Below are positions 1-64,000 of a DNA stretch of 64,000 nucleotides, in pieces. How positions within the stretch are numbered: position 1 is the stretch's first letter; the number at the start of each line of letters is the position of its first letter. A program made the position numbers and the translations under genes. The notes under the pieces are model-generated. The model made no database searches. It had not been told where the DNA came from and saw only the letters and a list, made by a program, of their open reading frames with translations. The DNA is taken from positions 33,003 through 97,002 of the forward strand of contig JAZDHK010000033.1 in assembly GCA_043806035.1 (NCBI GenBank), written 5' to 3'. The DNA comes from an archaeon (GTDB lineage Archaea > Nanobdellota > Nanobdellia > Woesearchaeales > UBA9642).

Positions 1-3000
1 GGATGCACGACATACAAAATACGCATTAGACAATTCAACACTTCTTGCCAACACGGACAACGTGCTCAATATCACGGCGAGAAAGACGAACGGCAGCGGC
101 ACCTGGGGTCCTGAAGGACAGGTATTTGCACTGCTCACTGAGGATGAGCAGCAGCCCTGGTTTGTCCTCTCTGACGTGTACATGAACACGTGCACGCCAG
201 CATGCATCGGCACGCTCAGAGGCAACTATTCAGAACCGAACTTCTTCAATCTTGAAATAACGGGAAACATATCCGCACCGTACTATACGGAGACCCCTCC
301 TGCGCAGCCATTCATCATAACACTCGAACTCAACGAGAGCGATGCGCTCATTTACGCGTCCATGCGGGACAGGGCAGGCAATCTCGCCTATCTCGAACGG
401 CAGGGACAGTATGATAATGAAAGCCCTGAACTGGAATTGCTTGAAGTCATCTCTAGACCTGACGGGTATGCTTTTGCAGACAATAATTTCACATGGCGTG
501 TCAAGAGACTGCAAGGCAATACACCCATACGTGTTAACGTCACCATTCGCGGAAGGATTGTCAGCACGGATTACCAGTATGTCAACTTGCGCAGCACAGA
601 CTCGACGCCCGTGCTGAACGTGAACATCACACCAGACATCAACGGATTCTTCTCCTATGACTTGCCACAAGAACTCATACCTATTACGGGAAGAGAGAAC
701 AATTACACGTACAACTTGTCCATATATGACCTTGCAGGGAACGTCCTGCTCATCCCGTTGCGTATCGTCTATGATCTCTCACCCCCTCTCATCACCGTGC
801 AATATCCTGCAGGCCATCCTGCTCGTCCGTATGATATTTTTTCGAATGAGCCACAACCTATGTTCTCGCTGCTCACTGATGAAGGGACGCTGTGCAATCT
901 GACCTACTATCCTCAGGACAGCCTCCTGCTTTGGACGGACAGCATAGAGGGATATGGTAGTACGCACCAGCAACGGCCATCCTACCAAATAGATCTCGTG
1001 CATAATGCGTTCAACGTCACCTGTGCAGACCTCGTCGGCAACACCGCCAATGCACCGTACCATTTCTTCTTCGACAATGAAGGTCCGCGCATACGCGCAA
1101 TAACCCTTACTACGCCAACGAGCAACTACGATGTCTTCCAGGACGAGAACCACGTGCAGTTCTACGTGTTCAACAGAACAGACACCATCATCAACTTCAG
1201 CATGATGAACAGCACGGGACAGGACGAGCCGTACACGTACTGCAAGTACGACCAGGATGACGTTCCCTACGAGCAGATGGCACTCGATGCAAATTACGTC
1301 TACGGATTCTCAGAATCGAGAAGGGCGACAAACCTGCTCAGCCTCACAAGCAACGAAACACACTACATTGCCTGCGCGGACTTCCTAAACAACACCCTGC
1401 AACAGCCCTACACCAACTACCGTGTCGATCTTTTCTCCAGTCCCACTGCCCCGCTCATCTGGAACGTCAAAGTGGACAACAAGACCGCAGGATACATCAG
1501 GCATTTGACACCAAAACTGGAAGTGTTCGCCAGCAGGTTCTTGACCTCCTGCACATACACGCAATACGTGGGCACGGAGCTTCCACTTCAGCGAGACCCG
1601 ACACACAATGGCGTCTATGACTTATTAGACACGGACAACAATCGCATTTTCGATGACATTCTCGACTTACAAAACGGGTTCATCTACCGTTTTGACATCA
1701 GCTGTCAGGGTGCGGGCAGCGAGACGGCAAGCATAACCGTCATGACCGACAACAGCACCTTCATTACCATCACTGATCCAGAGAACGGCGAGGTATTCAA
1801 CGACCCTCTGCGAACCATAACGGTGGTGACAGAGCCGGACAGCAACGTCACCGTGCTCGTTAATAACACCAACCCACGATCGGAATTCACAACCACGCCA
1901 ACGCTCATCCTGCAGAACGTCCTGCTACGCTATAACGGCAGCAACAACATCAGTGCACGCACACTCGATCATGCAGAGAACACGGCACAGGACAGCACCC
2001 TTGTTGTGTACAACATGTCCGGACCCTCAGTTAACATAAGTCTTGCTATCAATGATAACCAGTTCAGCAACCAAGAGCTGTGGATGGTCAACGACACATA
2101 TAACCTCACCATGAACTTCCAGAGCAGCAATCCTCTCTTCGATATTACCAGGACACGGCTGGTTTTCGAGAATGCAACACATGCACCTGTTGTGTTCACT
2201 AACACCACAATAGGGAATCGCATGCTGCTCACACCGGCCGCTCCATTCGTTCTCGTGAACGATTACACATTGGCAGTGGTTGCTTATGACCAGTATGGCG
2301 TTGCAGGAAGCACTGCTTTCTTCACCATCCTCATCAGGCCAGTCCCCAAGATAGTCGCCACTAGCCCGCAAGATGGCATTATCGTCTATGATACGGAGCA
2401 GAATTTCTCAGGCACATTCACTCCCTATGCGGAACAAGCGTACCTGCGCATAAACAACAGGACGATCATATCGTCGAATCCAGCATTCCAGTTGACAAGT
2501 ACAACATATACGTATGCAAGCGCGCTGTGCCAGGACATTATTCCTGGATTGAATACGTGGACCGTTTTTGCAGCACTCAACGAAACATGGGCAAACACAT
2601 CAGGAAGCTTGACCCTGCAGCAAAGCCTCCCTCCGAATGTTACGTTGTTCAGCACGCAAGAAAACGTCTTTGTTGACGACAACACCTTTAGGACCAATCA
2701 AACGCAGGTCAACATCAGCATCAACATCAGCGACGATGACAATGGCTGGTATGTCATCGAGAATGCCACTCATCGCATGGCCAGCGGCAACTTCTCAACC
2801 CTTCCAGAAACGCACACGTTCACGCTTACCGGCTTGACGAATGGAGCAAGCCGTCACCTCAACATCACCGCACAAGATAAGACGTGCAATGTGCGGGCAA
2901 TTGCAGTAACCGTCGTTAATGACAATCAGGCACCACTCATCAACATAACAGAGCCATTCTACTACAATAATCAACTCTTTGCAAGCACGGTGACTCCTGC

Positions 3001-6000
3001 ATTCGTCATCGATACGGACGAGTCCGCCAGTTGCACGGTCATGTACACGCATAGCGGGGCGTATGGTGAGCCGTACATACTCTATTTAGGTAATGTTTCA
3101 GGGCACCATCACGAACTCCTGCCTGACCAGCAGTACTTCAGCATAGATGTGAACAGCAACGTGAACATCACGTGCAAGGACGTGTTTGGCAACAGCAGGA
3201 CCGTCACTCCTTGGCCAACGTTCCGCTTCGACAACACCCCGCCAGCTATAAGTGATTTCACTATCTCTTCCTCTACAGACAGATTCCTCATGACGAGCCA
3301 ATCAAACTATGAACGGACATTCTACGTGTTGGACAACAGCACCCGGCTCAAGCTCATCATGAACGAAGGCTATACGTCCTGCAAGTACAGCACGGTCAGC
3401 GAGCCGTACGCGGAAATGGATGTTGATTTCGACAACACGCCCTGGTCGGGCTATACCCGTTATTCTCCCTTCATCAACCTCTCCACCACCTTACAGGACT
3501 ATTACGTGTCCTGTGAGGATCCCAGCCAGAACGCCATCACACCTCCGTATCTTTATCATCTTGCCCATCAGGATGCATTCAGGCTCATCGTCGGCGTACG
3601 CATGAATGCCAATCTCAACGATACGTTCATCAACCAATTGCATCCGACGCTCTATCTTGACAGAAGCACGACAGATACGAGTTGCTCCTACCGGCAGTAC
3701 ATGTTCAACAACAGTGCATGGCAAGATCTGACAGTAGGTCCTGCAGTAGGCTTCAACGGGAATGGATATACTGTCTCTCATGCAGTGGATATGCTGAGCA
3801 ACAACACCTACCTGTTCAACATCACCTGCCAACGATTCTTGGAAGTGGATAGGGCAGCATTCATCATCCACACGGACACAAACACGTATGTCAACATCAC
3901 TGATCCAGCAAACAATGTGGTGAGCAGGGATCCATCAATAAACATCACCGTACAACACGAGAACGACAGCAGGCTCATCGTCTTCGTGAACAACACAGAG
4001 CAATACAACCAGACAACAAACGATATGGTACAAACTGCCGTGCCCATTCTCCTGCCTGGCAACGGATCATCGCCAGTCAAGGCACGCATCATCGATCATG
4101 CAACCAACACGGCAGAGCACACCATAACCCTCGTCTATAACATGACCGGCCCTCTTGCTGCGTTGACGTTGTTCGCCGTGAACGACGCGCCTTACGGCAG
4201 TAACGTAGAGCAGCTCACCAGTGCAGAGATACAACTTGACTCTCTTGAGACACCATCGCGCATCAACCTCGCCAATACAGCCATAACCGTCTTCAATACT
4301 ATGAATCAGCCGGTGAATTTTACGAGAAGCATGCCTCTTGTTCCTGGAAACACGGTACGCATACAGCTCGATAATGCTGCGACTTTGCCTGGGGATTATC
4401 GTCTTAATGTCGTGGCAAGGGACGCGTTCAACGCATCGGGCAGCACGGCCAGTTTCATTATTGCAGTAAGGAACGCTGCGAACATCCTGTCAGAAAATCC
4501 CCCTGCGGTTATCACGGAAGCGAATGCGTTGTTCAATGGCACCCTCACACCGTATGCGGACAGGTTTGAACTGCATGTTCTCAGACCGACGCGAGGATGG
4601 CAGAACGTCACTATATTCACTGCCCCTGCGACAACGTACGCATACACGGCGAGCTGCAGTCTGCTCGAGCAAGGACTGAACGAGTATACACTGTATGCAG
4701 TGCTGAACGGCACTGCCTCCTGGCTGGAACGTACTGTTGAGCTTCAGCCTTCAGGCGTGCCCAATCTCTCTGTTGATGTCACGAGCAGCGTTGGCGTTGT
4801 CAGCAAAGAGAATGCGACAACGTTCAGGACGAATGCATCAGCAGTAAACCTCAGCCTGACTTTCTCTGATGATGACGGCGGCACGTACCGGGTGAATGGC
4901 ACAAATCTTAATGTACAAGGACAGTTCAATGAATCCTACACCATCCTCCACCAATTCACGCTCGCCATGCAAGCAGGCCAGGACAGGCTGTATCCTTATG
5001 ACATCAACGTCAACGACAGGAGCTGTAACGAACTCCTCACTATGGTAACTGTCATCAGGGATGACAAGGCACCCATAATCGGTGTGCGTTCCCCCTTCCT
5101 GGACAGCGGCAGGCTGTACGCGGCGAGCAGAAACGCAGTCATCAATGTCAGCACAGACGAGCAGGCGACCTGTCAACTCACGTATACAAGTGAAAGTGGT
5201 GCTGTGCTTCCTGGAGAATTTGCAAGCGCAGACAATCGAACGCACACGTTCTATGGCGTTTTCCTGAACAACACACCCGTTGTCATAAACTGCACGGACG
5301 TCTTTGGACACGTTGGCAGGACAACCCCACAAATCTTAACATTCATTGTTGATGACGTCCCACCATCCATCCTCGAATGGGATGTCATCAACCCTAATAG
5401 TCGCTACTTGCGCAACAGTACGAACAGCACTGATTTCGTCAAGGACTTCATCATTTATAGAGGCAATGGTACGGACATCCGCGTCAAGGTCGATGACCGG
5501 AATGCAACGTGTAAGTATGATTTGAGCACCACTACCTTTGAGAACATGCAATACACGTTAGAAGAATATGACGTGCATAACACACCACCCTACTACGTGC
5601 AGTTCAGAATAGGCAGCCAGCTCAACTTCACGGAAGGAGAAGTCAAGACACTGCACGTCTCTTGTGCCGATCCTGCAGGCAACGTCATGGACCAAAGAAT
5701 AAATGCAGGAGAGACATCATTCTACTATGATCACTTCACGTACAGGATGAACTACACATCTACCATCGGCCTCTTCCTCGGCCTGTACATCAACAACAAA
5801 GAGAACAACTCCTACATCAACAACCTGAACGCGCAATTGCGCGCCATAACCTTCGACGCACTACGCTGCAGATACACCTACTTCATCGACAATGCTGGCT
5901 GGCAGGAGCTTGGCGAAGATATCATGAGCCGTGTTAATTACACGCACACGGCAACAATTGCTCTTGAGAACAACAAGACCTACCGCTTCGACGTGTACTG

Positions 6001-9000
6001 CGACCAGACGAGCCTCGAGCCAGAAACAAAATCCATAACCATCATGACAGACAATTACACCTTCATCCACATCGACACGCCCCGCTCAGGAGAATTCACC
6101 GATCCCGCACTACTCCTGCAAGGAACGAGCGAACCAGGCAACCTCACCATCACCCTGACAACACCCGATGACCAAAGAACGTACGAACTGCAAACAACAG
6201 GATCATTCACACAGCCCATCACCTTGTTCGGCGAGCCCGATGGGTTCAGCCAGAACACCATCACGGCACACATCAGAGACAGAGCGGACAACACCGCCTC
6301 AGATACCGTCATGGTGAGCTTTAACTGGTCAGGGCCATTAACTGATGCGCGTGTCGGCATCAACGGCCAGGAACCTATACCTATCACGGACACGACCGTA
6401 CGGCAATTGCGCAACATCACCATCGCACTCGACACAGTTGATGCGCGCCTCGATCTTGAAAGAACAAACGTCAGTTTTAGAGACGCAACACACAACATAC
6501 CCTTCACGAGAACAAACCTGCCCGATGCAATATTCCTCTCCTTCTCACCCCCACGAGTGGATATTGGCAGCTATGACTTAGATATCATTCCCCGCGCGAA
6601 TGATGGCAGTGCAGGCCTGCCCCATCACATCATTGTCAGAATACACCCCAACGCCACCATAATCACCGTAGAAAATCCTGCAGAGGACCACACGACGACA
6701 GCAAGCGTGCTCTTCAATGGTACGCTCGAACCATACGCGAACAGGACATACATTGCATTCACGACAAGCCATGACATCACCACCAGCAACCGCATGACCA
6801 CCTTCAGCTACACGAGCAACTGCCAAGATCTCGTGCACGGCTGGAACGACTACATCATCACCGCATGCATAGAGGAATTCTGCACCCCACTCCAGGGAAG
6901 CATGTATTTAGAAGAACGTATGCCAACCATCAACCTTACGGCAGTCCTGCCCGCATCCAATGTGTATTATGACCCAGCAAATGATGTGTGGAGGACAAAT
7001 CTTGCACGAGTGAACCTCTCGGGAACGGTCGTAGATGACGACGGCTCAACCTTCCTCATCTGGAACGGCTCACGCTACATTTACAACACCACTTACACGA
7101 CACAGCACGAATTCTTCGTCCAAGCAAACCTGACAACTGGCGTCAATAGGGAAGTGGCCAATAATTTCACCTTCCTTGCATTCGATCAAAGCAGCTGCAC
7201 ACCCACAACGCTACTGGCAACAGTGCTGTACGATAGCGCACCCCCTCACATTACCTTCAACTATCCCGTCCTGCACCCAGACAGGTCAGGGCATGCCAAC
7301 CAAATCTATGCACGAGAGGATAGCCCTGTCTTCGACATCAGCACGAACGAGCCTGCACGATGCAACCTCACGTACACCATGGCATTCACGGGAGGCATCA
7401 GCAACACCATTTCCTGCGATGGAGACTTCAGCACGACGCACAGCTGCATAACCTCTCCTATAGAGCAGAACACGCAAACGGTTATCACCTCCTGCGTTGA
7501 TGTCTTCGGCAACACGAACACCACACCTGCCATGCGCTTCTTCGTGGACAACATTCCTCCTAACATCACGTGGGGAATAACCACCCCCAATTACACCTTG
7601 CAAGTGCAAGACCAGGCAAGAAACTACACGCTCTATTACAGTAATCTCACCCAGCTCAACATCACCACGCAAGCGGCGGATTATGCAAGCTGCGTATACT
7701 CCAATGAAACAACACAGTATGAGTTCATGCTGCCCATGTACAACCAGACGCCGCTGGAACGACGATCTGCAGTGCTCGCTCTCATAGAAAACGTCAGCCA
7801 GCACTGGTACATCTCCTGCAGGGACTTCGTCGGCAACACCATCAACGATGCATTTAGAGAATACTACATCACCTTCAATCCCAATGCACTCTATGAGATC
7901 AGCCTCACCATAGACGGCAAGGGCAACAACTCATTCATCAACAACCTCACACCAACACTGCGTGCAGGTGCAGCGGACATGGAATGGTGCAAGTACACCG
8001 GACAACGATGGACGGGCAGCGGGTGGGTAGACACGCATCCACTGACGAGCATGACCGTGTATCAGGGAGGGGCGAATGCAACCACACCCTTGCTGGAAAA
8101 CAACAACACGTACCTGTTCAGTGTCACGTGCAAACGCCAACATCAGCTCACGACATTCCAAGAACGAATAATCACCACAACAGACACCACAACCTTCATC
8201 CACATCGACAACCCAAGTAACGGAGAAGTCTTCAACGACAGCATCATCACCATCGACGGCAGCGCAGAAACACCAGGAACAATTAACGTGAGTGTGCAGA
8301 ACAGCAACGGCCTCACCAGATATCCTGCCTTCGCGAGCGAAGGTGCATTCGTGCAGGACATAAGCTTAGTGCGAGGACAAAACACCATCCGCGCACGCAT
8401 TACGGACAGGGCAGGCAATGTTGCAGAGCATGCAATCAACGTCACCTTAGACTTGCTCGGTCCTGAAGTCAGCATAGCCGTAGGTCTCAACGGCAATTCG
8501 CCTGACGAGCACCACACGAGCTTCAGCGGGCAGTACTTGTCCAGCATCCTGCTCAGCATGGAATCAGTGGACCTCCGCTTCAACATCAGTCTTACAGAAA
8601 TCAATCTCTCCGATCAAGGACAAGTTCCCTTCACACGAACGTACGGCCTAGGCACGATTACCTTAACTATAGACCCGACGAGATACCTGGGCAATTACAC
8701 CCTGCGCATCAAAACGTTCGGCAACGATAGCACCATAGGCAGCAGCAAGATCGTCTTCCTCACGATAGACCCGGACATACCAAGCATAACCCTCTCTAGC
8801 CCGCATGATGGCTACGTCAACAATGCCAGCGTACGCTTCTCCGGAAGCATACAGCCCATGGCACAACTGCTCCAGTATGCCGTCTATAATGAGACGGGAG
8901 GAATACGCAGCGGCATCTTGCCTTTCGCGGACAACCTCAACACGACGTTCAACTACGTTGTCAACAACGCACTTACAGAGGGAAGGAACGATTATTATGT

Positions 9001-9097
9001 TACGGCAGTCCTCAATGGACGTTCGAGCAATCCGACGGGCGGCACACTCTACCTGGTCACCAGCCCGCCCAGCATACAAAACGTGACCATAGGCTGA
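1..9097 (+). CDS. giant extracellular repeat protein (putative glycosylated adhesin), 5'-partial, >3030 aa
   Basis: Frame 2 is open from nt 2 (DARHTKYALDNSTLLANTDN precedes the first listed codon), so the N-terminus lies outside the window. A single uninterrupted 9.1 kb ORF. It contains four diverged ~715-aa super-modules, recurrent D-x-[AV]-G-N and D-x-x-[AP]-P-x-I boundary motifs typical of Ig-like beta-sandwich surface domains, and very dense N-x-S/T sequons. The TGA stop is followed by GAGGTGAGG and the next ATG. No C-terminal TM anchor. Confidence 0.88.
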   Translation, partial: DARHTKYALDNSTLLANTDNVLNITARKTNGSGTWGPEGQVFALLTEDEQQPWFVLSDVYMNTCTPACIGTLRGNYSEPNFFNLEITGNISAPYYTETPPAQPFIITLELNESDALIYASMRDRAGNLAYLERQGQYDNESPELELLEVISRPDGYAFADNNFTWRVKRLQGNTPIRVNVTIRGRIVSTDYQYVNLRSTDSTPVLNVNITPDINGFFSYDLPQELIPITGRENNYTYNLSIYDLAGNVLLIPLRIVYDLSPPLITVQYPAGHPARPYDIFSNEPQPMFSLLTDEGTLCNLTYYPQDSLLLWTDSIEGYGSTHQQRPSYQIDLVHNAFNVTCADLVGNTANAPYHFFFDNEGPRIRAITLTTPTSNYDVFQDENHVQFYVFNRTDTIINFSMMNSTGQDEPYTYCKYDQDDVPYEQMALDANYVYGFSESRRATNLLSLTSNETHYIACADFLNNTLQQPYTNYRVDLFSSPTAPLIWNVKVDNKTAGYIRHLTPKLEVFASRFLTSCTYTQYVGTELPLQRDPTHNGVYDLLDTDNNRIFDDILDLQNGFIYRFDISCQGAGSETASITVMTDNSTFITITDPENGEVFNDPLRTITVVTEPDSNVTVLVNNTNPRSEFTTTPTLILQNVLLRYNGSNNISARTLDHAENTAQDSTLVVYNMSGPSVNISLAINDNQFSNQELWMVNDTYNLTMNFQSSNPLFDITRTRLVFENATHAPVVFTNTTIGNRMLLTPAAPFVLVNDYTLAVVAYDQYGVAGSTAFFTILIRPVPKIVATSPQDGIIVYDTEQNFSGTFTPYAEQAYLRINNRTIISSNPAFQLTSTTYTYASALCQDIIPGLNTWTVFAALNETWANTSGSLTLQQSLPPNVTLFSTQENVFVDDNTFRTNQTQVNISINISDDDNGWYVIENATHRMASGNFSTLPETHTFTLTGLTNGASRHLNITAQDKTCNVRAIAVTVVNDNQAPLINITEPFYYNNQLFASTVTPAFVIDTDESASCTVMYTHSGAYGEPYILYLGNVSGHHHELLPDQQYFSIDVNSNVNITCKDVFGNSRTVTPWPTFRFDNTPPAISDFTISSSTDRFLMTSQSNYERTFYVLDNSTRLKLIMNEGYTSCKYSTVSEPYAEMDVDFDNTPWSGYTRYSPFINLSTTLQDYYVSCEDPSQNAITPPYLYHLAHQDAFRLIVGVRMNANLNDTFINQLHPTLYLDRSTTDTSCSYRQYMFNNSAWQDLTVGPAVGFNGNGYTVSHAVDMLSNNTYLFNITCQRFLEVDRAAFIIHTDTNTYVNITDPANNVVSRDPSINITVQHENDSRLIVFVNNTEQYNQTTNDMVQTAVPILLPGNGSSPVKARIIDHATNTAEHTITLVYNMTGPLAALTLFAVNDAPYGSNVEQLTSAEIQLDSLETPSRINLANTAITVFNTMNQPVNFTRSMPLVPGNTVRIQLDNAATLPGDYRLNVVARDAFNASGSTASFIIAVRNAANILSENPPAVITEANALFNGTLTPYADRFELHVLRPTRGWQNVTIFTAPATTYAYTASCSLLEQGLNEYTLYAVLNGTASWLERTVELQPSGVPNLSVDVTSSVGVVSKENATTFRTNASAVNLSLTFSDDDGGTYRVNGTNLNVQGQFNESYTILHQFTLAMQAGQDRLYPYDINVNDRSCNELLTMVTVIRDDKAPIIGVRSPFLDSGRLYAASRNAVINVSTDEQATCQLTYTSESGAVLPGEFASADNRTHTFYGVFLNNTPVVINCTDVFGHVGRTTPQILTFIVDDVPPSILEWDVINPNSRYLRNSTNSTDFVKDFIIYRGNGTDIRVKVDDRNATCKYDLSTTTFENMQYTLEEYDVHNTPPYYVQFRIGSQLNFTEGEVKTLHVSCADPAGNVMDQRINAGETSFYYDHFTYRMNYTSTIGLFLGLYINNKENNSYINNLNAQLRAITFDALRCRYTYFIDNAGWQELGEDIMSRVNYTHTATIALENNKTYRFDVYCDQTSLEPETKSITIMTDNYTFIHIDTPRSGEFTDPALLLQGTSEPGNLTITLTTPDDQRTYELQTTGSFTQPITLFGEPDGFSQNTITAHIRDRADNTASDTVMVSFNWSGPLTDARVGINGQEPIPITDTTVRQLRNITIALDTVDARLDLERTNVSFRDATHNIPFTRTNLPDAIFLSFSPPRVDIGSYDLDIIPRANDGSAGLPHHIIVRIHPNATIITVENPAEDHTTTASVLFNGTLEPYANRTYIAFTTSHDITTSNRMTTFSYTSNCQDLVHGWNDYIITACIEEFCTPLQGSMYLEERMPTINLTAVLPASNVYYDPANDVWRTNLARVNLSGTVVDDDGSTFLIWNGSRYIYNTTYTTQHEFFVQANLTTGVNREVANNFTFLAFDQSSCTPTTLLATVLYDSAPPHITFNYPVLHPDRSGHANQIYAREDSPVFDISTNEPARCNLTYTMAFTGGISNTISCDGDFSTTHSCITSPIEQNTQTVITSCVDVFGNTNTTPAMRFFVDNIPPNITWGITTPNYTLQVQDQARNYTLYYSNLTQLNITTQAADYASCVYSNETTQYEFMLPMYNQTPLERRSAVLALIENVSQHWYISCRDFVGNTINDAFREYYITFNPNALYEISLTIDGKGNNSFINNLTPTLRAGAADMEWCKYTGQRWTGSGWVDTHPLTSMTVYQGGANATTPLLENNNTYLFSVTCKRQHQLTTFQERIITTTDTTTFIHIDNPSNGEVFNDSIITIDGSAETPGTINVSVQNSNGLTRYPAFASEGAFVQDISLVRGQNTIRARITDRAGNVAEHAINVTLDLLGPEVSIAVGLNGNSPDEHHTSFSGQYLSSILLSMESVDLRFNISLTEINLSDQGQVPFTRTYGLGTITLTIDPTRYLGNYTLRIKTFGNDSTIGSSKIVFLTIDPDIPSITLSSPHDGYVNNASVRFSGSIQPMAQLLQYAVYNETGGIRSGILPFADNLNTTFNYVVNNALTEGRNDYYVTAVLNGRSSNPTGGTLYLVTSPPSIQNVTIG
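1731..8230 (+). repeat. protein-level tandem super-repeat, period ~2.13-2.17 kb, at least 4 copies
   Basis: The anchor motif I-x-x-x-T-D-x-x-T-[FY]-[IV]-x-I-x-x-P-x-x-G-E occurs at nt ~1731, 3861, 6030 and 8167. The order of flanking motifs is the same in each copy. Copies 3 and 4 share the exact 19-mer accttcatccacatcgaca (near 6058 and 8196). Confidence 0.85.
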
Positions 9098-9108
9098 AGA
9101 GGTGAGGT

Positions 9109-12100
9109 ATGAAACATGCACTGTTCGTGCTAGTGCTGCTAGTCATCCCGCTCGCTCTCGCTGTCGATGTGCTACCAGGTAATCTCGTGACGAACAACGT
9201 CCAACCCACCATACACATCTTCTTCGACAAGAACACATCTGTTACCAACGCATCATTATGGAATGTTTCTGGACGCATGCCCGATACGTTCTTCTCCTAC
9301 GACCATGCCGTGAATGACACGACCCATTGGTATTTCAGCATAGAGCAGCCGTTGGCACACGGCAATTACAGCCTGCGATTCAACGCCACGGATGCACTCA
9401 ACAATTCTGACCCGAACAAGAGAGTTTATTTCTTCATCGACCTCATCAAGCCGAACATCACCGCACTCACCATGTATCCCTGGAGAAACGATTACTTGAA
9501 CGTCAGCAACCAAACTATAACTGTAACGACGATGGATAACCTTCCCGGCGTGCGCCTTATCGATGTCGTGCTGCGCAGGCAATCGACGACAACGAACATC
9601 ACTGCGCAGTTCAGGCAGATTACGTCCTGGGTATTTCAGGGCAATGCATCCATTCCTGATGGGAATTATACGCTGCTCGTGAACATCAGTGATGCTGGGG
9701 GCAATCGCGCAGACAGGAATCTTTCCTTCCTCATGAACGCAGAACCATTTCGCGTATTCTACGTTGCCCCTCCCTTCGGCTACACGGCAATAAACCCGTT
9801 TAATCTCACGCTGGGCACGAACAAGCAAGCCACCTGTTATTACAGCAAGAACAGGAACACGCCTTTCGGCAGCATGCTGCCCTTCACGGAGAGCGACGGC
9901 TTCAATCACCTCATTGCGAGCTTCCTGCTCGATGCAGCAATACAGAATATCACCGTCCAATGCATGATCCAAGAGGGAGGACTGAGTGACAGATTCAGCA
10001 TCGAATTAGGGTATGATGCGACACTGCCGAACATACAGGACATGAGCGTGCATCCCAACAACGGGCAACCCGTTATTAACGAGGACCTTGACAATGCCTA
10101 TCTTCGCGTACTAACTGATGATACGGCGCGATGCAAGTACAGTTTCAGCACGGATAACTATACGGATATGCTTCCGTTCGAAAATTTTTCCCAAGGAATA
10201 TTTGACGTATCAAACGCTCATTTCTTCAATGGGGAGATCGAGAATGGCAACAATTACACGGTCTTTGTACGCTGCGAGAATCGCGCAGGACTAATCAGCA
10301 GCGCACGCACCTTGCCGTTCAGTGTAGACTTGCAGGCAGCGGCAACGATAACCATCATTAGTCCATTGGCATACGTGCACAATCCCAATATTGTGTTCAA
10401 CATCACTACGACAGAAGCCACCACGTGCACGTATGACGGCAGGCCATTCGAGCATGGAGGAGGCACAAGAAATCTCTATACGGATCCCACGTGGTATGAG
10501 GACGGCAGCCACTCCGTCGTCATCGCATGCGAATTCCAGCAAGGCCTGCAAACCAAGAACGTGACGTTCATCGTCGATACCGTGCAGCCCAGCCAAGCCG
10601 TCATTGCCGTGGACAACATCAGCTGCAATCCCGAACGCATCACGGCAAGCTTCTCTGCCAACGACACGAACGGCATTCTCGGATACAATTACACCGTCAG
10701 TGGCCCAGGAGGTGTTGTCAAGGAATGGACATTCGGCAGCAGTGGAGAGTATAGCGGAGACTTGCAGGAGGGTGCCACGTACACGTGGAGGGCATACGCC
10801 ATCGACCGTGCAGGCAATGCAGGTCCTGAAGCCGCGCCCAAGAGTACGCGTGTGCTCAGTCCAGACAGCCTCTCGTGTGACGATACCTCTCCGCAGATTT
10901 CCTTCGATGCAGACACGGATCAAAATCAGATACGCATAATGGTTGATTGTTATGACAGCGATAGTGGCTGTGTCGACACGTTCTGGTATGATCTCAAGCT
11001 GTCCAGCAGCACCGCCTGCACATACACACGCTTGAGAAACATCAGCCAACCCGTGCTGCTCAATGATTCTGCAAAATTCTGTGCATTAGTGAAAGACAAG
11101 GCAGGAAACAATGCGACAAAGAGCGAATTCTTCTCCCTGCACATCAACGCAACGCACTGCAATAATTCGGAGAAGGATGGCGACGAATCCGACACGGACT
11201 GCGGCGGCAGCTGCTTGCCCTGCACGAAAGGGAAGCACTGCACGGACACGCAAGACTGCCTCGCCACGTTGTTTTGTGCCGCAAACAGCATATGCCAGCA
11301 ACCAACATGCAATGACACCATCAAGAATGGCCAAGAGTCAGATGTGGACTGCAGCGGTGATTGTCCTCCTTGTGCGCTCAACAAGACGTGCACAGTAGCG
11401 GTAGACTGCGAAAGCGGCTACTGTGCCAGCGGCAAGTGCAGCGTCGCCTCCTGCAACGACGGTGTGCAGAACGGCAATGAGTCAGACATTGATTGCGGCG
11501 GCCAATGCGTAAAGTGCGAGCTCAACAACCGTTGCGTGGTAGATGCTGACTGCATGTCCGGATTGTGCAAGCTGAGTTTCTGCACGAAGAAGATAGACGA
11601 GCAGGAGGTTCTGCCTCCCGAAGAGGCAAGCCACACGGCATCCATCGTGCTGCTCATCATCGGAGGACTGCTCATGCTCGGCGGTGCAGGATATCTGGTG
11701 TATGTCACCAAATTCGCATCACCGCCAGCCACCCCTCCTGCCATGCAGCAGAAACCACCGCAACGACCCGTGCTGCAGCAATCGAAAGGCCGTTTTCATT
11801 TCAAGAAGAGACCATCACTGCTGCCAACGCACTTCGCGCCAGCCCCGGAGAAGAAGCCGGTGCAGGAAGAGTATGTGGATGTTCGTGATTTGCAGACGAA
11901 GTCTGAAGAGAAAAGCGATGCCTTTAAAGAACTGGAAAAAGTGAGTTCTGATGTCAAGGATCCTTTCGCGGCATTGTCCAAAATAGGAGACAAGGCAATA
12001 GCGAATCTTGCGACAAAACGCCAGCTGGATACACAAGACATCGTCACGCTTGTCGAACATGCAGGGCAAGGACAGCAGCAGCTCACCGAGACCGTGCTGA

Positions 12101-12225
12101 AAAAACTCCTCTCAACCAATGCAATAACCAAGAAAGAGATCAGCGATGCGCTCTTCGAGCTTATGGACCAGCAGAAAATACGCTCGGACGATGCGCAGAA
12201 ATTCATGAGCGATCTCGACATCTAG
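9109..12225 (+). CDS. type I membrane surface protein: Sec signal peptide, Ig-like two-Cys modules, 3 Cys-rich repeats, TM helix, ~170-aa cytoplasmic tail
   Basis: GAGGTGAGG SD lies 3 nt upstream of the ATG. N-terminus MKHALFVLVLLVIPLALA|VD. DxAGN motifs (SDAGGN, IDRAGN, KDKAGN). TM helix ASIVLLIIGGLLMLGGAGYLVYV, followed by a Pro-rich then K/E-rich tail. Dense sequons occur only in the ectodomain. Confidence 0.88.
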   Translation: MKHALFVLVLLVIPLALAVDVLPGNLVTNNVQPTIHIFFDKNTSVTNASLWNVSGRMPDTFFSYDHAVNDTTHWYFSIEQPLAHGNYSLRFNATDALNNSDPNKRVYFFIDLIKPNITALTMYPWRNDYLNVSNQTITVTTMDNLPGVRLIDVVLRRQSTTTNITAQFRQITSWVFQGNASIPDGNYTLLVNISDAGGNRADRNLSFLMNAEPFRVFYVAPPFGYTAINPFNLTLGTNKQATCYYSKNRNTPFGSMLPFTESDGFNHLIASFLLDAAIQNITVQCMIQEGGLSDRFSIELGYDATLPNIQDMSVHPNNGQPVINEDLDNAYLRVLTDDTARCKYSFSTDNYTDMLPFENFSQGIFDVSNAHFFNGEIENGNNYTVFVRCENRAGLISSARTLPFSVDLQAAATITIISPLAYVHNPNIVFNITTTEATTCTYDGRPFEHGGGTRNLYTDPTWYEDGSHSVVIACEFQQGLQTKNVTFIVDTVQPSQAVIAVDNISCNPERITASFSANDTNGILGYNYTVSGPGGVVKEWTFGSSGEYSGDLQEGATYTWRAYAIDRAGNAGPEAAPKSTRVLSPDSLSCDDTSPQISFDADTDQNQIRIMVDCYDSDSGCVDTFWYDLKLSSSTACTYTRLRNISQPVLLNDSAKFCALVKDKAGNNATKSEFFSLHINATHCNNSEKDGDESDTDCGGSCLPCTKGKHCTDTQDCLATLFCAANSICQQPTCNDTIKNGQESDVDCSGDCPPCALNKTCTVAVDCESGYCASGKCSVASCNDGVQNGNESDIDCGGQCVKCELNNRCVVDADCMSGLCKLSFCTKKIDEQEVLPPEEASHTASIVLLIIGGLLMLGGAGYLVYVTKFASPPATPPAMQQKPPQRPVLQQSKGRFHFKKRPSLLPTHFAPAPEKKPVQEEYVDVRDLQTKSEEKSDAFKELEKVSSDVKDPFAALSKIGDKAIANLATKRQLDTQDIVTLVEHAGQGQQQLTETVLKKLLSTNAITKKEISDALFELMDQQKIRSDDAQKFMSDLDI
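11158..11583 (+). repeat. three tandem ~47-aa eight-Cys repeats (C-N-x4-[DN]-G-x-E-S-D-x-D-C-[GS]-G-x-C-x2-C ... D-C-x-[ST]-x2-C-x4-C)
   Basis: Read directly from the translation: CNNSEKDGDESDTDCGGSCLPC..., CNDTIKNGQESDVDCSGDCPPC..., CNDGVQNGNESDIDCGGQCVKC... Confidence 0.85.
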
Positions 12226-12431
12226 ACCGGCTTGTTTGCAAGTTTCATTTTTGGCACCGCATCATCAGGTTGTGGGCAAAGCATTTGGCGTAGAAGTGTC
12301 TGGCCTGTTGCCAGATGGTACGCCCGTGTAGGCGGACGCTTATTCTTACCAGAGGCATTCCGCACGTAGCTGCCGACGATCTTCTTGAGGAACGTCTCTT
12401 TAACCTTCTTCCCGCAGATGACGCAGTTCAT
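12222..12431 (-). CDS. small basic CxxC protein, hypothetical (69 aa)
   Basis: ORF only. N-terminal MNCVICGKK, last gene of a three-gene minus-strand island. No recognisable family. Confidence 0.3.
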   Translation of the reverse strand: MNCVICGKKVKETFLKKIVGSYVRNASGKNKRPPTRAYHLATGQTLLRQMLCPQPDDAVPKMKLANKPV

Positions 12432-12462
12432 GAGAGACGAGAGAGAGTAGGCACATTAATAT

Positions 12463-13038
12463 TTATCGTACCAAACAAACAGCTTGGCACTTGTGCTGCG
12501 AGATGACGACGAATACGAGCAATCCCCCGAGCACGAACGAGAACAAAGTATTGAGTGTGAAGCCTTCTGTCATCAGAAAATACAGCGTGCTACTTAGAAA
12601 AGACACAGCACCGATGACAACCAGAGGAAGGAATCGACGCCATGCTTTCGCACGGAACTGCTGCTCGTCATCGACGTAAGAGAAGATGGCAAAATAGATG
12701 CGTCTCCAGGTGTGATGGAAGACACATTTCAGGTGAGTCAACCGGTACCAGTAGAGCCACGGGTGATAGAAAAATCCTGACCGCAGGATGATGATAGTCG
12801 AGAGCCCGAAACCAAAAGCGAGTTTCAACCACAGCGGATACATATAGGCTTGCAATATGAAGAGTAGCAGTGCCATGCAGATACTATAGACTACAAGCAG
12901 AGCTTGCATACTAATCGGCTTGTGGCGGGCTATTTCAGTATAGAACTCTTCAATACGTCGATGAATACTCGTCGCTGACGATTTCTTAACGAGTTCGGCG
13001 ATATCGTCAGCAAGCAGTTTCCGTAAATCAGCGCGCAC
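12463..13038 (-). CDS. hypothetical polytopic membrane protein (191 aa)
   Basis: ORF with about 4-5 hydrophobic helices. No conserved motif recognised. Confidence 0.55.
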   Translation of the reverse strand: MRADLRKLLADDIAELVKKSSATSIHRRIEEFYTEIARHKPISMQALLVVYSICMALLLFILQAYMYPLWLKLAFGFGLSTIIILRSGFFYHPWLYWYRLTHLKCVFHHTWRRIYFAIFSYVDDEQQFRAKAWRRFLPLVVIGAVSFLSSTLYFLMTEGFTLNTLFSFVLGGLLVFVVISQHKCQAVCLVR

Positions 13039-13149
13039 ACAGCTTCTACCCGTTTCAGATATATAAACTTATTGCGAAAAATGCCCTTCTTTATCAAGGT
13101 GGTCGAGGATGTCGTCCATGATCAGACAGAACACATCGATTATATACAT

Positions 13150-13554
13150 TTATTTCATGAAGATCACGAACGCGAAGAACACGAAGACGATGCTCAGGGG
13201 GAAGAAGGTGAAGAACACAAATTTATTCCATCACCACACCTTCCTGCCGTCGAGCATAGCGACAGGCAGCATGTTGAACAAGGCAAGTCATGAGTTAATG
13301 AGCACGCCGAACAGACTGAGGACGTGCCAGATTCCCCGTAACAGCACCAACGGCAAGAAAAACAGTACGAGCAACAGATTCACTGCAGGCCCGACGACGG
13401 AGATGATGCCTTTCTGTTTCTTCGTGATGTGGCCTGAGATGTACACAGCACCCGGAGCGGCGAGGATGAATCCGAACAGACTAATCACCACCCCAGCAAC
13501 AGCATGTTGAAGTATGCACGAAACTCGGCGAAGCAGCTTCCAGACCGCAATCAT
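13150..13554 (-). pseudogene. decayed M50/site-2-protease-like gene with two in-frame TGA codons and a lost HExxH
   Basis: Minus-strand frame reads ...SCILQHAVAG...VVGPAVNLLLV...GVLINS-TGA-LALFNMLPVAMLDGRKVW-TGA-WNKFVFFTFFPLSIVFVFFAFVIFMK-TAA. GPxxN and N-x2-LA-x-FN-x-LP-x3-LDG are the M50 signature blocks and continue in frame across the stops. The position of H-E-x-x-H reads C-I-L-Q-H. Confidence 0.55.
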
Positions 13555-13581
13555 TAAAAGCAACGCATTCCAGGGGACTGT

Positions 13582-14091
13582 ATGAACGCGCAAGTGCAAA
13601 GCCAGATTTTCATTTACATCCTTGTTATAGTAGTTGTCGGTTTGCTGCTCCTGCTCGGCTACAAAGCCATCGGAAACTTGCGTAATGATGCGTGCAAGGT
13701 CAACGAGGTTAGCCTGAAAGCAGAGCTCGAGACTGCAGTCCAGGATAACAGCGCGTACAAGGCGTCTGACGTGAGAACATTCCAGGCGGGCTGTGCAGGC
13801 AGTGTGCTCTGCTTTGCTGACGCTGCTCTGGTAGAGGGCACGGGGGGCGTTGATTTTCCCTTGCAGCTCGGCAGGCCCGCAACGTATTTTTTTTACGTCA
13901 ATGACAGCATGAATGCGCACGTGCTAAGAAATGTGTTCATCCTGGACAATGAAGGCACGATGAACGAGCGGGCAATATTCATTCCTCGCGTCGAGGTGGA
14001 GCAGAACCTCACCTGCATCGAGGCAGTGCAGGGACTGTTCAAGGTGCGTTTTGAGGGCACGGGCAAGGGAACGAAGGTTTTCCCTGGGTGA
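13582..14091 (+). CDS. class III signal peptide (pilin-like) protein P1, 169 aa
   Basis: MNA|QVQSQIFIYILVIVVVGLLLLLGY N-terminus. An ATTAAAAG TATA-like box sits about 25 nt upstream. First gene of a tightly packed unit. Confidence 0.75.
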   Translation: MNAQVQSQIFIYILVIVVVGLLLLLGYKAIGNLRNDACKVNEVSLKAELETAVQDNSAYKASDVRTFQAGCAGSVLCFADAALVEGTGGVDFPLQLGRPATYFFYVNDSMNAHVLRNVFILDNEGTMNERAIFIPRVEVEQNLTCIEAVQGLFKVRFEGTGKGTKVFPG

Positions 14092-14094
14092 AGT

Positions 14095-15141
14095 ATGCAA
14101 AGAGGTGTGTTTGAGATCCAGTTCAACTGGATCTTCGTCATCATAGCAGGAGGCGTCATCCTCTTCTTTTTCCTGTCATTGATTAGCAAGCAGAAGGCGA
14201 CGAGCGACGAGTCCATCAACCAGGACGTGCTGCGCAGGCTCGACACCATCCTCATCAGCACCGAGCAAGGCTATCAGACGTACAAGGAATTGCATCTTGT
14301 CAAGACACAACTGACGTTCACATGCGAGGATACGTCTCCATCGCTGACGACGCAAGGCATCATCAGCAATTTGCAGATAGGCAGCTTCTCTGTTGACACA
14401 CCGACGCAGATACTCTTCACGCCACCCTCGCTCAATACGGACACGTTCCAATTATGGACGGACACATGGGACCAGCCGTTCCGCGTTTTGCCCTTTCTCT
14501 ACGTGACCGCCCCAGAAGTGTCCTTTTACATCGTCGAAACCACTCCGCCAGATCGTTCGCAGGAAATCTATGAATTACTGCCCGCAAATGTGAGCAAGAA
14601 ACTCATCACTGCTGCAGACATCAATTACTTGCCGAACAAGAACGACCAATACAGTGTGGTCATTTTTCTCGATGCAGCAGTCAATCTCGCAGATCCTCTG
14701 TATACTCCTTCGCAGCTGAAAGGTGACGTACGGGCAGTCAAGGTGGAATCTACTGGGGATGCTGGTGAGGTGACGTTTTACAAGAAATCGTTTGTGGGGA
14801 ATTTTTTCGAAAACGGGACGCTGCCTTTCATAGGCAACGAGATGCTCCTCGGGTCGATAGTGGCTGCGGACGCGCAGGCATACGCGTGCAATGTCAAGAA
14901 GGCGCTCGTGCGCTACAAGACCATTACTGAATTGCACCTTGCCCGGGTAATAAACCTGTCTGGCATGACCGATCCTACCTGCATAGGACCGTTGACCGCA
15001 GGACGAAGGACGCTCGAGTCCATGAACACAACGCTCAATTTCACAACGTCAGCGTTCCAGATGCTTGATTTATGCAGTACAGATTTGCAGACGAGCAATG
15101 AAGATCTCGTGAGAGGAAGACGATGCCCACTCATCTACTGA
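14095..15141 (+). CDS. pilin-like protein P2, 348 aa
   Basis: GGGTGA SD. MQRG|VFEIQFNWIFVIIAGGVILFFFLSLI. 3-nt gap after P1. Confidence 0.8.
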   Translation: MQRGVFEIQFNWIFVIIAGGVILFFFLSLISKQKATSDESINQDVLRRLDTILISTEQGYQTYKELHLVKTQLTFTCEDTSPSLTTQGIISNLQIGSFSVDTPTQILFTPPSLNTDTFQLWTDTWDQPFRVLPFLYVTAPEVSFYIVETTPPDRSQEIYELLPANVSKKLITAADINYLPNKNDQYSVVIFLDAAVNLADPLYTPSQLKGDVRAVKVESTGDAGEVTFYKKSFVGNFFENGTLPFIGNEMLLGSIVAADAQAYACNVKKALVRYKTITELHLARVINLSGMTDPTCIGPLTAGRRTLESMNTTLNFTTSAFQMLDLCSTDLQTSNEDLVRGRRCPLIY

Positions 15142-15605
15142 AGAAAGGACAATTGCAAATGCTCGAAAGCATAGGTGTCATCATCATCATAACCTTCCTC
15201 ATCTTCTTCAGCTTCAGCATCTACCAACGATTCCATGCCAGCGAGATAGCCAGGAAAAATCAGCAGCAGAACCAGCTTTCTGCCATCGATGTTGCAAATA
15301 GGATAGGGGAACTGCCAGAACTGCAGTGCAGCCACGTCGATGTTGTTACTGTAGGCTGTTTTGACCTGGTGAAAGTGCAAACCTTCGCAGCATTCGCAAC
15401 GTCTCCAGCATTCAGGCTCATGTACTATCCCCTCTTGAGGGAGAGCAGCATTACCGTCTACGAGACGTATCCTTCCCCACACAACTTCACCATCTACGAG
15501 CAGAATGCCACGAACACCAGCATACCATTCTTCATGCCTATAACTATCTACCACCCGCAAGAGCGAACGTATGGCTTCGGCTACATCGAGGTGCTCAAGG
15601 AATGA
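15123..15605 (+). CDS. pilin-like protein P3, 160 aa
   Basis: MPTHLLKKG|QLQMLESIGVIIIITFLIFFSF. 19-nt overlap with P2. Confidence 0.75.
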   Translation: MPTHLLKKGQLQMLESIGVIIIITFLIFFSFSIYQRFHASEIARKNQQQNQLSAIDVANRIGELPELQCSHVDVVTVGCFDLVKVQTFAAFATSPAFRLMYYPLLRESSITVYETYPSPHNFTIYEQNATNTSIPFFMPITIYHPQERTYGFGYIEVLKE

Positions 15606-16087
15606 AAGCACAGATGGAAATCATGGGGTTAGCTGTCATCGTCGTCCTCATTGCCCTGGGCATTTTCATCTTCATCGGATTGTCGGCACGGTTCGGCGAG
15701 GTCAACCAGATTGTGAAACCCGAAGCGTACAATGACGAGCGTCTAGCGACGACGTACGTTGATGCGCTCCTTCGAACATCCGTCCCTAGCTGTCATGCCT
15801 TGCATGTCGATGAACTGCTTCGCGACTGCGCCTTGAATAACAGGACGTGCGGTGCTTTGGGTAGTTGTGAGCTCGTGCAACTCGTCATCGAAAATGTCAC
15901 CAACGCCACGCTGGACGTGTGGGGGAAGAACTATTCCTTGAACGTCACGTATCCGTTGGGCACGAAAGGGATAAGCTTCAGCAAAGGACCTCCTTGCGTG
16001 CGAAGGTATGGTGTGGAGCCGTACACGGTGAGACTTCATCCGTTTCCGGGAGATGTGCTTGTAGAATTGTCCCTCTGCAAAAAATGA
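15602..16087 (+). CDS. pilin-like protein P4, 161 aa
   Basis: ATGA overlap with the P3 stop. MKA|QMEIMGLAVIVVLIALGIFIFIGL. Confidence 0.78.
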   Translation: MKAQMEIMGLAVIVVLIALGIFIFIGLSARFGEVNQIVKPEAYNDERLATTYVDALLRTSVPSCHALHVDELLRDCALNNRTCGALGSCELVQLVIENVTNATLDVWGKNYSLNVTYPLGTKGISFSKGPPCVRRYGVEPYTVRLHPFPGDVLVELSLCKK

Positions 16088-16103
16088 TGTGCTAAGAACA
16101 AAC

Positions 16104-16111
16104 AATATAAA
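16104..16111 (+). promoter_or_regulatory. TATA-like box (AATATAAA) about 27 nt upstream of the 31-aa ORF
   Basis: Spacing matches the other leaderless starts in this window. Confidence 0.4.
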
Positions 16112-16133
16112 CGTGTACGTCGGTTGAATCATT

Positions 16134-16229
16134 ATGACTATCGGTTTTTGGGCAAAGTTGCTCTTCATCTGCATCGTCTTGGGAGCACTCATCGTTATGA
16201 CAATAAAACTCGTGGGCATATTTTCGTGA
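16134..16229 (+). CDS. 31-aa hydrophobic micro-ORF s1 (below the ORF-track cutoff)
   Basis: ATG ACT ATC GGT ... TCG TGA translates to MTIGFWAKLLFICIVLGALIVMTIKLVGIFS. A TATA box sits at about -27. It ends 4 nt before P5. Confidence 0.35.
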   Translation: MTIGFWAKLLFICIVLGALIVMTIKLVGIFS

Positions 16230-16233
16230 ATGC

Positions 16234-17160
16234 ATGGAAACTAAACCTTTGGCAACGGTTATTATGGCAGTCATCATAGCCGTGCTACTCTTAGGGATGC
16301 TTGCATACTCTATCGCTACTATCAAGAAGTTTGAGGACAGGGACAAGTGCAGGCTCACCTCGTGGGCGCAGGCGAACAGCCAATACCAGCCAGGCATTGC
16401 AGGCATCATTCCAGGACCAAAGTTCGATTTAGGATTACGCCAAGACTGCCCAACCTATTACGTGACGTTCACCAAGGACAAGGTCACGGAGAGGAAAAGC
16501 AACAGCGACGACACGGAAGTGCTCAGCGTCTATGACAGCACACGGGGGAAACTGGTACAAAAGTACAAGCAGCTCACACCAGACATGGTCAACAGCGTCG
16601 TCGCAGAACAAATGCGTTACTGCTACTACCAGTTCTGGGAAGGCAAAGTGCCTGTCTTTTACAACAAGTATACGGACATCAATGTTTTATCAACGATTGC
16701 ATTCGGTGTTGTTGGTGTTGCACTGACCCATGCGAACAACGTCCGCTGCTTTCCCTGTGCGGAATTGCACTTCAGCGACAGTGTTGATTATGACTCAAAC
16801 AAAGGCAGTGGTCTGTCCGTGCAAAACCTTCCAGAAACACAACTCCCCCCTTCTGAAAATACGGCAAGCATAGGCTATTATTTGGTCAACAGGAAAGGCA
16901 AGAACATGAACAGCACGTATTTTGATTATTTGAACAGCTACAACGGCTACTGCCAACTTACGACGGGCAAGCAGGGAAGCTGCCTGGCTGAAGAGCTCAA
17001 TGACATGGACATAGATCCCTATCTCGTGCTGGAAAAAGACAAGTACTACAAAGTCTTGCTTATCAGGAGGGGAGAGGAACGGGACGAGTACACCATAACA
17101 TCGTATGTTGTCCCTGCTGATCGGGAAGCAAAGATATGCACGGAGGGCATGGTGTCATGA
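16234..17160 (+). CDS. N-terminally anchored secreted protein P5, 308 aa (paralog of P6)
   Basis: METKPLATVIMAVIIAVLLLGMLAYSIA, with no clear K/R-G motif. Shares EQMRYCYYQFWEGKVPVF ... VRCFPCAELHF with P6. Confidence 0.78.
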   Translation: METKPLATVIMAVIIAVLLLGMLAYSIATIKKFEDRDKCRLTSWAQANSQYQPGIAGIIPGPKFDLGLRQDCPTYYVTFTKDKVTERKSNSDDTEVLSVYDSTRGKLVQKYKQLTPDMVNSVVAEQMRYCYYQFWEGKVPVFYNKYTDINVLSTIAFGVVGVALTHANNVRCFPCAELHFSDSVDYDSNKGSGLSVQNLPETQLPPSENTASIGYYLVNRKGKNMNSTYFDYLNSYNGYCQLTTGKQGSCLAEELNDMDIDPYLVLEKDKYYKVLLIRRGEERDEYTITSYVVPADREAKICTEGMVS

Positions 17161-18041
17161 AGGCACAAATAAGCAGTCTCTTGCTCGTCACCATTGTCAC
17201 GATACTGACCTTGCTCGTCGTGCTGCTCGTCATGTCCGGCATATTCTCGAGCACGAATGATGCCTTTGCGTACAAGGACTGCCAGGCGAGCGTGGAAAAA
17301 TTCATCGCCCGCACAAAATTGACGAAAGATTACACGACGGCGAGCATCACGTGCAGGACGAGAACGGTGAATGTACGCGCCACTGATCAGGAACAGGTGA
17401 AACGGCAACTTGCGGAGGAAATGCGCAGCTGCTGGTCAACATTCAAACAAGGTAATGTACGGTTCTTCGTTGAAGAGGGCACGTACTGCCACCCCTGTGC
17501 TATTGTCAATTTTAATAAGAGAATGAAACCGATTACTGATTTCAATGCGTACTTGGCGCAAAGGAAGATGACGAGCAGCAACCTCACGTATGCGGCTTAT
17601 TTTATAGGTTACAGCACGCCTGGAGGACAGGAATTAGCAGTCTTCACAGATAATGCAAGTTTTGGAAATGCTCTTCTCCTTGATCCGCAGAAGCATTATG
17701 TCGTGCTGTTCCACCACATGATGGGCATGGAAACCATACGACAATTCAAAGAAAGAATAGGCGGTGAGACGAACGCAGTATTTTTAGGCATTGGAGCGGG
17801 GGGTGCCGCTGCTGGAGTTGTGGGTATTATTCTTGTTACTGCAGGAGTTGTTTCTGGACCCATAGGCTGGATCATCTTGGGCGCAGGCATGGTCATAGGG
17901 GGGGTGATTGCAGACATTTGGGGAGACCCTCCAGAATGGGTGAGCAGCATCATGCTTATAGAATACAAGCCGGGAGAACTCGAGAGGCTCGGCTGCCAAT
18001 TTGATGAAGTGCAGCAGGACATGTTCGGCAACCTAAACTAA
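17157..18041 (+). CDS. pilin-like protein P6, 294 aa, with a C-terminal glycine-zipper TM pair
   Basis: ATGA overlap with the P5 stop. MKA|QISSLLLVTIVTILTLLVVLLV. EEMRSCWSTFKQGNVRFF ... YCHPCAIVNF. C-terminus GIGAGGAAAGVVGIILVTAGVVSGPIGWIILGAGMVIGGVIA. Confidence 0.78.
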   Translation: MKAQISSLLLVTIVTILTLLVVLLVMSGIFSSTNDAFAYKDCQASVEKFIARTKLTKDYTTASITCRTRTVNVRATDQEQVKRQLAEEMRSCWSTFKQGNVRFFVEEGTYCHPCAIVNFNKRMKPITDFNAYLAQRKMTSSNLTYAAYFIGYSTPGGQELAVFTDNASFGNALLLDPQKHYVVLFHHMMGMETIRQFKERIGGETNAVFLGIGAGGAAAGVVGIILVTAGVVSGPIGWIILGAGMVIGGVIADIWGDPPEWVSSIMLIEYKPGELERLGCQFDEVQQDMFGNLN

Positions 18042-18044
18042 ACA

Positions 18045-18053
18045 TTTATAAAA
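18045..18053 (+). promoter_or_regulatory. TATA box (TTTATAAAA) about 27 nt upstream of the 45-aa ORF
   Basis: Located immediately after the P6 stop. The spacing implies a leaderless transcript starting at ATG 18076. Confidence 0.45.
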
Positions 18054-18075
18054 TTAGTTCACGCCTTGCACGGGC

Positions 18076-18213
18076 ATGCATGGCCAGAAAAGCACTTTGA
18101 AGGAGATGATCGTTCTTGCAGCGGTGATTATCATTTTCATCATCATTTTGTCGTTTTTATTCAAGGACAAGGTTTCCAACCTGGTCGATAGCATCATTTC
18201 CGTATTCCACTAA
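18076..18213 (+). CDS. 45-aa Flp-like mini-pilin candidate s2 (below the ORF-track cutoff)
   Basis: MHG|QKSTLKEMIVLAAVIIIFIIILSFLFKDKVSNLVDSIISVFH. It has its own TATA box. The TAA stop lies 2 nt before the P7 ATG. Confidence 0.5.
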   Translation: MHGQKSTLKEMIVLAAVIIIFIIILSFLFKDKVSNLVDSIISVFH

Positions 18214-18215
18214 CT

Positions 18216-19013
18216 ATGAAAGGACAACTCAACAAGCAACTGTTGGGCTTCATCATGCTAGCCATTGCAATCATCATGGCATACTTGTTGCTCACGCACG
18301 GCAGAGACTATGCATTCAAGATGCAATACTGGCTCTTCGGACCACCATCCGACGATGATGATCGTGCACACTACTATTTTGATCGCATGGCAGAATTCCT
18401 CGAGAGCTCCGCAGTGACGGACGATTTCTCGAAAAAATTGCCAACAGAGGTACCTTGCCTGCTTTCACGGTATGCGTACGATGAGGACAAGCCGCTCTCG
18501 AGCAAGTACTTCTTCAGCGTCGACTATGAAGGGCCTGCAGACAACCAGCAGGGCAACAAGGCATACGTCTTGCACATGCACGTGCAAACGCCATCAGGCT
18601 TCATTGATAATGCCTCAAAAAGACTGGGCGTGCAGACGTTCAGGTATAGGTGCTCTGCAATCGAGCCAAAAGTGAACAGACCTCCCGTCATGCTCGCGCA
18701 GGACGCATTCCTTTGTGGAGTGAACCCCCCTGCACGGTACATACTTCTCCCGGACCAGCACGTTGCAGGTATGCCGTTCCTGCAGGACTACGCCCAAATA
18801 AACAAGACCACGAACACGTACTACTTTTCCCGCTACCCTTCATTGTACATCTTTGCAGACACGGCAAACCCTGTTGAAGAGGACAAATACCGATCCTACT
18901 TTTACGTCTTCGACCCCGCAGACAGCATGTACAAGGCAAGCTCGACTCGAGACAGCATACTGCGCAGCCTGCAAGAGATTCCCTCCTGCACGTTCAAGAA
19001 GCGGAAGACGTGA
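18216..19013 (+). CDS. pilin-like protein P7, 265 aa
   Basis: MKG|QLNKQLLGFIMLAIAIIMAYLLL. Confidence 0.78.
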   Translation: MKGQLNKQLLGFIMLAIAIIMAYLLLTHGRDYAFKMQYWLFGPPSDDDDRAHYYFDRMAEFLESSAVTDDFSKKLPTEVPCLLSRYAYDEDKPLSSKYFFSVDYEGPADNQQGNKAYVLHMHVQTPSGFIDNASKRLGVQTFRYRCSAIEPKVNRPPVMLAQDAFLCGVNPPARYILLPDQHVAGMPFLQDYAQINKTTNTYYFSRYPSLYIFADTANPVEEDKYRSYFYVFDPADSMYKASSTRDSILRSLQEIPSCTFKKRKT

Positions 19014-19036
19014 CTGCGGCCGCAGCATCCGAAACC

Positions 19037-19044
19037 TTTAAATA
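19037..19044 (+). promoter_or_regulatory. TATA box (TTTAAATA) upstream of P8
   Basis: About 45 nt upstream of ATG 19088, which has a GAGGTGA SD. Confidence 0.4.
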
Positions 19045-19087
19045 GTGAAAGAGCGGCTGTATTTCTAAAAGTTTCGAGGTGACGGTT

Positions 19088-19342
19088 ATGAAGAAAGGTG
19101 TGGAACTTTCTATGAATGTCATCATCATTGCAGCAATAGCACTCGTTGTTTTGGTGATATTGGTGGTGCTTGTCCTAAACAGCGCAGGGCCTGTGGCGGA
19201 CACGAACAAGTGTGGCGCGGGGCAAGGCATGTGCATCGGAGAAGGCGATGAGTGTGGTGACGGCTACATCGTGCAGCCGTTGAGCAACTGCCCGACAGCA
19301 ACGCCGAAATGCTGCGTACCCTTTGGCGGCGAGCAGCAATAA
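19088..19342 (+). CDS. mini-pilin P8 with a six-Cys C-terminal knob, 84 aa
   Basis: GAGGTGA SD. MKKG|VELSMNVIIIAAIALVVLVILVVLVL, then C-x6-C-x6-C-x11-C-x6-CC. Confidence 0.82.
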   Translation: MKKGVELSMNVIIIAAIALVVLVILVVLVLNSAGPVADTNKCGAGQGMCIGEGDECGDGYIVQPLSNCPTATPKCCVPFGGEQQ

Positions 19343-19352
19343 AGGTGCAAGC

Positions 19353-19589
19353 ATGAGAAGAGGTGTGGAACTTTCTCTTAATTTTATCATTATTGCGGTC
19401 ATCGTGCTCGTCATCCTGCTCATAGCCATCGTTCTCGTCATCAATGGCGGCACGAGCTTCAATAGGGACACGAAGACCTGCACGTCAAGAGGAGGACAGT
19501 GCATTCCGGGAGGGGACAGTTGCCCTTCTGGCTCGATACCTGTTCCTGGCGTAGAGGGATGTGACGGCAGCTGCTGCCTCGGGGCATAG
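19353..19589 (+). CDS. mini-pilin P9 with a six-Cys knob, 78 aa (tandem paralog of P8)
   Basis: AAGGTG SD. MRRG|VELSLNFIIIAVIVLVILLIAIVLVI, then C-x6-C-x6-C-x12-C-x3-CC. Shares the 15-mer ggtgtggaactttct with P8. Confidence 0.82.
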   Translation: MRRGVELSLNFIIIAVIVLVILLIAIVLVINGGTSFNRDTKTCTSRGGQCIPGGDSCPSGSIPVPGVEGCDGSCCLGA

Positions 19590-19592
19590 CTC

Positions 19593-19721
19593 ATGAGGAG
19601 TACAGAGCTGGCGATGAACAGCATCGTCACCATGGCCGTTGCTGCCTGTCTCTGTTGTTCATCTACTCAGGTGATGGTTCAATTAACGAATGCTGCATAT
19701 CAGGTGAGAGTTGTTGCATAG
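19593..19721 (+). CDS. 42-aa degenerate third copy of the VELS mini-pilin N-terminus (s3), possibly a remnant
   Basis: MRSTELAMNSIVTMAVAACLCCSS... aligns with the [KR]-G-VELS-[ML]-N-x-I-I-I start of P8/P9. The hydrophobic stretch is short. Confidence 0.3.
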   Translation: MRSTELAMNSIVTMAVAACLCCSSTQVMVQLTNAAYQVRVVA

Positions 19722-19725
19722 ACAT

Positions 19726-21420
19726 ATGAAGAAAGGCATGGCTGCCCTGGAGTTTGTCGGCTACTTGCTGCTGATGCTCGTGGTCATTCTAGTAGCGATG
19801 TATCTCATCAATGGAGGAATAAGCATGTTTGGCATGGCTACCGGCTGTGAAGGGCAGAACGGCGTGTGCAAGGAATCCTGTGGTGAGAATGAACGAACGG
19901 TCATTTTCTTCAAGGGCTGTCCCCCGTCTGATGACAGGGCAGATAAGGAGAAGAAGCACTGCTGCGCCCCGCAAAAAGAAGATCAGGAAGGAGGCAGCGA
20001 GAGTGATGCGAAGTGCAAGAACCAAAATAATGGGTACGCCTGCGGCAATGGCACGCTCAGATACGGCAATAGAAACATTCCCTTCGTTTCCATGGTGTGC
20101 TTAGACCAGAAATGCGTGCCTCGCTGCGACTTTTGTGCAAGAGTCCTGGGCAGCGATACTGTTTGCAATCCGCTGCCAGGCGTGAATCAAGAAGTCACGT
20201 TCACTGATGCTTTCTCGTGCAGAGCCATGGAAAGTCCTCTGGATTGTGATGCACTCAACCTGCATGGTGACTGCATCAGAGGCTTCTGCCCGGGTGACAC
20301 GTACTGTGCAAAACGAGACGGCAATGGAGCGAGAGATGGTGAATTGTACATCCGCTATTCCGACCAGCCAGAATACTGTGCGGGAGACTGCGCCTTGCCT
20401 GGCACAATCGTGATCGTCGGTGACCCATTACGCCTCACCGTCAGTTACTCTGGACCGGACAGGAAGCTCTGCGCGGTAGATGTACTCAGAGAGGATGGGC
20501 AAGCCAACAAATTCGTCAGGCAGTTCACACCAGCATGCAGGAACGTTTCCTTAGATAATGGTCCATGCTCATTCAGGTGGGTGTTTGAATGCGGAGGAGA
20601 TGCACCTGCATTCGTGCTCGAGAATGACCCATTGCAGTTTCTAGTGAACAGTTCAGAATATGAATTGTTGAAGAATGTGCCCTTGCGTATCGATGTCATC
20701 GCCTATAATTGTGACGTCAGCGATAAGCAGGGCAACGTCCAGACGAGTCCTTGCCAGGACAAGGGAAGAAACGAATTAGCCCACGCCCGCATTTCTCTCG
20801 ACTTAATGAAGCCGTCATCTGCAGAGCTGCGCAAAAGAAATCCCATAATCACCATAGCATCATCCAATCCATCGACGAAATCCTGCATTGTTACCTGCAA
20901 GAACTCATTGGGGGAGCAGTGTGGGCCGCTGAACTACCTGGGTGTGGGTGCAGGAGAGCAGTGTGGGGAGAACTTGAACTGGGAGGGAAATTTGCCCACA
21001 CTAGCCTACAACAAGTGGAACGAACAGCCAATAGACAGAACAGCAAACCCTGTATTGTGCTTCAGAGGCAGGCTCACGAGCAACCCGCTCTTCGTTAATT
21101 ACACGACAGACCCTAACGGGTGTGAGCGGTTCTTCTACCAGAAAGTAGCGGAGGAGCAAGTGTGCCTGTGGAACAGCTGTGCACAAATTTCTGATGCTGC
21201 ACAATGTGAAGACACGCTCAGCCAAGGCTGCAGCTTCAGCTGTATTTGGGATAATGTGAAAAAGACGTGCCGGCTGTGCAGCACGCCCGAAACCCAATGC
21301 AAGTACATCAGAGACAGGGCTGCCTGTGATGCTGCAGCAGAAAAGTGCGGCATGCAATGCCACTGGCGGCGACGATTCCTGTTCCTGCCTGACACGTGCG
21401 AGCCGGGGCCGAGACCATGA
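19726..21420 (+). CDS. pilin-like, extremely Cys-rich secreted protein P10, 564 aa
   Basis: MKKG|MAALEFVGYLLLMLVVILVAMYLI, then knob C-x6-C-x3-C-x12-C-x13-CC. About 44 Cys by my count (an even number). Confidence 0.82.
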   Translation: MKKGMAALEFVGYLLLMLVVILVAMYLINGGISMFGMATGCEGQNGVCKESCGENERTVIFFKGCPPSDDRADKEKKHCCAPQKEDQEGGSESDAKCKNQNNGYACGNGTLRYGNRNIPFVSMVCLDQKCVPRCDFCARVLGSDTVCNPLPGVNQEVTFTDAFSCRAMESPLDCDALNLHGDCIRGFCPGDTYCAKRDGNGARDGELYIRYSDQPEYCAGDCALPGTIVIVGDPLRLTVSYSGPDRKLCAVDVLREDGQANKFVRQFTPACRNVSLDNGPCSFRWVFECGGDAPAFVLENDPLQFLVNSSEYELLKNVPLRIDVIAYNCDVSDKQGNVQTSPCQDKGRNELAHARISLDLMKPSSAELRKRNPIITIASSNPSTKSCIVTCKNSLGEQCGPLNYLGVGAGEQCGENLNWEGNLPTLAYNKWNEQPIDRTANPVLCFRGRLTSNPLFVNYTTDPNGCERFFYQKVAEEQVCLWNSCAQISDAAQCEDTLSQGCSFSCIWDNVKKTCRLCSTPETQCKYIRDRAACDAAAEKCGMQCHWRRRFLFLPDTCEPGPRP

Positions 21421-22085
21421 GGGGAGAGGCAACACATGATCAAGTGATAGGGTTCATCATACTTGTCTTCATCCTGGTGGCTGTTGTTTTTGGCATTTAT
21501 TGGAAATTCTTTCACAAGAGCGAGCAGCAAATAGCTGACTTAGAAAGTTGCGGAACGTTCAGCATCGTCGTCGCTGGCGACAGCCTGACGCGGCCAGGAG
21601 AATGCATTGTTGGAAAATGCCCGACGGACAGGCAATACAAGCAAGTGCCTGGAATGTGCGATCCAGGAATGGTGTGCTGTGTGGATCAATCATTGGAAAC
21701 GGATGTTCCTGTGCTCATGTACCGGCTCAAGGGAGAGGATACTCGGAAGTACAAGCCAATGCAAGGCAGCATAAATCTCGAAAAGGGCAAGAAATACGTC
21801 TTCAAGATGCCACAGCTCACCGAGCAGCAGGATGCAGTATCGTGTGCAATCACCATGTACGAAGTCGATGATTTTGAGCAATTGCCCACGCAAGAGGGAG
21901 GCAATGACAACAGCGCCAGAGACGAGCGCATTGACTGGGCAAAAAACAACTGCATTGAGAATGCGACAACATGGATGGATATAATCTTTCCCGAAGAGGC
22001 CAATTATTTGCTGTTCATCAAGAGTATTGACTCCTCAGGGGAGGAACTCGTCGTTGAGCCTGTTGAGCTGAGCGTGGTCTCGTGA
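21417..22085 (+). CDS. pilin-like protein P11, 222 aa
   Basis: ATGA overlap with the P10 stop. MRG|EATHDQVIGFIILVFILVAVVFGIY. Knob C-x17-C-x4-C-x12-C-x5-CC. Confidence 0.75.
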   Translation: MRGEATHDQVIGFIILVFILVAVVFGIYWKFFHKSEQQIADLESCGTFSIVVAGDSLTRPGECIVGKCPTDRQYKQVPGMCDPGMVCCVDQSLETDVPVLMYRLKGEDTRKYKPMQGSINLEKGKKYVFKMPQLTEQQDAVSCAITMYEVDDFEQLPTQEGGNDNSARDERIDWAKNNCIENATTWMDIIFPEEANYLLFIKSIDSSGEELVVEPVELSVVS

Positions 22086-23512
22086 ACGGCAGCCTTGATT
22101 TTCATTTCCTTCTTGAAGCGATCATGATTTCCATCATCGTGCTCTTCATCTTTGGTTGCGTCAATGGTGCATACCATTCGTTGACGAACGCTGACGATAG
22201 GCAGGTGAGCCTGAACAACTTCAACGCCTTAGCAACGGGCATGCAGAGTCTCGTGAACGTGCAGGACAGAGTCATGGTACAAGGCATGACCTTCTCTCTC
22301 CCTGCCAGAGTATACGTTGTCGGCTTTGACAGCGAATGGAATGAGAATGTCAAGCAGGCAGGATTGACAGATGACAGCTCCTATGAAGGTGTGCACAAGC
22401 CACAACAATGCTTGGTGAACGAGCATTCGCCAGAGGATGCTTGCTTGTGCTTGTACGAGAATGAGCAATTCGCCTACATGCACGGTAGCGAGAACAGGTT
22501 TGGAAAATTAAGTCCAGAAGAACGCATCAAGGCGTACGAAAAGCCCATCATGGCCTGCTACGTGTTCTCCTCAAAACCCGATGTGGCGGGGAGGTTTAAG
22601 CCAATAGTCTTCCTTAGCACGTGGGCAAGCAGCGACAGTCCCGTTGCAGAGAATGCAAAAAAGCCGTTCTTTGCAACAGTCCGTCCAGACCAGCCTCCGT
22701 ATGCTGGCGTCTTGGGAAGCAAGGATAACGAAGCAGGAAAATATGCATTCCTCATCTTCAAAGGCAATGACAAAACCCACACGCTCTACTACGAAAAGTA
22801 TGAGACCGACGAAAAAATTTACATTTACCTTACCACGAAAGTAGCGACACAGGACCTTTCCTTCAGAGAGTACGAACTCAAAAAACAGGCAGGATATTGC
22901 AGCGACAACAGCCATGCCAATTGTGCGGGAAAGACCATAGGAACGAGCATAGGCACGGGAAGGTATGGCAATACGCTCGACGAATGGTATGCTGTTAGTC
23001 AAGGAAGGTATGCGCAAGCAGCACCCTCTGCGGTGTGCAACGGCCGTTTCACGTGCGAACCAATATCAGAGGAGAAAGGATGCAGGATCGTCTGCCAGCC
23101 GTACTGCATAGAGCAGTGCAAAGACCAGAACTGCAAGGCAGCAGTCATCACGGAAAAGTGCGAATGCAACGGCATCAAATTTTCTGGCTACTGCGCATGC
23201 ACGCAGGACGTCACCACTGGCACGTGCCCCGCCATTGACGGCATTCCCACCCTGCTCTATCACGACCAAGTCATCCAGGGATACGGCGATGCATTGCAGC
23301 AATGCATTGCCGAACACATTGCAGACGACGCGTATGTCGAAGATCAGCTGAAGAGCATAGTGCATTATGCATCAGATGACTATGCCGACTGTAGTTTTGA
23401 GCGTCTCGATGGTGACGATGCGTTCAGTGCATGCGAGCACGATGTGTGCATGGCATCGGCGAACCCTTCCTGTGTGATTGCTGCAGAAGACAGATGCACG
23501 CCTCGACGATAA
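22082..23512 (+). CDS. pilin-like protein P12 with a Cys-rich C-terminal region, 476 aa
   Basis: GTGA overlap with the P11 stop. (M)NG|SLDFHFLLEAIMISIIVLFIFG. C-terminal CNGRFTCEPISEEKGCRIVCQPYCIEQCKDQNC... Confidence 0.75.
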   Translation: MNGSLDFHFLLEAIMISIIVLFIFGCVNGAYHSLTNADDRQVSLNNFNALATGMQSLVNVQDRVMVQGMTFSLPARVYVVGFDSEWNENVKQAGLTDDSSYEGVHKPQQCLVNEHSPEDACLCLYENEQFAYMHGSENRFGKLSPEERIKAYEKPIMACYVFSSKPDVAGRFKPIVFLSTWASSDSPVAENAKKPFFATVRPDQPPYAGVLGSKDNEAGKYAFLIFKGNDKTHTLYYEKYETDEKIYIYLTTKVATQDLSFREYELKKQAGYCSDNSHANCAGKTIGTSIGTGRYGNTLDEWYAVSQGRYAQAAPSAVCNGRFTCEPISEEKGCRIVCQPYCIEQCKDQNCKAAVITEKCECNGIKFSGYCACTQDVTTGTCPAIDGIPTLLYHDQVIQGYGDALQQCIAEHIADDAYVEDQLKSIVHYASDDYADCSFERLDGDDAFSACEHDVCMASANPSCVIAAEDRCTPRR

Positions 23513-23521
23513 ACATATAAA

Positions 23522-24361
23522 TTGTTCTTGTTCAGTGCATGCGTGGTTTCGTACGAAACAAAAATAAGAACGGCAGCACGGTATGTGAAAAAACACTTGA
23601 CGAACACGCCTCGTGCAGCCATCGTCCTTGGCTCTGGACTAGGGACCCTTGTTCAGCCAGACAACGCAAAAAGCATAGCATACAAGAACATCCCCTACTT
23701 TCCGCAAACGACAGTGCCAGGCCACGAGGGAAAGCTCATCATTGGTGAGTTGGCAGGGCATGCTGTGCTGGTGTTGCGCGGCAGGAAACACTATTATGAA
23801 GTCGCCGACAAGCCGCACGGCATGCGTGCTGTTGTTTTTTCCGTGCACGTGCTTGCAGAGCTCGGCATACCGTATTTTATTGCGACGAACGCCGCAGGAG
23901 GGCTCAATACTTCCTTTGCTGTCGGTGATGTCATGCTGATTTCCTCACACATCAGCTTCCTACCCAATCCTCTAATGGGAAGGCAACTCAGTGATGTTGC
24001 AGAACGATTTGTTCCTCTGCACGATGCATATGATGAACAGCTGCGCAGCTTCGCCAGAGGCAAAGGTGTCAGAGAAGGAGTCTATCTTGCACTGTCTGGC
24101 CCGAGTTATGAGACTCCTGCAGAATGCCTTGCCTACAGGAAACTTGGCGCTGATGCCGTGGGCATGTCCACCGTCCCAGAAATTATCGCTGCAAGAAGCA
24201 GGGGCATGACGTGCTTTGCCTTTTCGTTGATCACGAACAAGATTGCAAAGAACGGCATGAACAACACCAGCCACGACGAAGTAAAGGCAGTGCTTGCTTC
24301 AGAACACACGCGAAAGCATGCGGAAGCAGTGCTGCTTTGCGTGCTTAAACGGATCGCTTGA
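23522..24361 (+). CDS. purine nucleoside phosphorylase (trimeric PNP/MTAP family)
   Basis: ILGSGLG-type motif (AIVLGSGLG), VPGHEGKLIIG, ATNAAGGLN, GPSYETPAE, VGMSTVPE. The start is uncertain (TTG 23522 or GTG 23543, with ATATAAAT about 25 nt upstream). Confidence 0.85.
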   Translation: MFLFSACVVSYETKIRTAARYVKKHLTNTPRAAIVLGSGLGTLVQPDNAKSIAYKNIPYFPQTTVPGHEGKLIIGELAGHAVLVLRGRKHYYEVADKPHGMRAVVFSVHVLAELGIPYFIATNAAGGLNTSFAVGDVMLISSHISFLPNPLMGRQLSDVAERFVPLHDAYDEQLRSFARGKGVREGVYLALSGPSYETPAECLAYRKLGADAVGMSTVPEIIAARSRGMTCFAFSLITNKIAKNGMNNTSHDEVKAVLASEHTRKHAEAVLLCVLKRIA

Positions 24362-25394
24362 TGACGAAGTCCGCAAGTGCAAGGAGCTTTTCTGGGCGTT
24401 TGAGCTGCGTGATTTCTTGCTTTGCTTCCGTCACTAATTGTTTGGCAGCATCTTGCGCAGCGATAAGCGCACGGTGCTTGAGCAGCAGGGCAACTGCCTC
24501 TTTTTTGAGTGCAGCATCAGTCGTATGCGTGCAGAGTATCTCGAGGAGTCGTTCTCTTTCTTCTGCTGTTGCTTTTTCGAGAGTGATGATGACGGGAAGG
24601 CTGAGTTTTCCTTCCGTGATGTCCTCTGCAGTGGTTTTTCCCCATGCTCGTGTGGGTTGTACGTTCATGATGTCATCCTGAATCTGGAATGCAACGCCAA
24701 TGACGTGCCCGAATTTTTCGAGAGCGGCAGTGTCATTTTTCGTCCCCCCTCCGATTATGGCACCTAGTTGTGCTGCGATGGAGGAGAGCATGCCTGTCTT
24801 GAGCATGCACATGTGCAAATATTGTTCCTTGCTTATCCTTCCCGGATGGTTGTGCCAATAAATGTCCATCGCCTGACCAAGATGCAATTTCATCGTCCCG
24901 GTGGTGACGACATCATACAGTCTGGCTCGTACGGATGCAGGGTAGCCAAGGAGGGGTTGGTATGCGAGGAAGTATAATGCATTCCCTGCATTAATGGCAA
25001 TGTCCTCACCGTACAGTTTGTGAATGGCAGGCTTACCTCTTCTCAGTTCGCTCTTGTCTTCCATGTCATCGATGATGAGGCTGCCGTTATGGATGAGTTC
25101 GACGACGGGGACGAAAGGCAAGATTTTTGGGAGCATTTCCTTTTCGTCCTTTCCCGAGACGGCGCACGCGGCCATGAGCAGGAGTGCCGGACGCCACATC
25201 TTTCCCCCTCTGTCAAGAAGGTCATAACAGGGCTTGCTAATCGCTTCCGTCAAGGCATGCGTGTCCGCTTGCGTGCCGTATTTCGGCTCGTGCAGTTGCT
25301 TGAGCCACCCTTCGGTCATTTTTCTCGGCAAGGCGTCCTCTGACGCTTTCTTGAATGCCGGACGGTACTGTTCGAGATAGGCAACGATGTCCAC
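24345..25394 (-). CDS. polyprenyl (geranylgeranyl) diphosphate synthase
   Basis: First Asp-rich motif LIIDDMEDKSELRRG and second motif FQIQDDIMN. Confidence 0.88.
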   Translation of the reverse strand: MDIVAYLEQYRPAFKKASEDALPRKMTEGWLKQLHEPKYGTQADTHALTEAISKPCYDLLDRGGKMWRPALLLMAACAVSGKDEKEMLPKILPFVPVVELIHNGSLIIDDMEDKSELRRGKPAIHKLYGEDIAINAGNALYFLAYQPLLGYPASVRARLYDVVTTGTMKLHLGQAMDIYWHNHPGRISKEQYLHMCMLKTGMLSSIAAQLGAIIGGGTKNDTAALEKFGHVIGVAFQIQDDIMNVQPTRAWGKTTAEDITEGKLSLPVIITLEKATAEERERLLEILCTHTTDAALKKEAVALLLKHRALIAAQDAAKQLVTEAKQEITQLKRPEKLLALADFVIKRSV

Positions 25395-25402
25395 AGTACG
25401 TG

Positions 25403-25852
25403 TTAAGCAAGGGGTGTTTTAAAAAGATTGTTGATAACTTGCGAATGCAAGGGATGGACGTTTTTGCTAGGGCTTTTTCGTAACCAGTGTACACTCGTGA
25501 TCTCCTCTCCAGGAGAAGGGGTGTGTTCGTCGGTGCTCACGATGAAGAAAAGCAAGGTCTTATTGAAGTATTGATTAAGATCATCTGCATAGAACAGAGC
25601 ATGTTGTTTTGCAACCAGTCGTCCTGGCGCGATTCGCAGTCCTGTTTCTTCGAAGAATTCTCTTGTGAGTGCTTCCTCGTTTGATTCACCAATTTCCCGT
25701 GTTCCTCCAGGGAATTCCCATAGTGAAGACCATTTGCATTTTACAACGAGCAGTTTATTGTTCTGTACAAGAATGCCATATACTGATGTACTCTCTTTCG
25801 GAGTTATGTTTCTTGGTAACTGATGCAGTTTTCCTCTCCTGTCAGCATACAT
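25403..25852 (-). CDS. NUDIX hydrolase
   Basis: Nudix box GGTREIGESNEEALTREFFEETG. Confidence 0.85.
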   Translation of the reverse strand: MYADRRGKLHQLPRNITPKESTSVYGILVQNNKLLVVKCKWSSLWEFPGGTREIGESNEEALTREFFEETGLRIAPGRLVAKQHALFYADDLNQYFNKTLLFFIVSTDEHTPSPGEEITSVHWLRKSPSKNVHPLHSQVINNLFKTPLA

Positions 25853-25919
25853 GTTTGTGCGTTTTCTTTTTTTGTTTAAAAAACAAACCTTTTTAAGACG
25901 TGTCGAATTAGCTGCAAGT

Positions 25920-26185
25920 GTAGGCTAGGCCGGGGTGTTCATCCTACCTTGTGACCGCAAACGGATGTCGGCGGGGCTGAAGCAGGAGAGAGGCTTCCTG
26001 CAGTGCAAGAAGTCTTGGTGCAACCGTCGAGGCTCTGTCCTCTTCGGCCGGCACTGTAGCCAACCGGGTCAGGGCAGGAATGCAGCAGCCCTCCGTTATG
26101 GAGTCGGTGCTTTGAGGGTCGCGGAGCGGAGGAACCATCAAGGGCACTTCTCGTTCTGTGTGCTGTCCATTTCCTGCGGCCTACA
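25920..26185 (+). ncRNA. ffs: archaeal signal recognition particle RNA (7S/SRP RNA)
   Basis: 5' GTAGGCTAGGCCGGGG pairs with 3' CGGCCTAC. The helix-8 motif GGTCAGGGCAGGAATGCAGCAGCC resembles the universal GGUCAGGUCCGGAAGGAAGCAGCC. The 5' domain resembles Pyrococcus-type SRP RNA. No coding potential. A T-run follows, and a TTTTTAAG box lies about 25 nt upstream. Confidence 0.88.
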
Positions 26186-26200
26186 TTTTTCGGCGAGAAC

Positions 26201-26665
26201 ATGACCGATCTCCAAAAACTAATGGATTCTCGACTATTGTTTTTAACTCAAGCAGAACCCATTATTGATGCATCCCTTTTTCGTGAACGCGTGCGTTCTT
26301 TGTTGAGCAGTCCTGAACGTGGAAGATATGTGCGGCATGCGCAGGATACTGATCCGAGCAATTGCTTTGGCACGACACTGTACATTGTAGGTTCACTTCC
26401 TACTCCTCGTTTTGTGCACGGGGACAAACTGAGCAGATGTCTTGAACAAAACAGTTTATCAAAAAAGAAACCCGATAGCATCATTGCATTATTTGACGAA
26501 GAACATTTGCTGCACACTGGCGTTTATCTCGGTGATTGTGCGCAAGGGGGCGTTGTCATTCACCAACCAGATACGGGAGAGGATTATGCAGTAGACCCTC
26601 TAGAAGCAATGTGCTTTCTCTATCCTGCAACGAGGAAAGAATTCTACACGTTCAGAACTTCTTAA
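26201..26665 (+). CDS. hypothetical protein, possible papain-like (NlpC/P60-type) Cys/His fold
   Basis: ORF. NCFGTTLY (candidate nucleophile Cys) and LLHTGVYLG (candidate His). The assignment is weak. Confidence 0.45.
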   Translation: MTDLQKLMDSRLLFLTQAEPIIDASLFRERVRSLLSSPERGRYVRHAQDTDPSNCFGTTLYIVGSLPTPRFVHGDKLSRCLEQNSLSKKKPDSIIALFDEEHLLHTGVYLGDCAQGGVVIHQPDTGEDYAVDPLEAMCFLYPATRKEFYTFRTS

Positions 26666-26849
26666 ACTTCGCACTCGTATCGATGAGGTCGACGTGCCCT
26701 AAGAATATTGCTCGGCAGCAGTACCGTTCAAGCCCCAACGCGTCCATGATCTTTTTGCGGTCCTCGCCTGCCTTGACCTTCTCCAAGTAGTCTTCCCAGA
26801 GGTGGCCAATGGGTTTTCCGCAACTCATGCAACGAACGGGAATGATCAT
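26652..26849 (-). CDS. rpoN: DNA-directed RNA polymerase subunit N (Rpo10)
   Basis: MIIPVRCMSCGKPIG...ERYCCR Zn-binding signature, 65 aa. Only the 3' third of the listed 209-aa ORF is real. Confidence 0.92.
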   Translation of the reverse strand: MIIPVRCMSCGKPIGHLWEDYLEKVKAGEDRKKIMDALGLERYCCRAIFLGHVDLIDTSAKFKKF

Positions 26850-26860
26850 GTGCTTCACCT

Positions 26861-27256
26861 CTAACGATAACTCTTCTGGGTCTTTGCCCGGGCACGTCCG
26901 TGGCTGTTTGGTTTGTGTGTTTCCTTGCGTCGGACGTCGGCGACCAGTAGTTGTCTGTCGTATTCCAAAAATGTTTCTTTGAGTTTGCTGTTGTTCTCTA
27001 CGAGTGCTCGTGCGATGGCGAGGCGTACTGCCTCTGCCTGTGAATTGTAACCGCCGCCGGTGACGTTGACGTCGATGTTCAGCTTGCTTGCCACGTCCTT
27101 GGCGAGCATGAGCGGTTCCATGATTTTTAGTTGAGACAGTGCGGGCGTGAGGTGTTCGAGGAGATTGTTGTTGATGCGTACCTTGCCCGTTCCCGGATAT
27201 GCGGTCGCTCGTGCAATGGCTCGCTTTCTTTTTCCTGAAGTGATGATGACTTTCAT
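26861..27256 (-). CDS. rps9: 30S ribosomal protein uS9
   Basis: GKRKRAIARA ... C-terminal KSYR. Confidence 0.95.
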   Translation of the reverse strand: MKVIITSGKRKRAIARATAYPGTGKVRINNNLLEHLTPALSQLKIMEPLMLAKDVASKLNIDVNVTGGGYNSQAEAVRLAIARALVENNSKLKETFLEYDRQLLVADVRRKETHKPNSHGRARAKTQKSYR

Positions 27257-27678
27257 GCTTTTCCACCCATGTGCTGTGCAATCTCCCCTAAGGTGACGTA
27301 CTTGGTCTTTTTGACTTTGTTCACATCGCTGCCGGGCACCTTCACGGCATCTTTAGTGTCGGTATTTGCGGGAATGGTCACGTAGCATTTGATTCTGCGT
27401 AGGGCTGCATACCCTTTCGGCTGGTGATGAGGAAGCATGCCTCGAATAATGCGTTTCATCAACCTGTCGGGGCTTCTGATGAAGAACGGGCCTTTGCGTA
27501 TCTGACCCATGCTTGCCTTGCGCTCGTACGCTGCGAAGATGTTCTCTTTCGTTCCCGTGATGACTGCAGCCTTGCAGTTGATGACGGCAATGGTTTCTCC
27601 GAGCAGTGCCTGCTTTGCTGCAAAGCCAGCCACCCTGCCTACAATTGCGTGTTGTGCGTCGATAATCATGGTGTTCAT
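27253..27678 (-). CDS. rpl13: 50S ribosomal protein uL13
   Basis: IDAQHAIVGRVA..., ATGA-type overlap with neighbours. Confidence 0.95.
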   Translation of the reverse strand: MNTMIIDAQHAIVGRVAGFAAKQALLGETIAVINCKAAVITGTKENIFAAYERKASMGQIRKGPFFIRSPDRLMKRIIRGMLPHHQPKGYAALRRIKCYVTIPANTDTKDAVKVPGSDVNKVKKTKYVTLGEIAQHMGGKA

Positions 27679-28022
27679 CCGATGATGCGTATTTTTTTTC
27701 CGTCAGGGCTCTTCTTCATGAGTTCGCTGATCGTTATTGCTTTTCCTTTCTCATTGATCTTTTTCTCTGCAGTCTCCGAGAAGCTAAGTGCGGCGATGGT
27801 GACGGCATGGTCGAGGTCACCGCTGCTCAAGACTTTGCCAGGGACAACGACTGTCTCTTCGGGCGCGCTGTGGACGTTGATCCGCGAGAGGTTGACGACG
27901 CAGCGTTGGCGCGTTGGCTTCTCGAGATCAGTAGCTAGACGCTTCCACAAGTCTGCTTTTTGCTCTATCGCAAGCACTTTTAAGCCCGTGATGAGTTCCG
28001 TCAGTTGGTTGTTGTCTTTCAT
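27675..28022 (-). CDS. rpl18e: 50S ribosomal protein eL18 (L18e)
   Basis: Position in the conserved archaeal L18e-L13-S9-RpoN block. VVVPGKVLSSG motif. Confidence 0.9.
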   Translation of the reverse strand: MKDNNQLTELITGLKVLAIEQKADLWKRLATDLEKPTRQRCVVNLSRINVHSAPEETVVVPGKVLSSGDLDHAVTIAALSFSETAEKKINEKGKAITISELMKKSPDGKKIRIIG

Positions 28023-28029
28023 GTTCTAT

Positions 28030-28115
28030 TGCGGGGGACGGGATTCGAACCCGCGCAGCCACTAAGGCATACGGCCCTCAACCGTACTCTTTTGACCAGA
28101 CTCGGACACCCCCGC
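28030..28115 (-). tRNA. tRNA-Leu (anticodon GAG)
   Basis: GCGGGGG acceptor, anticodon arm TACGG-TTGAGGG-CCGTA, long variable arm, T arm GCGGG-TTCGAAT-CCCGT. No encoded CCA. Confidence 0.9.
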
Positions 28116-28121
28116 AGGGTA

Positions 28122-28739
28122 TCATTCCTTATCAAGGTCTTTACTGAGCTCTATGACTGTGTCGAGCTGCTCGTCGAACATCTTGAGTGCTGCGAGCAGG
28201 ATGTCTTTCGCGGGAAGCTGTCCCCATGATTCGAGGGTGAACGTGTACGTGGTGCCTTGCTGCGTGTACCAGGCAAGTCCAGAGTCCCATTTTGCGTGTG
28301 TTTTTCCCTTGCCGAGAATGGCAATGGCTTCGAACTGCAGTTCTTGATCATCAAGGAGTTTAACAATTGGCGTTTTTGGATAAACGGGCTTGATTGCAGG
28401 ATCCTTGCTCTTCAGATCCTTCGCATACACCGTCCCCGGTCCTTTTGCTGAAAGCACGAACTTGACCATGGCGTTGTTGACGAACTCATCCCCTTTATGA
28501 TCAACGGGAAGCAATTGGTAGCCTTTCAAGTCAGTAGTGAGTGCGAGCAGGCCGACACGATGTGCAATAATCTCATCATACAGGATGCTGCTGTTCTTTT
28601 TCATCTCAACATCATCTATAGCCATGACAGGAACTTCCTTCGTCGCGAGACGTCTCAGCGCATTCATGTATGATGGGGTGGCATCAGTAATGGTGAACGT
28701 TATTTTTTCAGGAGTCCCTTTCACAAGTTCTGCTTTCAT
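28122..28739 (-). CDS. rpoD: DNA-directed RNA polymerase subunit D (Rpo3)
   Basis: [42 protein letters not shown]. Start chosen at the ATGA overlap with the S11 stop. Confidence 0.9.
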
Positions 28740-29155
28740 ACGCGTCTGCCCCGTTTTCCTTTGCTTTTTCTGCACGTATCGTGCGGTGCAGGAGTCACTT
28801 CTTCAATACTACCTATACGCAAACCCATCCTGGAAAGGCTCCTGACCGCTGCCTGCGCTCCAGGACCAGGATTGTGCGGGCCGTTCTGACCACCTGGCGC
28901 TTTGATCTTGACGTGGATACCCATGATGCCTTTTTCCAGAGCAATTTCGCCAGCCTTCTTTGCTGCATTCATGGCGGCGACAGGAGAACTCTCAAGCCTG
29001 TCCGCCTTGACAACTTGCCCGCCGCTCGTCCGCGCTATGCTCTCCGTCCCAGTTATATCTGTGATGTGGATGATGGTGTTATTGTAACTTGAGTAAATAT
29101 GGCATATGCCCCACCTGCCGCCTTCTGCCCTTTGGAACGACTGTTGCGGCCTCAT
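28736..29155 (-). CDS. rps11: 30S ribosomal protein uS11
   Basis: [21 protein letters not shown]... Confidence 0.95.
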
Positions 29156-29772
29156 GTTCTTCTCCTCCTCTTGCCTGGCCGTTTCTTTGGCATGCTCTCT
29201 TCCTTCTTTTTTGCCACTTGTTCCTGGGCTTCCAACGTGTTCTTCTGCACGAGTTCTGACTTGTTGGAGCGTTCAGGGTGGTCTTCGCGAGTGAACGGGC
29301 TCGTGGTCATGAATTGCAGGGAATGCTCTTCGTCTGTCCTGACGAGATAACTTGGCGAGGTTGTCTTGTTGCCATTGATGAGGATGTGGCCGTGCGTGAT
29401 GAACTGCCGTGCTTGTTTCATGCTCCTCGCGAGTCCTTTTCTGAAGACGAGGGTTTGCAGTCTGCGTTCCATGACGTCCTTGAGTGCGATGCCCAATGCG
29501 TCATCGACTTCTTGTTCTTGCTGCAATAATCCTAGAGAAACGAGTTTTTGCTTGAGTTGCGCAGTTTCTTTTTCTGCCTGGCTGCCCGTTAGTGGCGTGA
29601 GTTTCTTGACCTGGTCCTTGATTCGTTTGAGGATGGTGGCCATCTTGTAGAGTTCTGTCTTGTTAACCGTTCCATAGGTGCGTGCAATACTCCTTTCTTC
29701 CTCGATGCGCGCCTTGTTCCACGGGTGCATCGGTGTTTCGTACTTCTTCTTTGGTTTTTTTGCATGACCCAT
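29152..29772 (-). CDS. rps4: 30S ribosomal protein uS4
   Basis: [19 protein letters not shown]4 domain. Lys/Arg-rich C-terminal extension. Confidence 0.93.
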
Positions 29773-29774
29773 GA

Positions 29775-30269
29775 TTACTTACGCTCCATGCCTCTCCTTT
29801 TGCCGCCTATGCCTTGCACTTTTCCTTTGTTTCTTCTGAAATTGGATTTTGTCCTCTGACCCCGGACAGGCAGTCCCCACTGGTGCCTGAGTCCTTTGTA
29901 TGATTTTATCTTCTTCATGCGTTTCATATCATTGTCCTTGGTAAAATCAAGGTCTGCAGTGATAAGGTGCATGTTTTCTCCTGTTTCGTAGTCCATGCGC
30001 CTGTTGAGCATCCATGTGGGTATGCCGTTTTGCAATGGCTTTTTGATGATGGTTTCTAGTTTGTCCACATCTTCCTGCGTGAGCGTTCCTGTCTTTTTCG
30101 TCTTGGAAATGCCCGAGATGGTGCAGATTGCATTGGCGTACATGACGCTGATGCCTTTAATCTTCTGCAAGGCTTGCAGTAGCGGCTTTTCACCTATAAG
30201 ATCGGTATTCACGACTCTGACAAGGTGCCGCACTTCTTGCTTTACGTCCTGTTTTGCTTCTGGTGCCAT
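29775..30269 (-). CDS. rps13: 30S ribosomal protein uS13
   Basis: VRVVNTDLIGEKPLLQALQKIKGI... RGQRTKSN. Confidence 0.95.
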   Translation of the reverse strand: MAPEAKQDVKQEVRHLVRVVNTDLIGEKPLLQALQKIKGISVMYANAICTISGISKTKKTGTLTQEDVDKLETIIKKPLQNGIPTWMLNRRMDYETGENMHLITADLDFTKDNDMKRMKKIKSYKGLRHQWGLPVRGQRTKSNFRRNKGKVQGIGGKRRGMERK

Positions 30270-30375
30270 GGTAATATCGCTCGAGAATCACACAGCCCTA
30301 TACTACGCGTGAACTCGGGCTTTTTTGGAAAGAATGCCGAACCATTTATAAAGCTTCTGGTCGCTCTTTTATGGC

Positions 30376-31155
30376 ATGGTTGTGGAAAAGACGGAAGAGA
30401 CACCACCTTTACGCGAATGTGTAGAGATGGACCAGCACTTCATGCGCGACAAAGAACTGCTCAAACGCATTGCAAGTGCCGTTGCCATTTCAGGGAAGGA
30501 CGTCATAGAAGTTGGTTTCGGACACGGTGAGCTCACTGGGGAATTGCTAAAAAAAAAGCCAGCGAGACTGCTTGCCATAGAAAAAGAGCAGTCGTTCAAA
30601 CTCACTTCTGCCGTCTCTGATAATCCTTTGCTGGTAGTGCAGTATGGCAATGCCTTGCAAGTACTTAAAACAATGCATGCAGACGTACTCATCGGAAACA
30701 TCCCGTACGGCATCAGCGAGCCGTTGCTCAAAGTGTGCATCAAGCATCCATTCCCCGGCATTGTGCTCGTCACCAGTCATGCATTCGCAGAAGGGCTCGT
30801 GCACGGATCTTCCAAGACTGCATTGCTCGCCCGTGCCGTGTATGCGTGCGAAATAGCGTTCACCATTTCTCCTGATGCGTTCTATCCTCGACCTCACACG
30901 AGGTCTGCATTGCTGGTCTTGCATAAGAAGAATGAGCAAATGAAACTGGATGTGGTGCTTGAGCGTATGGCCTGTCGTGATGCCAAGAAAATACTGCCGG
31001 CAGTGCAGGATGCGGCGCGAGAATTCTTGACGAAAAAACAAGTCAAGGAATTGCTGCGCGTGCTGCCAGAGCGATTGCTGCAGAAATCGCTGTCACAGTT
31101 GACGAACGAGGAGTTTCTTCTCTTGCATGCCGTGTTAGAAAAAAAGTTAGGCTAG
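30376..31155 (+). CDS. rsmA: 16S rRNA dimethyladenosine transferase (KsgA/Dim1)
   Basis: DQHFMRD, VIEVGFGHGELT, GNIPYGISEPLL. A TTTATAAA box lies about 25 nt upstream. Confidence 0.9.
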   Translation: MVVEKTEETPPLRECVEMDQHFMRDKELLKRIASAVAISGKDVIEVGFGHGELTGELLKKKPARLLAIEKEQSFKLTSAVSDNPLLVVQYGNALQVLKTMHADVLIGNIPYGISEPLLKVCIKHPFPGIVLVTSHAFAEGLVHGSSKTALLARAVYACEIAFTISPDAFYPRPHTRSALLVLHKKNEQMKLDVVLERMACRDAKKILPAVQDAAREFLTKKQVKELLRVLPERLLQKSLSQLTNEEFLLLHAVLEKKLG

Positions 31156-32313
31156 CTTCACTATCTTTTTCAGCGTCTCGGCAAAGGTGTCAATATCTTC
31201 ATCCGTGTTGTACACATACAGGCTTGCGCGCACGCTGCCCTGCAATTTGTTGGCATTGAACCAGGAATGCACGCAATGCGCCCCCGAACGTACGAGGATG
31301 TTGTGCTCGTTCAGCAGCAAGGCGACGGTGTGATTGTCCATGCCATTGATGTTGAAGCTGAAGATGCCCGCGCGCAATGCAGGGTTCTTTGGGCCGAGCA
31401 GCGAGATCTTCTCTGAACTCAATGTGTTGCTGAGCCGTTCGTTGAGGCGTTGCTCATGCCGCATTATGGTATCCATGCCTATCCTGTTTAGGTAGTCGAA
31501 CGCTGCCTTCATGCCAGTGATGCCTGCATAATTTTGTAAGCCTGCCTCAAAACGAAAAGGAATCTTGTCATAGTGTACGCTCGTGTATGTGGAGTCGAGT
31601 GCCGTTCCCCCTCCCGTCATGAAGGGATTGAGTTTCTCGAGCAATTCTTTTTTCCCGTACAAGAACCCGACGCCCGTAGGTCCGAGCATCTTGTGTCCTG
31701 ATACGGCCATGAAATCAACATCAAGTTTCTTTACATCTATTGCTTGGTGTGGGGCAGACTGTGCAGCATCGGAAAGAACGAGGGCGCCGACCTTGTGTGC
31801 CTCTTTGATGATTTCTTTGAGCGGGACGCTCGTCCCGTCCAGATTGGTGGTTTGGCAGACAGCGACGACTTTCGCCGTTTTTACTTTCTTGAGGAATGCA
31901 TCCATGTCAAACTGTCCGTTTTTGGAAGGAACGATGTCATGCCTGCATCCCGTCTGCAGCCAGGGGAGAAGGTTGGAATTGTGCTCCTTATCCGTCGTCA
32001 AGACAACATCATCTTTTTTCAGGCCGAGGCTCCTGGCGACAAGATTGATGCTTTCCGTCGCATTCTTTGTGAAGACTATTTCTTCAGGACGGGCATGCCA
32101 GAATTTTGCTGCGCACGCCCGTGTCTCATCCGTTTTTTGCTCGACTAGTTCCCCGAGTTTGTGCTGGCTTCTCCCCGCACAGGCAGGATAGTTCTCATAA
32201 TACTCAGTTATTGCTGCAATGACTTGTTTTGGCTTGAGGCTCATGCAGGCACTGTCGAGGTAGATGTATTTGGAAAGCAGAGGAAAGTCCTCGCGCAGCT
32301 TAGGATGTAGCAT
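31147..32313 (-). CDS. cysteine desulfurase (class V aminotransferase, second copy)
   Basis: AVSGHKMLGPTGVGFLYGK (PLP Lys) and RSGAHCVH. Start set at the internal Met (MLHPKLREDFPLL) to avoid a 77-nt overlap. Confidence 0.88.
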   Translation of the reverse strand: MLHPKLREDFPLLSKYIYLDSACMSLKPKQVIAAITEYYENYPACAGRSQHKLGELVEQKTDETRACAAKFWHARPEEIVFTKNATESINLVARSLGLKKDDVVLTTDKEHNSNLLPWLQTGCRHDIVPSKNGQFDMDAFLKKVKTAKVVAVCQTTNLDGTSVPLKEIIKEAHKVGALVLSDAAQSAPHQAIDVKKLDVDFMAVSGHKMLGPTGVGFLYGKKELLEKLNPFMTGGGTALDSTYTSVHYDKIPFRFEAGLQNYAGITGMKAAFDYLNRIGMDTIMRHEQRLNERLSNTLSSEKISLLGPKNPALRAGIFSFNINGMDNHTVALLLNEHNILVRSGAHCVHSWFNANKLQGSVRASLYVYNTDEDIDTFAETLKKIVKLA

Positions 32314-33223
32314 TGTTTTCCTTGCGTGCTTCTTTGATGAGCTTGTCAAAGTCGCGAACGCCCTCGGGGCCAACAAGTATCCTGTCGTTTATAAAGAATG
32401 TGGGTGTCCCCTTGACTTCTGCCTTGATGCCATCATCAAAATCATGGAGGACTTCTGCCTGTGTGGCATTGGAGTCGAGGCATTGGATGAACGTTTTCGT
32501 ATCCATGCCCGCCTTTCCTGCCAAGAATTTCAGCGAGGTGCTGTTCAAATTGTTCCGGTTGTCGAAGACGAGTCGCCAGTACGGCCAGTACTTGTCCTGG
32601 AGCTTTGCGCATTCTGCAGCTTGGGCTGCGAGCATGCTGTTGTCGTGATTGTCGAGCGGGAAGTCACGGAAGACGATTTTGACATCAGGATATTTTTTTA
32701 TGAGTTCGTCAATGATGGGTACGGCTCGTTTTGTATACGGACAGCTCATGCATCCGAACACGATGATGGTGATGCTTGCATTCTCCTCTCCCAAGAATGC
32801 GTCGTCGTCTGTCGTAGGGTATTGGATGGGACCTGGGCTGTTCGATCCCGAGGGAAGATAGCTGCAACTCTGGCCTTCAGCATGGTCGAGGATGCAGAAC
32901 CCTCCTTGCTGGCCATTGCAATTCCCGTACGCCACAAAATTGAAGATGGCAAAAAGAGAATAGGCAAGACTGGCAAAGAGCAGTATGATAAAAATCCAGG
33001 AGAGCAGCTCGAATCGCTTGTACAGCCAGCCGCCCAGTTTGGCGTGCTTGGCCATGACCTTTCCCGTGAGCTGTGCCTTGAGCCGCTTATCCAGTCCCGT
33101 CTCGCATTTTTGCAAGGTGATGCGCTTGAACACGCATTCGAACGCTTCCTTGGCAATCTTTCTATACGTTGCACTGAATATGCCGAGTATGCCAAATACA
33201 ATGAATGCTAGGAGGCAAATCAT
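32300..33223 (-). CDS. membrane-anchored DsbA-like thiol:disulfide oxidoreductase
   Basis: Two N-terminal TM helices with flanking Cys. Thioredoxin-fold domain with FGCMSCPY (CxxC) and GTPTFFIN (cis-Pro loop region). Confidence 0.8.
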   Translation of the reverse strand: MICLLAFIVFGILGIFSATYRKIAKEAFECVFKRITLQKCETGLDKRLKAQLTGKVMAKHAKLGGWLYKRFELLSWIFIILLFASLAYSLFAIFNFVAYGNCNGQQGGFCILDHAEGQSCSYLPSGSNSPGPIQYPTTDDDAFLGEENASITIIVFGCMSCPYTKRAVPIIDELIKKYPDVKIVFRDFPLDNHDNSMLAAQAAECAKLQDKYWPYWRLVFDNRNNLNSTSLKFLAGKAGMDTKTFIQCLDSNATQAEVLHDFDDGIKAEVKGTPTFFINDRILVGPEGVRDFDKLIKEARKENNATS

Positions 33224-33232
33224 GTGCTTCCC

Positions 33233-34996
33233 TCAGACACCACAGCCTGCGCCTGCAGGCGCTGCTGCATCGCCCGTCAACGTGTTCGCGCAGCCAGCAA
33301 GTCCAGCATTGACTGTGCAGAATCCTTGCTTTATCGTTTCGGCGTCGAGCCCAGAGAATAGTTGTTGATTGTTTGCCATCCATGTCGGGCTTGCCCCTAT
33401 CCTGAGCTGCTGGGCAAGTTTGAGATCTTCACTGAGGAGCTGCTTGCCTTCACTGCCTTCCGAACAGGTCTTGATTGTTGCAGCATCCATGCCATTGTCG
33501 GTTGCGCAGCTTTCCCATGCAGTGCTTTGGATGTTCTGGTTCCTGCACCAGATGTAGTCCATGTACTTGTTGTTGTCCGGATAGTGGTTCATGGCGCACA
33601 ACTCACGGATGTCCTCAGCAACTTCTGCAGGGCCGTGTAGGCTGGCGAAGCTGCCGTCCGCATTTTCGTTGGCGATGTAGTGCAGTTTGAAATTGATGTT
33701 GCCTTGGAAGTTCTGGAGCACTTCTTTCATGCTGTTCATTGCCATTGTGCCGTAAGGGCATTGGCTCATGACAAACAGGTCGAGTTGTTTTGGCTTTGCT
33801 TCTCTGCAGTCCATCGTTTCCTTGCATTGCGGGTCAGCGCAGTCTATGAGGCCGTTGCCTGTGTCGTCGATGCCGTTGGTGCACTTTTCTGCAGTTGGAT
33901 CATAGCTTGATCCGGCTGCGTCGGGAATGATGACATATTTATCGTCAACTTTCTGGAACGCCTGCGCGTACTGTGCATAGTTTGCGTCCTCGGTGAGTTT
34001 TGTGTCATACAAGTATGCGGGAAGCAGGCTAAGCTGGTATTTCTCATAGAGGGACTTGCCTGCTGGCGTGTTGTAGTCTATCTCGGTTATGGTTGTTCCT
34101 CTGAAGATTTGCTGCAATGCCTGCGTGAGCTGCTGCGGGTTGCACTCAGCGCACGTGTTGTCGTTCAGGACGATGAGCTGTGTCTCAACTGGCTGGGGGA
34201 TGTTCTCGCAGCCCTTGCTGTCCGGAATGATATCGCAGATTTTGTATGCAAACTCCTCATAGGGCTGTGCACCGATGAGTAATTGTCCGTTGATGAGGAA
34301 TCCTGGCGTTCCTGAAATGCCTGCCGCCTGGCCTTCTTCGAAATCTTTCCCGACGATAGTCGCTTTTATGCCTGAGTCAAGGCAGGTGTTGAACTGGTCT
34401 GCTTGCATGCCGAGTTCTACTGCATATTCTTTGAGCTTGTCCACTTCTAATGCGGCCTGGTTCTGGAAAAGTATGTCGTGGTATTCAAGGAATTTTCCCT
34501 GGTCACGGGCGCATTCGCTCGCTTCCGCAGCTTTTTGCGCATTGGGGTGGAAACTGAGGGGGTAGTGCTTGTAGATGAGTCTGACGTCATCACCAAAATT
34601 GTCCATGACTTGATTTACCACAGGAGCAGCTCTGCCACTATAGGGGCATTGGAAGTCGCTGTATTCGATAATGGTCACGGGTGCGTTGACGTTGCCCATG
34701 ATGACTCCTTCGGCATTGTCAGGGATGGAGCTGTTAGTTGTGGGGGTTGTCGTCGGTGTCTTGCTGAGCAGCAGGATGGTGACGATGACACCGATGAGCA
34801 GAATGACGCCGATGATGATCCAGGGCAGCGCTTGCATTGGTTGTTTTTGTTTCTTCTGCACGCGATGCTCTTTTTTCTCGATCGCATGTCTCTTTTTTGC
34901 GCGCTTGTGCACCCTGTGCTTTGTCTCGTGTTTTACCAGAACAGGTTCTGGTGTGGTGTTTTCAGAATGTTGTTCAACCTCATCAGGCATGGTCAT
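33233..34996 (-). CDS. membrane-anchored multi-domain DsbA/thioredoxin-like protein, 587 aa
   Basis: Lys-rich N-terminus, TM helix, Thr/Pro linker. Domains with FQCPYSG + GTPGFLING, CAEC, CTNGIDDTGNGLIDCADPQC, and SQCPYGT. Confidence 0.8.
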   Translation of the reverse strand: MTMPDEVEQHSENTTPEPVLVKHETKHRVHKRAKKRHAIEKKEHRVQKKQKQPMQALPWIIIGVILLIGVIVTILLLSKTPTTTPTTNSSIPDNAEGVIMGNVNAPVTIIEYSDFQCPYSGRAAPVVNQVMDNFGDDVRLIYKHYPLSFHPNAQKAAEASECARDQGKFLEYHDILFQNQAALEVDKLKEYAVELGMQADQFNTCLDSGIKATIVGKDFEEGQAAGISGTPGFLINGQLLIGAQPYEEFAYKICDIIPDSKGCENIPQPVETQLIVLNDNTCAECNPQQLTQALQQIFRGTTITEIDYNTPAGKSLYEKYQLSLLPAYLYDTKLTEDANYAQYAQAFQKVDDKYVIIPDAAGSSYDPTAEKCTNGIDDTGNGLIDCADPQCKETMDCREAKPKQLDLFVMSQCPYGTMAMNSMKEVLQNFQGNINFKLHYIANENADGSFASLHGPAEVAEDIRELCAMNHYPDNNKYMDYIWCRNQNIQSTAWESCATDNGMDAATIKTCSEGSEGKQLLSEDLKLAQQLRIGASPTWMANNQQLFSGLDAETIKQGFCTVNAGLAGCANTLTGDAAAPAGAGCGV

Positions 34997-35044
34997 TCAC
35001 CCCGTATTGCGGCTTTTTTGCCACTATTTAAATTTTTGGTATTT

Positions 35045-35053
35045 GCGCTATGC
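35045..35053. repeat. left 9-bp target-site duplication GCGCTATGC
   Basis: An identical 9-mer directly flanks both IS ends. Confidence 0.85.
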
Positions 35054-35073
35054 GGGTGTGGGACAGTAATTGG

Positions 35074-35253
35074 TTAGGTCTTCTGTACGACGTCTTTGGT
35101 GATGATGACATAGACTCTTCTTCCCATGTACCGTCTGGGGACGTCTGCTTTAGCAGATGTCCCGATTGGCGTGACTATTCGTTCTAGGAATCCGTCGATG
35201 TCTTTGTCGTTCAGTGCTAGTTTTCCTTTGTTGAGTTCGATTTTTCTTGCCAT
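35074..35253 (-). CDS. 59-aa IS accessory protein (resembles the archaeal 'putative transposon-encoded protein' DUF2080 family)
   Basis: Hand translation: MARKIELNKGKLALNDKDIDGFLERIVTPIGTSAKADVPRRYMGRRVYVIITKDVVQKT. The x-V-x-P-x-G-x-S-A-x-x-x-V-P-x-x-x-x-G-x-x-V pattern is from memory of that family. Confidence 0.55.
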   Translation of the reverse strand: MARKIELNKGKLALNDKDIDGFLERIVTPIGTSAKADVPRRYMGRRVYVIITKDVVQKT

Positions 35254-35306
35254 ATCAAAGCTATCTATAGATAGCTTTAAATACTTTTCTATTTTGTATA
35301 GCGGAT

Positions 35307-36317
35307 ATGAAGATAACCACGAAGCAAGTGCGACAAGTAGCGACGATGCTTGATGAGATCATCAAGGAATACAAAACAGAAAATCCCAAACAAAAACGCG
35401 ATTGGAGAACCTACGAACAGCAATCCGCTGAACGCCTGAAAACGGCGTTCAGAGAGCTCAAACCAATCATAGACGAAGCGGTAAGCATGATTGCTCTAAC
35501 CAAAGGAATCAAGAGAGGCAACAAGTCATCACTTGACCTACGACAGAAGGTCTTGGTCATTCTGCTTGCCCGGTTGCTTCAGAAAAGCAACCGCAACATG
35601 TCCTCGATGATGATTCTGTTCTCTTGGCTCGCTGATGTCTCTGTTGGTTACAAGACTGTCGAAAGGTTGTATTCTGACGAGAGCGTAGCTCTCGCATTAC
35701 ACAACGTACAGGTGATTTTATTGAGAAGAAAAGGCATAGAGCACGTCGACGGTTCCGGTGACGGAACCGGCCACACGATTACCATCAATATGCATTACGC
35801 TACCGAAGCTCAAAAACGAAAAGACAAAATCAAAGAAAACTCTTCAGAGACGAAGAAGAAAGTTATCTATTCGTTTGCACTGATGGACATCAAGACTCGC
35901 ATGTATGTGGGATATGGCACGAGTTTCATCAGCGAGAACGCAGCATATCTCGACGCGGTCATGATGACGAGAGAACTGAACATATCGCTTGATAGCATAC
36001 GATTGGACAGGTACTACAGCACGCAATCGCGTGCTGAATTCCTGCAGGAAAACTTCCCAGGAATAGCGATGTATCTCATACCAAAAATCAATGCCACCAT
36101 AAAGGGTTCCTGGTCCTGGAAACGAATGCTTCACACACTTGTTCAAGACCCCAAATCCTACTTGAAAGAATACTTTCACAGGAACCAATCAGAAAGTGGG
36201 TTCGCTGAGGACAAAAAGCGAACCGGATGGAAACTGGGACAGAAAAGACCAGAACGAATAGCCACAGCAGGGTTCTGCAACCTGCTCTGGCACAACCTTC
36301 ACTGGCTCAACGACTAA
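35307..36317 (+). CDS. DDE transposase
   Basis: Y-x2-R-x3-E-x6-K signature (YFHRNQSESGFAEDKK) typical of IS4/IS5 families. Confidence 0.85.
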   Translation: MKITTKQVRQVATMLDEIIKEYKTENPKQKRDWRTYEQQSAERLKTAFRELKPIIDEAVSMIALTKGIKRGNKSSLDLRQKVLVILLARLLQKSNRNMSSMMILFSWLADVSVGYKTVERLYSDESVALALHNVQVILLRRKGIEHVDGSGDGTGHTITINMHYATEAQKRKDKIKENSSETKKKVIYSFALMDIKTRMYVGYGTSFISENAAYLDAVMMTRELNISLDSIRLDRYYSTQSRAEFLQENFPGIAMYLIPKINATIKGSWSWKRMLHTLVQDPKSYLKEYFHRNQSESGFAEDKKRTGWKLGQKRPERIATAGFCNLLWHNLHWLND

Positions 36318-36332
36318 TTCTGTCCCACACCC

Positions 36333-36341
36333 GCGCTATGC
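36333..36341. repeat. right 9-bp target-site duplication GCGCTATGC
   Basis: See the left copy. Confidence 0.85.
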
Positions 36342-36358
36342 GCTAACTATATATAGAT

Positions 36359-36547
36359 GTGGTCTATGTGACGTGCATGGATCAGCATGCTGTTTTGCGC
36401 CGCTGGATAGGCATAGTGACGCTTGTCGTTGTCATAACGAACGTGTTGTTGTTCTCTTTCCGCATCGTTTCAGCGCTGACGTTCTGGATAGTCATAGGAT
36501 TGGCGGCGATCATTGCCTGGCCCGTGCTCAATCGTTTGAAGAAATGA
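36359..36547 (+). CDS. small two-TM membrane protein, hypothetical
   Basis: ORF with two hydrophobic helices. A CTATATATAG box lies upstream. The start is uncertain. Confidence 0.4.
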   Translation: MVYVTCMDQHAVLRRWIGIVTLVVVITNVLLFSFRIVSALTFWIVIGLAAIIAWPVLNRLKK

Positions 36548-38485
36548 TCATTTTTTTCCCTGCTCAACAAGGAATACGTGGCTCTCGCCAGGCTCGAGAA
36601 TGATGCTGAGCTGCGTGCCGATGCGGTCATACGTTGTCCCCGAGAGGAGGTCTTTGAGCGTGTAATGCCTGTTGAAGTCATACCCCTCGAGGTTGAGATG
36701 CAGCTTCGTGTGCAGGCTGCTGTTGAAGTCCAAATTTATGATGGTAAGCACGGTTTCTCTTTTCTTTCCCTGATAGTCTCTAAAGAAGCTGAACGCTCGC
36801 GCTTCCCACGTGACTCCTTGATCGCTGTTGACGAACGTGTACGTTCCCTTCTGCAGGGCAATGCGTTCGTGCCGTATCTTGTTTATCTTTGCGATGTAGT
36901 CGGTGATGTTCTTCTTGCTCTTCCAGTTAATGGCAGAATAGCTGCGCAGGCTGACCTGCTCGTGCTCGACGACCTCGTAGCCGTTGTGCAGCAACGGTAT
37001 GCCTGGGAGGAGCGCTGAAAGTACCCATCTGCTCTTGTTGAGCTGCATGTCACTGTTCTCCTTTTCGAGATTGCTGAATTTTTTTGGCAGCCGCAGGAAG
37101 TCATGGCATTCGGGATAGAGCAGCCAGGCGCTGTTCTCAGGGAAGAAATGCCCGGAGATGTTGTAGATGTAGTCGAGATACCCTTTCAGTTGGGGGACGC
37201 TGTATATCTTTGCGGAATAATCGCCATTGAGACAGGTCATGCCGCAGGCCTGCAGGTCCTCGACATCATTCACGTACGTTTCGCCGATGAACATGATCTC
37301 GGACGAGAGCGGGGCGTATCGCTGTCTGGCACACACGTGCCGTGCGTAGTGTCTTGTTTCCTGAATGAGCTCTTTCCAAAATGCTAATGGAATGGCATAG
37401 GCCACATCGAGCCTGAAACCATCGACACCGTACTGCGTAATCCAGTACTTGAACAAATCCTTGAAATAGTTCTTCATGTCGTTGATTGTAGGATTTTTCG
37501 GTGCAGAGTTTGGAGAAGAAGGGTAGCGGTAGTTCCAGTTCAGCCAGGCGCAGTCGCTCCAGAATACGTCGTGGTCGTACGGGCTGAAGACGTGCTCTGG
37601 CCGCCCCCAAACCTCTCGCTTCGGATCGTCTTCAGGATAGATGTACGGATCGTTCAGGGAGAGAGGATGTCTCTTGTACAAATACCATTCAGGATGCAGC
37701 CGTTGGAGGACGCTGTCCTTGCTCGTGTGGTGAATGACCATGTCGATGATGACCCTGATCTTGTTCTCATGGCAAGTCTTGACGAACTTCTTGAACTCCT
37801 TATACTGGTCCGTTTGTTCTGATTCGCTCCAACCGAGTTCGGGATCGATGCTCTTGTAGTCCTGGATAGAATAGATGCTACCTGGATGCATGTGTACGGG
37901 CAGGACGTTGGGTTCTTTGACGTAATGCTCCTTGAGCCATTCGTCGTACTTGTACATCTCTCCCGACTTCTGGATGGGATTAAGGTAGAGTGCAGTTATC
38001 CCTAACTTTTTGAAGTGCGGCATGGCCTTGATGAGGTCTCTGAACGTGCCCCCTTCTCCTGGTTCGATGATGCCGTCCTGGTTCTTGTCTTGTGCCCCGA
38101 ATTGTCGGACGAATGCGTTGTAGATGATCAGGTCCTTGCTGTATGCGGGCTCGACATGGAAGTCTACGGGCGGTTGCATGTGCCAGCTCTTCTCGTCGGA
38201 AAAACGATACCTGATGCTGAACGTATAGCATCCTGCCAATGACGGCGTGAGCGTTCTTTCGAAGACGGAGATGTTGTTCTCTTTCTTTGCCAAGTGTAGC
38301 GTTGCGGCGAAGAAGTGTTTGTTGTGCTCAACATATTCTTTGCAGTGCACATTCGTCCAGATTTCGACAATGAGCTGCTCTGGTGCATTAGCTATCTTTG
38401 CAGAAAACGTGAAGGGGTCACCTGACAGAACTTTCATCAACGCAGCAGGATAGCTCGTAATCTCCAACGACTCACCTCTCTGCAA
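36548..38485 (-). CDS. GH13 alpha-amylase family glycoside hydrolase
   Basis: Conserved regions I DMVIHHTS, II GFRLDVAYAI, III FIGETY, IV YPECHD. Confidence 0.88.
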   Translation of the reverse strand: MQRGESLEITSYPAALMKVLSGDPFTFSAKIANAPEQLIVEIWTNVHCKEYVEHNKHFFAATLHLAKKENNISVFERTLTPSLAGCYTFSIRYRFSDEKSWHMQPPVDFHVEPAYSKDLIIYNAFVRQFGAQDKNQDGIIEPGEGGTFRDLIKAMPHFKKLGITALYLNPIQKSGEMYKYDEWLKEHYVKEPNVLPVHMHPGSIYSIQDYKSIDPELGWSESEQTDQYKEFKKFVKTCHENKIRVIIDMVIHHTSKDSVLQRLHPEWYLYKRHPLSLNDPYIYPEDDPKREVWGRPEHVFSPYDHDVFWSDCAWLNWNYRYPSSPNSAPKNPTINDMKNYFKDLFKYWITQYGVDGFRLDVAYAIPLAFWKELIQETRHYARHVCARQRYAPLSSEIMFIGETYVNDVEDLQACGMTCLNGDYSAKIYSVPQLKGYLDYIYNISGHFFPENSAWLLYPECHDFLRLPKKFSNLEKENSDMQLNKSRWVLSALLPGIPLLHNGYEVVEHEQVSLRSYSAINWKSKKNITDYIAKINKIRHERIALQKGTYTFVNSDQGVTWEARAFSFFRDYQGKKRETVLTIINLDFNSSLHTKLHLNLEGYDFNRHYTLKDLLSGTTYDRIGTQLSIILEPGESHVFLVEQGKK

Positions 38486-38562
38486 TGGCTATCGAGAAAC
38501 TTCTTTAAATAGTTGTTGGAGAATGTACGCCTGCCCGGGCAGATTCTTTTGTTGTGCAATTG

Positions 38563-41079
38563 CTAGCTGCACTCGCTATACCCGCAATCAAAGCATGTTG
38601 GTTTGGTGCAGCCACTCTGCACGGTGACGTTGGGGCTGAAGCATTTGGGGCAGTAGAGGTTGTCCTCCTCGTCTTTTTTCTTCTCGACGAGCTTTTGCTG
38701 TCCGAGCGCGCTCTGCCCGTTCAGATCAATGAGCTTGCCGGTCTTGATTAGATGGTCGCGTAATGCTTTCGACAGTCCGTGCGCGATGCTGTCGACGCGA
38801 TTAGGTCCCATGCCGTACGGCTTGTCTCCCTTGATGCTGTTCAAGTGCCGAAGGATCTCACGGGCGTCCCCTCCGCACTCCAAGTACTTGGAGATCATGA
38901 TGCCAAGAGCGGTGGTCATGCCGGAAATTTCAGTCCCTGATGGAGAAATGTTCGCAAAGAGTTTCGTCGGCCCTTGCTCGTCATAGTTAATGTGGATGTG
39001 CAGCGATCCCTGCCCGGTGTTTATCTTGTAGTACATGCTCAACTCACCAAGACCCGTGCTTTTTCTTCGTTGTGGCTTCTCTTCTTTCTTTTCCTCTTTC
39101 TTAACTATGTTGAGCACTTGGAATTGCTTGCTGCCATCCCGATAAATGGTGACTCCTTTTGCGCCCCACTCATATGCTTTCCAGTACACGTCCTCCACGT
39201 CCTTGACGGTCGCTTCATTCCTCAGATTGACTGTTTTTGAGACGGCGTTGTTTGTGTGCTTCTGGAATGCGACTTGCACAGCGACATGCTCTAGTGGCTC
39301 GAGGTCGTGACTTGTCAGGAAGAGCCGCTGGATCGCCTCAGGGATTTCCTTCAAACCAAGGAGCGACTTGTGGTTGGCATCGACTTTCTTGAACAGTTCC
39401 TGCTCGGGAAGGCCGAAGTAGCCGTGCTTCTCGGCGATTTCCTTGAACAGTGGATTCACTTCATAAAAGACATCCTTCTCATCGGGCGTCTTGCCTGTCT
39501 TCAACGCATCCAATCCTGCAGCGTTGTATCTCGTGTAGACGATGGCAAAGAATGGCTCGATGCCGGCCCCCTGCAGCCCTGCCGTTATGCCTATGGTCCC
39601 CGTCGGTGCAATGGTGGTCCGTGTGCTGTGCCTGAGCAGGGCGTCTTTGCCGCGATAGTGCGTGCTTTCCTTGTCGTACGTGCTACCGACAAAATTGGGG
39701 AAAGGACCGCGTTCAAGGGCGAGCTCGCAGCTGTACTCGAGTGCGGTATCGTCGATGAACTGCATGACTTCCTCTGCCTTCTTGAGCGCAGCAGTGCTGT
39801 TGTACGGCAGACCGAGCAGCACGAGGCTTTCCGCCCAGCCCATCACGCCCAGCCCTATCCTGCGGTTGCCTTTGGCCAACTCTTCGATGCGCGGCAGAGG
39901 GTAATTGTTCACGTCAATGACATTGTCTAAGAAATGTACGCTCAATTTTACAGTTTTGCCGAGCCGTTCATAATCAAAGTTCTTGCCGTCTTTCCTCACG
40001 AACTTGCTGAGATTGATGCTGCCCAGATTGCAGGGCTCGTATGGCAGCAAAGGTTGTTCGCCGCAGGGATTCGTTGATTCTATGCTACCGAGTGCTGGAG
40101 TCGGGTTGCTGTCGCTGTTGTTTATCCTGTCGATAATGATGATGCCAGGATCTCCCGTCTCCCACGCAGACTTCACCATGAGATCGAAGACCTCTTTTGC
40201 ATTGAGCTGCCCACTCACTTCGTTCGTGTGCGGGTTGATTAAGTCGTATTTCTCGTTCCTTTTGACTTTCTGCATGAAATTGTCGTCTATGGCGACGGAG
40301 ACGTTGAAGTTTTCCATCATGCCGGGCGTCTTCTTCATGGTGATGAATTTGAGAATGTCCGGATGGTCGTAGCGCAGGATGCCCATGTTCGCCCCCCGCC
40401 TCGTGCCCCCCTGCTTGACGACGTCGGTGCTTTTGTCGAAAATCTGCATGAAACTAATGGGTCCTGAAGAGACGCCTTTTGTTGACTTGACTTCATCATG
40501 TTCTGGCCGGAGATTGCTGAAACTGAACCCGGTGCCTCCACCTGACTTGTGGATGATGGCCATGTGCAAAACTGAGGTATAGATACCTTCAATGCTGTCA
40601 GGTACGGGCAAGACGTAGCAGGCGCTGAGCTGCTGCAATGCCCTTCCTGCATTCATGAGCGTTGGGGAGTTTGGCAAAAATTCGAAATTGCTCAGAATCT
40701 TGTAGAATGCATCCCTCGTCTTTCCCATTGCTTCTTCGATCGTGTCGTCTTTTGCAGCGACTGCGGCCAAGTTGGTGAGGTAGTGCTTGAAGTTTCTGTC
40801 CCGTTCGTTGTGCTCGTTGCTATCTACATGTAGGAGGTGATATGTCCAGGTCCTTCCTCGCACGTTGTACGTCACTGGTTTGTGACGGACATTCTTGAAC
40901 AAGTCGTCCTCTCTCGTGTTGGGATGGTGCAGGACGTCTCCTAAAGCTATGTTTGTTGCCACGAGCTCAAACCACGCTTCAGGGGAAGGAGAATCTTTTA
41001 GATACTTGTCCTTGATGACCTTGCTCTGGTTTTCTGTCAGTGCAATGTGGGGCAGATTCTTTCTCAATAGGTCATGCAT
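38563..41079 (-). CDS. nrdJ: class II (adenosylcobalamin-dependent) ribonucleotide reductase
   Basis: TNPCGEQPLLPYEPCNLGSINL active-site block. C-terminal Cys4 tail CPKC...CFDCGYSEC. Confidence 0.92.
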   Translation of the reverse strand: MHDLLRKNLPHIALTENQSKVIKDKYLKDSPSPEAWFELVATNIALGDVLHHPNTREDDLFKNVRHKPVTYNVRGRTWTYHLLHVDSNEHNERDRNFKHYLTNLAAVAAKDDTIEEAMGKTRDAFYKILSNFEFLPNSPTLMNAGRALQQLSACYVLPVPDSIEGIYTSVLHMAIIHKSGGGTGFSFSNLRPEHDEVKSTKGVSSGPISFMQIFDKSTDVVKQGGTRRGANMGILRYDHPDILKFITMKKTPGMMENFNVSVAIDDNFMQKVKRNEKYDLINPHTNEVSGQLNAKEVFDLMVKSAWETGDPGIIIIDRINNSDSNPTPALGSIESTNPCGEQPLLPYEPCNLGSINLSKFVRKDGKNFDYERLGKTVKLSVHFLDNVIDVNNYPLPRIEELAKGNRRIGLGVMGWAESLVLLGLPYNSTAALKKAEEVMQFIDDTALEYSCELALERGPFPNFVGSTYDKESTHYRGKDALLRHSTRTTIAPTGTIGITAGLQGAGIEPFFAIVYTRYNAAGLDALKTGKTPDEKDVFYEVNPLFKEIAEKHGYFGLPEQELFKKVDANHKSLLGLKEIPEAIQRLFLTSHDLEPLEHVAVQVAFQKHTNNAVSKTVNLRNEATVKDVEDVYWKAYEWGAKGVTIYRDGSKQFQVLNIVKKEEKKEEKPQRRKSTGLGELSMYYKINTGQGSLHIHINYDEQGPTKLFANISPSGTEISGMTTALGIMISKYLECGGDAREILRHLNSIKGDKPYGMGPNRVDSIAHGLSKALRDHLIKTGKLIDLNGQSALGQQKLVEKKKDEEDNLYCPKCFSPNVTVQSGCTKPTCFDCGYSECS

Positions 41080-41082
41080 GGG

Positions 41083-41544
41083 TCATCCCCTCTTTTCTTC
41101 CTTCAAGAGTTTTATTTCTTGTTCGAATGTTTTCAAGTCGGCAAAGTCTTTGTAGACGCTAGCGAATCTGATGTATGCGACAGCATCAAGGTTCCTGAGT
41201 TTTTTCATCACCAGCTCGCCTATGTGTTGGCTGCTGATCTCGATACTGTTCTGCCTGCGTAATGTCCGTTCGATATCGTCTACTGCTTTCTCGATCCGTT
41301 CCTTGTCTACGGGACGTTTCTGGCAGGCTTTGAGCAGGCCCATGAGCATTTTGTTCCTGTCGAATTTTTCTTTCGAACCATCTTTTTTGATAACGCTTAA
41401 TTCTATCTCTTCGATGCGCTCAAAGGTGGTGAAGCGCTTTTCGCACTTGAGGCATTCTCTTCTGCGCTTGAGCACGTCCGCCTCATCGTTGTCGCGGGAT
41501 TCCAGAACTTTTGTCTCTGCATGAGCGCAATACGGACATTTCAT
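41083..41544 (-). CDS. nrdR: transcriptional repressor NrdR
   Basis: MKCPYCAHAETKVLESR...CLKCEKRFTTFE zinc ribbon plus ATP-cone. Start at MKCPYC. 3-nt gap to nrdJ. Confidence 0.92.
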   Translation of the reverse strand: MKCPYCAHAETKVLESRDNDEADVLKRRRECLKCEKRFTTFERIEEIELSVIKKDGSKEKFDRNKMLMGLLKACQKRPVDKERIEKAVDDIERTLRRQNSIEISSQHIGELVMKKLRNLDAVAYIRFASVYKDFADLKTFEQEIKLLKEEKRG

Positions 41545-41576
41545 AACCCACCTTGTCACTGTGCAAGAGCAAAAAA

Positions 41577-41592
41577 ACACTGTATTTAGTGT
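41577..41592. promoter_or_regulatory. NrdR box 1 (ACACTGTATTTAGTGT)
   Basis: 16-bp palindrome matching the acaCwAtATaTwGtgt consensus, 33 nt upstream of the nrdR ATG. Confidence 0.8.
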
Positions 41593-41607
41593 TTTTTTGC
41601 TCAAAAA

Positions 41608-41623
41608 ACACTACATCTAGCGT
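41608..41623. promoter_or_regulatory. NrdR box 2 (ACACTACATCTAGCGT)
   Basis: Second box, offset by 31 nt (three helical turns) from box 1. It lies 17 nt downstream of the TTTAAATA box (41640-41647, minus strand). Confidence 0.75.
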
Positions 41624-41872
41624 TCTCTGCAGTAAGTCATATTTAAAGATTGTTGTGGTGCAAAACGTGCAAAGCAGTGCGTATGAAGCAGCAGTTATGT
41701 ACTAATACATAGGTGCTAGTCGGTCTGTTCTTACCTTGCTGGGATTTCAGGAGAACTGCCAGGGGGTAGCTCAAAGAGAAATGCCTGGCAGCTTGCATCC
41801 TTGCTAGAAGTAAGCTTTAAATACGACCCACACATTTCATTCTTAACAATCGTTAATTGAAGGAGAGCGTCA

Positions 41873-43261
41873 ATGAGTGAACGGTTCGATCACAAAAATG
41901 AGGAAACGCCGGATAGCTATATTTACAAGGCAATTCCTGGCTTGACTGAAGAGCTCATCCGAGAGATTTCAAAGCAGAAGAACGAGCCTGAATGGATGCT
42001 GCAAAAACGGCTCAAAGGCCTTGCGGCGTTCAACAGCATGCCTCTCCCTTCTTGGGGGCCCGACCTTGCAAAACTTGACTTCAGCAAGATAACCTTCTTT
42101 GCCAGGCCAAATGCCGCAAAGAATGCCAAGCAGTGGGAGGACGTCCCTGAAAAGATCAAGCAGACGTTCGAACGATTAGGCATTCCCGAGGCCGAGCGCA
42201 AAGCACTCAGTGGCGTTGGTGCACAATACGAAAGTGAAGTCGTCTATCACAACCTCAAGAAAGAATGGGAAGACCAAGGAGTCATTTTCTTGGACATGGA
42301 TGAAGCACTGCACACCCATCCTGAGCTGGTGAAGCACCACTTTATGACCAACTGTGTCCCCATCACCGATCACAAGTTCGCAGCACTGCATGCGGCAGTC
42401 TGGAGCGGAGGAACCTTTTTGTACGTGCCCAAGGGAGTGCACGTCTCCATGCCCTTGCAAGCGTATTTTCGTATGAATGCAGCAAAAATGGGCCAGTTCG
42501 AACACACCCTCATCATCATAGAAGATGACGCGCAAGCACACTACATCGAAGGCTGCTCCGCTCCGCAATACAATGACAATTCCCTCCATGCCGGATGCGT
42601 CGAGATCTACGTCAAGAAAAATGCACGCATGCGCTACAGCAGCGTTGAGAATTGGTCAAGGAACACGTACAACCTCAACACGAAACGCGCCATCGTGGAA
42701 GAAAATGGAATCATTGAATGGGTGAACGGAAATCTTGGCAGCTGTGTCACCCTGCTCTATCCCTGCAGTATCCTTAAAGGAAAAGGCGCCAGGGCGGACT
42801 TTTTAGGAATTGCAATGGCAGGGAAAGGACAGAACCAAGACACAGGTGCCAAGGTATTTCATCTAGCATCGCACACCTCCTCAACCATAACAAGCAAGAG
42901 CATCAGCAAGGATGGTGGCATTACTTCCTATAGAGGAATATTGCGCATTGCCAAGACGGCGAAGCAATGCACGTCCAGCGTACAGTGCGATGCGCTCATG
43001 ATCGATGCGGGAAGTCAGAGCAACACGTATCCCGTCATTGCTGTCCAGGAAGAAGATGCCCAGGTTGTTCACGAGGCGACCGTAGGAAGGATTGGTCCGG
43101 AGCAAATATTCTACCTACAGAGCAGAGGATTAAGTGAACAGGAAGCCAAGCAGATGATCGTCTCAGGATTCATAGAACCCATCGTCAAAGAACTCCCGCT
43201 AGAATATGCCGTTGAGCTCAACAGGCTCATAGAACTCGAGATGGAGGGCAGTCTCGGATGA
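41873..43261 (+). CDS. sufB: Fe-S cluster assembly protein SufB
   Basis: Full-length SufB-like sequence. GAAGGAG SD. TTTAAATA box about 50 nt upstream. Confidence 0.93.
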   Translation: MSERFDHKNEETPDSYIYKAIPGLTEELIREISKQKNEPEWMLQKRLKGLAAFNSMPLPSWGPDLAKLDFSKITFFARPNAAKNAKQWEDVPEKIKQTFERLGIPEAERKALSGVGAQYESEVVYHNLKKEWEDQGVIFLDMDEALHTHPELVKHHFMTNCVPITDHKFAALHAAVWSGGTFLYVPKGVHVSMPLQAYFRMNAAKMGQFEHTLIIIEDDAQAHYIEGCSAPQYNDNSLHAGCVEIYVKKNARMRYSSVENWSRNTYNLNTKRAIVEENGIIEWVNGNLGSCVTLLYPCSILKGKGARADFLGIAMAGKGQNQDTGAKVFHLASHTSSTITSKSISKDGGITSYRGILRIAKTAKQCTSSVQCDALMIDAGSQSNTYPVIAVQEEDAQVVHEATVGRIGPEQIFYLQSRGLSEQEAKQMIVSGFIEPIVKELPLEYAVELNRLIELEMEGSLG

Positions 43262-44220
43262 AATCACGTACATATGGGTTGGGAGTGTACACGGATCTTT
43301 CTGTGTACGGTGCGCAGGAGCTCAGAAAGAAACTCACGCGGGCAACTCAAGAAGTAGTATTGCCTTATCCGAAGAATGATCTTGCAGAGCTTGCCTATGT
43401 GCACGTTTCAGAACAGGTACGCGTGCTCATAAAGGAAAAGAACGAACAGCACACATTCCTTTTGGATAAGACAAGCAAGCCGTGCAGTTTCATCACCATC
43501 AACGTGGGCAAGGGTTGTAGCGGAACGGTGGTTCTGCACAGTACAGGGGAAGGCAGGTTCGGTTCGAGCGTTGTTCGTGTTGTTCTTGAAGAACGTGCAG
43601 CACTGGCCGTGTATGCACTCCATGATGCGGCAGTTTCCTTATTCTATGCAGAGCAGGAAAGTAGACTGGAGGAGCGGGCAGTTCTCGGATGGACGGACAT
43701 CGTCCTTTCGGGCAGCACGGTGATAAGCGAGACAACGACAACACTCGCAGGCAACAGTGCACGAGCAGAACAACATGCTTGCTTTCTGGCAAAAGACGCC
43801 CAGTATGACATTGCCAGCACGGTCATTCATGAACGAGCAGACACGAAGAGCAATGTTGCCATCAAAGGCGTCTGCTTTTCAGGAAGTGCTCTCTTCAGAG
43901 GGCTGATCAAGATATTGCCTGCAGCAACGGGCAGTGATGGCTATCAGAAGTCAGACATCCTTTTGCTTTCGCAACAGGCAAAGGCAAACGTCATCCCCAC
44001 GCTCGAGATCCAGAATGCAGACGTCAAATGCTCGCACGGAGCGACGATTGCACCGCACAATCCTGAAAAACTATTCTATCTCATGAGCAGAGGCCTGTCA
44101 AAGAGCGAGGCATTGCAACTCCTCCTGACCGGCTTTTTTGAGCCGCTCACTCAGACATTTCCAGAAAGCATAAAAAACCTCCTACAAGAAAGAGTGGCAA
44201 GAGAGGCAGAACATGCATGA
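43258..44220 (+). CDS. sufD: Fe-S cluster assembly protein SufD
   Basis: SufB/D C-terminal beta-helix (ATIAPHNPEKLFYLMSRGLS). ATGA overlap. Confidence 0.88.
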   Translation: MKSRTYGLGVYTDLSVYGAQELRKKLTRATQEVVLPYPKNDLAELAYVHVSEQVRVLIKEKNEQHTFLLDKTSKPCSFITINVGKGCSGTVVLHSTGEGRFGSSVVRVVLEERAALAVYALHDAAVSLFYAEQESRLEERAVLGWTDIVLSGSTVISETTTTLAGNSARAEQHACFLAKDAQYDIASTVIHERADTKSNVAIKGVCFSGSALFRGLIKILPAATGSDGYQKSDILLLSQQAKANVIPTLEIQNADVKCSHGATIAPHNPEKLFYLMSRGLSKSEALQLLLTGFFEPLTQTFPESIKNLLQERVAREAEHA

Positions 44221-45358
44221 TTTTCCCTTGCTGAAAAACATCACGTACTTGGACAGTGCAGCAACAACCCAGACTCCCGTTCAGGTCGTGCAAGCAATGG
44301 CAGACTACTATGAACACTATAGATCAAACACGCATCGTGGGCTGTATGCGTTGAGTGAGCGCGCAACGGAAGCGTACGAGCGCACAAGAACCGATGTTGC
44401 AAGCTTGCTCGGAAAGCATCCTGAAGAGATTATCTTCACACAAAGCACAACCTATGCCCTGAACATGCTGTCGTTCATGCTCGAAAAGCTGCTCACAAAA
44501 AAAGACACCATCCTGATTTCCGAAATGGAGCATCACAGCAACTACCTGCCCTGGAAACGCCTTTGCGAACGAACGGGAGCACGACTGGAAGTCATCCCGT
44601 TGACAGATAATGGTTTGTTGGATCAGGGAGCAATCGAAGAGTTGCTCCCATCAGCGAAAATACTTGCCCTCACGCAAGCATCAAACGTGCTCGGCACAAC
44701 AAATCCTGGCAGCATATTTGAGAAGGCACGCCAGCAAGGAACGATAACCGTGCTTGATGCCGCACAATCCCTGCCACACTTGCTCACGGCCAAAGCAGAC
44801 TTCATCGCCTGTTCTGCCCACAAGATGCTCGGGCCCACGGGAGTTGGCGTGCTTGCAGGCAAGAAGGACCTATTAGAGACACTCGACCCTCCCTTCGTGG
44901 GAGGAGGCATGGTGGCAAATGTCAAACCAGAACAGTGGATGGAGCTTCCATTGAAGTTCGAGGCAGGAACACAGAACATAGCAGGAGTCATCGGCTGGGG
45001 AGAGGCAATAGCATACTTGCGCAAACACCGAGACTTGCTCGAGAGAAAGGACAAAGAAATCACTGCCCATTTCCTCGCGCACAAACCAGACTATCTAGAA
45101 CTCTACGGACCGACAACAGCAAAGAACCGCCTGCCCATCTTCAGCTTCAACCTACAAGGCATACACTGTCATGACGTTGCATCGATGCTTGCGCAGAACG
45201 GCATTTGCGTCAGGGCAGGCCATCACTGCGCCATCCCCATCATGCGCCGCTACAAAACGCAAGGCATGGTTCGTGCAAGCGCACACCTCTACAACACCAC
45301 ACAGGACATAGACGCACTCTTCAAAAGCATAGAGCGGATACGGAAGCGATTTGCATGA
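44213..45358 (+). CDS. sufS: cysteine desulfurase SufS
   Basis: CSAHKMLGPTGVGVL, RAGHHCA. Confidence 0.9.
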   Translation: MHDFPLLKNITYLDSAATTQTPVQVVQAMADYYEHYRSNTHRGLYALSERATEAYERTRTDVASLLGKHPEEIIFTQSTTYALNMLSFMLEKLLTKKDTILISEMEHHSNYLPWKRLCERTGARLEVIPLTDNGLLDQGAIEELLPSAKILALTQASNVLGTTNPGSIFEKARQQGTITVLDAAQSLPHLLTAKADFIACSAHKMLGPTGVGVLAGKKDLLETLDPPFVGGGMVANVKPEQWMELPLKFEAGTQNIAGVIGWGEAIAYLRKHRDLLERKDKEITAHFLAHKPDYLELYGPTTAKNRLPIFSFNLQGIHCHDVASMLAQNGICVRAGHHCAIPIMRRYKTQGMVRASAHLYNTTQDIDALFKSIERIRKRFA

Positions 45359-45720
45359 ATCTATACAGAGAAATCATCATGGACCACTTCAAGCATCCGA
45401 GAAATGTGGGTAGCATTCCTGACGGCATAACGCAGAATGAAGTCAATCCCTTGTGCGGGGATAGCACCACGCTTTCCTTGTGCATTCAAGATAGACGGAT
45501 AACTGACGCAAAGCACATAACGAAAGGCTGCGCGATCAGCATAGCATCCATGTCATTGCTCACCGAGCACATCAAAGGCAAGAGCGTCGATGAAATCCAG
45601 GCGATGACTGCAGATGACATGTTCACGCTCATAGGAACGAATCCCGGATCGGCAAGGCTCAAATGCGTGCTCCTCCCCTTATCGACGCTCAAAACAGCAT
45701 TGGCACGAGGAAAACCATGA
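45355..45720 (+). CDS. sufU: SufU/IscU-like sulfur acceptor
   Basis: HFKHPRNVG, NPLCGD, KGCAIS. ATGA overlap with the sufS stop. Confidence 0.88.
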   Translation: MNLYREIIMDHFKHPRNVGSIPDGITQNEVNPLCGDSTTLSLCIQDRRITDAKHITKGCAISIASMSLLTEHIKGKSVDEIQAMTADDMFTLIGTNPGSARLKCVLLPLSTLKTALARGKP

Positions 45721-46454
45721 CAGAGCTACTCAAAATAAGCGATTTGCACGTACGCGTTGAGGAAAAAGACATTTTGAAAGGAGTGAGTTTCTCGATCAAG
45801 AAAGGAGAGATTGTTGCCCTGATGGGTCCCAATGGTTCAGGCAAGAGCACACTGAGCCAGGCCATCATGGGAAATCCTAACTTCACCATCTCAAAAGGAG
45901 ATGTGCTGTTTGAGGGAAAGAGCATACAACCGCTACGTCCTGACGAGCGATCCAAGCTCGGCATATTCCTCAGCTTCCAATATCCCGTAGAAATTCCTGG
46001 TGTGACACTATCCCACTTCTTACGAGCAGCCATCAATGCGCGGCGAGAACAAAAAATGCCCGTTGCAGAATTCATGCAGGCACTCAACAAAAACCTCGCC
46101 CTGCTGCACATGGACAAATCCTTTGCGGACAGGTACGTACATGCGGGTTTTAGTGGTGGTGAGAAGAAGATGACGGAAATACTGCAGCTCGCCCTGCTGC
46201 AGCCAAAACTGGCAATTCTTGATGAGACCGATTCGGGGCTGGACATCGATGCACTCAAGCACGTTGCTGAAGGAATAACTTCAGTCAAGACACCAGACAG
46301 GGGCATACTCATCATCACGCACTATCAGCGAATGCTTAATTACGTGCGTCCTGATCGCGTGCTGATCATGCTCGACGGTTGCATCAAGGAACAGGGAGGT
46401 CCTGAACTTGTTGAGAAGCTGGAAAAGCAGGGCTATGATTGGTTGAGAACGTGA
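45717..46454 (+). CDS. sufC: Fe-S cluster assembly ATPase SufC
   Basis: Walker A GPNGSGKST, signature FSGGEKK, Walker B LAILDETDSGLD. ATGA overlap. Confidence 0.93.
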   Translation: MTELLKISDLHVRVEEKDILKGVSFSIKKGEIVALMGPNGSGKSTLSQAIMGNPNFTISKGDVLFEGKSIQPLRPDERSKLGIFLSFQYPVEIPGVTLSHFLRAAINARREQKMPVAEFMQALNKNLALLHMDKSFADRYVHAGFSGGEKKMTEILQLALLQPKLAILDETDSGLDIDALKHVAEGITSVKTPDRGILIITHYQRMLNYVRPDRVLIMLDGCIKEQGGPELVEKLEKQGYDWLRT

Positions 46455-47101
46455 GATGTTCTGCACGTGTTCTGAACAATGTGCAGCTTACACCGACGGT
46501 GTGGCGACTCACCATACTTCTCGATGAGGACATTACGTGCAAACCAGGGCAGTATATGAGTTTTGAATTCGAGGAAAACGGCAGCATCTTTCGTAGGCCG
46601 TACAGTGTCCTCGCCCAACTTGATATGAGACAGCTCGAATTTCTCGTCAAAAGAAAAGGGAAGTTCAGCAGTCTGCTCTGTGATGTACGTGCGAGCCAAA
46701 AATTGACAATACTCGGGCCTTTCGGCAAATTCTTGCTCGAGCCTGCGCAACAGATGATATTCATTGCAACAAGCACAGGACTCTCTCCCCTGTTCTGCAT
46801 GCTCTCTACACGACCAGCAGGCAAGTCATGGCTGTTCTTTGGCGCAAGGACAGAAGAGGAACTGCTGCTGCACGACCAATTGTCGCAGCTCGACATCACC
46901 TACCTGCCCATTCTGAGCAGGTCTCCGCAGTGGCGGGGCGAGCAAGGACACGTCCAGGACGCACTGGCCAGGCACTGGAGTGCAGTTGCTGACGGTGTTT
47001 TTTACATTTGCGGCGGCAAAGGCATGGTCGATGACGTACGCGCATTCCTCGAAGGCAAGGGAGTTCCCGAGGAAAGAATAAAATTTGAAGAATACACCTG
47101 A
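46451..47101 (+). CDS. ferredoxin-NADP reductase-like FAD/NAD(P)-binding oxidoreductase
   Basis: RPYSV (FAD-binding RxYS) and ATSTGLSP (NAD-binding). GTGA overlap with the sufC stop (TTG 46439 is an alternative start). Confidence 0.8.
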   Translation: MRCSARVLNNVQLTPTVWRLTILLDEDITCKPGQYMSFEFEENGSIFRRPYSVLAQLDMRQLEFLVKRKGKFSSLLCDVRASQKLTILGPFGKFLLEPAQQMIFIATSTGLSPLFCMLSTRPAGKSWLFFGARTEEELLLHDQLSQLDITYLPILSRSPQWRGEQGHVQDALARHWSAVADGVFYICGGKGMVDDVRAFLEGKGVPEERIKFEEYT

Positions 47102-47124
47102 GTGCTGTTTCCTTGCAAGAATAT

Positions 47125-47982
47125 TCATATTTCCTTTTTCTTCAGCAGAGGTGTGACGTCGACATTGCTGATGTCTTGCTCGACGAGCGCTTGCTTGGCA
47201 ATTTGCGGTAGGCCATCGCCGTACGTCGGCTTGCTCGTCTTGTAGAACAAGCCAATAGGCAATTTTTCGTATTCTCTTGCTTTTTTGTGCGCTGCCTCGA
47301 AATCAGCAACATCATGCTTTGTTTCTTCTAGCTTGTACACGTTGGCCTTGTAATAGTCGAAGGTGTTTACTGTATTAAAGGATAGGCACGGCTGGAACAC
47401 GTCAATCAATGAGAACCCTTTGTGTTTGATTCCCTCGGTGATAAGATTGACGAGGTGCACAGTGTCTCCCGCGAATCCTCGGGCAATGTACGTTGCTCCC
47501 GCATCGAGCGCTAATGTCAACGGATTTATGGGCTCCTCCAATGTGCCGTCGGGCGTCGATTTGCTCTTGTATCCTTTCCCTGATGTCGGTGACGTTTGGC
47601 CTTTCGTCAGCCCATACACTTGATTGTTGTGCACGACATATGTGATGTCAATGTTTCGTCGCATGGCGTGAATGAAATGACTGAGCCCTATGCCGTAAGC
47701 ATCACCATCACCGCCTGCAGCGATGACCGTGAGCTTGTGGTTGCAGAGCTTTATGGCAGTTGCCACGGGCAGTGTCCTGCCATGGATACTTTCAAAGCCG
47801 TACACATGCACGTAATGCGGCGTTTTTCCCGAGCAGCCAATGCCTGAGACGAGAACAATATCCTTGGGTGCAACGCCTATTTTTGCAATTGCCTGCTTGA
47901 GCGCGAGCAGTATCCCGTAATTGCCACAGCCAGGGCACCATTGTGGATGAACGCTTGTTGTGAGTTCTTGGAAGGTAGTCAT
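47125..47982 (-). CDS. 2-oxoacid:ferredoxin oxidoreductase, beta (TPP-binding) subunit
   Basis: WCPGCGNYGIL, GGDGDAYGIG. Confidence 0.9.
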   Translation of the reverse strand: MTTFQELTTSVHPQWCPGCGNYGILLALKQAIAKIGVAPKDIVLVSGIGCSGKTPHYVHVYGFESIHGRTLPVATAIKLCNHKLTVIAAGGDGDAYGIGLSHFIHAMRRNIDITYVVHNNQVYGLTKGQTSPTSGKGYKSKSTPDGTLEEPINPLTLALDAGATYIARGFAGDTVHLVNLITEGIKHKGFSLIDVFQPCLSFNTVNTFDYYKANVYKLEETKHDVADFEAAHKKAREYEKLPIGLFYKTSKPTYGDGLPQIAKQALVEQDISNVDVTPLLKKKEI

Positions 47983-49709
47983 TGTTTCACCAATGCCTGC
48001 ACTCTTTCTTGGATGTCTTCCGGATAAAACGGCCTGCCGTCATACTTGAGGTAGGTGTTTGGGATGAAGATGCCTGTCTGCTGGAACAGCCAATCTCTGA
48101 ACTGTGCGAGACTGTTGCCTTCAACAACGATGGTCTTTTCAGGATTGGTGATGAGTTTTTTGGTCTCCTCGACAGGGAAGGGTGTGATGTAGGTATAGTG
48201 GATGAGTCGTGCCTTGATGCCTTTCCTTTCCAGGAAGCCGAGCGCTTCACGCGCAGGTCCTTTCGTCGATCCCCACGTGACGATAGTGTACTCTCCTTCT
48301 CCCATGACTCTGGGCTTGATGAGCGCGAGGGGAATGCTTTGTAGTTTTTTCATGCGCTTATCCGTCATGTGGACATGCATGAGCGGATCCTCTGATGTCT
48401 TGCCTCGCTCATCGTGCTCATAACTCGAGCAGACATACAGACAGTTTTGTTGGCCGGGCAGTGCGCGTGGAGAAATGCCGTCTGCTGTGAATTCGTGCCT
48501 CTGGTAGTCTGTCTGTCGTGCGGCTTCTTCGTTCGTGAGCAATTTTCCGCGAGTGATGGGGATTGCTGTCTTGAATGAGGGTGTTGTTTTTGCTGATGTT
48601 GCTAATTGCTTGTCTGACAAGATGATGACGGGAACTTGCAGTCCTTCTGCAACGTTGAATGCATTGACCGTTTCATAGAAGCATTCTTCCACATCCCCCG
48701 GCGCGATAACAACTCGGGGAAATTCGTCCTGTGATGCGTGCAGCATGAATCGCAAATCACCTTGTCCTGTATAGGTGGGTAAGCCTGTGCTCGGACCTGG
48801 GCGCTGCACTTCGACAACAACCAAGGGCACTTCCGTCAGGCCTGCCATGCCAAGCGCCTCGGTCATGAGCGAGAATCCACCGCCTGACGTGCCTGTCATG
48901 GCCCTAACCCCGCTATAATTTGCGCCTATGGCCATGAGGATTGCTGCCAGCTCATCCTCGGTGTGCTTGACGACAATGTTGTAGTTGTTTTGTTGCGCAG
49001 CAAGCACGTGCAGGATGCTGCTTGCTGGCGTCATGGGATATGCTGAATAGAACTTGCAGCCCGCCTTGAGGGCGCCGTAGCTGATGGCTTCATTGCCGTC
49101 GATGAGTGTGTTCGTCTCATGCGCAACTTCTTGGATGGTGTGCTTGAATGTTTTGTTCTGCACGGCATCATAGCCTTTCCTGATGGCGACCATGTTGTCC
49201 TGGATGACCTTTTCTGTCTTCTTGGCGAATTGCTTGCGAATGACTGCCTCCAAATGCTTGAGGTCTATTTTGAGCAGGCCCGTAACTGCACCGAATGCAA
49301 TGGTGTTTGCATAGATAGCGTTGCCCACCTCTAATGCCATTTTTTTGAGCGGCAAGCCATGCAAGATAACGTCTTTGCGGACAAGCGCACTAACATCTAA
49401 CTCCACGCGTCCCGTGTCATAAATGATGGCTCCCTGCTCTGATAGCTCCATATGGTGCTTGGTTATGGTCTGTGCATCCAATGCGATGAGAATGTCTATT
49501 TGCTTGATGCAGGAATGCAACTCTTGCTCTTCTGCTCTGATGAGGACGGTGTTGTGTCCTCCTTTGATCAGCGAAGGATAGTCAGACTGCATGAAGATGT
49601 GTAATCCTGCATGCTGCAATGCCTGGGCGCAGAGGCTGCCGATGGTCATGATGCCCCATCCTGCCTCGCCACCAACCTTGATAGAAACTTTGTTGACTGT
49701 CATGCTCAC
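47979..49709 (-). CDS. 2-oxoacid:ferredoxin oxidoreductase, fused gamma-alpha subunit
   Basis: N-terminal gamma-like domain plus alpha domain (AYPMTPAS, GGGFSLM). 4-nt overlap with the beta subunit. Confidence 0.9.
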   Translation of the reverse strand: MSMTVNKVSIKVGGEAGWGIMTIGSLCAQALQHAGLHIFMQSDYPSLIKGGHNTVLIRAEEQELHSCIKQIDILIALDAQTITKHHMELSEQGAIIYDTGRVELDVSALVRKDVILHGLPLKKMALEVGNAIYANTIAFGAVTGLLKIDLKHLEAVIRKQFAKKTEKVIQDNMVAIRKGYDAVQNKTFKHTIQEVAHETNTLIDGNEAISYGALKAGCKFYSAYPMTPASSILHVLAAQQNNYNIVVKHTEDELAAILMAIGANYSGVRAMTGTSGGGFSLMTEALGMAGLTEVPLVVVEVQRPGPSTGLPTYTGQGDLRFMLHASQDEFPRVVIAPGDVEECFYETVNAFNVAEGLQVPVIILSDKQLATSAKTTPSFKTAIPITRGKLLTNEEAARQTDYQRHEFTADGISPRALPGQQNCLYVCSSYEHDERGKTSEDPLMHVHMTDKRMKKLQSIPLALIKPRVMGEGEYTIVTWGSTKGPAREALGFLERKGIKARLIHYTYITPFPVEETKKLITNPEKTIVVEGNSLAQFRDWLFQQTGIFIPNTYLKYDGRPFYPEDIQERVQALVKQ

Positions 49710-49875
49710 CTCACGTCGTTGTCGTCTTGCAGGATGTTTATATAGGTTGCGGTCAAATCAACTGATTTTACACGTTAGCGGGCTTGCAGTCCACTGTACA
49801 ATTTTCTGTATTGAACTTGCAGAACTGTGGGACTGAATGTCGCACGCTTTTTTGATTAAACTTTTCGCAAAAGTT

Positions 49876-49891
49876 TATGGACGAGGCGGGA
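49876..49891. repeat. 15/16 copy of the tRNA-Ala 3' end (TATGGACGAGGCGGGA)
   Basis: Direct repeat of 49989-50004 (TATGGACAAGGCGGGA), 113 bp away. Confidence 0.7.
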
Positions 49892-49990
49892 CGCAAGAAA
49901 TGCTGTGGCATTTCTGCGCGTCAGAAACTTTGTTTCTGAACGTTTGAACCCGTTCAAATCAAGACGAAAACTCAAACGAATTACTTGCTA

Positions 49991-50064
49991 TGGACAAGGC
50001 GGGATTTGAACCCGCGGCCTCACCGTTGCGAACGGTGCGCTCTACCGAGCTGAGCTACTTGCCC
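49991..50064 (-). tRNA. tRNA-Ala (anticodon CGC)
   Basis: Full cloverleaf: GGGCAAG acceptor with the G3:U70 Ala identity pair, anticodon arm CACCG-TTCGCAA-CGGTG, T arm GCGGG-TTCAAAT-CCCGC. Confidence 0.92.
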
Positions 50065-50199
50065 ATGGTGTTGGAAACCCTTACGTTCTTTAAAAAAGTT
50101 CACAATCTCTTTGTTCTGCAGTCACACCGCAAATCGCTCATTAATGTCACTGTTGAGTGGTTATGAAACGAAACCTTTATAAACTCAGGCAATTTGGTA

Positions 50200-50508
50200 A
50201 TGTCCATGACGACCTTAGTCATGGAACTGGCAAAGAGTGCAAAGACTGCAACAACAGTGGGAATTGGATGTTTTGGGGCAGGGCTTGCCTGCGGTCTTGC
50301 AGGATATGATGCTGTTAACGACCCACTTATACCAATCATGGCAGCTAGCGTGGGTCTCGAAGCCACAGTTTGCGCTGTACAAAGAGCGGTCGATTTTGGG
50401 GGTGCGGGATCGGCCTTCGTTGGTGCAGAAGCTGGACTTGGCTTTGGCGCAGTATGCAGCTCAGCAGGTTATATCCTCGGTACGGGTATCCGTTACTTTA
50501 CTAATTGA
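50200..50508 (+). CDS. Gly/Ala-rich (glycine-zipper) small protein, hypothetical
   Basis: ORF between two tRNAs. CTTTATAAAC box about 20 nt upstream. GIGCFGAGLACGLAG ... GGAGSAFVGAEAGLGFGAV. Confidence 0.5.
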   Translation: MSMTTLVMELAKSAKTATTVGIGCFGAGLACGLAGYDAVNDPLIPIMAASVGLEATVCAVQRAVDFGGAGSAFVGAEAGLGFGAVCSSAGYILGTGIRYFTN

Positions 50509-50589
50509 TGCTACACGATGTGTAGTCTTAGACATTGTGTTTTCAAACTAATTTTATCTTTGCAACAAGGAGAATGTTGATATCTACTA

Positions 50590-50660
50590 TGGGACTGCTG
50601 GGAATCGGACCCAGGTCAGGCGGCCCCGAACCGCCGATGATACCACTACACTACAGCCCC
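50590..50660 (-). tRNA. tRNA-Pro (anticodon CGG), atypical T-loop
   Basis: Acceptor GGGGCTG/CAGTCCC, anticodon arm GGCGG-TTCGGGG-CCGCC, T arm CTGGG-TCCGATT-CCCAG (C at position 55). 3-bp D stem. Confidence 0.7.
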
Positions 50661-50676
50661 GCGGTATTTTTCAGAA

Positions 50677-51717
50677 TTAATCGCCATTTATAAGCTTATT
50701 CCCTGCGTAGTGGTCGAATTCGTCGAGGAGTTTGATGCAATCGTCGATGTGCAAAAATGCTGATTTTATTCCTTTCTTTGCAATGTCATAAATCATTTTT
50801 TGAGTAAATCCAAGATGCTCGATGAGTTGCATGTATTCTTTCGTTACGGTGGTATCTGATATCGTCCTGTTGTCCGTGCAGATGGCAAGGCGCAATCCTC
50901 TGTTGTAGTACGTACGTACAGGATGCGTGTCGAGCGATGCCACCGCTCCGGTGTCGATGTTGCTGGTGATACACGTTTCGATTGGAATGCGTTGTGTGTT
51001 GATGAAGTCGAAGAGTTTTGTGCTTTCGCGCAAGGAGATGCCGTGGCCGATACGTCGTGCATTGAGGTAGATGATCGCTTGTGCGATGCTTGCAACATCA
51101 TCTGCTTCTCCGGCGTGTGTCGTTACGGGGAGAAAGTTTCTGAGGACGGGCATGATGATCTGCTCGAACAGTTCAGGTCTGTTGCCTTTTTCTGGTCCTG
51201 CAAGGTCAAATCCAATCGCTCCTCGTTCTTGGTAGTTGATGGCGAGCTCCACCGCACGCTTTGTCGCTTCGAGGTCGTTGCGGATGCCGCACACAATGAC
51301 GCCCGCGTACATGCCGAAATCTCTTTTTGCACGTGCAATGCCGTCGAGGGTTGCCTCCATTATTGCATACAATCGTAGGCTCTCTTTTTCATAATTGGTT
51401 GGCCCGAACCGTAATTCGAGAACGTTGACGTTCTCTGCATGTGCGTCTTGGCATATCTCGTATGCTGCTCTTGAGAATGCATCAGGTTTGACGAAGACGG
51501 ATTCGCATATCGCTATGCCTTCTAAGTATCTGACCAGGGATTTGTCTTGCTTGTTCTTGTACACGACGAGCTTGCGCAGTTCCTCCTCATTTTTTGCAGG
51601 AAGCGCAACCCCGTATTGGTCGGCAAGCTCGAGAAGACTGGTTATTCTTGTCGAGCCGGCGAGATGGCAGTGTAAGTCAGTCTTGGGCATGTCAATAAGC
51701 CATTGCGGCGTTTCCAT
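50677..51717 (-). CDS. add: adenosine deaminase
   Basis: DLHCHLAGS metal site, THAGE, CTDN. Confidence 0.88.
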   Translation of the reverse strand: METPQWLIDMPKTDLHCHLAGSTRITSLLELADQYGVALPAKNEEELRKLVVYKNKQDKSLVRYLEGIAICESVFVKPDAFSRAAYEICQDAHAENVNVLELRFGPTNYEKESLRLYAIMEATLDGIARAKRDFGMYAGVIVCGIRNDLEATKRAVELAINYQERGAIGFDLAGPEKGNRPELFEQIIMPVLRNFLPVTTHAGEADDVASIAQAIIYLNARRIGHGISLRESTKLFDFINTQRIPIETCITSNIDTGAVASLDTHPVRTYYNRGLRLAICTDNRTISDTTVTKEYMQLIEHLGFTQKMIYDIAKKGIKSAFLHIDDCIKLLDEFDHYAGNKLINGD

Positions 51718-51736
51718 AACTACTTAATAATGGTAA

Positions 51737-52477
51737 ATGATTTATAAATGTTGTGGAAAGCTTTTTAATGCGAGTGCTGTTCGTGCATGCATGGACAAAC
51801 AGGAACGCGTGCAGAAGCTCATCGCCCAATCCGGATGGTGCAGCCGACGCAAAGCAGAAGAATTCATTGCAGAAGGAAGAGTGACGGTCAACGGGCACGC
51901 TATCAAGCTCGGTGACAAAGCAACTCCGCAAGACAACATACTCGTTGACGGCAGAAAGGTCGTTCTTGAAAAGAAAGTGACTATCATGCTCAACAAGCCA
52001 AAGCACTACATCTCAGCCATGAGCGACCAGTTCTACAACAAGACACTTTCCAAACTGCTCCCTGTTGAAGAACGAATATTTCACATAGGCCGACTGGACA
52101 AGGACGCCCGAGGCATGCTTCTTCTCACGAACGATGGAGACCTCGCCAACAGGATCATGCATCCTCGCTATCAAATAACAAAAACGTACATTGCACAGCT
52201 CGATGGTGTCTTCACCAAGCAGCACAAGGAGATCCTGGAGAGGGGCATACGGCTCAAGGACGGCTTCGTGAAAGCAAGGATCCGCCAATTAGAGAAGAAC
52301 CTCATTGAACTTACGCTTGCAGAGGGCAAGCACAAGATTGTGAAACGGGCATTCCAATACTTTGGTTTTCGCGTCGTCGATTTGAAGCGCACGAAGATAG
52401 GCCAGCTCAGCATCGACGTCAAGGAAAGAGGCTACCGCACCCTAACCGGGCAGGACATCAAAAAGATATTCGCATGA
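51737..52477 (+). CDS. RsuA/RluB-family pseudouridine synthase with an S4 domain
   Basis: RVQKLIAQSGWCSRRKAEEFI (S4), IGRLDKDARGMLLLTNDG (catalytic Asp). The likely start is the internal ATG at 51791. Confidence 0.85.
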   Translation: MIYKCCGKLFNASAVRACMDKQERVQKLIAQSGWCSRRKAEEFIAEGRVTVNGHAIKLGDKATPQDNILVDGRKVVLEKKVTIMLNKPKHYISAMSDQFYNKTLSKLLPVEERIFHIGRLDKDARGMLLLTNDGDLANRIMHPRYQITKTYIAQLDGVFTKQHKEILERGIRLKDGFVKARIRQLEKNLIELTLAEGKHKIVKRAFQYFGFRVVDLKRTKIGQLSIDVKERGYRTLTGQDIKKIFA

Positions 52478-52547
52478 GTGCTGCTGTCTCTTTGCAGTGC
52501 TTTCAGCACTACATAATCCTTATATATGCCGCTGCATTTTCACCAGC

Positions 52548-53549
52548 ATGACACTCAAGCAACTCGTAACGGACGGCATAGCAACCATAGCGGCGTTGCC
52601 AGCAAACAATGCAATAACCATGCATGATCTGAACAAGTACATAGGCTACACCGTCCCCCTCATAGCACACGACTATGCGGCAAAAACACCGCAGCTCTGG
52701 AATGCGCTGTATGCAAGACTCAATCTGCCGTATAGGAATATCATGCTCGTTGCCAATCCAGAAAACATTCCCATCATCTTTGCTGCGTTCAGGAAAGACC
52801 CTAAGTATTTGGGTGGAGGTGCAGGTGTAGGATTTAAGGAGAAGGTCATCCCGTACCTTGACAAAGTCGTCCCCGAAGACCTTAAATCAGTCAACATCAT
52901 TGTGAAAGAACAAGGTCTGCTCGTCGGCTACAATACGGACGCAAAAGGACTCTATCTGAGCGTGGAGCAGGAACTCATGAAGCTGAACAAGAGCGTGAAC
53001 GGAAGTGCCGTAGTGCTCATCGGAGCTGGCGGCGTGGCAAAAGAGTTCGCGAAACATCTTGCTGAACATGGAGCGCGCAGGATAGCAATTATCAACAGGA
53101 CGGTGTGGAAGGCGACCACGCTCGCGCACGACCTTTCTACAACATTCGGCATTGAGAGCTATGCCGTTCCCGAAGACAGCATTCGTGGAGCGGTGCTCAA
53201 CACGATCGTGAAGCCAGATATCATCGTCAACACCTCTGACAAAGGCAGCGATGCTCTTCCTGAGACTGCAGCATTCGCTGCAGAAGGTCCCACGAACAAC
53301 ACGCAATCGCTTGAACTGTTGAGGAATTTGTACCTATTCAATCCCGATGTGGTGCTCATTGACATCGTTCTGCCGCAACGAAGATCAATAACGTTGCGCC
53401 TTGCGGAGAGTGCGAAGCTCGAACATCTCGTCGACGGCACGCCCATGGTTATCAATCAGGCAGCGCCTGCATTCAAGCTGGTCGCAGATGCCCATCCCGG
53501 GCATGGCGGAGGATTATCAGAAGCAGAGATTCTCGAATACATGACCTGA
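52548..53549 (+). CDS. shikimate/quinate dehydrogenase-family protein
   Basis: GYNTDAKG, VLIGAGGVAKE Rossmann motif. Start at MTLKQLV, with a TTATATAT box about 24 nt upstream. Confidence 0.65.
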   Translation: MTLKQLVTDGIATIAALPANNAITMHDLNKYIGYTVPLIAHDYAAKTPQLWNALYARLNLPYRNIMLVANPENIPIIFAAFRKDPKYLGGGAGVGFKEKVIPYLDKVVPEDLKSVNIIVKEQGLLVGYNTDAKGLYLSVEQELMKLNKSVNGSAVVLIGAGGVAKEFAKHLAEHGARRIAIINRTVWKATTLAHDLSTTFGIESYAVPEDSIRGAVLNTIVKPDIIVNTSDKGSDALPETAAFAAEGPTNNTQSLELLRNLYLFNPDVVLIDIVLPQRRSITLRLAESAKLEHLVDGTPMVINQAAPAFKLVADAHPGHGGGLSEAEILEYMT

Positions 53550-53550
53550 G

Positions 53551-55026
53551 TTATTTCTTTTTTGCATTCTCGAGCATGTTCTCGATGAAATGCTTGTTGA
53601 GCAGTTCCCTCTCGCGAGCAGGGATATCTGGATTCTTGGGTTTTTTCCTGGACGATTTCTCCGGCTCTTTTTTCGGTTTTGCATGCGGGTGATAGCTGCT
53701 AATGCTCTGGAACGTCATGCCGTTCGGCCTGATGAACAATGTCTCTCGTTGGAGATGCTTGCCAAAATTCACCTCGATGAGTCGCATCTCCTTTAAGGTA
53801 GGGAGGAGGAAGAGCGCTGCGCCGAATCTCGCTATGCCCGAAATGACGAAGACGGTCTTGATGGTGAGCAGTCCGGTGAGCAGACCGCCGAGCATGGCCC
53901 CCGCAAAGATGCCTATGCCGTTGAGCAGGTTAAGGTAGGCAACGTATCTCGTTCGCCGTTCTGGGTCTGTAGCGTCAAAGATGAAGTTTCCCGCAGCGAG
54001 GTTGAACCCACCCCAGGCAGCTCCTGACAGTGCGTGCACGGCAATGAGCCACCAGAAATTGGGAGCGAGGATGAACACGATGGGAATGAGCGGCACGAGG
54101 AATCCCGTGATGACGAGCAAGCGCTTGCTGCCCTGCTCGTCGTTAAGTTTTCCCCATAACGTCAGGAAAATGAGATTGGCGAACAGATCGATGCCGTTGA
54201 GGATGGTGAATTGCCAATAGCTGACATGCAGGTGCTTGAGTAGGTAGACGGCAAAGAACGGGCTGCTGATTGCTGTCGCTATCTTGAGGAAAAAGATGAA
54301 CAGGACGAACCTGCCGTAGTTGTTCTTGGGAAGGTTGTGCAAGAACGTGAAGAGCCCAGCAACGTGTATTGCTTTTTTCTTCTCAGGAATGCGTTCCTGC
54401 ATATTCATGAGAAAGACGGCAGAGCTAATGCGCGCGATAATGGCTATGCCGAAGAGAATGGTGAATCCGATAAGTGCGTTCGTCGTCGAGAATTTGTTGA
54501 GAATGAATCCTGCGATGAATGCCGAAAGGAAACTCACCAGTCCAGTGATTTGGTTTCTTTTGCTGAAATACTTCCCGCGCTCATGCTCCTCTACTAAGTC
54601 GCCCATCATGCTTCTCCATAAGGGATTGATGAACACGCCCGCAGATGCAACCAAGGTCATGAAGATGAGCAAGAACATGCCGCCATACCCTTCTTTAGCA
54701 AAATAGGGTATGAGAAGAATGGGCAGCCAGAGTATTGCCTGCATGAGTGCGGAGATGACGATGACGGTCTTTCGTGACTTGACGAGCTCGCTCGCCTTGA
54801 TGGCACCGAGCTGGAAGAAACTACCGAAGAGATCAGGAACGCTGGCGAGCAGGGAGATGATGAGGTTGCTTGATTTGAGGAAGAGTGCGAAGGGAATGAT
54901 GAATATGCTCGTGAATCCATCCATCATTGCAAAGCATGAGCCGTCAAGAATGGAGTAGCGTAAGCTTTTCTTTCGTTTCTGCTCCTCTTGTGCAGGGTCT
55001 GGAGACATGTGTGTTGCCTCTTGCAT
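53551..55026 (-). CDS. MFS-type transporter
   Basis: About 12 predicted TM helices, and a basic C-terminal tail. Confidence 0.75.
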   Translation of the reverse strand: MQEATHMSPDPAQEEQKRKKSLRYSILDGSCFAMMDGFTSIFIIPFALFLKSSNLIISLLASVPDLFGSFFQLGAIKASELVKSRKTVIVISALMQAILWLPILLIPYFAKEGYGGMFLLIFMTLVASAGVFINPLWRSMMGDLVEEHERGKYFSKRNQITGLVSFLSAFIAGFILNKFSTTNALIGFTILFGIAIIARISSAVFLMNMQERIPEKKKAIHVAGLFTFLHNLPKNNYGRFVLFIFFLKIATAISSPFFAVYLLKHLHVSYWQFTILNGIDLFANLIFLTLWGKLNDEQGSKRLLVITGFLVPLIPIVFILAPNFWWLIAVHALSGAAWGGFNLAAGNFIFDATDPERRTRYVAYLNLLNGIGIFAGAMLGGLLTGLLTIKTVFVISGIARFGAALFLLPTLKEMRLIEVNFGKHLQRETLFIRPNGMTFQSISSYHPHAKPKKEPEKSSRKKPKNPDIPARERELLNKHFIENMLENAKKK

Positions 55027-55035
55027 GAAGGATAT

Positions 55036-56190
55036 TTAAGCTTTTGCAGCTTTCCTCACTGCTTCAGCAACTGCCTTCGTGACGTTCTTGTCGAGAATGT
55101 TTGGAAGGATCTCTTCAGCAGTCGGCTGCCGGATACAGCTTGCAAGTGCGTGTGCTGCTGCCAACTTCATCTCATGGGTAATGCGGGATGCTCGTGCGTC
55201 CAGCGCTCCTCTGAAAATACCTGGGAATGCAAGCACATTATTCACTTGGTTGGGGAAGTCGCTCCTTCCCGTTGCGACGATTGCAGCTCCTGCTTTTTTT
55301 GCCAGGTCAGGCATGATTTCAGGAACGGGATTTGCCATGGCGAAGATGATGCAGTCATTTGCCATGCTCTTTACCATGTCCTCGTGCAGTGTGCCGGCGA
55401 CGCTCACCCCGATGAAGACATCTCGTTCCTTGACTGCGTCAGCCAGCGTCCCTTGCAGCCCGTGCTTGTTTGTCATGTTCGCAAGCAGTTCCTTTTCCTC
55501 GTTCAAGTCTGTCCTTTCTGCGCTGATGATACCTTTGCTGTCGCAAACAATGATGTCGCTAACGTTTTGGGACAGCAAGAATTTTGTGATTGCCGTTCCC
55601 GCAGCACCTGCGCCACTGATGACTACTTTGCATGCATCGAGCTTTCGTTCTGTTACTTTGCATGCATTGAGCAATCCTGCCAAAACGACGACTGCCGTGC
55701 CGTGCTGGTCGTCATGCATGACGGGGATGCCTATATCCTGCAGTTGTTCCTCGACAGCAAAACAGCGTGGTGCAGAAATGTCCTCGAGATTTATCCCTCC
55801 GAAAACAGGCGCGATGTTCTGCACAACCAGGATAATATCTTCTGTTTTTTGCGAAGCGATGCAAATAGGGAATGCGTCGATACCTGCGAATTCCTTGAAG
55901 AGCGCGGCCTTGCCCTCCATGACGGGAATGGCCGCTTCAGCACCAATATTCCCCAGACCCAAGACAGAGGAACCATCGCTTACGACGGCGACCGTGTTGC
56001 CCTTAATAGTATACGTGTAGACATCGTTTCTGTTTTTGGCTATTTGCCTGCACGGTTCTGCAACACCCGGGGTGTAGGCGAGACTGAGGTCATCCCTGTT
56101 TTGTAAAGGGACCTTGTTTTTTATCTCGAGTTTTCCTCTGTATGCTTTGTGTAGCGCTAATGCTTCTTCGTAGACGTCCATGCGGTTCAC
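55036..56190 (-). CDS. NAD(P)-dependent malic enzyme (short MaeB-type)
   Basis: LSLAYTPGVAEPC, VVSDGSSVLGLGNIG, ISGAGAAG. Confidence 0.9.
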   Translation of the reverse strand: MNRMDVYEEALALHKAYRGKLEIKNKVPLQNRDDLSLAYTPGVAEPCRQIAKNRNDVYTYTIKGNTVAVVSDGSSVLGLGNIGAEAAIPVMEGKAALFKEFAGIDAFPICIASQKTEDIILVVQNIAPVFGGINLEDISAPRCFAVEEQLQDIGIPVMHDDQHGTAVVVLAGLLNACKVTERKLDACKVVISGAGAAGTAITKFLLSQNVSDIIVCDSKGIISAERTDLNEEKELLANMTNKHGLQGTLADAVKERDVFIGVSVAGTLHEDMVKSMANDCIIFAMANPVPEIMPDLAKKAGAAIVATGRSDFPNQVNNVLAFPGIFRGALDARASRITHEMKLAAAHALASCIRQPTAEEILPNILDKNVTKAVAEAVRKAAKA

Positions 56191-56438
56191 CTGAAGTATC
56201 GTTCTCTCGTGAGTTCTGCTGCGTGCAACAATGCGTGCGTGTACAGATTGGCGCTCTGTGCCTCATCTAATACCGTGATGCCGTCTTGCATGCACCGTTC
56301 TTTGAAAGCAACCTCGAATGCATGCCTGAGTTCGCTACAGAACTTGTGAGCGTCAGTAAAGTTGAATTGGTAGAGGCTGCTAGCAGCATCGAGTTCTTGC
56401 AACCACGCAGATTCTCTGTTGTATAGCCTGTCCATCAT
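56187..56438 (-). CDS. hypothetical protein (83 aa), translationally coupled to malic enzyme
   Basis: ORF. ATGA overlap with the downstream start. Confidence 0.45.
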   Translation of the reverse strand: MMDRLYNRESAWLQELDAASSLYQFNFTDAHKFCSELRHAFEVAFKERCMQDGITVLDEAQSANLYTHALLHAAELTRERYFR

Positions 56439-56531
56439 GGTGCTGCACTGTAGAGTGTATTTATATGCTTTTTCAGACGCAGGGCAATGTTTAAATATGC
56501 TGACGCAGTTTCTACGTATGGGAGGGAAATC

Positions 56532-56960
56532 ATGAGCTTAACAGAACTGATGCAAACGATTGAGCCGACGATGACAGCGACGGGATATGGGCTTGCTGTA
56601 GGTGCGAGCGCGTATGTCGTGGGCAGTGCAGCATGGAGCTTGCGCAGAGGGACTACCTTCTTGCAGCAGCTGAAGACACCTTACACGATATTGGTGGGCG
56701 CGTTGGTCGGAGGGATAACTGCGTTCATTGCGTATGCGGGACTTTCTCCAGACAACATATCTGCGCTTGACCAAGTAGTCCAGTTTGTGGGTGCAGCGGG
56801 CATAGGTGCCGGTCTGGGATCCATAGTCAGACCCATAGGTCATGCCATGCGTACGCATGACGGCTTGTTTGATGACATCAAGAACCAAGCATACAATGGT
56901 GCGGTTCGTGGCGCAGTCATAGCACCCATAACATATGCGGGAATGAAGTTGCTCACTTAA
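56532..56960 (+). CDS. Gly/Ala-rich membrane protein, hypothetical
   Basis: ORF. TTTAAATA box at 56490-56497 and GGGAGGG before ATG 56532. Glycine-zipper helices. Confidence 0.5.
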   Translation: MSLTELMQTIEPTMTATGYGLAVGASAYVVGSAAWSLRRGTTFLQQLKTPYTILVGALVGGITAFIAYAGLSPDNISALDQVVQFVGAAGIGAGLGSIVRPIGHAMRTHDGLFDDIKNQAYNGAVRGAVIAPITYAGMKLLT

Positions 56961-58372
56961 TCGTCCAACTGTTCCCAACGTTGTGGGAGCTCAGCGAGCT
57001 TTTTCTTCCTCAAGAAGGTCATGTTTGGTTTTTTTCCTGCAGCAAGCAGTTCTTGCTGCAATTGTAGGACGGTGCTGAGACTGAACAGCAGTGATGTTCT
57101 GATATGCTGTAAGTCAGGCTTGTACTCAGGCAGATAGATGCCTCTGTTTGCAAGAATGCCGTTGAGTTCTGCCTTGTTCCTGAACTTGTACTCGTGCGTG
57201 GAATTGAGGCTGTGCTGCAGGAAAAACCTGATATTCTTGACGATGAATTCATAAAGGTTTGGCTTGCCGATGATTTTCTCAGGTGACGTGTATGCCCAGT
57301 TGAGACTGCCCGCAACCGTCTTGAGCTTCACGTACGCGTGGGATATGCCTCGTTCGATGACCTCTTCCCTGTCGATGATGGGAAAGTCGAACTCGCCATG
57401 AAGGACGAGCGTGTGTTCGAGGAATTCTCGCGAGTCGTGCAGGAAACGGATGTGTCGCTGCAAGTATTCATCTGAGGAGGGGAAGAGGTGGATGCCGACA
57501 TGCTTTGCGAGCGAGCTGTGCTCTGCGCCCTCGACTACTTTTTCTTCGAGAACGCTTGGCTTGGTTAAGCGCAATACATTGTGTGCTTTGCGCAGGTCCT
57601 TGACTCGCACCCAGTTGTCGTAGTCGCTGAACTGTGCAGGATCATCTGTCCTGCTTGCTGATCCGTACAGGAGTATGCCTACGAGATTGTCTCCTAACTT
57701 TTCCCTGAGCCACTGCACGTAGGGAAAGCGATGCTGCAATTCATGCTCGCTCACTTCTACAGTCCTTTTCCTGATTTCGAATTTTCTCTTGCCCGAGGGA
57801 ATCTCGAGCAAGTATTCCATGAACTGATACTTCATTTGTGACAATGCTTCGTCCCAATGCTGTTCGTTGCGCAGGTCGCCAAACAAGAAAGGATATGGTC
57901 GTTCTTTCAGGTGATCGTAGATCTGACCGATCATGTAGAGTCTGTTGAGGACGTGTGCCTTGTTCACGACCGTTCCTAGTTCTCGCCTGCCGTGGATGAT
58001 TGCACTATCCAGTGTTGCTCCCTTTGCTTCTATTTCCGTTTGCAATTGCAGCAGTACTCGTTCTGATTCGGGAATCCAGTTTTGATCCAGTCCAAAGTAC
58101 TCCTGCATGAACTTGTTAGGCATCTTTTGCGTTATTCTTCTGAATGTTGTGGGAATATAGTCACGAAATCCCTTGATGACATCGATGGACCACGGATTAG
58201 TGAGTGTGTTCTCATCGCTGCTTTGCAGGATGTGTTGTATGTCGTCTGGAGTGGGAATGCCCTCCACTACGACAGGATGTACGAACTGGTAGGTCTCTTC
58301 ATATGGCAGGCCGGGCACCTGGTAGTTCGGGCCTATGTCCTCATAGAGTATCTTGGCCATGCTTGTCAGCAA
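56957..58372 (-). CDS. Pol-beta-type nucleotidyltransferase domain protein, 471 aa
   Basis: Central motif LLYGSASRTDDPAQFSDYDNWV (G-S-x(n)-D-x-D). The flanking domains are unassigned. Confidence 0.6.
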   Translation of the reverse strand: MLTSMAKILYEDIGPNYQVPGLPYEETYQFVHPVVVEGIPTPDDIQHILQSSDENTLTNPWSIDVIKGFRDYIPTTFRRITQKMPNKFMQEYFGLDQNWIPESERVLLQLQTEIEAKGATLDSAIIHGRRELGTVVNKAHVLNRLYMIGQIYDHLKERPYPFLFGDLRNEQHWDEALSQMKYQFMEYLLEIPSGKRKFEIRKRTVEVSEHELQHRFPYVQWLREKLGDNLVGILLYGSASRTDDPAQFSDYDNWVRVKDLRKAHNVLRLTKPSVLEEKVVEGAEHSSLAKHVGIHLFPSSDEYLQRHIRFLHDSREFLEHTLVLHGEFDFPIIDREEVIERGISHAYVKLKTVAGSLNWAYTSPEKIIGKPNLYEFIVKNIRFFLQHSLNSTHEYKFRNKAELNGILANRGIYLPEYKPDLQHIRTSLLFSLSTVLQLQQELLAAGKKPNMTFLRKKKLAELPQRWEQLDD

Positions 58373-59297
58373 TGGAGCATTCTTTATAAATTTTGGGCAC
58401 AGTATTCTCTTGGGGAAGCAGGACGTGATTCCACTCTGTCTTTCTTACGAGAATCATGCGTTGGCCGTTCATCACTTCTTGACCTAGGATGTAGTATCTG
58501 AAGCCCTCTTCAATGTTTTCTTGTATTGCCTGCCATGCCCTCGTATCTGCGGGGTAGAATGCCCGGTTAGGCGCTATTTCCTCTGTGTTGAGGGGAACGC
58601 CGTGCAGACGTTCTTTCAGCAGCTGCTCGTCGACGATGCTCTGATAGATGAATGTGTGCTCAGCGGTGTGGAGGAGAAACTGTGCATTGACCAACTGCAG
58701 CGGGGCTATCTTTGCGTGCAAACGCACAGCGGTGTTTGTGTATTGTGTGATGCCCGTTATGTGCTTCGCTTTGTAGGTGAGCAGACCCAGAAGTTTCGTC
58801 GGGAAGCCCATGCCCGGAATGACTGATGCCAGCGTGTGTGCAACCATGCTCCCTTTCTCGGCATAGTGTGGTGTGGGCAGGGCGCAGAACGTGCTGATAG
58901 GCACTAATCCTGTGTAGTTGTGTGGCAAGGAGAACTTCTCCAGAACTACTGATGGAAGCTGTTCTGCAGGATACGCAACACCGACAAATGCGCTCGGCAG
59001 CAGTCCACAGTCGAGCATCACCCAACGAGGCATGGCCAAGTGCTTATCTCCATAGGCAATGCCGTCCAGCTGGTGGAGCAGGTTGAGGAACGGTTGCTGT
59101 TTCTTGTCCAGAACATCGATGACGTGCAAAGGAGTGCCGAACGGAGAAAGATCATATGCGGCCATGTTTGCCGTATTGCCCGCTATGTACGAAATGCCCG
59201 AGAGGAGGTGCTCGAGCGGAGTCATGGTCTTTGCAGTTTGCTGTGTTGTTGTCATAGCAGACGAGATGTGCGATTGTCTTTTAAGCCTATCGTCCAT
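58341..59297 (-). CDS. hypothetical protein, 318 aa
   Basis: ORF with a 32-nt overlap onto the downstream NTase gene. No firm family assignment. Confidence 0.55.
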   Translation of the reverse strand: MDDRLKRQSHISSAMTTTQQTAKTMTPLEHLLSGISYIAGNTANMAAYDLSPFGTPLHVIDVLDKKQQPFLNLLHQLDGIAYGDKHLAMPRWVMLDCGLLPSAFVGVAYPAEQLPSVVLEKFSLPHNYTGLVPISTFCALPTPHYAEKGSMVAHTLASVIPGMGFPTKLLGLLTYKAKHITGITQYTNTAVRLHAKIAPLQLVNAQFLLHTAEHTFIYQSIVDEQLLKERLHGVPLNTEEIAPNRAFYPADTRAWQAIQENIEEGFRYYILGQEVMNGQRMILVRKTEWNHVLLPQENTVPKIYKECSIADKHGQDTL

Positions 59298-59359
59298 AAA
59301 TGAACATTTTTAACAATAATGTTCAAAACAGAACATTTATAGATGGGTAGTGCCTTTTA

Positions 59360-59992
59360 GTGCACATGTCCATTGCGCGCACAGTCAAGCACTACGTCAT
59401 CGAACATGCGTTCGTACATAAGGCACTCAGACAGCACCTGCTCAACTATTCATCGCTAGCGCGAAAGATTATCAAGGACTGCTCGCTTTCTCCTAAGGAT
59501 TTTGGTGCAATAGTCGTTGCGCTGCGCAGGATACAGGACAAACATCCAGACATGACGACACGCAAGATAGCACGCATCCTGCAGGAATCACATCTCGAGA
59601 TACGGACAGGCATAGTTGTTTTCATCATTGAGAAAGAATATCTGGGAAAGAAGGTGACAGAATTGCATGCAAGGGTCAAAGATGCCAAGGGAAGTATACA
59701 CGTGATTGAAGGCGTCGATGTCATGACCATCATTACAACCACTGATTGCGAACGTCTTGTTACGCACTATTTTCGCAGCGAGATTATCAGCAAGCAGGGA
59801 CATCTCGTCGAGCTCATCCTGCGCAGCCCACAATTCCTTGAGAACACGCCGGGCGTGACATCGTATTTGTGTGGACTTCTCGCCGAGCGCGACGTGAATA
59901 TTGTCGAGATGATGAGCTGCTGGACGGACACCATCTTCATCATAGCAGAGAACGATTTAGAAAAGGCAGTTGCTGCATTCTCAGTGTCGTAA
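59360..59992 (+). CDS. HTH + ACT domain protein
   Basis: C-terminal ACT-like PGVTSYLCGLLAERDVNIVEMMS. The start may be ATG 59366. Confidence 0.6.
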   Translation: MHMSIARTVKHYVIEHAFVHKALRQHLLNYSSLARKIIKDCSLSPKDFGAIVVALRRIQDKHPDMTTRKIARILQESHLEIRTGIVVFIIEKEYLGKKVTELHARVKDAKGSIHVIEGVDVMTIITTTDCERLVTHYFRSEIISKQGHLVELILRSPQFLENTPGVTSYLCGLLAERDVNIVEMMSCWTDTIFIIAENDLEKAVAAFSVS

Positions 59993-61489
59993 GGAATAAT
60001 TGGGGGGTTCTCGTGTTATCCTGATCTCATGCGGGTGTGCTTCTTTCTGACCAGCATCAGTGACTCTTCTGAAGTCTGCCTTGAGCTGCAGTTCCTCTAC
60101 CGATGCTGCGCCCACGTAGCCCATGCTTCTCCTAAAACTCCCTACATACTGTGCAATGACCTCTGCCAGCTCTCCTTTGTAGGGAACGAGTCCTTCTACT
60201 CCTTCTGCGATGAGCTGTTCCTTGCCTGATTGGTTGTAGCGCTGCCTCGATCCTGCATGCTCTTCCATGGCGCCGATGGAGCCCATGCCTCGGTAGACTT
60301 TCCATTGCCTGCCTTCGACAAATTCGATCCTGCCGGGTGCTTCTTTTGTTCCTGCAAGCATGCCTCCCATCATGACAGAAGCAGCTCCTGCGCCTATGGC
60401 TTTTGCAATATCTCCTGGATACTTTAAACCACCATCTGCACAGAGCGGTATGCCATACTCTTTTGCGATAGTACTGCACTCATAGATTGCCGTCACTTGC
60501 GGCGTCCCAATGCCTGCAATGACTCTCGTCGTGCATATACCCCCTGGCCCTTGTCCTATCTTGATGCCATCAACGCCTAACGCGCACAATCGTCGAGCAC
60601 TGTCCGGCTCTGAAATGTTGCCTATGACGATATCGATGCCCAGTCGCATGTCTTTGAGCTTTTTGAATGTTTCATGGACGGGCAGGGAATCAGCATGTGC
60701 AGTGTCAATGACAAGCACATCTGCCTTCTTCACCAACTGTTCTGCACGAGAGAACGCATCGTCATACACGCCGATAGCTGCAGCAACCCTGAGCTTGCCG
60801 TGCGCATCGACATTGTATGCATAGATTCCAGCAGCAGGGTGCATGATGCGCTTGACGTCGCTCAGCACGTACATGCCTGCAAGCAGTCCTTTGTCGTCGA
60901 TAAGGGGAAGCACTTTTTTCTTGGCAGAGAACATCAGCGCGTATGCCTGCTCGATGGTTGTGTCTGGAGACGAGGTAATGAGTTGTGTCGTCATGAGCTG
61001 CCGTGCCTGTTGTGTCGTGTCCGTGCAGAAGTCGAAATCGTTGTCCGTCAGGATGCCAACGAGCATTCCTGTGCTGTTGAGCACGGGAAAACTACTGAAC
61101 GTCCACCTTTTTTCTTGCTTCTTTGCTAGGATGGAGGCAATGGTGTCTGTTTCTCTGAAAGAGATGGGCTTTTCGATGAGTCCGTTGAGGTGGAACTTGA
61201 CTTTGGCGACTGCCGCAGCCTGTGCTTCAGGAGAAAGATTCTTGTGTATGACGCCTATGCCGCCGAGCTTGGCAAGTTCTATAGCCATGTCCGCTTCTGT
61301 TACGGTGTCCATCGCTGCGCTCACAATGGGAATGTTCAGGTTGACATTGCGAGAAAATCGTGTTGCCGTGCTTACTGCATCAGGCATGACTTTGCTGTAT
61401 TGAGTCTTGAGCTCTACATCGTCATATGTGACGGCAAGACCAATGCGTGAGAGCGTTTCAAAAAAAGCATCTTTGGGCAGGTTGTTCAT
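59981..61489 (-). CDS. guaB: IMP dehydrogenase (with CBS pair)
   Basis: [11 protein letters not shown] catalytic loop, [16 protein letters not shown]. Confidence 0.93.
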
Positions 61490-61612
61490 CAGTAGCTGAA
61501 CCTAACGTTCACGTAGAGGAGAAAGCCACACCTTGTTTAATAATTTTTCTAAACAAGACAGTGCGTTTTCTGTTCCAGTAAATTATTTAATGACGGCTAC
61601 CTCTGTGCTGTT

Positions 61613-62212
61613 GTGGAATTAAGACTTGGATTTTTGGCATCGCATACGGGGAGTAATGTGGAGGCCATACTCAACAGCATAGACACGGGTGTGCTTACTG
61701 CACAACCGAAAATTATCATAACGAACAATCCTGGTGCAGAAGTTCTTGCTGTCGCAAAAAAATACGGCGTAGCATCACGTTGCTTGAATGCCAATAACCA
61801 CGCACCCTATCCGACTGTGGATGAGGCAATACTCCAAATACTTATCGCATCAGAAGTGAATCTTGTGCTCCTTGCGGGATATATGAAACGCATTGGACAA
61901 AACGTGATTAGACACTACTCGAATGCAATACTCAATATACATCCTGCATTACTTCCTAAGTATGGTGGACAGGGGATGTACGGAATGAACGTTCATGACG
62001 CAGTTATTAAGTCAGCCGATACAGACAGTGGTGCAACCGTGCATCTTGTTGATGAACACTACGATACGGGGAGAATACTGTTGCAATCAAAAGTGCCCAG
62101 ACATACGGATGATACTGCAGCGACCCTTGCAAAAAGAGTACTCGAAACAGAACATGCGCTCTATACTGAAGTACTCAAAAGAATACAGGAAGATGAACTT
62201 CTCCTTAACTAA
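61613..62212 (+). CDS. purN: phosphoribosylglycinamide formyltransferase
   Basis: LASHTGSN, LLAGYMKRI, NIHPALLPKYGG. GTG start. Confidence 0.88.
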   Translation: MELRLGFLASHTGSNVEAILNSIDTGVLTAQPKIIITNNPGAEVLAVAKKYGVASRCLNANNHAPYPTVDEAILQILIASEVNLVLLAGYMKRIGQNVIRHYSNAILNIHPALLPKYGGQGMYGMNVHDAVIKSADTDSGATVHLVDEHYDTGRILLQSKVPRHTDDTAATLAKRVLETEHALYTEVLKRIQEDELLLN

Positions 62213-62308
62213 GATTAGTCGTATTCAAGCGTTATCGCCGAATCTTTTTGTTTTGGTGAATTATTGTGTGCTGGGTAGCGAGTAATGTATGATTTTTCTC
62301 CTTATCGT

Positions 62309-62791
62309 TCATAGTGAATTCACATAAATAATTTTGTGATTGATAATTGATGCTCCTTGTTGACCAAACGTGAATGTTGCTCTCAATTTCTTCCCTTCTA
62401 AAACTTCAGGCAACCAGTATGCATCATCTATCCACATCCGTTTCATGGGAAGTGAATCGCGGGAATACCATTCGGGTTTCATCTCTTCAGTTTCCTGTGG
62501 CTCCCCATACCATTTCTTCAGAAAATAAACATGCACAGTCTGATTCCAATCTTTCTCCTCAGGCACATCATCAAAGAAAAAATCTATCTCAGCCACCTTC
62601 TCAAGATTAGAGAACTGTGCATCTATTCGAGCTTCTTCTTTTAATTCACGTACGGCTGCTTGTTCAATGGTTTCTCCGTTATGCACCTTGCCACCATAAC
62701 CATTTAATTTTTCAGCACCAAAACCGCGTTTTTTGAGTCCCAAAAGAACGTGATTATCCTGTATACAGTAAACAAGAGTAACTGGTCTCAT
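62309..62791 (-). CDS. NUDIX hydrolase (MutT-like)
   Basis: GGKVHNGETIEQAAVRELKEEARI. Confidence 0.85.
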   Translation of the reverse strand: MRPVTLVYCIQDNHVLLGLKKRGFGAEKLNGYGGKVHNGETIEQAAVRELKEEARIDAQFSNLEKVAEIDFFFDDVPEEKDWNQTVHVYFLKKWYGEPQETEEMKPEWYSRDSLPMKRMWIDDAYWLPEVLEGKKLRATFTFGQQGASIINHKIIYVNSL

Positions 62792-62824
62792 GGCAATATC
62801 GCATCTTGGCGGTGCGGGAAGGCG

Positions 62825-63562
62825 TTAATCGGTGTCGACTCTCGGCGCGAGGATGAATGCCAGTTGCGCCTTGTTCAGAGCGACATATTCTATCTTGAGC
62901 GGATAGTCCTTGGAAAACTCGACTTTCACCTTGTCTGCTATCTTGCTCCCTTGGATGATTTTCTTCAGGTATTCGATGCTGTACTTTGCTCTGCACTTTT
63001 CCTTGGCATCGACTTTCGTGTTGGCATCCTCGGGAATGTCGATCTGTGCTTTGTTGAGATCCCCTTGTGCGGAGATGATGAACTTTTTGGGCTCAACATG
63101 GAAGGTGACGCTTTCTCCCACGATGTCCACATCCTCGATGGCATCATTCAGTGCCGTGCTGTCGAGCATGATGCTTGCTGCAAATTTGAGGTCGGGCATG
63201 CGCTGCTCCTTCTCTTCGAGGTCGAGCAGTGGCAGGGAGAATGTTCTCGTGCTCGTTCCTTTCAATGTGAGCTTGAACTTGCTGTCTGCAACTTCTAAGG
63301 TCATGGTGTCATTTCCTTTGATCCTGCGCAGAACCTGCTTGAGATTGTTGAGGTTGATACTGAAGCTTGTCTCGGCCTTGACATCGTATTCGACAAATGT
63401 GCTCGAAAGGATGCGGAAGATGACCATGGCGACGTTCGCAGGGTCCATGGCAATTAACTCAATCTTGTCCTTGTCCACCTTGAACGTGCCTTCGCTGACA
63501 AGATCAGAGATGATGCTGACGGGCTCTTTGATGAATTTGGTATCTGCTAGTGTGACTTTCAT
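62825..63562 (-). CDS. pcn: DNA polymerase sliding clamp (PCNA)
   Basis: Archaeal PCNA-like over its full length. Start at MKVTLAD. Confidence 0.9.
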   Translation of the reverse strand: MKVTLADTKFIKEPVSIISDLVSEGTFKVDKDKIELIAMDPANVAMVIFRILSSTFVEYDVKAETSFSINLNNLKQVLRRIKGNDTMTLEVADSKFKLTLKGTSTRTFSLPLLDLEEKEQRMPDLKFAASIMLDSTALNDAIEDVDIVGESVTFHVEPKKFIISAQGDLNKAQIDIPEDANTKVDAKEKCRAKYSIEYLKKIIQGSKIADKVKVEFSKDYPLKIEYVALNKAQLAFILAPRVDTD

Positions 63563-63623
63563 ACGTTTCCCCCCTTGAGAGTCGTACAACCTGCTGCTTT
63601 ATATAATTTTCCGTCCTGCACAG

Positions 63624-64000
63624 CTACAGCCGCAGCGTCTCCCCAGAATATAGCCTATGTACAGTCTTTCCTTCGACATATCCTTCTTTCTTCGCCATGG
63701 CGATGAATGCGTCCATGCTTTCCTGTTCGCTGTGGCTGGGGATGATGTGCTCAGGCTTCACGAGCCGGAGCAGTTCCTGCTGGTCCAGTATGCTACCGTG
63801 CCCTGACGCGTGTATGTCGCGAATGATGCGCACTTTTCTTGCCGTCAGTTCTTGCTCGATGGCTTCCCGGTTCAGGCGATTGATCTCTGTCGGGATGACG
63901 GAGCTGGCGAAGATGACCACGTCACGCTCGTCAAGCGGCAGCATCTTCTCCTCGACGATTTTCCTGAGCATGGATCTCGGCTCGCCTTGGTGGCCGGTGA
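63624..64000 (-). CDS. rnj: RNase J / beta-CASP ribonuclease, 3' part only (extends past the window)
   Basis: The frame is open to nt 64000 (TGHQGEP...). IHASGHGS and IPSHSE beta-CASP motifs. Confidence 0.85.
   Translation of the reverse strand, partial: TGHQGEPRSMLRKIVEEKMLPLDERDVVIFASSVIPTEINRLNREAIEQELTARKVRIIRDIHASGHGSILDQQELLRLVKPEHIIPSHSEQESMDAFIAMAKKEGYVEGKTVHRLYSGETLRL

Follow-up and report, generated by a model that had tools for sequence, protein, structure and literature searches.

A tandem pair of putative mini-pilins with a beta-defensin-like six-cysteine head in a Woesearchaeota-type DPANN archaeon

The P8 and P9 genes and their relatives

We examined two small adjacent genes on the plus strand of a 64,000-nucleotide stretch of archaeal DNA (the window). 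P8 (19088-19342, +, 84 aa) encodes a product that starts with MKKG and VELSMNVIIIAAIALVVLVILVVLVLN, a predicted class-III-type signal and pilin helix, followed by a short linker, a cysteine-rich knob and a GGEQQ tail. The knob extends from C42 to C76 (19211-19315, +; CGAGQGMCIGEGDECGDGYIVQPLSNCPTATPKCC), has a net charge of -3 and scores 31.2 bits against the knob HMM. P9 (19353-19589, +, 78 aa), a divergent second copy, starts with MRRG and then VELSLNFIII, its helix being ELSLNFIIIAVIVLVILLIAIVLVI; its knob (19479-19577, +) scores 20.4 bits and has a net charge of -2. Both products display a basic tip, a Gly, a hydrophobic helix of ~27 residues and then C-x6-C-x6-C-x11/12-C-x6/3-CC. The cysteine spacings, 6-6-11-6-0 in P8 and 6-6-12-3-0 in P9, agree with the preliminary description, in which a six-Cys pattern ending in CC made up the whole head after the helix. 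P8 and P9 are 49% identical across 65 residues and share the exact 15-mer GGTGTGGAACTTTCT (at 19097 and 19362; 0.01 matches expected by chance), indicating that they are tandem paralogs, as had been proposed.

The expression signals previously assigned to the pair are all present. A TATA-box-like octamer, TTTAAATA, lies 51 nt 5' of the P8 start codon (19037-19044, +), and a Shine-Dalgarno-like GAGGTGA lies 5 nt 5' of the P8 ATG (19076-19082, +). P9 is preceded at the same distance from its ATG by a Shine-Dalgarno-like AAGGTG (19342-19347, +), whose first base is also the final one of the P8 stop codon. The window contains 25 TTTAWAWA octamers where 3.85 would be expected, mostly close 5' of genes, indicating that the octamer is a real signal in the source genome; on the plus strand of the cluster there are two sites only, at 18045 and 19037. 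Likewise, TTTAAATA or TTTATAAA is found 5' of the orthologous gene in loci L001, L003, L004, L005 and L006, and GAGGTG stands at the equivalent position in 5/5 related loci read, so that the P8-type gene is preceded by both signals in 6/6 loci, P8 included.

Downstream of P9 lies s3 (19593-19721, +), an ORF of 42 aa whose start is degenerate and pilin-like or helix-like (MRSTELAMNSIV...) and which has no knob; a second frame, once joined, contributes ...SGDGSINECCISGESCCIDI. In the nearest relative, locus L085, copy 2 abuts the next gene and s3 has no counterpart, and s3 is therefore probably either a decayed third copy, as first suggested, or a spurious ORF.

P8 is a member of a conserved family. 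Its homologs form 114 protein clusters of 77-117 aa, and 78 species-representative genomes contain a locus of the family, with few exceptions under the labels Woesearchaeota, Nanoarchaeota, Nanobdellota or Pacearchaeota; complete genomes with the family include OY970338.1, CP010425.1 and OZ246410.1. All six cysteines are present in 209 of the 223 distinct family knobs (~94%; the remainder are mostly alignment artefacts), and the P9 ortholog in L085 (10278-10520) keeps C-x6-C-x7-C-x11-C-x5-CC. The Cys pattern is far beyond chance; the loss of the pattern in orthologs, which had been named as grounds for rejecting the head, is not what we see. Tandem copies were found in 13 of 51 loci, a canonical copy 1 being followed by a divergent copy 2, and P9 used as a query retrieved no match besides itself.

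The pilin-like helix and its operon

The N-terminal part is by far the more conserved half of the protein. Family members share ..KKG-VELSMNVIIIAAIAL.VLVIL, with 17 positions invariant or at least 90% conserved within residues 4-25, whereas the knob alone has a mean column identity of 26% and, besides its cysteines and one Gly, no conserved position. Such a pattern is expected for a pilin core helix and not for a signal peptide. P8, P9 and the family as a whole exhibit the short basic N-terminus, the Gly/Ala/Ser at -1 and the stretch of at least 20 hydrophobic residues that characterize class III signals. AF2 modelled full-length P8 (mean pLDDT 78.8) with a helix at residues 4-32 and strands at 48-50, 60-63 and 74-78. 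Searching the PDB with the helix profile returned one match, the 20-chain filament subunit 'Flagellin' (8fk7, E=0.05). Curated pilin, archaellin N-terminal and class-III-signal models (Pfam, NCBIfam; E<=1) gave no match in P8, P9 or eight neighbours. Weak Pfam and NCBIfam matches to DUF948, HemY_N and FliL involve the transmembrane helix only and are not meaningful, which accounts for stray database names.

P8 and P9 belong to a co-oriented operon (13582-23512, +) of ~15 genes, nearly all with class-III-signal-like N-termini. The motif is carried by 9 of 11 automatically picked cluster genes, as well as by P8, P9 and the gene at 13582-14091, compared with 1 of the 42 genes in the rest of the window; [KR][GAS] followed by a hydrophobic stretch opens at least 12 of the ~15 operon products and is likewise frequent in L001. 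A P8-type gene always lies within a long operon of such proteins, and synteny is seen in L001, L003, L004, L005, L006 and L085. Directly after the tandem pair and s3 comes P10 (19726-21420, +; 564 aa, 44 Cys), which has a class-III-like start (MKKG, then MAALEF...) and a large Cys-rich body. A regex scan identified a knob-like motif near its N-terminus, C-x6-C-x3-C-x12-C-x13-CC (19846-19965, +), and its ortholog in L085 retains C-x6-C-x3-C-x12-C-x11-CC together with GGVC. In L003, L004 and L006 the mini-pilin gene is likewise followed by an equivalent gene (620-817 aa), and P10 may be a minor pilin or an adhesin. P11 (21396-22085, +; 229 aa) starts like a pilin with MRG and EATHDQVIGFIIL... 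and contains a marginal partial knob (~21594-21686, +; CIVGKCPTDRQYKQVPGMCDPGMVCC; 10.2 bits against the knob HMM). In the whole window the knob HMM detects P8, P9 and, marginally, P11 only, and the regex adds the P10 N-terminus; elsewhere, large archaeal pilin-like proteins carry the knob in tandem arrays. Upstream of the operon lie genes for a giant protein of 3011 aa (62-9097) and an Ig-like-domain protein of 1038 aa (9109-12225). In all loci examined, giant secreted proteins are encoded on the flanks of the operon, those of L005 and L006 including peptidoglycan hydrolases. The window also encodes a membrane-anchored DsbA/GILT-like oxidoreductase.

Pfam scans of ~30 window ORFs and a motif search for Walker A and A24 over the whole window revealed no secretion-ATPase Walker A (GxTGSGKT), TadC/FlaJ or A24 peptidase, and the same machinery was not detected within 10 kb on either side in 84 related loci. 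With no such machinery nearby and no match to curated pilin models, the argument for P8 and P9 as pilins is drawn from their N-terminal motif and from the surrounding operon. Archaeal major pilin genes are often encoded apart from the ATPase (PMC4858521). Nanoarchaeota are reported to have two type IV pilus systems (PMC6142677), and according to one preprint DPANN genomes lack type IV pili components (10.1101/2020.05.14.094862). A 2026 preprint on archaeal type IV filaments reports such systems in some DPANN (10.64898/2026.04.22.720090), and the passages of it covered here describe no P8-like pilin; the 2016 census of archaeal type IV pili does not cover the P8 family. With archaeal type IV pilins and class III signal proteins (PilA-type, Epd, Aap, Ups), P8 and P9 have in common the basic N-terminus, the Gly/Ala/Ser site, a conserved helix of ~25 residues and gene clusters of the same type. 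They differ in that they have no Ig-like or beta-sandwich head, the entire exposed part being, by prediction, a 35-residue three-disulfide knob. The tiny Methanococcus major pilin EpdE is a precedent for the small size.

Similarity of the knob to beta-defensins

The preliminary description had noted a likeness to beta-defensins in cysteine spacing only. Several lines of comparison now extend beyond spacing. When the PDB was searched with a profile of the knob alone, 23 of 24 matches were to chains of beta-defensin fold, and hBD1 scored E=3e-4. In the other direction, Pfam Defensin_beta (PF00711) matched 11 of 58 family members and Defensin_beta_2 (PF13841) 9 of 58 (best E=2e-4, each short of the cut-off), the knob of P8 itself matching no Pfam defensin model tried. 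Profile-profile alignment of the knob with beta-defensins by hhalign gave a probability of 68.8% (P=4.5e-5). Column shuffling within segments served as a control: the real profile scored 22.8 bits against a mean of 8.0 (maximum 22.7) in 100 shuffles, indicating that positions other than the cysteines contribute to the similarity. Together, the similarity between knob and beta-defensins is sub-threshold but specific and reciprocal, with P8 itself staying under the family thresholds throughout.

Predicted structure and covariation agree with this. AF2 predicted a three-stranded sheet for the knob alone (strands 10-12, 22-25 and 36-40; pLDDT ~79) rather than the unrelated fold that would have counted against the proposal. 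Foldseek searches with full-length and knob-only models returned defensin-fold proteins as the top small matches, namely crotamine, Hact-SCRiP1 and HNP4 (TM 0.55-0.62); the best E value, 1.4, is not significant, so that the identity of these matches is soft evidence. A G-x-C2 motif is present in 120 of 125 knobs, and the commonest cysteine spacings in the family, 6-3-9..11-5-0 and 7-8-14-5-0, are of the beta-defensin type, for which C-x4-8-C-x3-5-C-x9-13-C-x4-7-CC was taken as reference. The seven 4-Cys variants, which come from three or more lineages, have all lost C3 and replaced C6 by Tyr. This joint loss implies a C3-C6 bond, fitting beta-defensin pairing; the C1-C5 and C2-C4 disulfides are assumed by analogy. 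Knottin families and structures are absent among the top profile and Pfam matches, and on this ground a knottin reading was rejected; the topology looks defensin-like rather than knottin-like. Of the 'disulfide-knotted head' first suggested, the small six-Cys head stands, and 'knotted' is not borne out.

Beta-defensins (trans-defensins) thus resemble the knob in their six cysteines ending in CC, in spacing (C-x6/7-C-x3-8-C-x9-15-C-x5-CC across the family), in the G-x-C before C2, in a predicted three-stranded antiparallel sheet and in the probable C3-C6 pair. In contrast, the knob comes from archaea, is acidic where beta-defensins are cationic, and is mounted on a pilin-type helix instead of following a Sec signal and propeptide. 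Its net charge between C1 and C6 has a median of -2, 91% of knobs being at or below 0 and none at +3 or above, and the P8 and P9 knobs (-3 and -2) lack the cationic character of secreted host-defence peptides. Crotamine, helianthamide, the sea-anemone SCRiPs and the tick carboxypeptidase inhibitor (Pfam Inhibitor_I68) are among the profile or best Foldseek matches of the knob. These non-antimicrobial proteins are examples of the fold at work in binding or inhibition; they are animal and secreted, and, unlike P8, none sits on a membrane or pilin helix.

The knob is also found on another scaffold. P0128 and P0130, encoded on short contigs, have a signal peptide, four knob copies and a C-terminal T4SS_pilin/TrbC domain, and P0129 shows the same layout as judged by eye. 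In P0128 the match to Pfam Defensin_beta_2 exceeds the cut-off of that model. The knob thus also sits on pilus subunits of another, unrelated type, VirB2/TrbC-type T4SS pilins having the knob in common with P8 and differing from it in pilin scaffold and secretion route. In Patescibacteria, VirB2-like pilins have been recognised with the Pfam T4SS_pilin family (PMC12102498). According to one review trans-defensins are confined to animals (PMC7203481), and bacteria have been reported to possess cis-defensins only (PMC11561630). In the literature on defensins together with archaea, pilins, DPANN or Patescibacteria we found no earlier description of such a domain. Homology and convergence of the knob and beta-defensins are indistinguishable here.

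A putative surface filament and its biological meaning

We propose, with a probability of roughly 0.6, that this Woesearchaeota-type DPANN archaeon builds a surface fibre resembling type IV filaments, with P8 as its main and P9 as a secondary subunit. The precursor would enter the membrane via its hydrophobic helix with the basic tip inside, and class III signal peptidase may cleave it after Gly4 (KKG|VELS). Outside the cell, the 35-residue C-terminal knob would fold into a three-stranded sheet with three disulfides. An ATPase and a platform protein, presumably encoded elsewhere in the genome, would polymerise the helices into a thin filament, whose surface would be decorated with small, acidic, fast-evolving knobs. 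Neighbours with like N-termini would be minor pilins or adhesins. The giant proteins at the operon ends, which in related loci are peptidoglycan hydrolases, hint at a machine for making contact with other microbial cells. P8 and P9 had earlier been singled out as the best candidates for the major subunit. For P8 this has circumstantial support: its N-terminus is far better conserved than any other in the operon (P8 has 114 homologs, a neighbouring 348-aa protein has 1), TATA and Shine-Dalgarno signals come before the gene in 6/6 loci, and tandem copies are present in 13 of 51.

P8 and P9 could instead be membrane-anchored display proteins, the helix acting as a signal-anchor and the knob as a receptor, adhesin or inhibitor module near the cell surface. 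The missing filament machinery near the genes, the silence of the curated pilin models and the beta-defensin-fold binders and inhibitors among the profile matches (tick carboxypeptidase inhibitor, helianthamide) speak for this. Still, a helix that is near-invariant over at least 78 species is unusual for a plain anchor, the basic-Gly/Ala/Ser junction is repeated in about a dozen neighbouring genes, and the ~10-residue linker would bury the knob under any S-layer; we consider a display role unlikely. The giant secreted proteins beside the operon in every locus examined, peptidoglycan hydrolases included (L005, L006), and the many candidate minor-pilin genes would also suit a short pseudopilus, a type-II-secretion-like piston that exports or presents these neighbours. 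Sequence cannot tell a pseudopilus from a pilus, and the ATPase and platform protein that a piston would need are not found nearby either, so that we give this version little credence.

The defensin likeness itself raises the prospect that P8 and P9 are processed into secreted antimicrobials or toxins of defensin-like type, an archaeal analogue of big defensins in which the N-terminus is a cleavable leader or a membrane-active domain. The knob is similar in sequence and predicted fold to beta- and big defensins, big defensins likewise join a hydrophobic N-terminal region to a C-terminal domain of beta-defensin type (PMC7203481), and related loci encode peptidoglycan hydrolases. Against it, the anionic knobs make an antimicrobial role unlikely, their charge ruling out a cationic antimicrobial peptide, and the ~27-residue hydrophobic stretch is more conserved than the supposedly active part, the reverse of what a leader peptide would show. 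In big defensins the N-domain folds into a beta-alpha-alpha-beta globule (PMC7203481), whereas AF2 predicts a single long helix at the P8 N-terminus, and Pfam Defensin_big scores far under the cut-off (E 0.043-0.17). A precursor role is accordingly very improbable. That P8 and P9 are not genes at all, either because a 152-aa antisense ORF (19175-19633, -) is the real one or because there is none, is effectively refuted: the minus-strand ORF does exist and is longer, but the plus-strand products have more than 100 homologs with conserved helix and cysteines in genomes of very different G+C, and promoter and Shine-Dalgarno signals lie 5' of the plus-strand ORFs.

A further reading takes the knob and the animal beta-/big-defensin domain to be true homologues. 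The trans-defensin fold would then be no innovation of animals but an old prokaryotic pilus-surface module, carried by DPANN type-IV-type pilins and probably by Patescibacteria VirB2-type pilins, that later reached or was inherited by animals. We regard this as doubtful. If it held, the archaeal helix-plus-knob would be a distant analogue of the hydrophobic-domain-plus-defensin layout of big defensins. DPANN and Patescibacteria are the two great groups of ultra-small episymbionts. With knobs in tandem arrays on archaeal pilin-like proteins and fused to VirB2-type pilins of presumed bacteria, the origin of beta- and big defensins becomes directly testable.

If our proposal is true, the knob would be the first beta-defensin-like (trans-defensin) domain reported outside animals, as far as the literature searched shows, and the P8-type head the smallest disulfide-stabilised pilin head known or found in our searches. 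Displayed at high copy on a fibre, the knob would be a tiny, stable and variable scaffold. The family provides an HMM-searchable marker for these putative filaments. Should the filament-subunit reading be correct, P8 would represent a widespread, unannotated family in Woesearchaeota-type DPANN archaea and give these organisms, whose means of host contact are largely unknown, a surface-filament subunit.

Putative tandem mini-pilins and their family

P8 and P9 are putative tandem mini-pilin genes on the forward strand, located at 19088-19342 (84 aa) and 19353-19589 (78 aa), respectively. Their products are 49% identical across 65 residues and have in common an exact 15-mer, GGTGTGGAACTTTCT, for which 0.01 matches are expected by chance. 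Both proteins begin with M-[KR][KR]-G, continue with a ~27-residue hydrophobic segment and a linker of ~10 residues, and finish with a C-terminal knob whose six cysteines (C1 to C6) are spaced C-x6-C-x6-C-x11-C-x6-CC in P8 and C-x6-C-x6-C-x12-C-x3-CC in P9. A TATA-like sequence, TTTAAATA (19037-19044), and a GAGGTGA SD (19076-19082) lie upstream of P8, and an AAGGTG SD precedes P9. The next ORF, s3 (42 aa, 19593-19721), has a degenerate pilin-like start without a knob; joining a second reading frame supplies a CC-x5-CC tail. No counterpart was found at the equivalent position in the closest relative, and s3 most probably represents the decayed remains of a third copy. The preliminary description, which had reported tandem paralogs of these sizes, their promoter and SD signals, the six-Cys pattern ending in CC and a degenerate third copy, is thus confirmed.

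TATA-like octamers (TTTAWAWA) occur 25 times in the window versus 3.85 expected (6.5-fold), mostly just 5' of genes, which marks them as genuine signals of this genome; the forward strand of the cluster has just two of them, at 18045 and 19037. The octamer is typically found ~31 nt 5' of start codons (e.g. 30345 to 30376 and 35276 to 35307), a distance suggesting that transcripts in the window may be mostly leaderless. Unlike typical genes of the window, P8 has a ~20-nt leader carrying an SD. The gap 5' of the mini-pilin gene contains a TATA-like box and GAGGTG at each of the six loci read.

Searching with P8 matched 114 protein clusters (77-117 aa), whose sources, where named, are Woesearchaeota, Nanobdellota or other DPANN archaea. 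Likewise, a scan of species-representative genomes revealed 78 loci with the P8 family, nearly all labelled Woesearchaeota, Nanoarchaeota, Nanobdellota, Pacearchaeota or generic 'uncultured Methanosarcinales'. The last label is carried by many loci, on third-party MAG assemblies, and one family member lies on a contig (DASPMU010000049.1) binned as 'Alphaproteobacteria bacterium'; both labels probably reflect mis-binning or placeholder taxonomy and not true occurrence beyond DPANN.

In the N-terminal KKG-VELSMNVIIIAAIAL.VLVIL, 17 positions are invariant or at least 90% conserved, and conservation in the knob is restricted to the six Cys and one Gly. When aligned to the family HMM, 209 of 223 distinct knobs have all six Cys in register, the exceptions being mostly alignment artefacts. 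The Cys pattern is therefore kept in orthologs, including the positional ortholog of P9 in the nearest relative (C-x6-C-x7-C-x11-C-x5-CC). P9 is a second copy that evolves fast. Used alone as query, it retrieved no close homolog, and at 13 of 51 loci a canonical first gene is likewise followed by a copy whose helix has diverged. For a 348-aa protein nearby just one homolog could be detected, which shows how unusual the conservation of P8 is.

Likeness of the knob to beta-defensins

We searched all PDB chain sequences (E<=10) with a profile of 58 knob sequences from which the helix had been removed. It matched 24 sequences, 23 of them beta-defensin-fold proteins, among them human beta-defensin 1 (hBD1, E=3e-4). 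Further matches include tick carboxypeptidase inhibitor, hBD3, hBD106, mouse BD8, gallinacin-11, bovine BNBD-12, oyster big defensin, crotamine and helianthamide, and the aligned pattern reads ..C...GG.C...C....G.C..G..CCK. In the reciprocal Pfam scan of the 58 knobs, Defensin_beta (11/58) and Defensin_beta_2 (9/58) were the most-matched families, with a best E of ~2e-4 and all scores under the curated cut-offs; P8's own knob matched no Pfam defensin model. hBD1 scored 22.8 bits against the real profile versus a mean of 8.0 (sd 5.5) against 100 profiles in which non-Cys columns were permuted inside each inter-Cys segment. None of the shuffles equalled the real score, the highest (22.7) coming within 0.1 bit, indicating that spacing contributes ~8 bits and the remaining positions ~15. 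Furthermore, hhalign of the knob profile against nine animal beta- and big defensins gave 68.8% probability (P=4.5e-5, 33 columns). Thus, at the sequence level, the likeness of the knob to beta-defensins exceeds the Cys spacing, beyond which the preliminary description had not gone.

A Gly stands two residues ahead of C2 in 120 of 125 six-Cys members, which we take to be the G-x-C motif of defensins. In all seven four-Cys variants, drawn from at least three lineages, C3 is gone and C6 is replaced by Tyr, while C1, C2, C4 and C5 are kept. This joint loss implies a putative C3-C6 disulfide, the pairing of beta- and big defensins and not of alpha-defensins (PMC7203481).

In the AlphaFold2 model of P8 (mean pLDDT 78.8), residues 4-32 form a long helix and three short strands come after it; the same three strands are predicted when the knob is modelled by itself. 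Foldseek returned no significant structural match; the best small matches, crotamine, Hact-SCRiP1 and human HNP4 (TM 0.55-0.62), are all of the trans-defensin fold. In contrast to classical defensins, the knob is acidic: the residues between C1 and C6 inclusive carry a median net charge of -2 (-3 in P8, -2 in P9), with values <=0 in 91% of members and none of +3 or more. Big defensins have a globular N-terminal domain (PMC7203481), whereas the N-terminal part of P8 is modelled as a single helix, and Pfam Defensin_big scores were far under threshold. Reviews describe trans-defensins as confined to animals (PMC7203481), and the bacterial defensins reported are cis-defensins only (PMC11561630). 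Our literature searches found no account of a defensin-like pilin or of the P8 family.

Operon context and the proposed filament model

P8 and P9 belong to a co-oriented operon of ~15 genes (13582-23512), of which at least 12 encode an N-terminus with a basic residue, Gly/Ala/Ser and a long hydrophobic stretch, versus 1 of 42 genes in the rest of the window. Directly 5' lie genes for giant proteins of 3011 aa (62-9097, +) and 1038 aa (9109-12225, +), each with 36 Cys; their domain matches are Ig-like (Big_13), Glucodextran_B and weak CBM matches, the Ig-like and carbohydrate-binding matches including those of the 1038-aa protein. Giant proteins occupy the equivalent position in all related loci examined. 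They are followed by genes of ~170, 360, 165 and 170 aa, the mini-pilin(s), a Cys-rich protein of 540-820 aa and a ~230-aa protein, an order that holds in distant relatives of widely differing base composition. Here the Cys-rich protein is P10 (19726-21420, +; 564 aa, 44 Cys), whose N-terminal knob-like motif is kept in the ortholog of the nearest relative; neither P10 nor a 476-aa protein with 25 Cys (22082-23512, +) matched a known family. A 45-aa ORF (18076-18213, +), with its TATA-like box at 18045, is nearly all pilin-like helix (MHGQKSTLKEMIVLAAVIIIFIIILSF...). Helix-only ORFs of 43-54 aa were also seen at or near this operon position in four related loci (L004, L005, L006 and L085).

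The last gene of the operon at two related loci encodes a giant protein (~1350 aa), with Peptidase_M23 and SLT domains in L005 (9402-13451) and NlpC/P60 in L006 (19665-20288, running past the locus edge). No peptidoglycan-hydrolase domain was detected in the window's operon, which stops at 23512. These hydrolases fit the published suggestion that some Woesearchaeota attack bacteria (PMC9723730) and hint at an apparatus that may be aimed at bacteria.

We consider it probable (roughly 60%) that P8 is a filament subunit and P9 a secondary one. P8 would be expressed from its own promoter, inserted into the membrane and cleaved after Gly4 by a class III signal peptidase. Its knob would then be oxidised extracellularly, for which the window encodes a candidate, a 587-aa membrane-anchored protein (33233-34996, -) with a DsbA/Thioredoxin_4 and a GILT-like domain. 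The active-site motifs of this protein are CPYS and CPYG (CxxS/CxxG) rather than CxxC. Its role could be the oxidation or isomerisation of the cluster's many Cys-rich surface proteins. Type-IV-filament machinery would polymerise P8 into a thin fibre, its core made of the helices and its surface of the variable acidic knobs, and neighbouring operon products would serve as minor pilins or adhesins. The model is supported by the pilin-like conservation, the class-III-type operon and the single PDB match of the helix profile, filament subunit 8fk7 (E=0.05).

No curated pilin model matched, and neither the window nor the 10-kb flanks of 84 related loci yielded a pilus ATPase, platform protein or peptidase. 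Archaeal major pilin genes often lie apart from machinery genes (PMC4858521), so the absence of such genes nearby does not settle the matter. DPANN are said in one preprint to lack type IV pili components (10.1101/2020.05.14.094862); two type IV pilus systems are reported for Nanoarchaeota (PMC6142677), and in a 2026 survey some DPANN have archaeal type-IV-filament systems (10.64898/2026.04.22.720090). P8 and P9 might instead be membrane-anchored display proteins that do not polymerise, which we think unlikely, or form a pseudopilus that exports the giant neighbouring proteins, which is less likely still. A secreted defensin-like toxin is disfavoured by the acidic knobs and the conservation pattern, and we regard it as very improbable; a gene-calling artefact has almost no credibility. 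The mini-pilin reading of the preliminary description is upheld, in its observation and in its interpretation.

The knob as a mobile module

The knob profile matched 105 of 1.84 billion representative proteins (E<=1e-3), including many more mini-pilins, some with two or three knobs (e.g. P0134, P0135). Other matches are large proteins with an archaeal class-III-like start and 5-9 tandem knobs (P0116 and P0124, the latter also with a dockerin), and proteins with several knobs that are lipoprotein-like or have a signal peptide. By Pfam scan, P0128 and P0130 carry four knobs in tandem between a signal peptide and a C-terminal VirB2/T4SS_pilin domain; P0129, judged by eye alone, appears to share this layout. 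P0128 passed the Defensin_beta_2 gathering cut-off. The VirB2/T4SS_pilin family is widely detected in Patescibacteria. Together with the mini-pilins, these proteins show one domain decorating two unrelated kinds of prokaryotic pilus subunit.

Animal matches comprise lizard tandem beta-defensins and multi-domain proteins of shrimp and sea spider. The top match of the archaeal profile is a Penaeus vannamei protein (XP_027236059.1) with ten tandem cationic knob-like domains, annotated 'granulins-like' from a weak partial Pfam match. Two N/Q/T-rich metagenomic proteins with 6-9 knob copies (P0119, P0123) look eukaryotic or amoeba-like, and P0119 has a C-terminal GH25 lysozyme domain.

P8 is best classed with archaeal type-IV-pilin-like proteins, its beta-defensin-like three-disulfide head being without precedent. 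At the level of profiles, this knob is inseparable from animal beta-defensin-like domains. True homology to animal defensins is doubtful; if it holds, the trans-defensin fold would be of prokaryotic origin.
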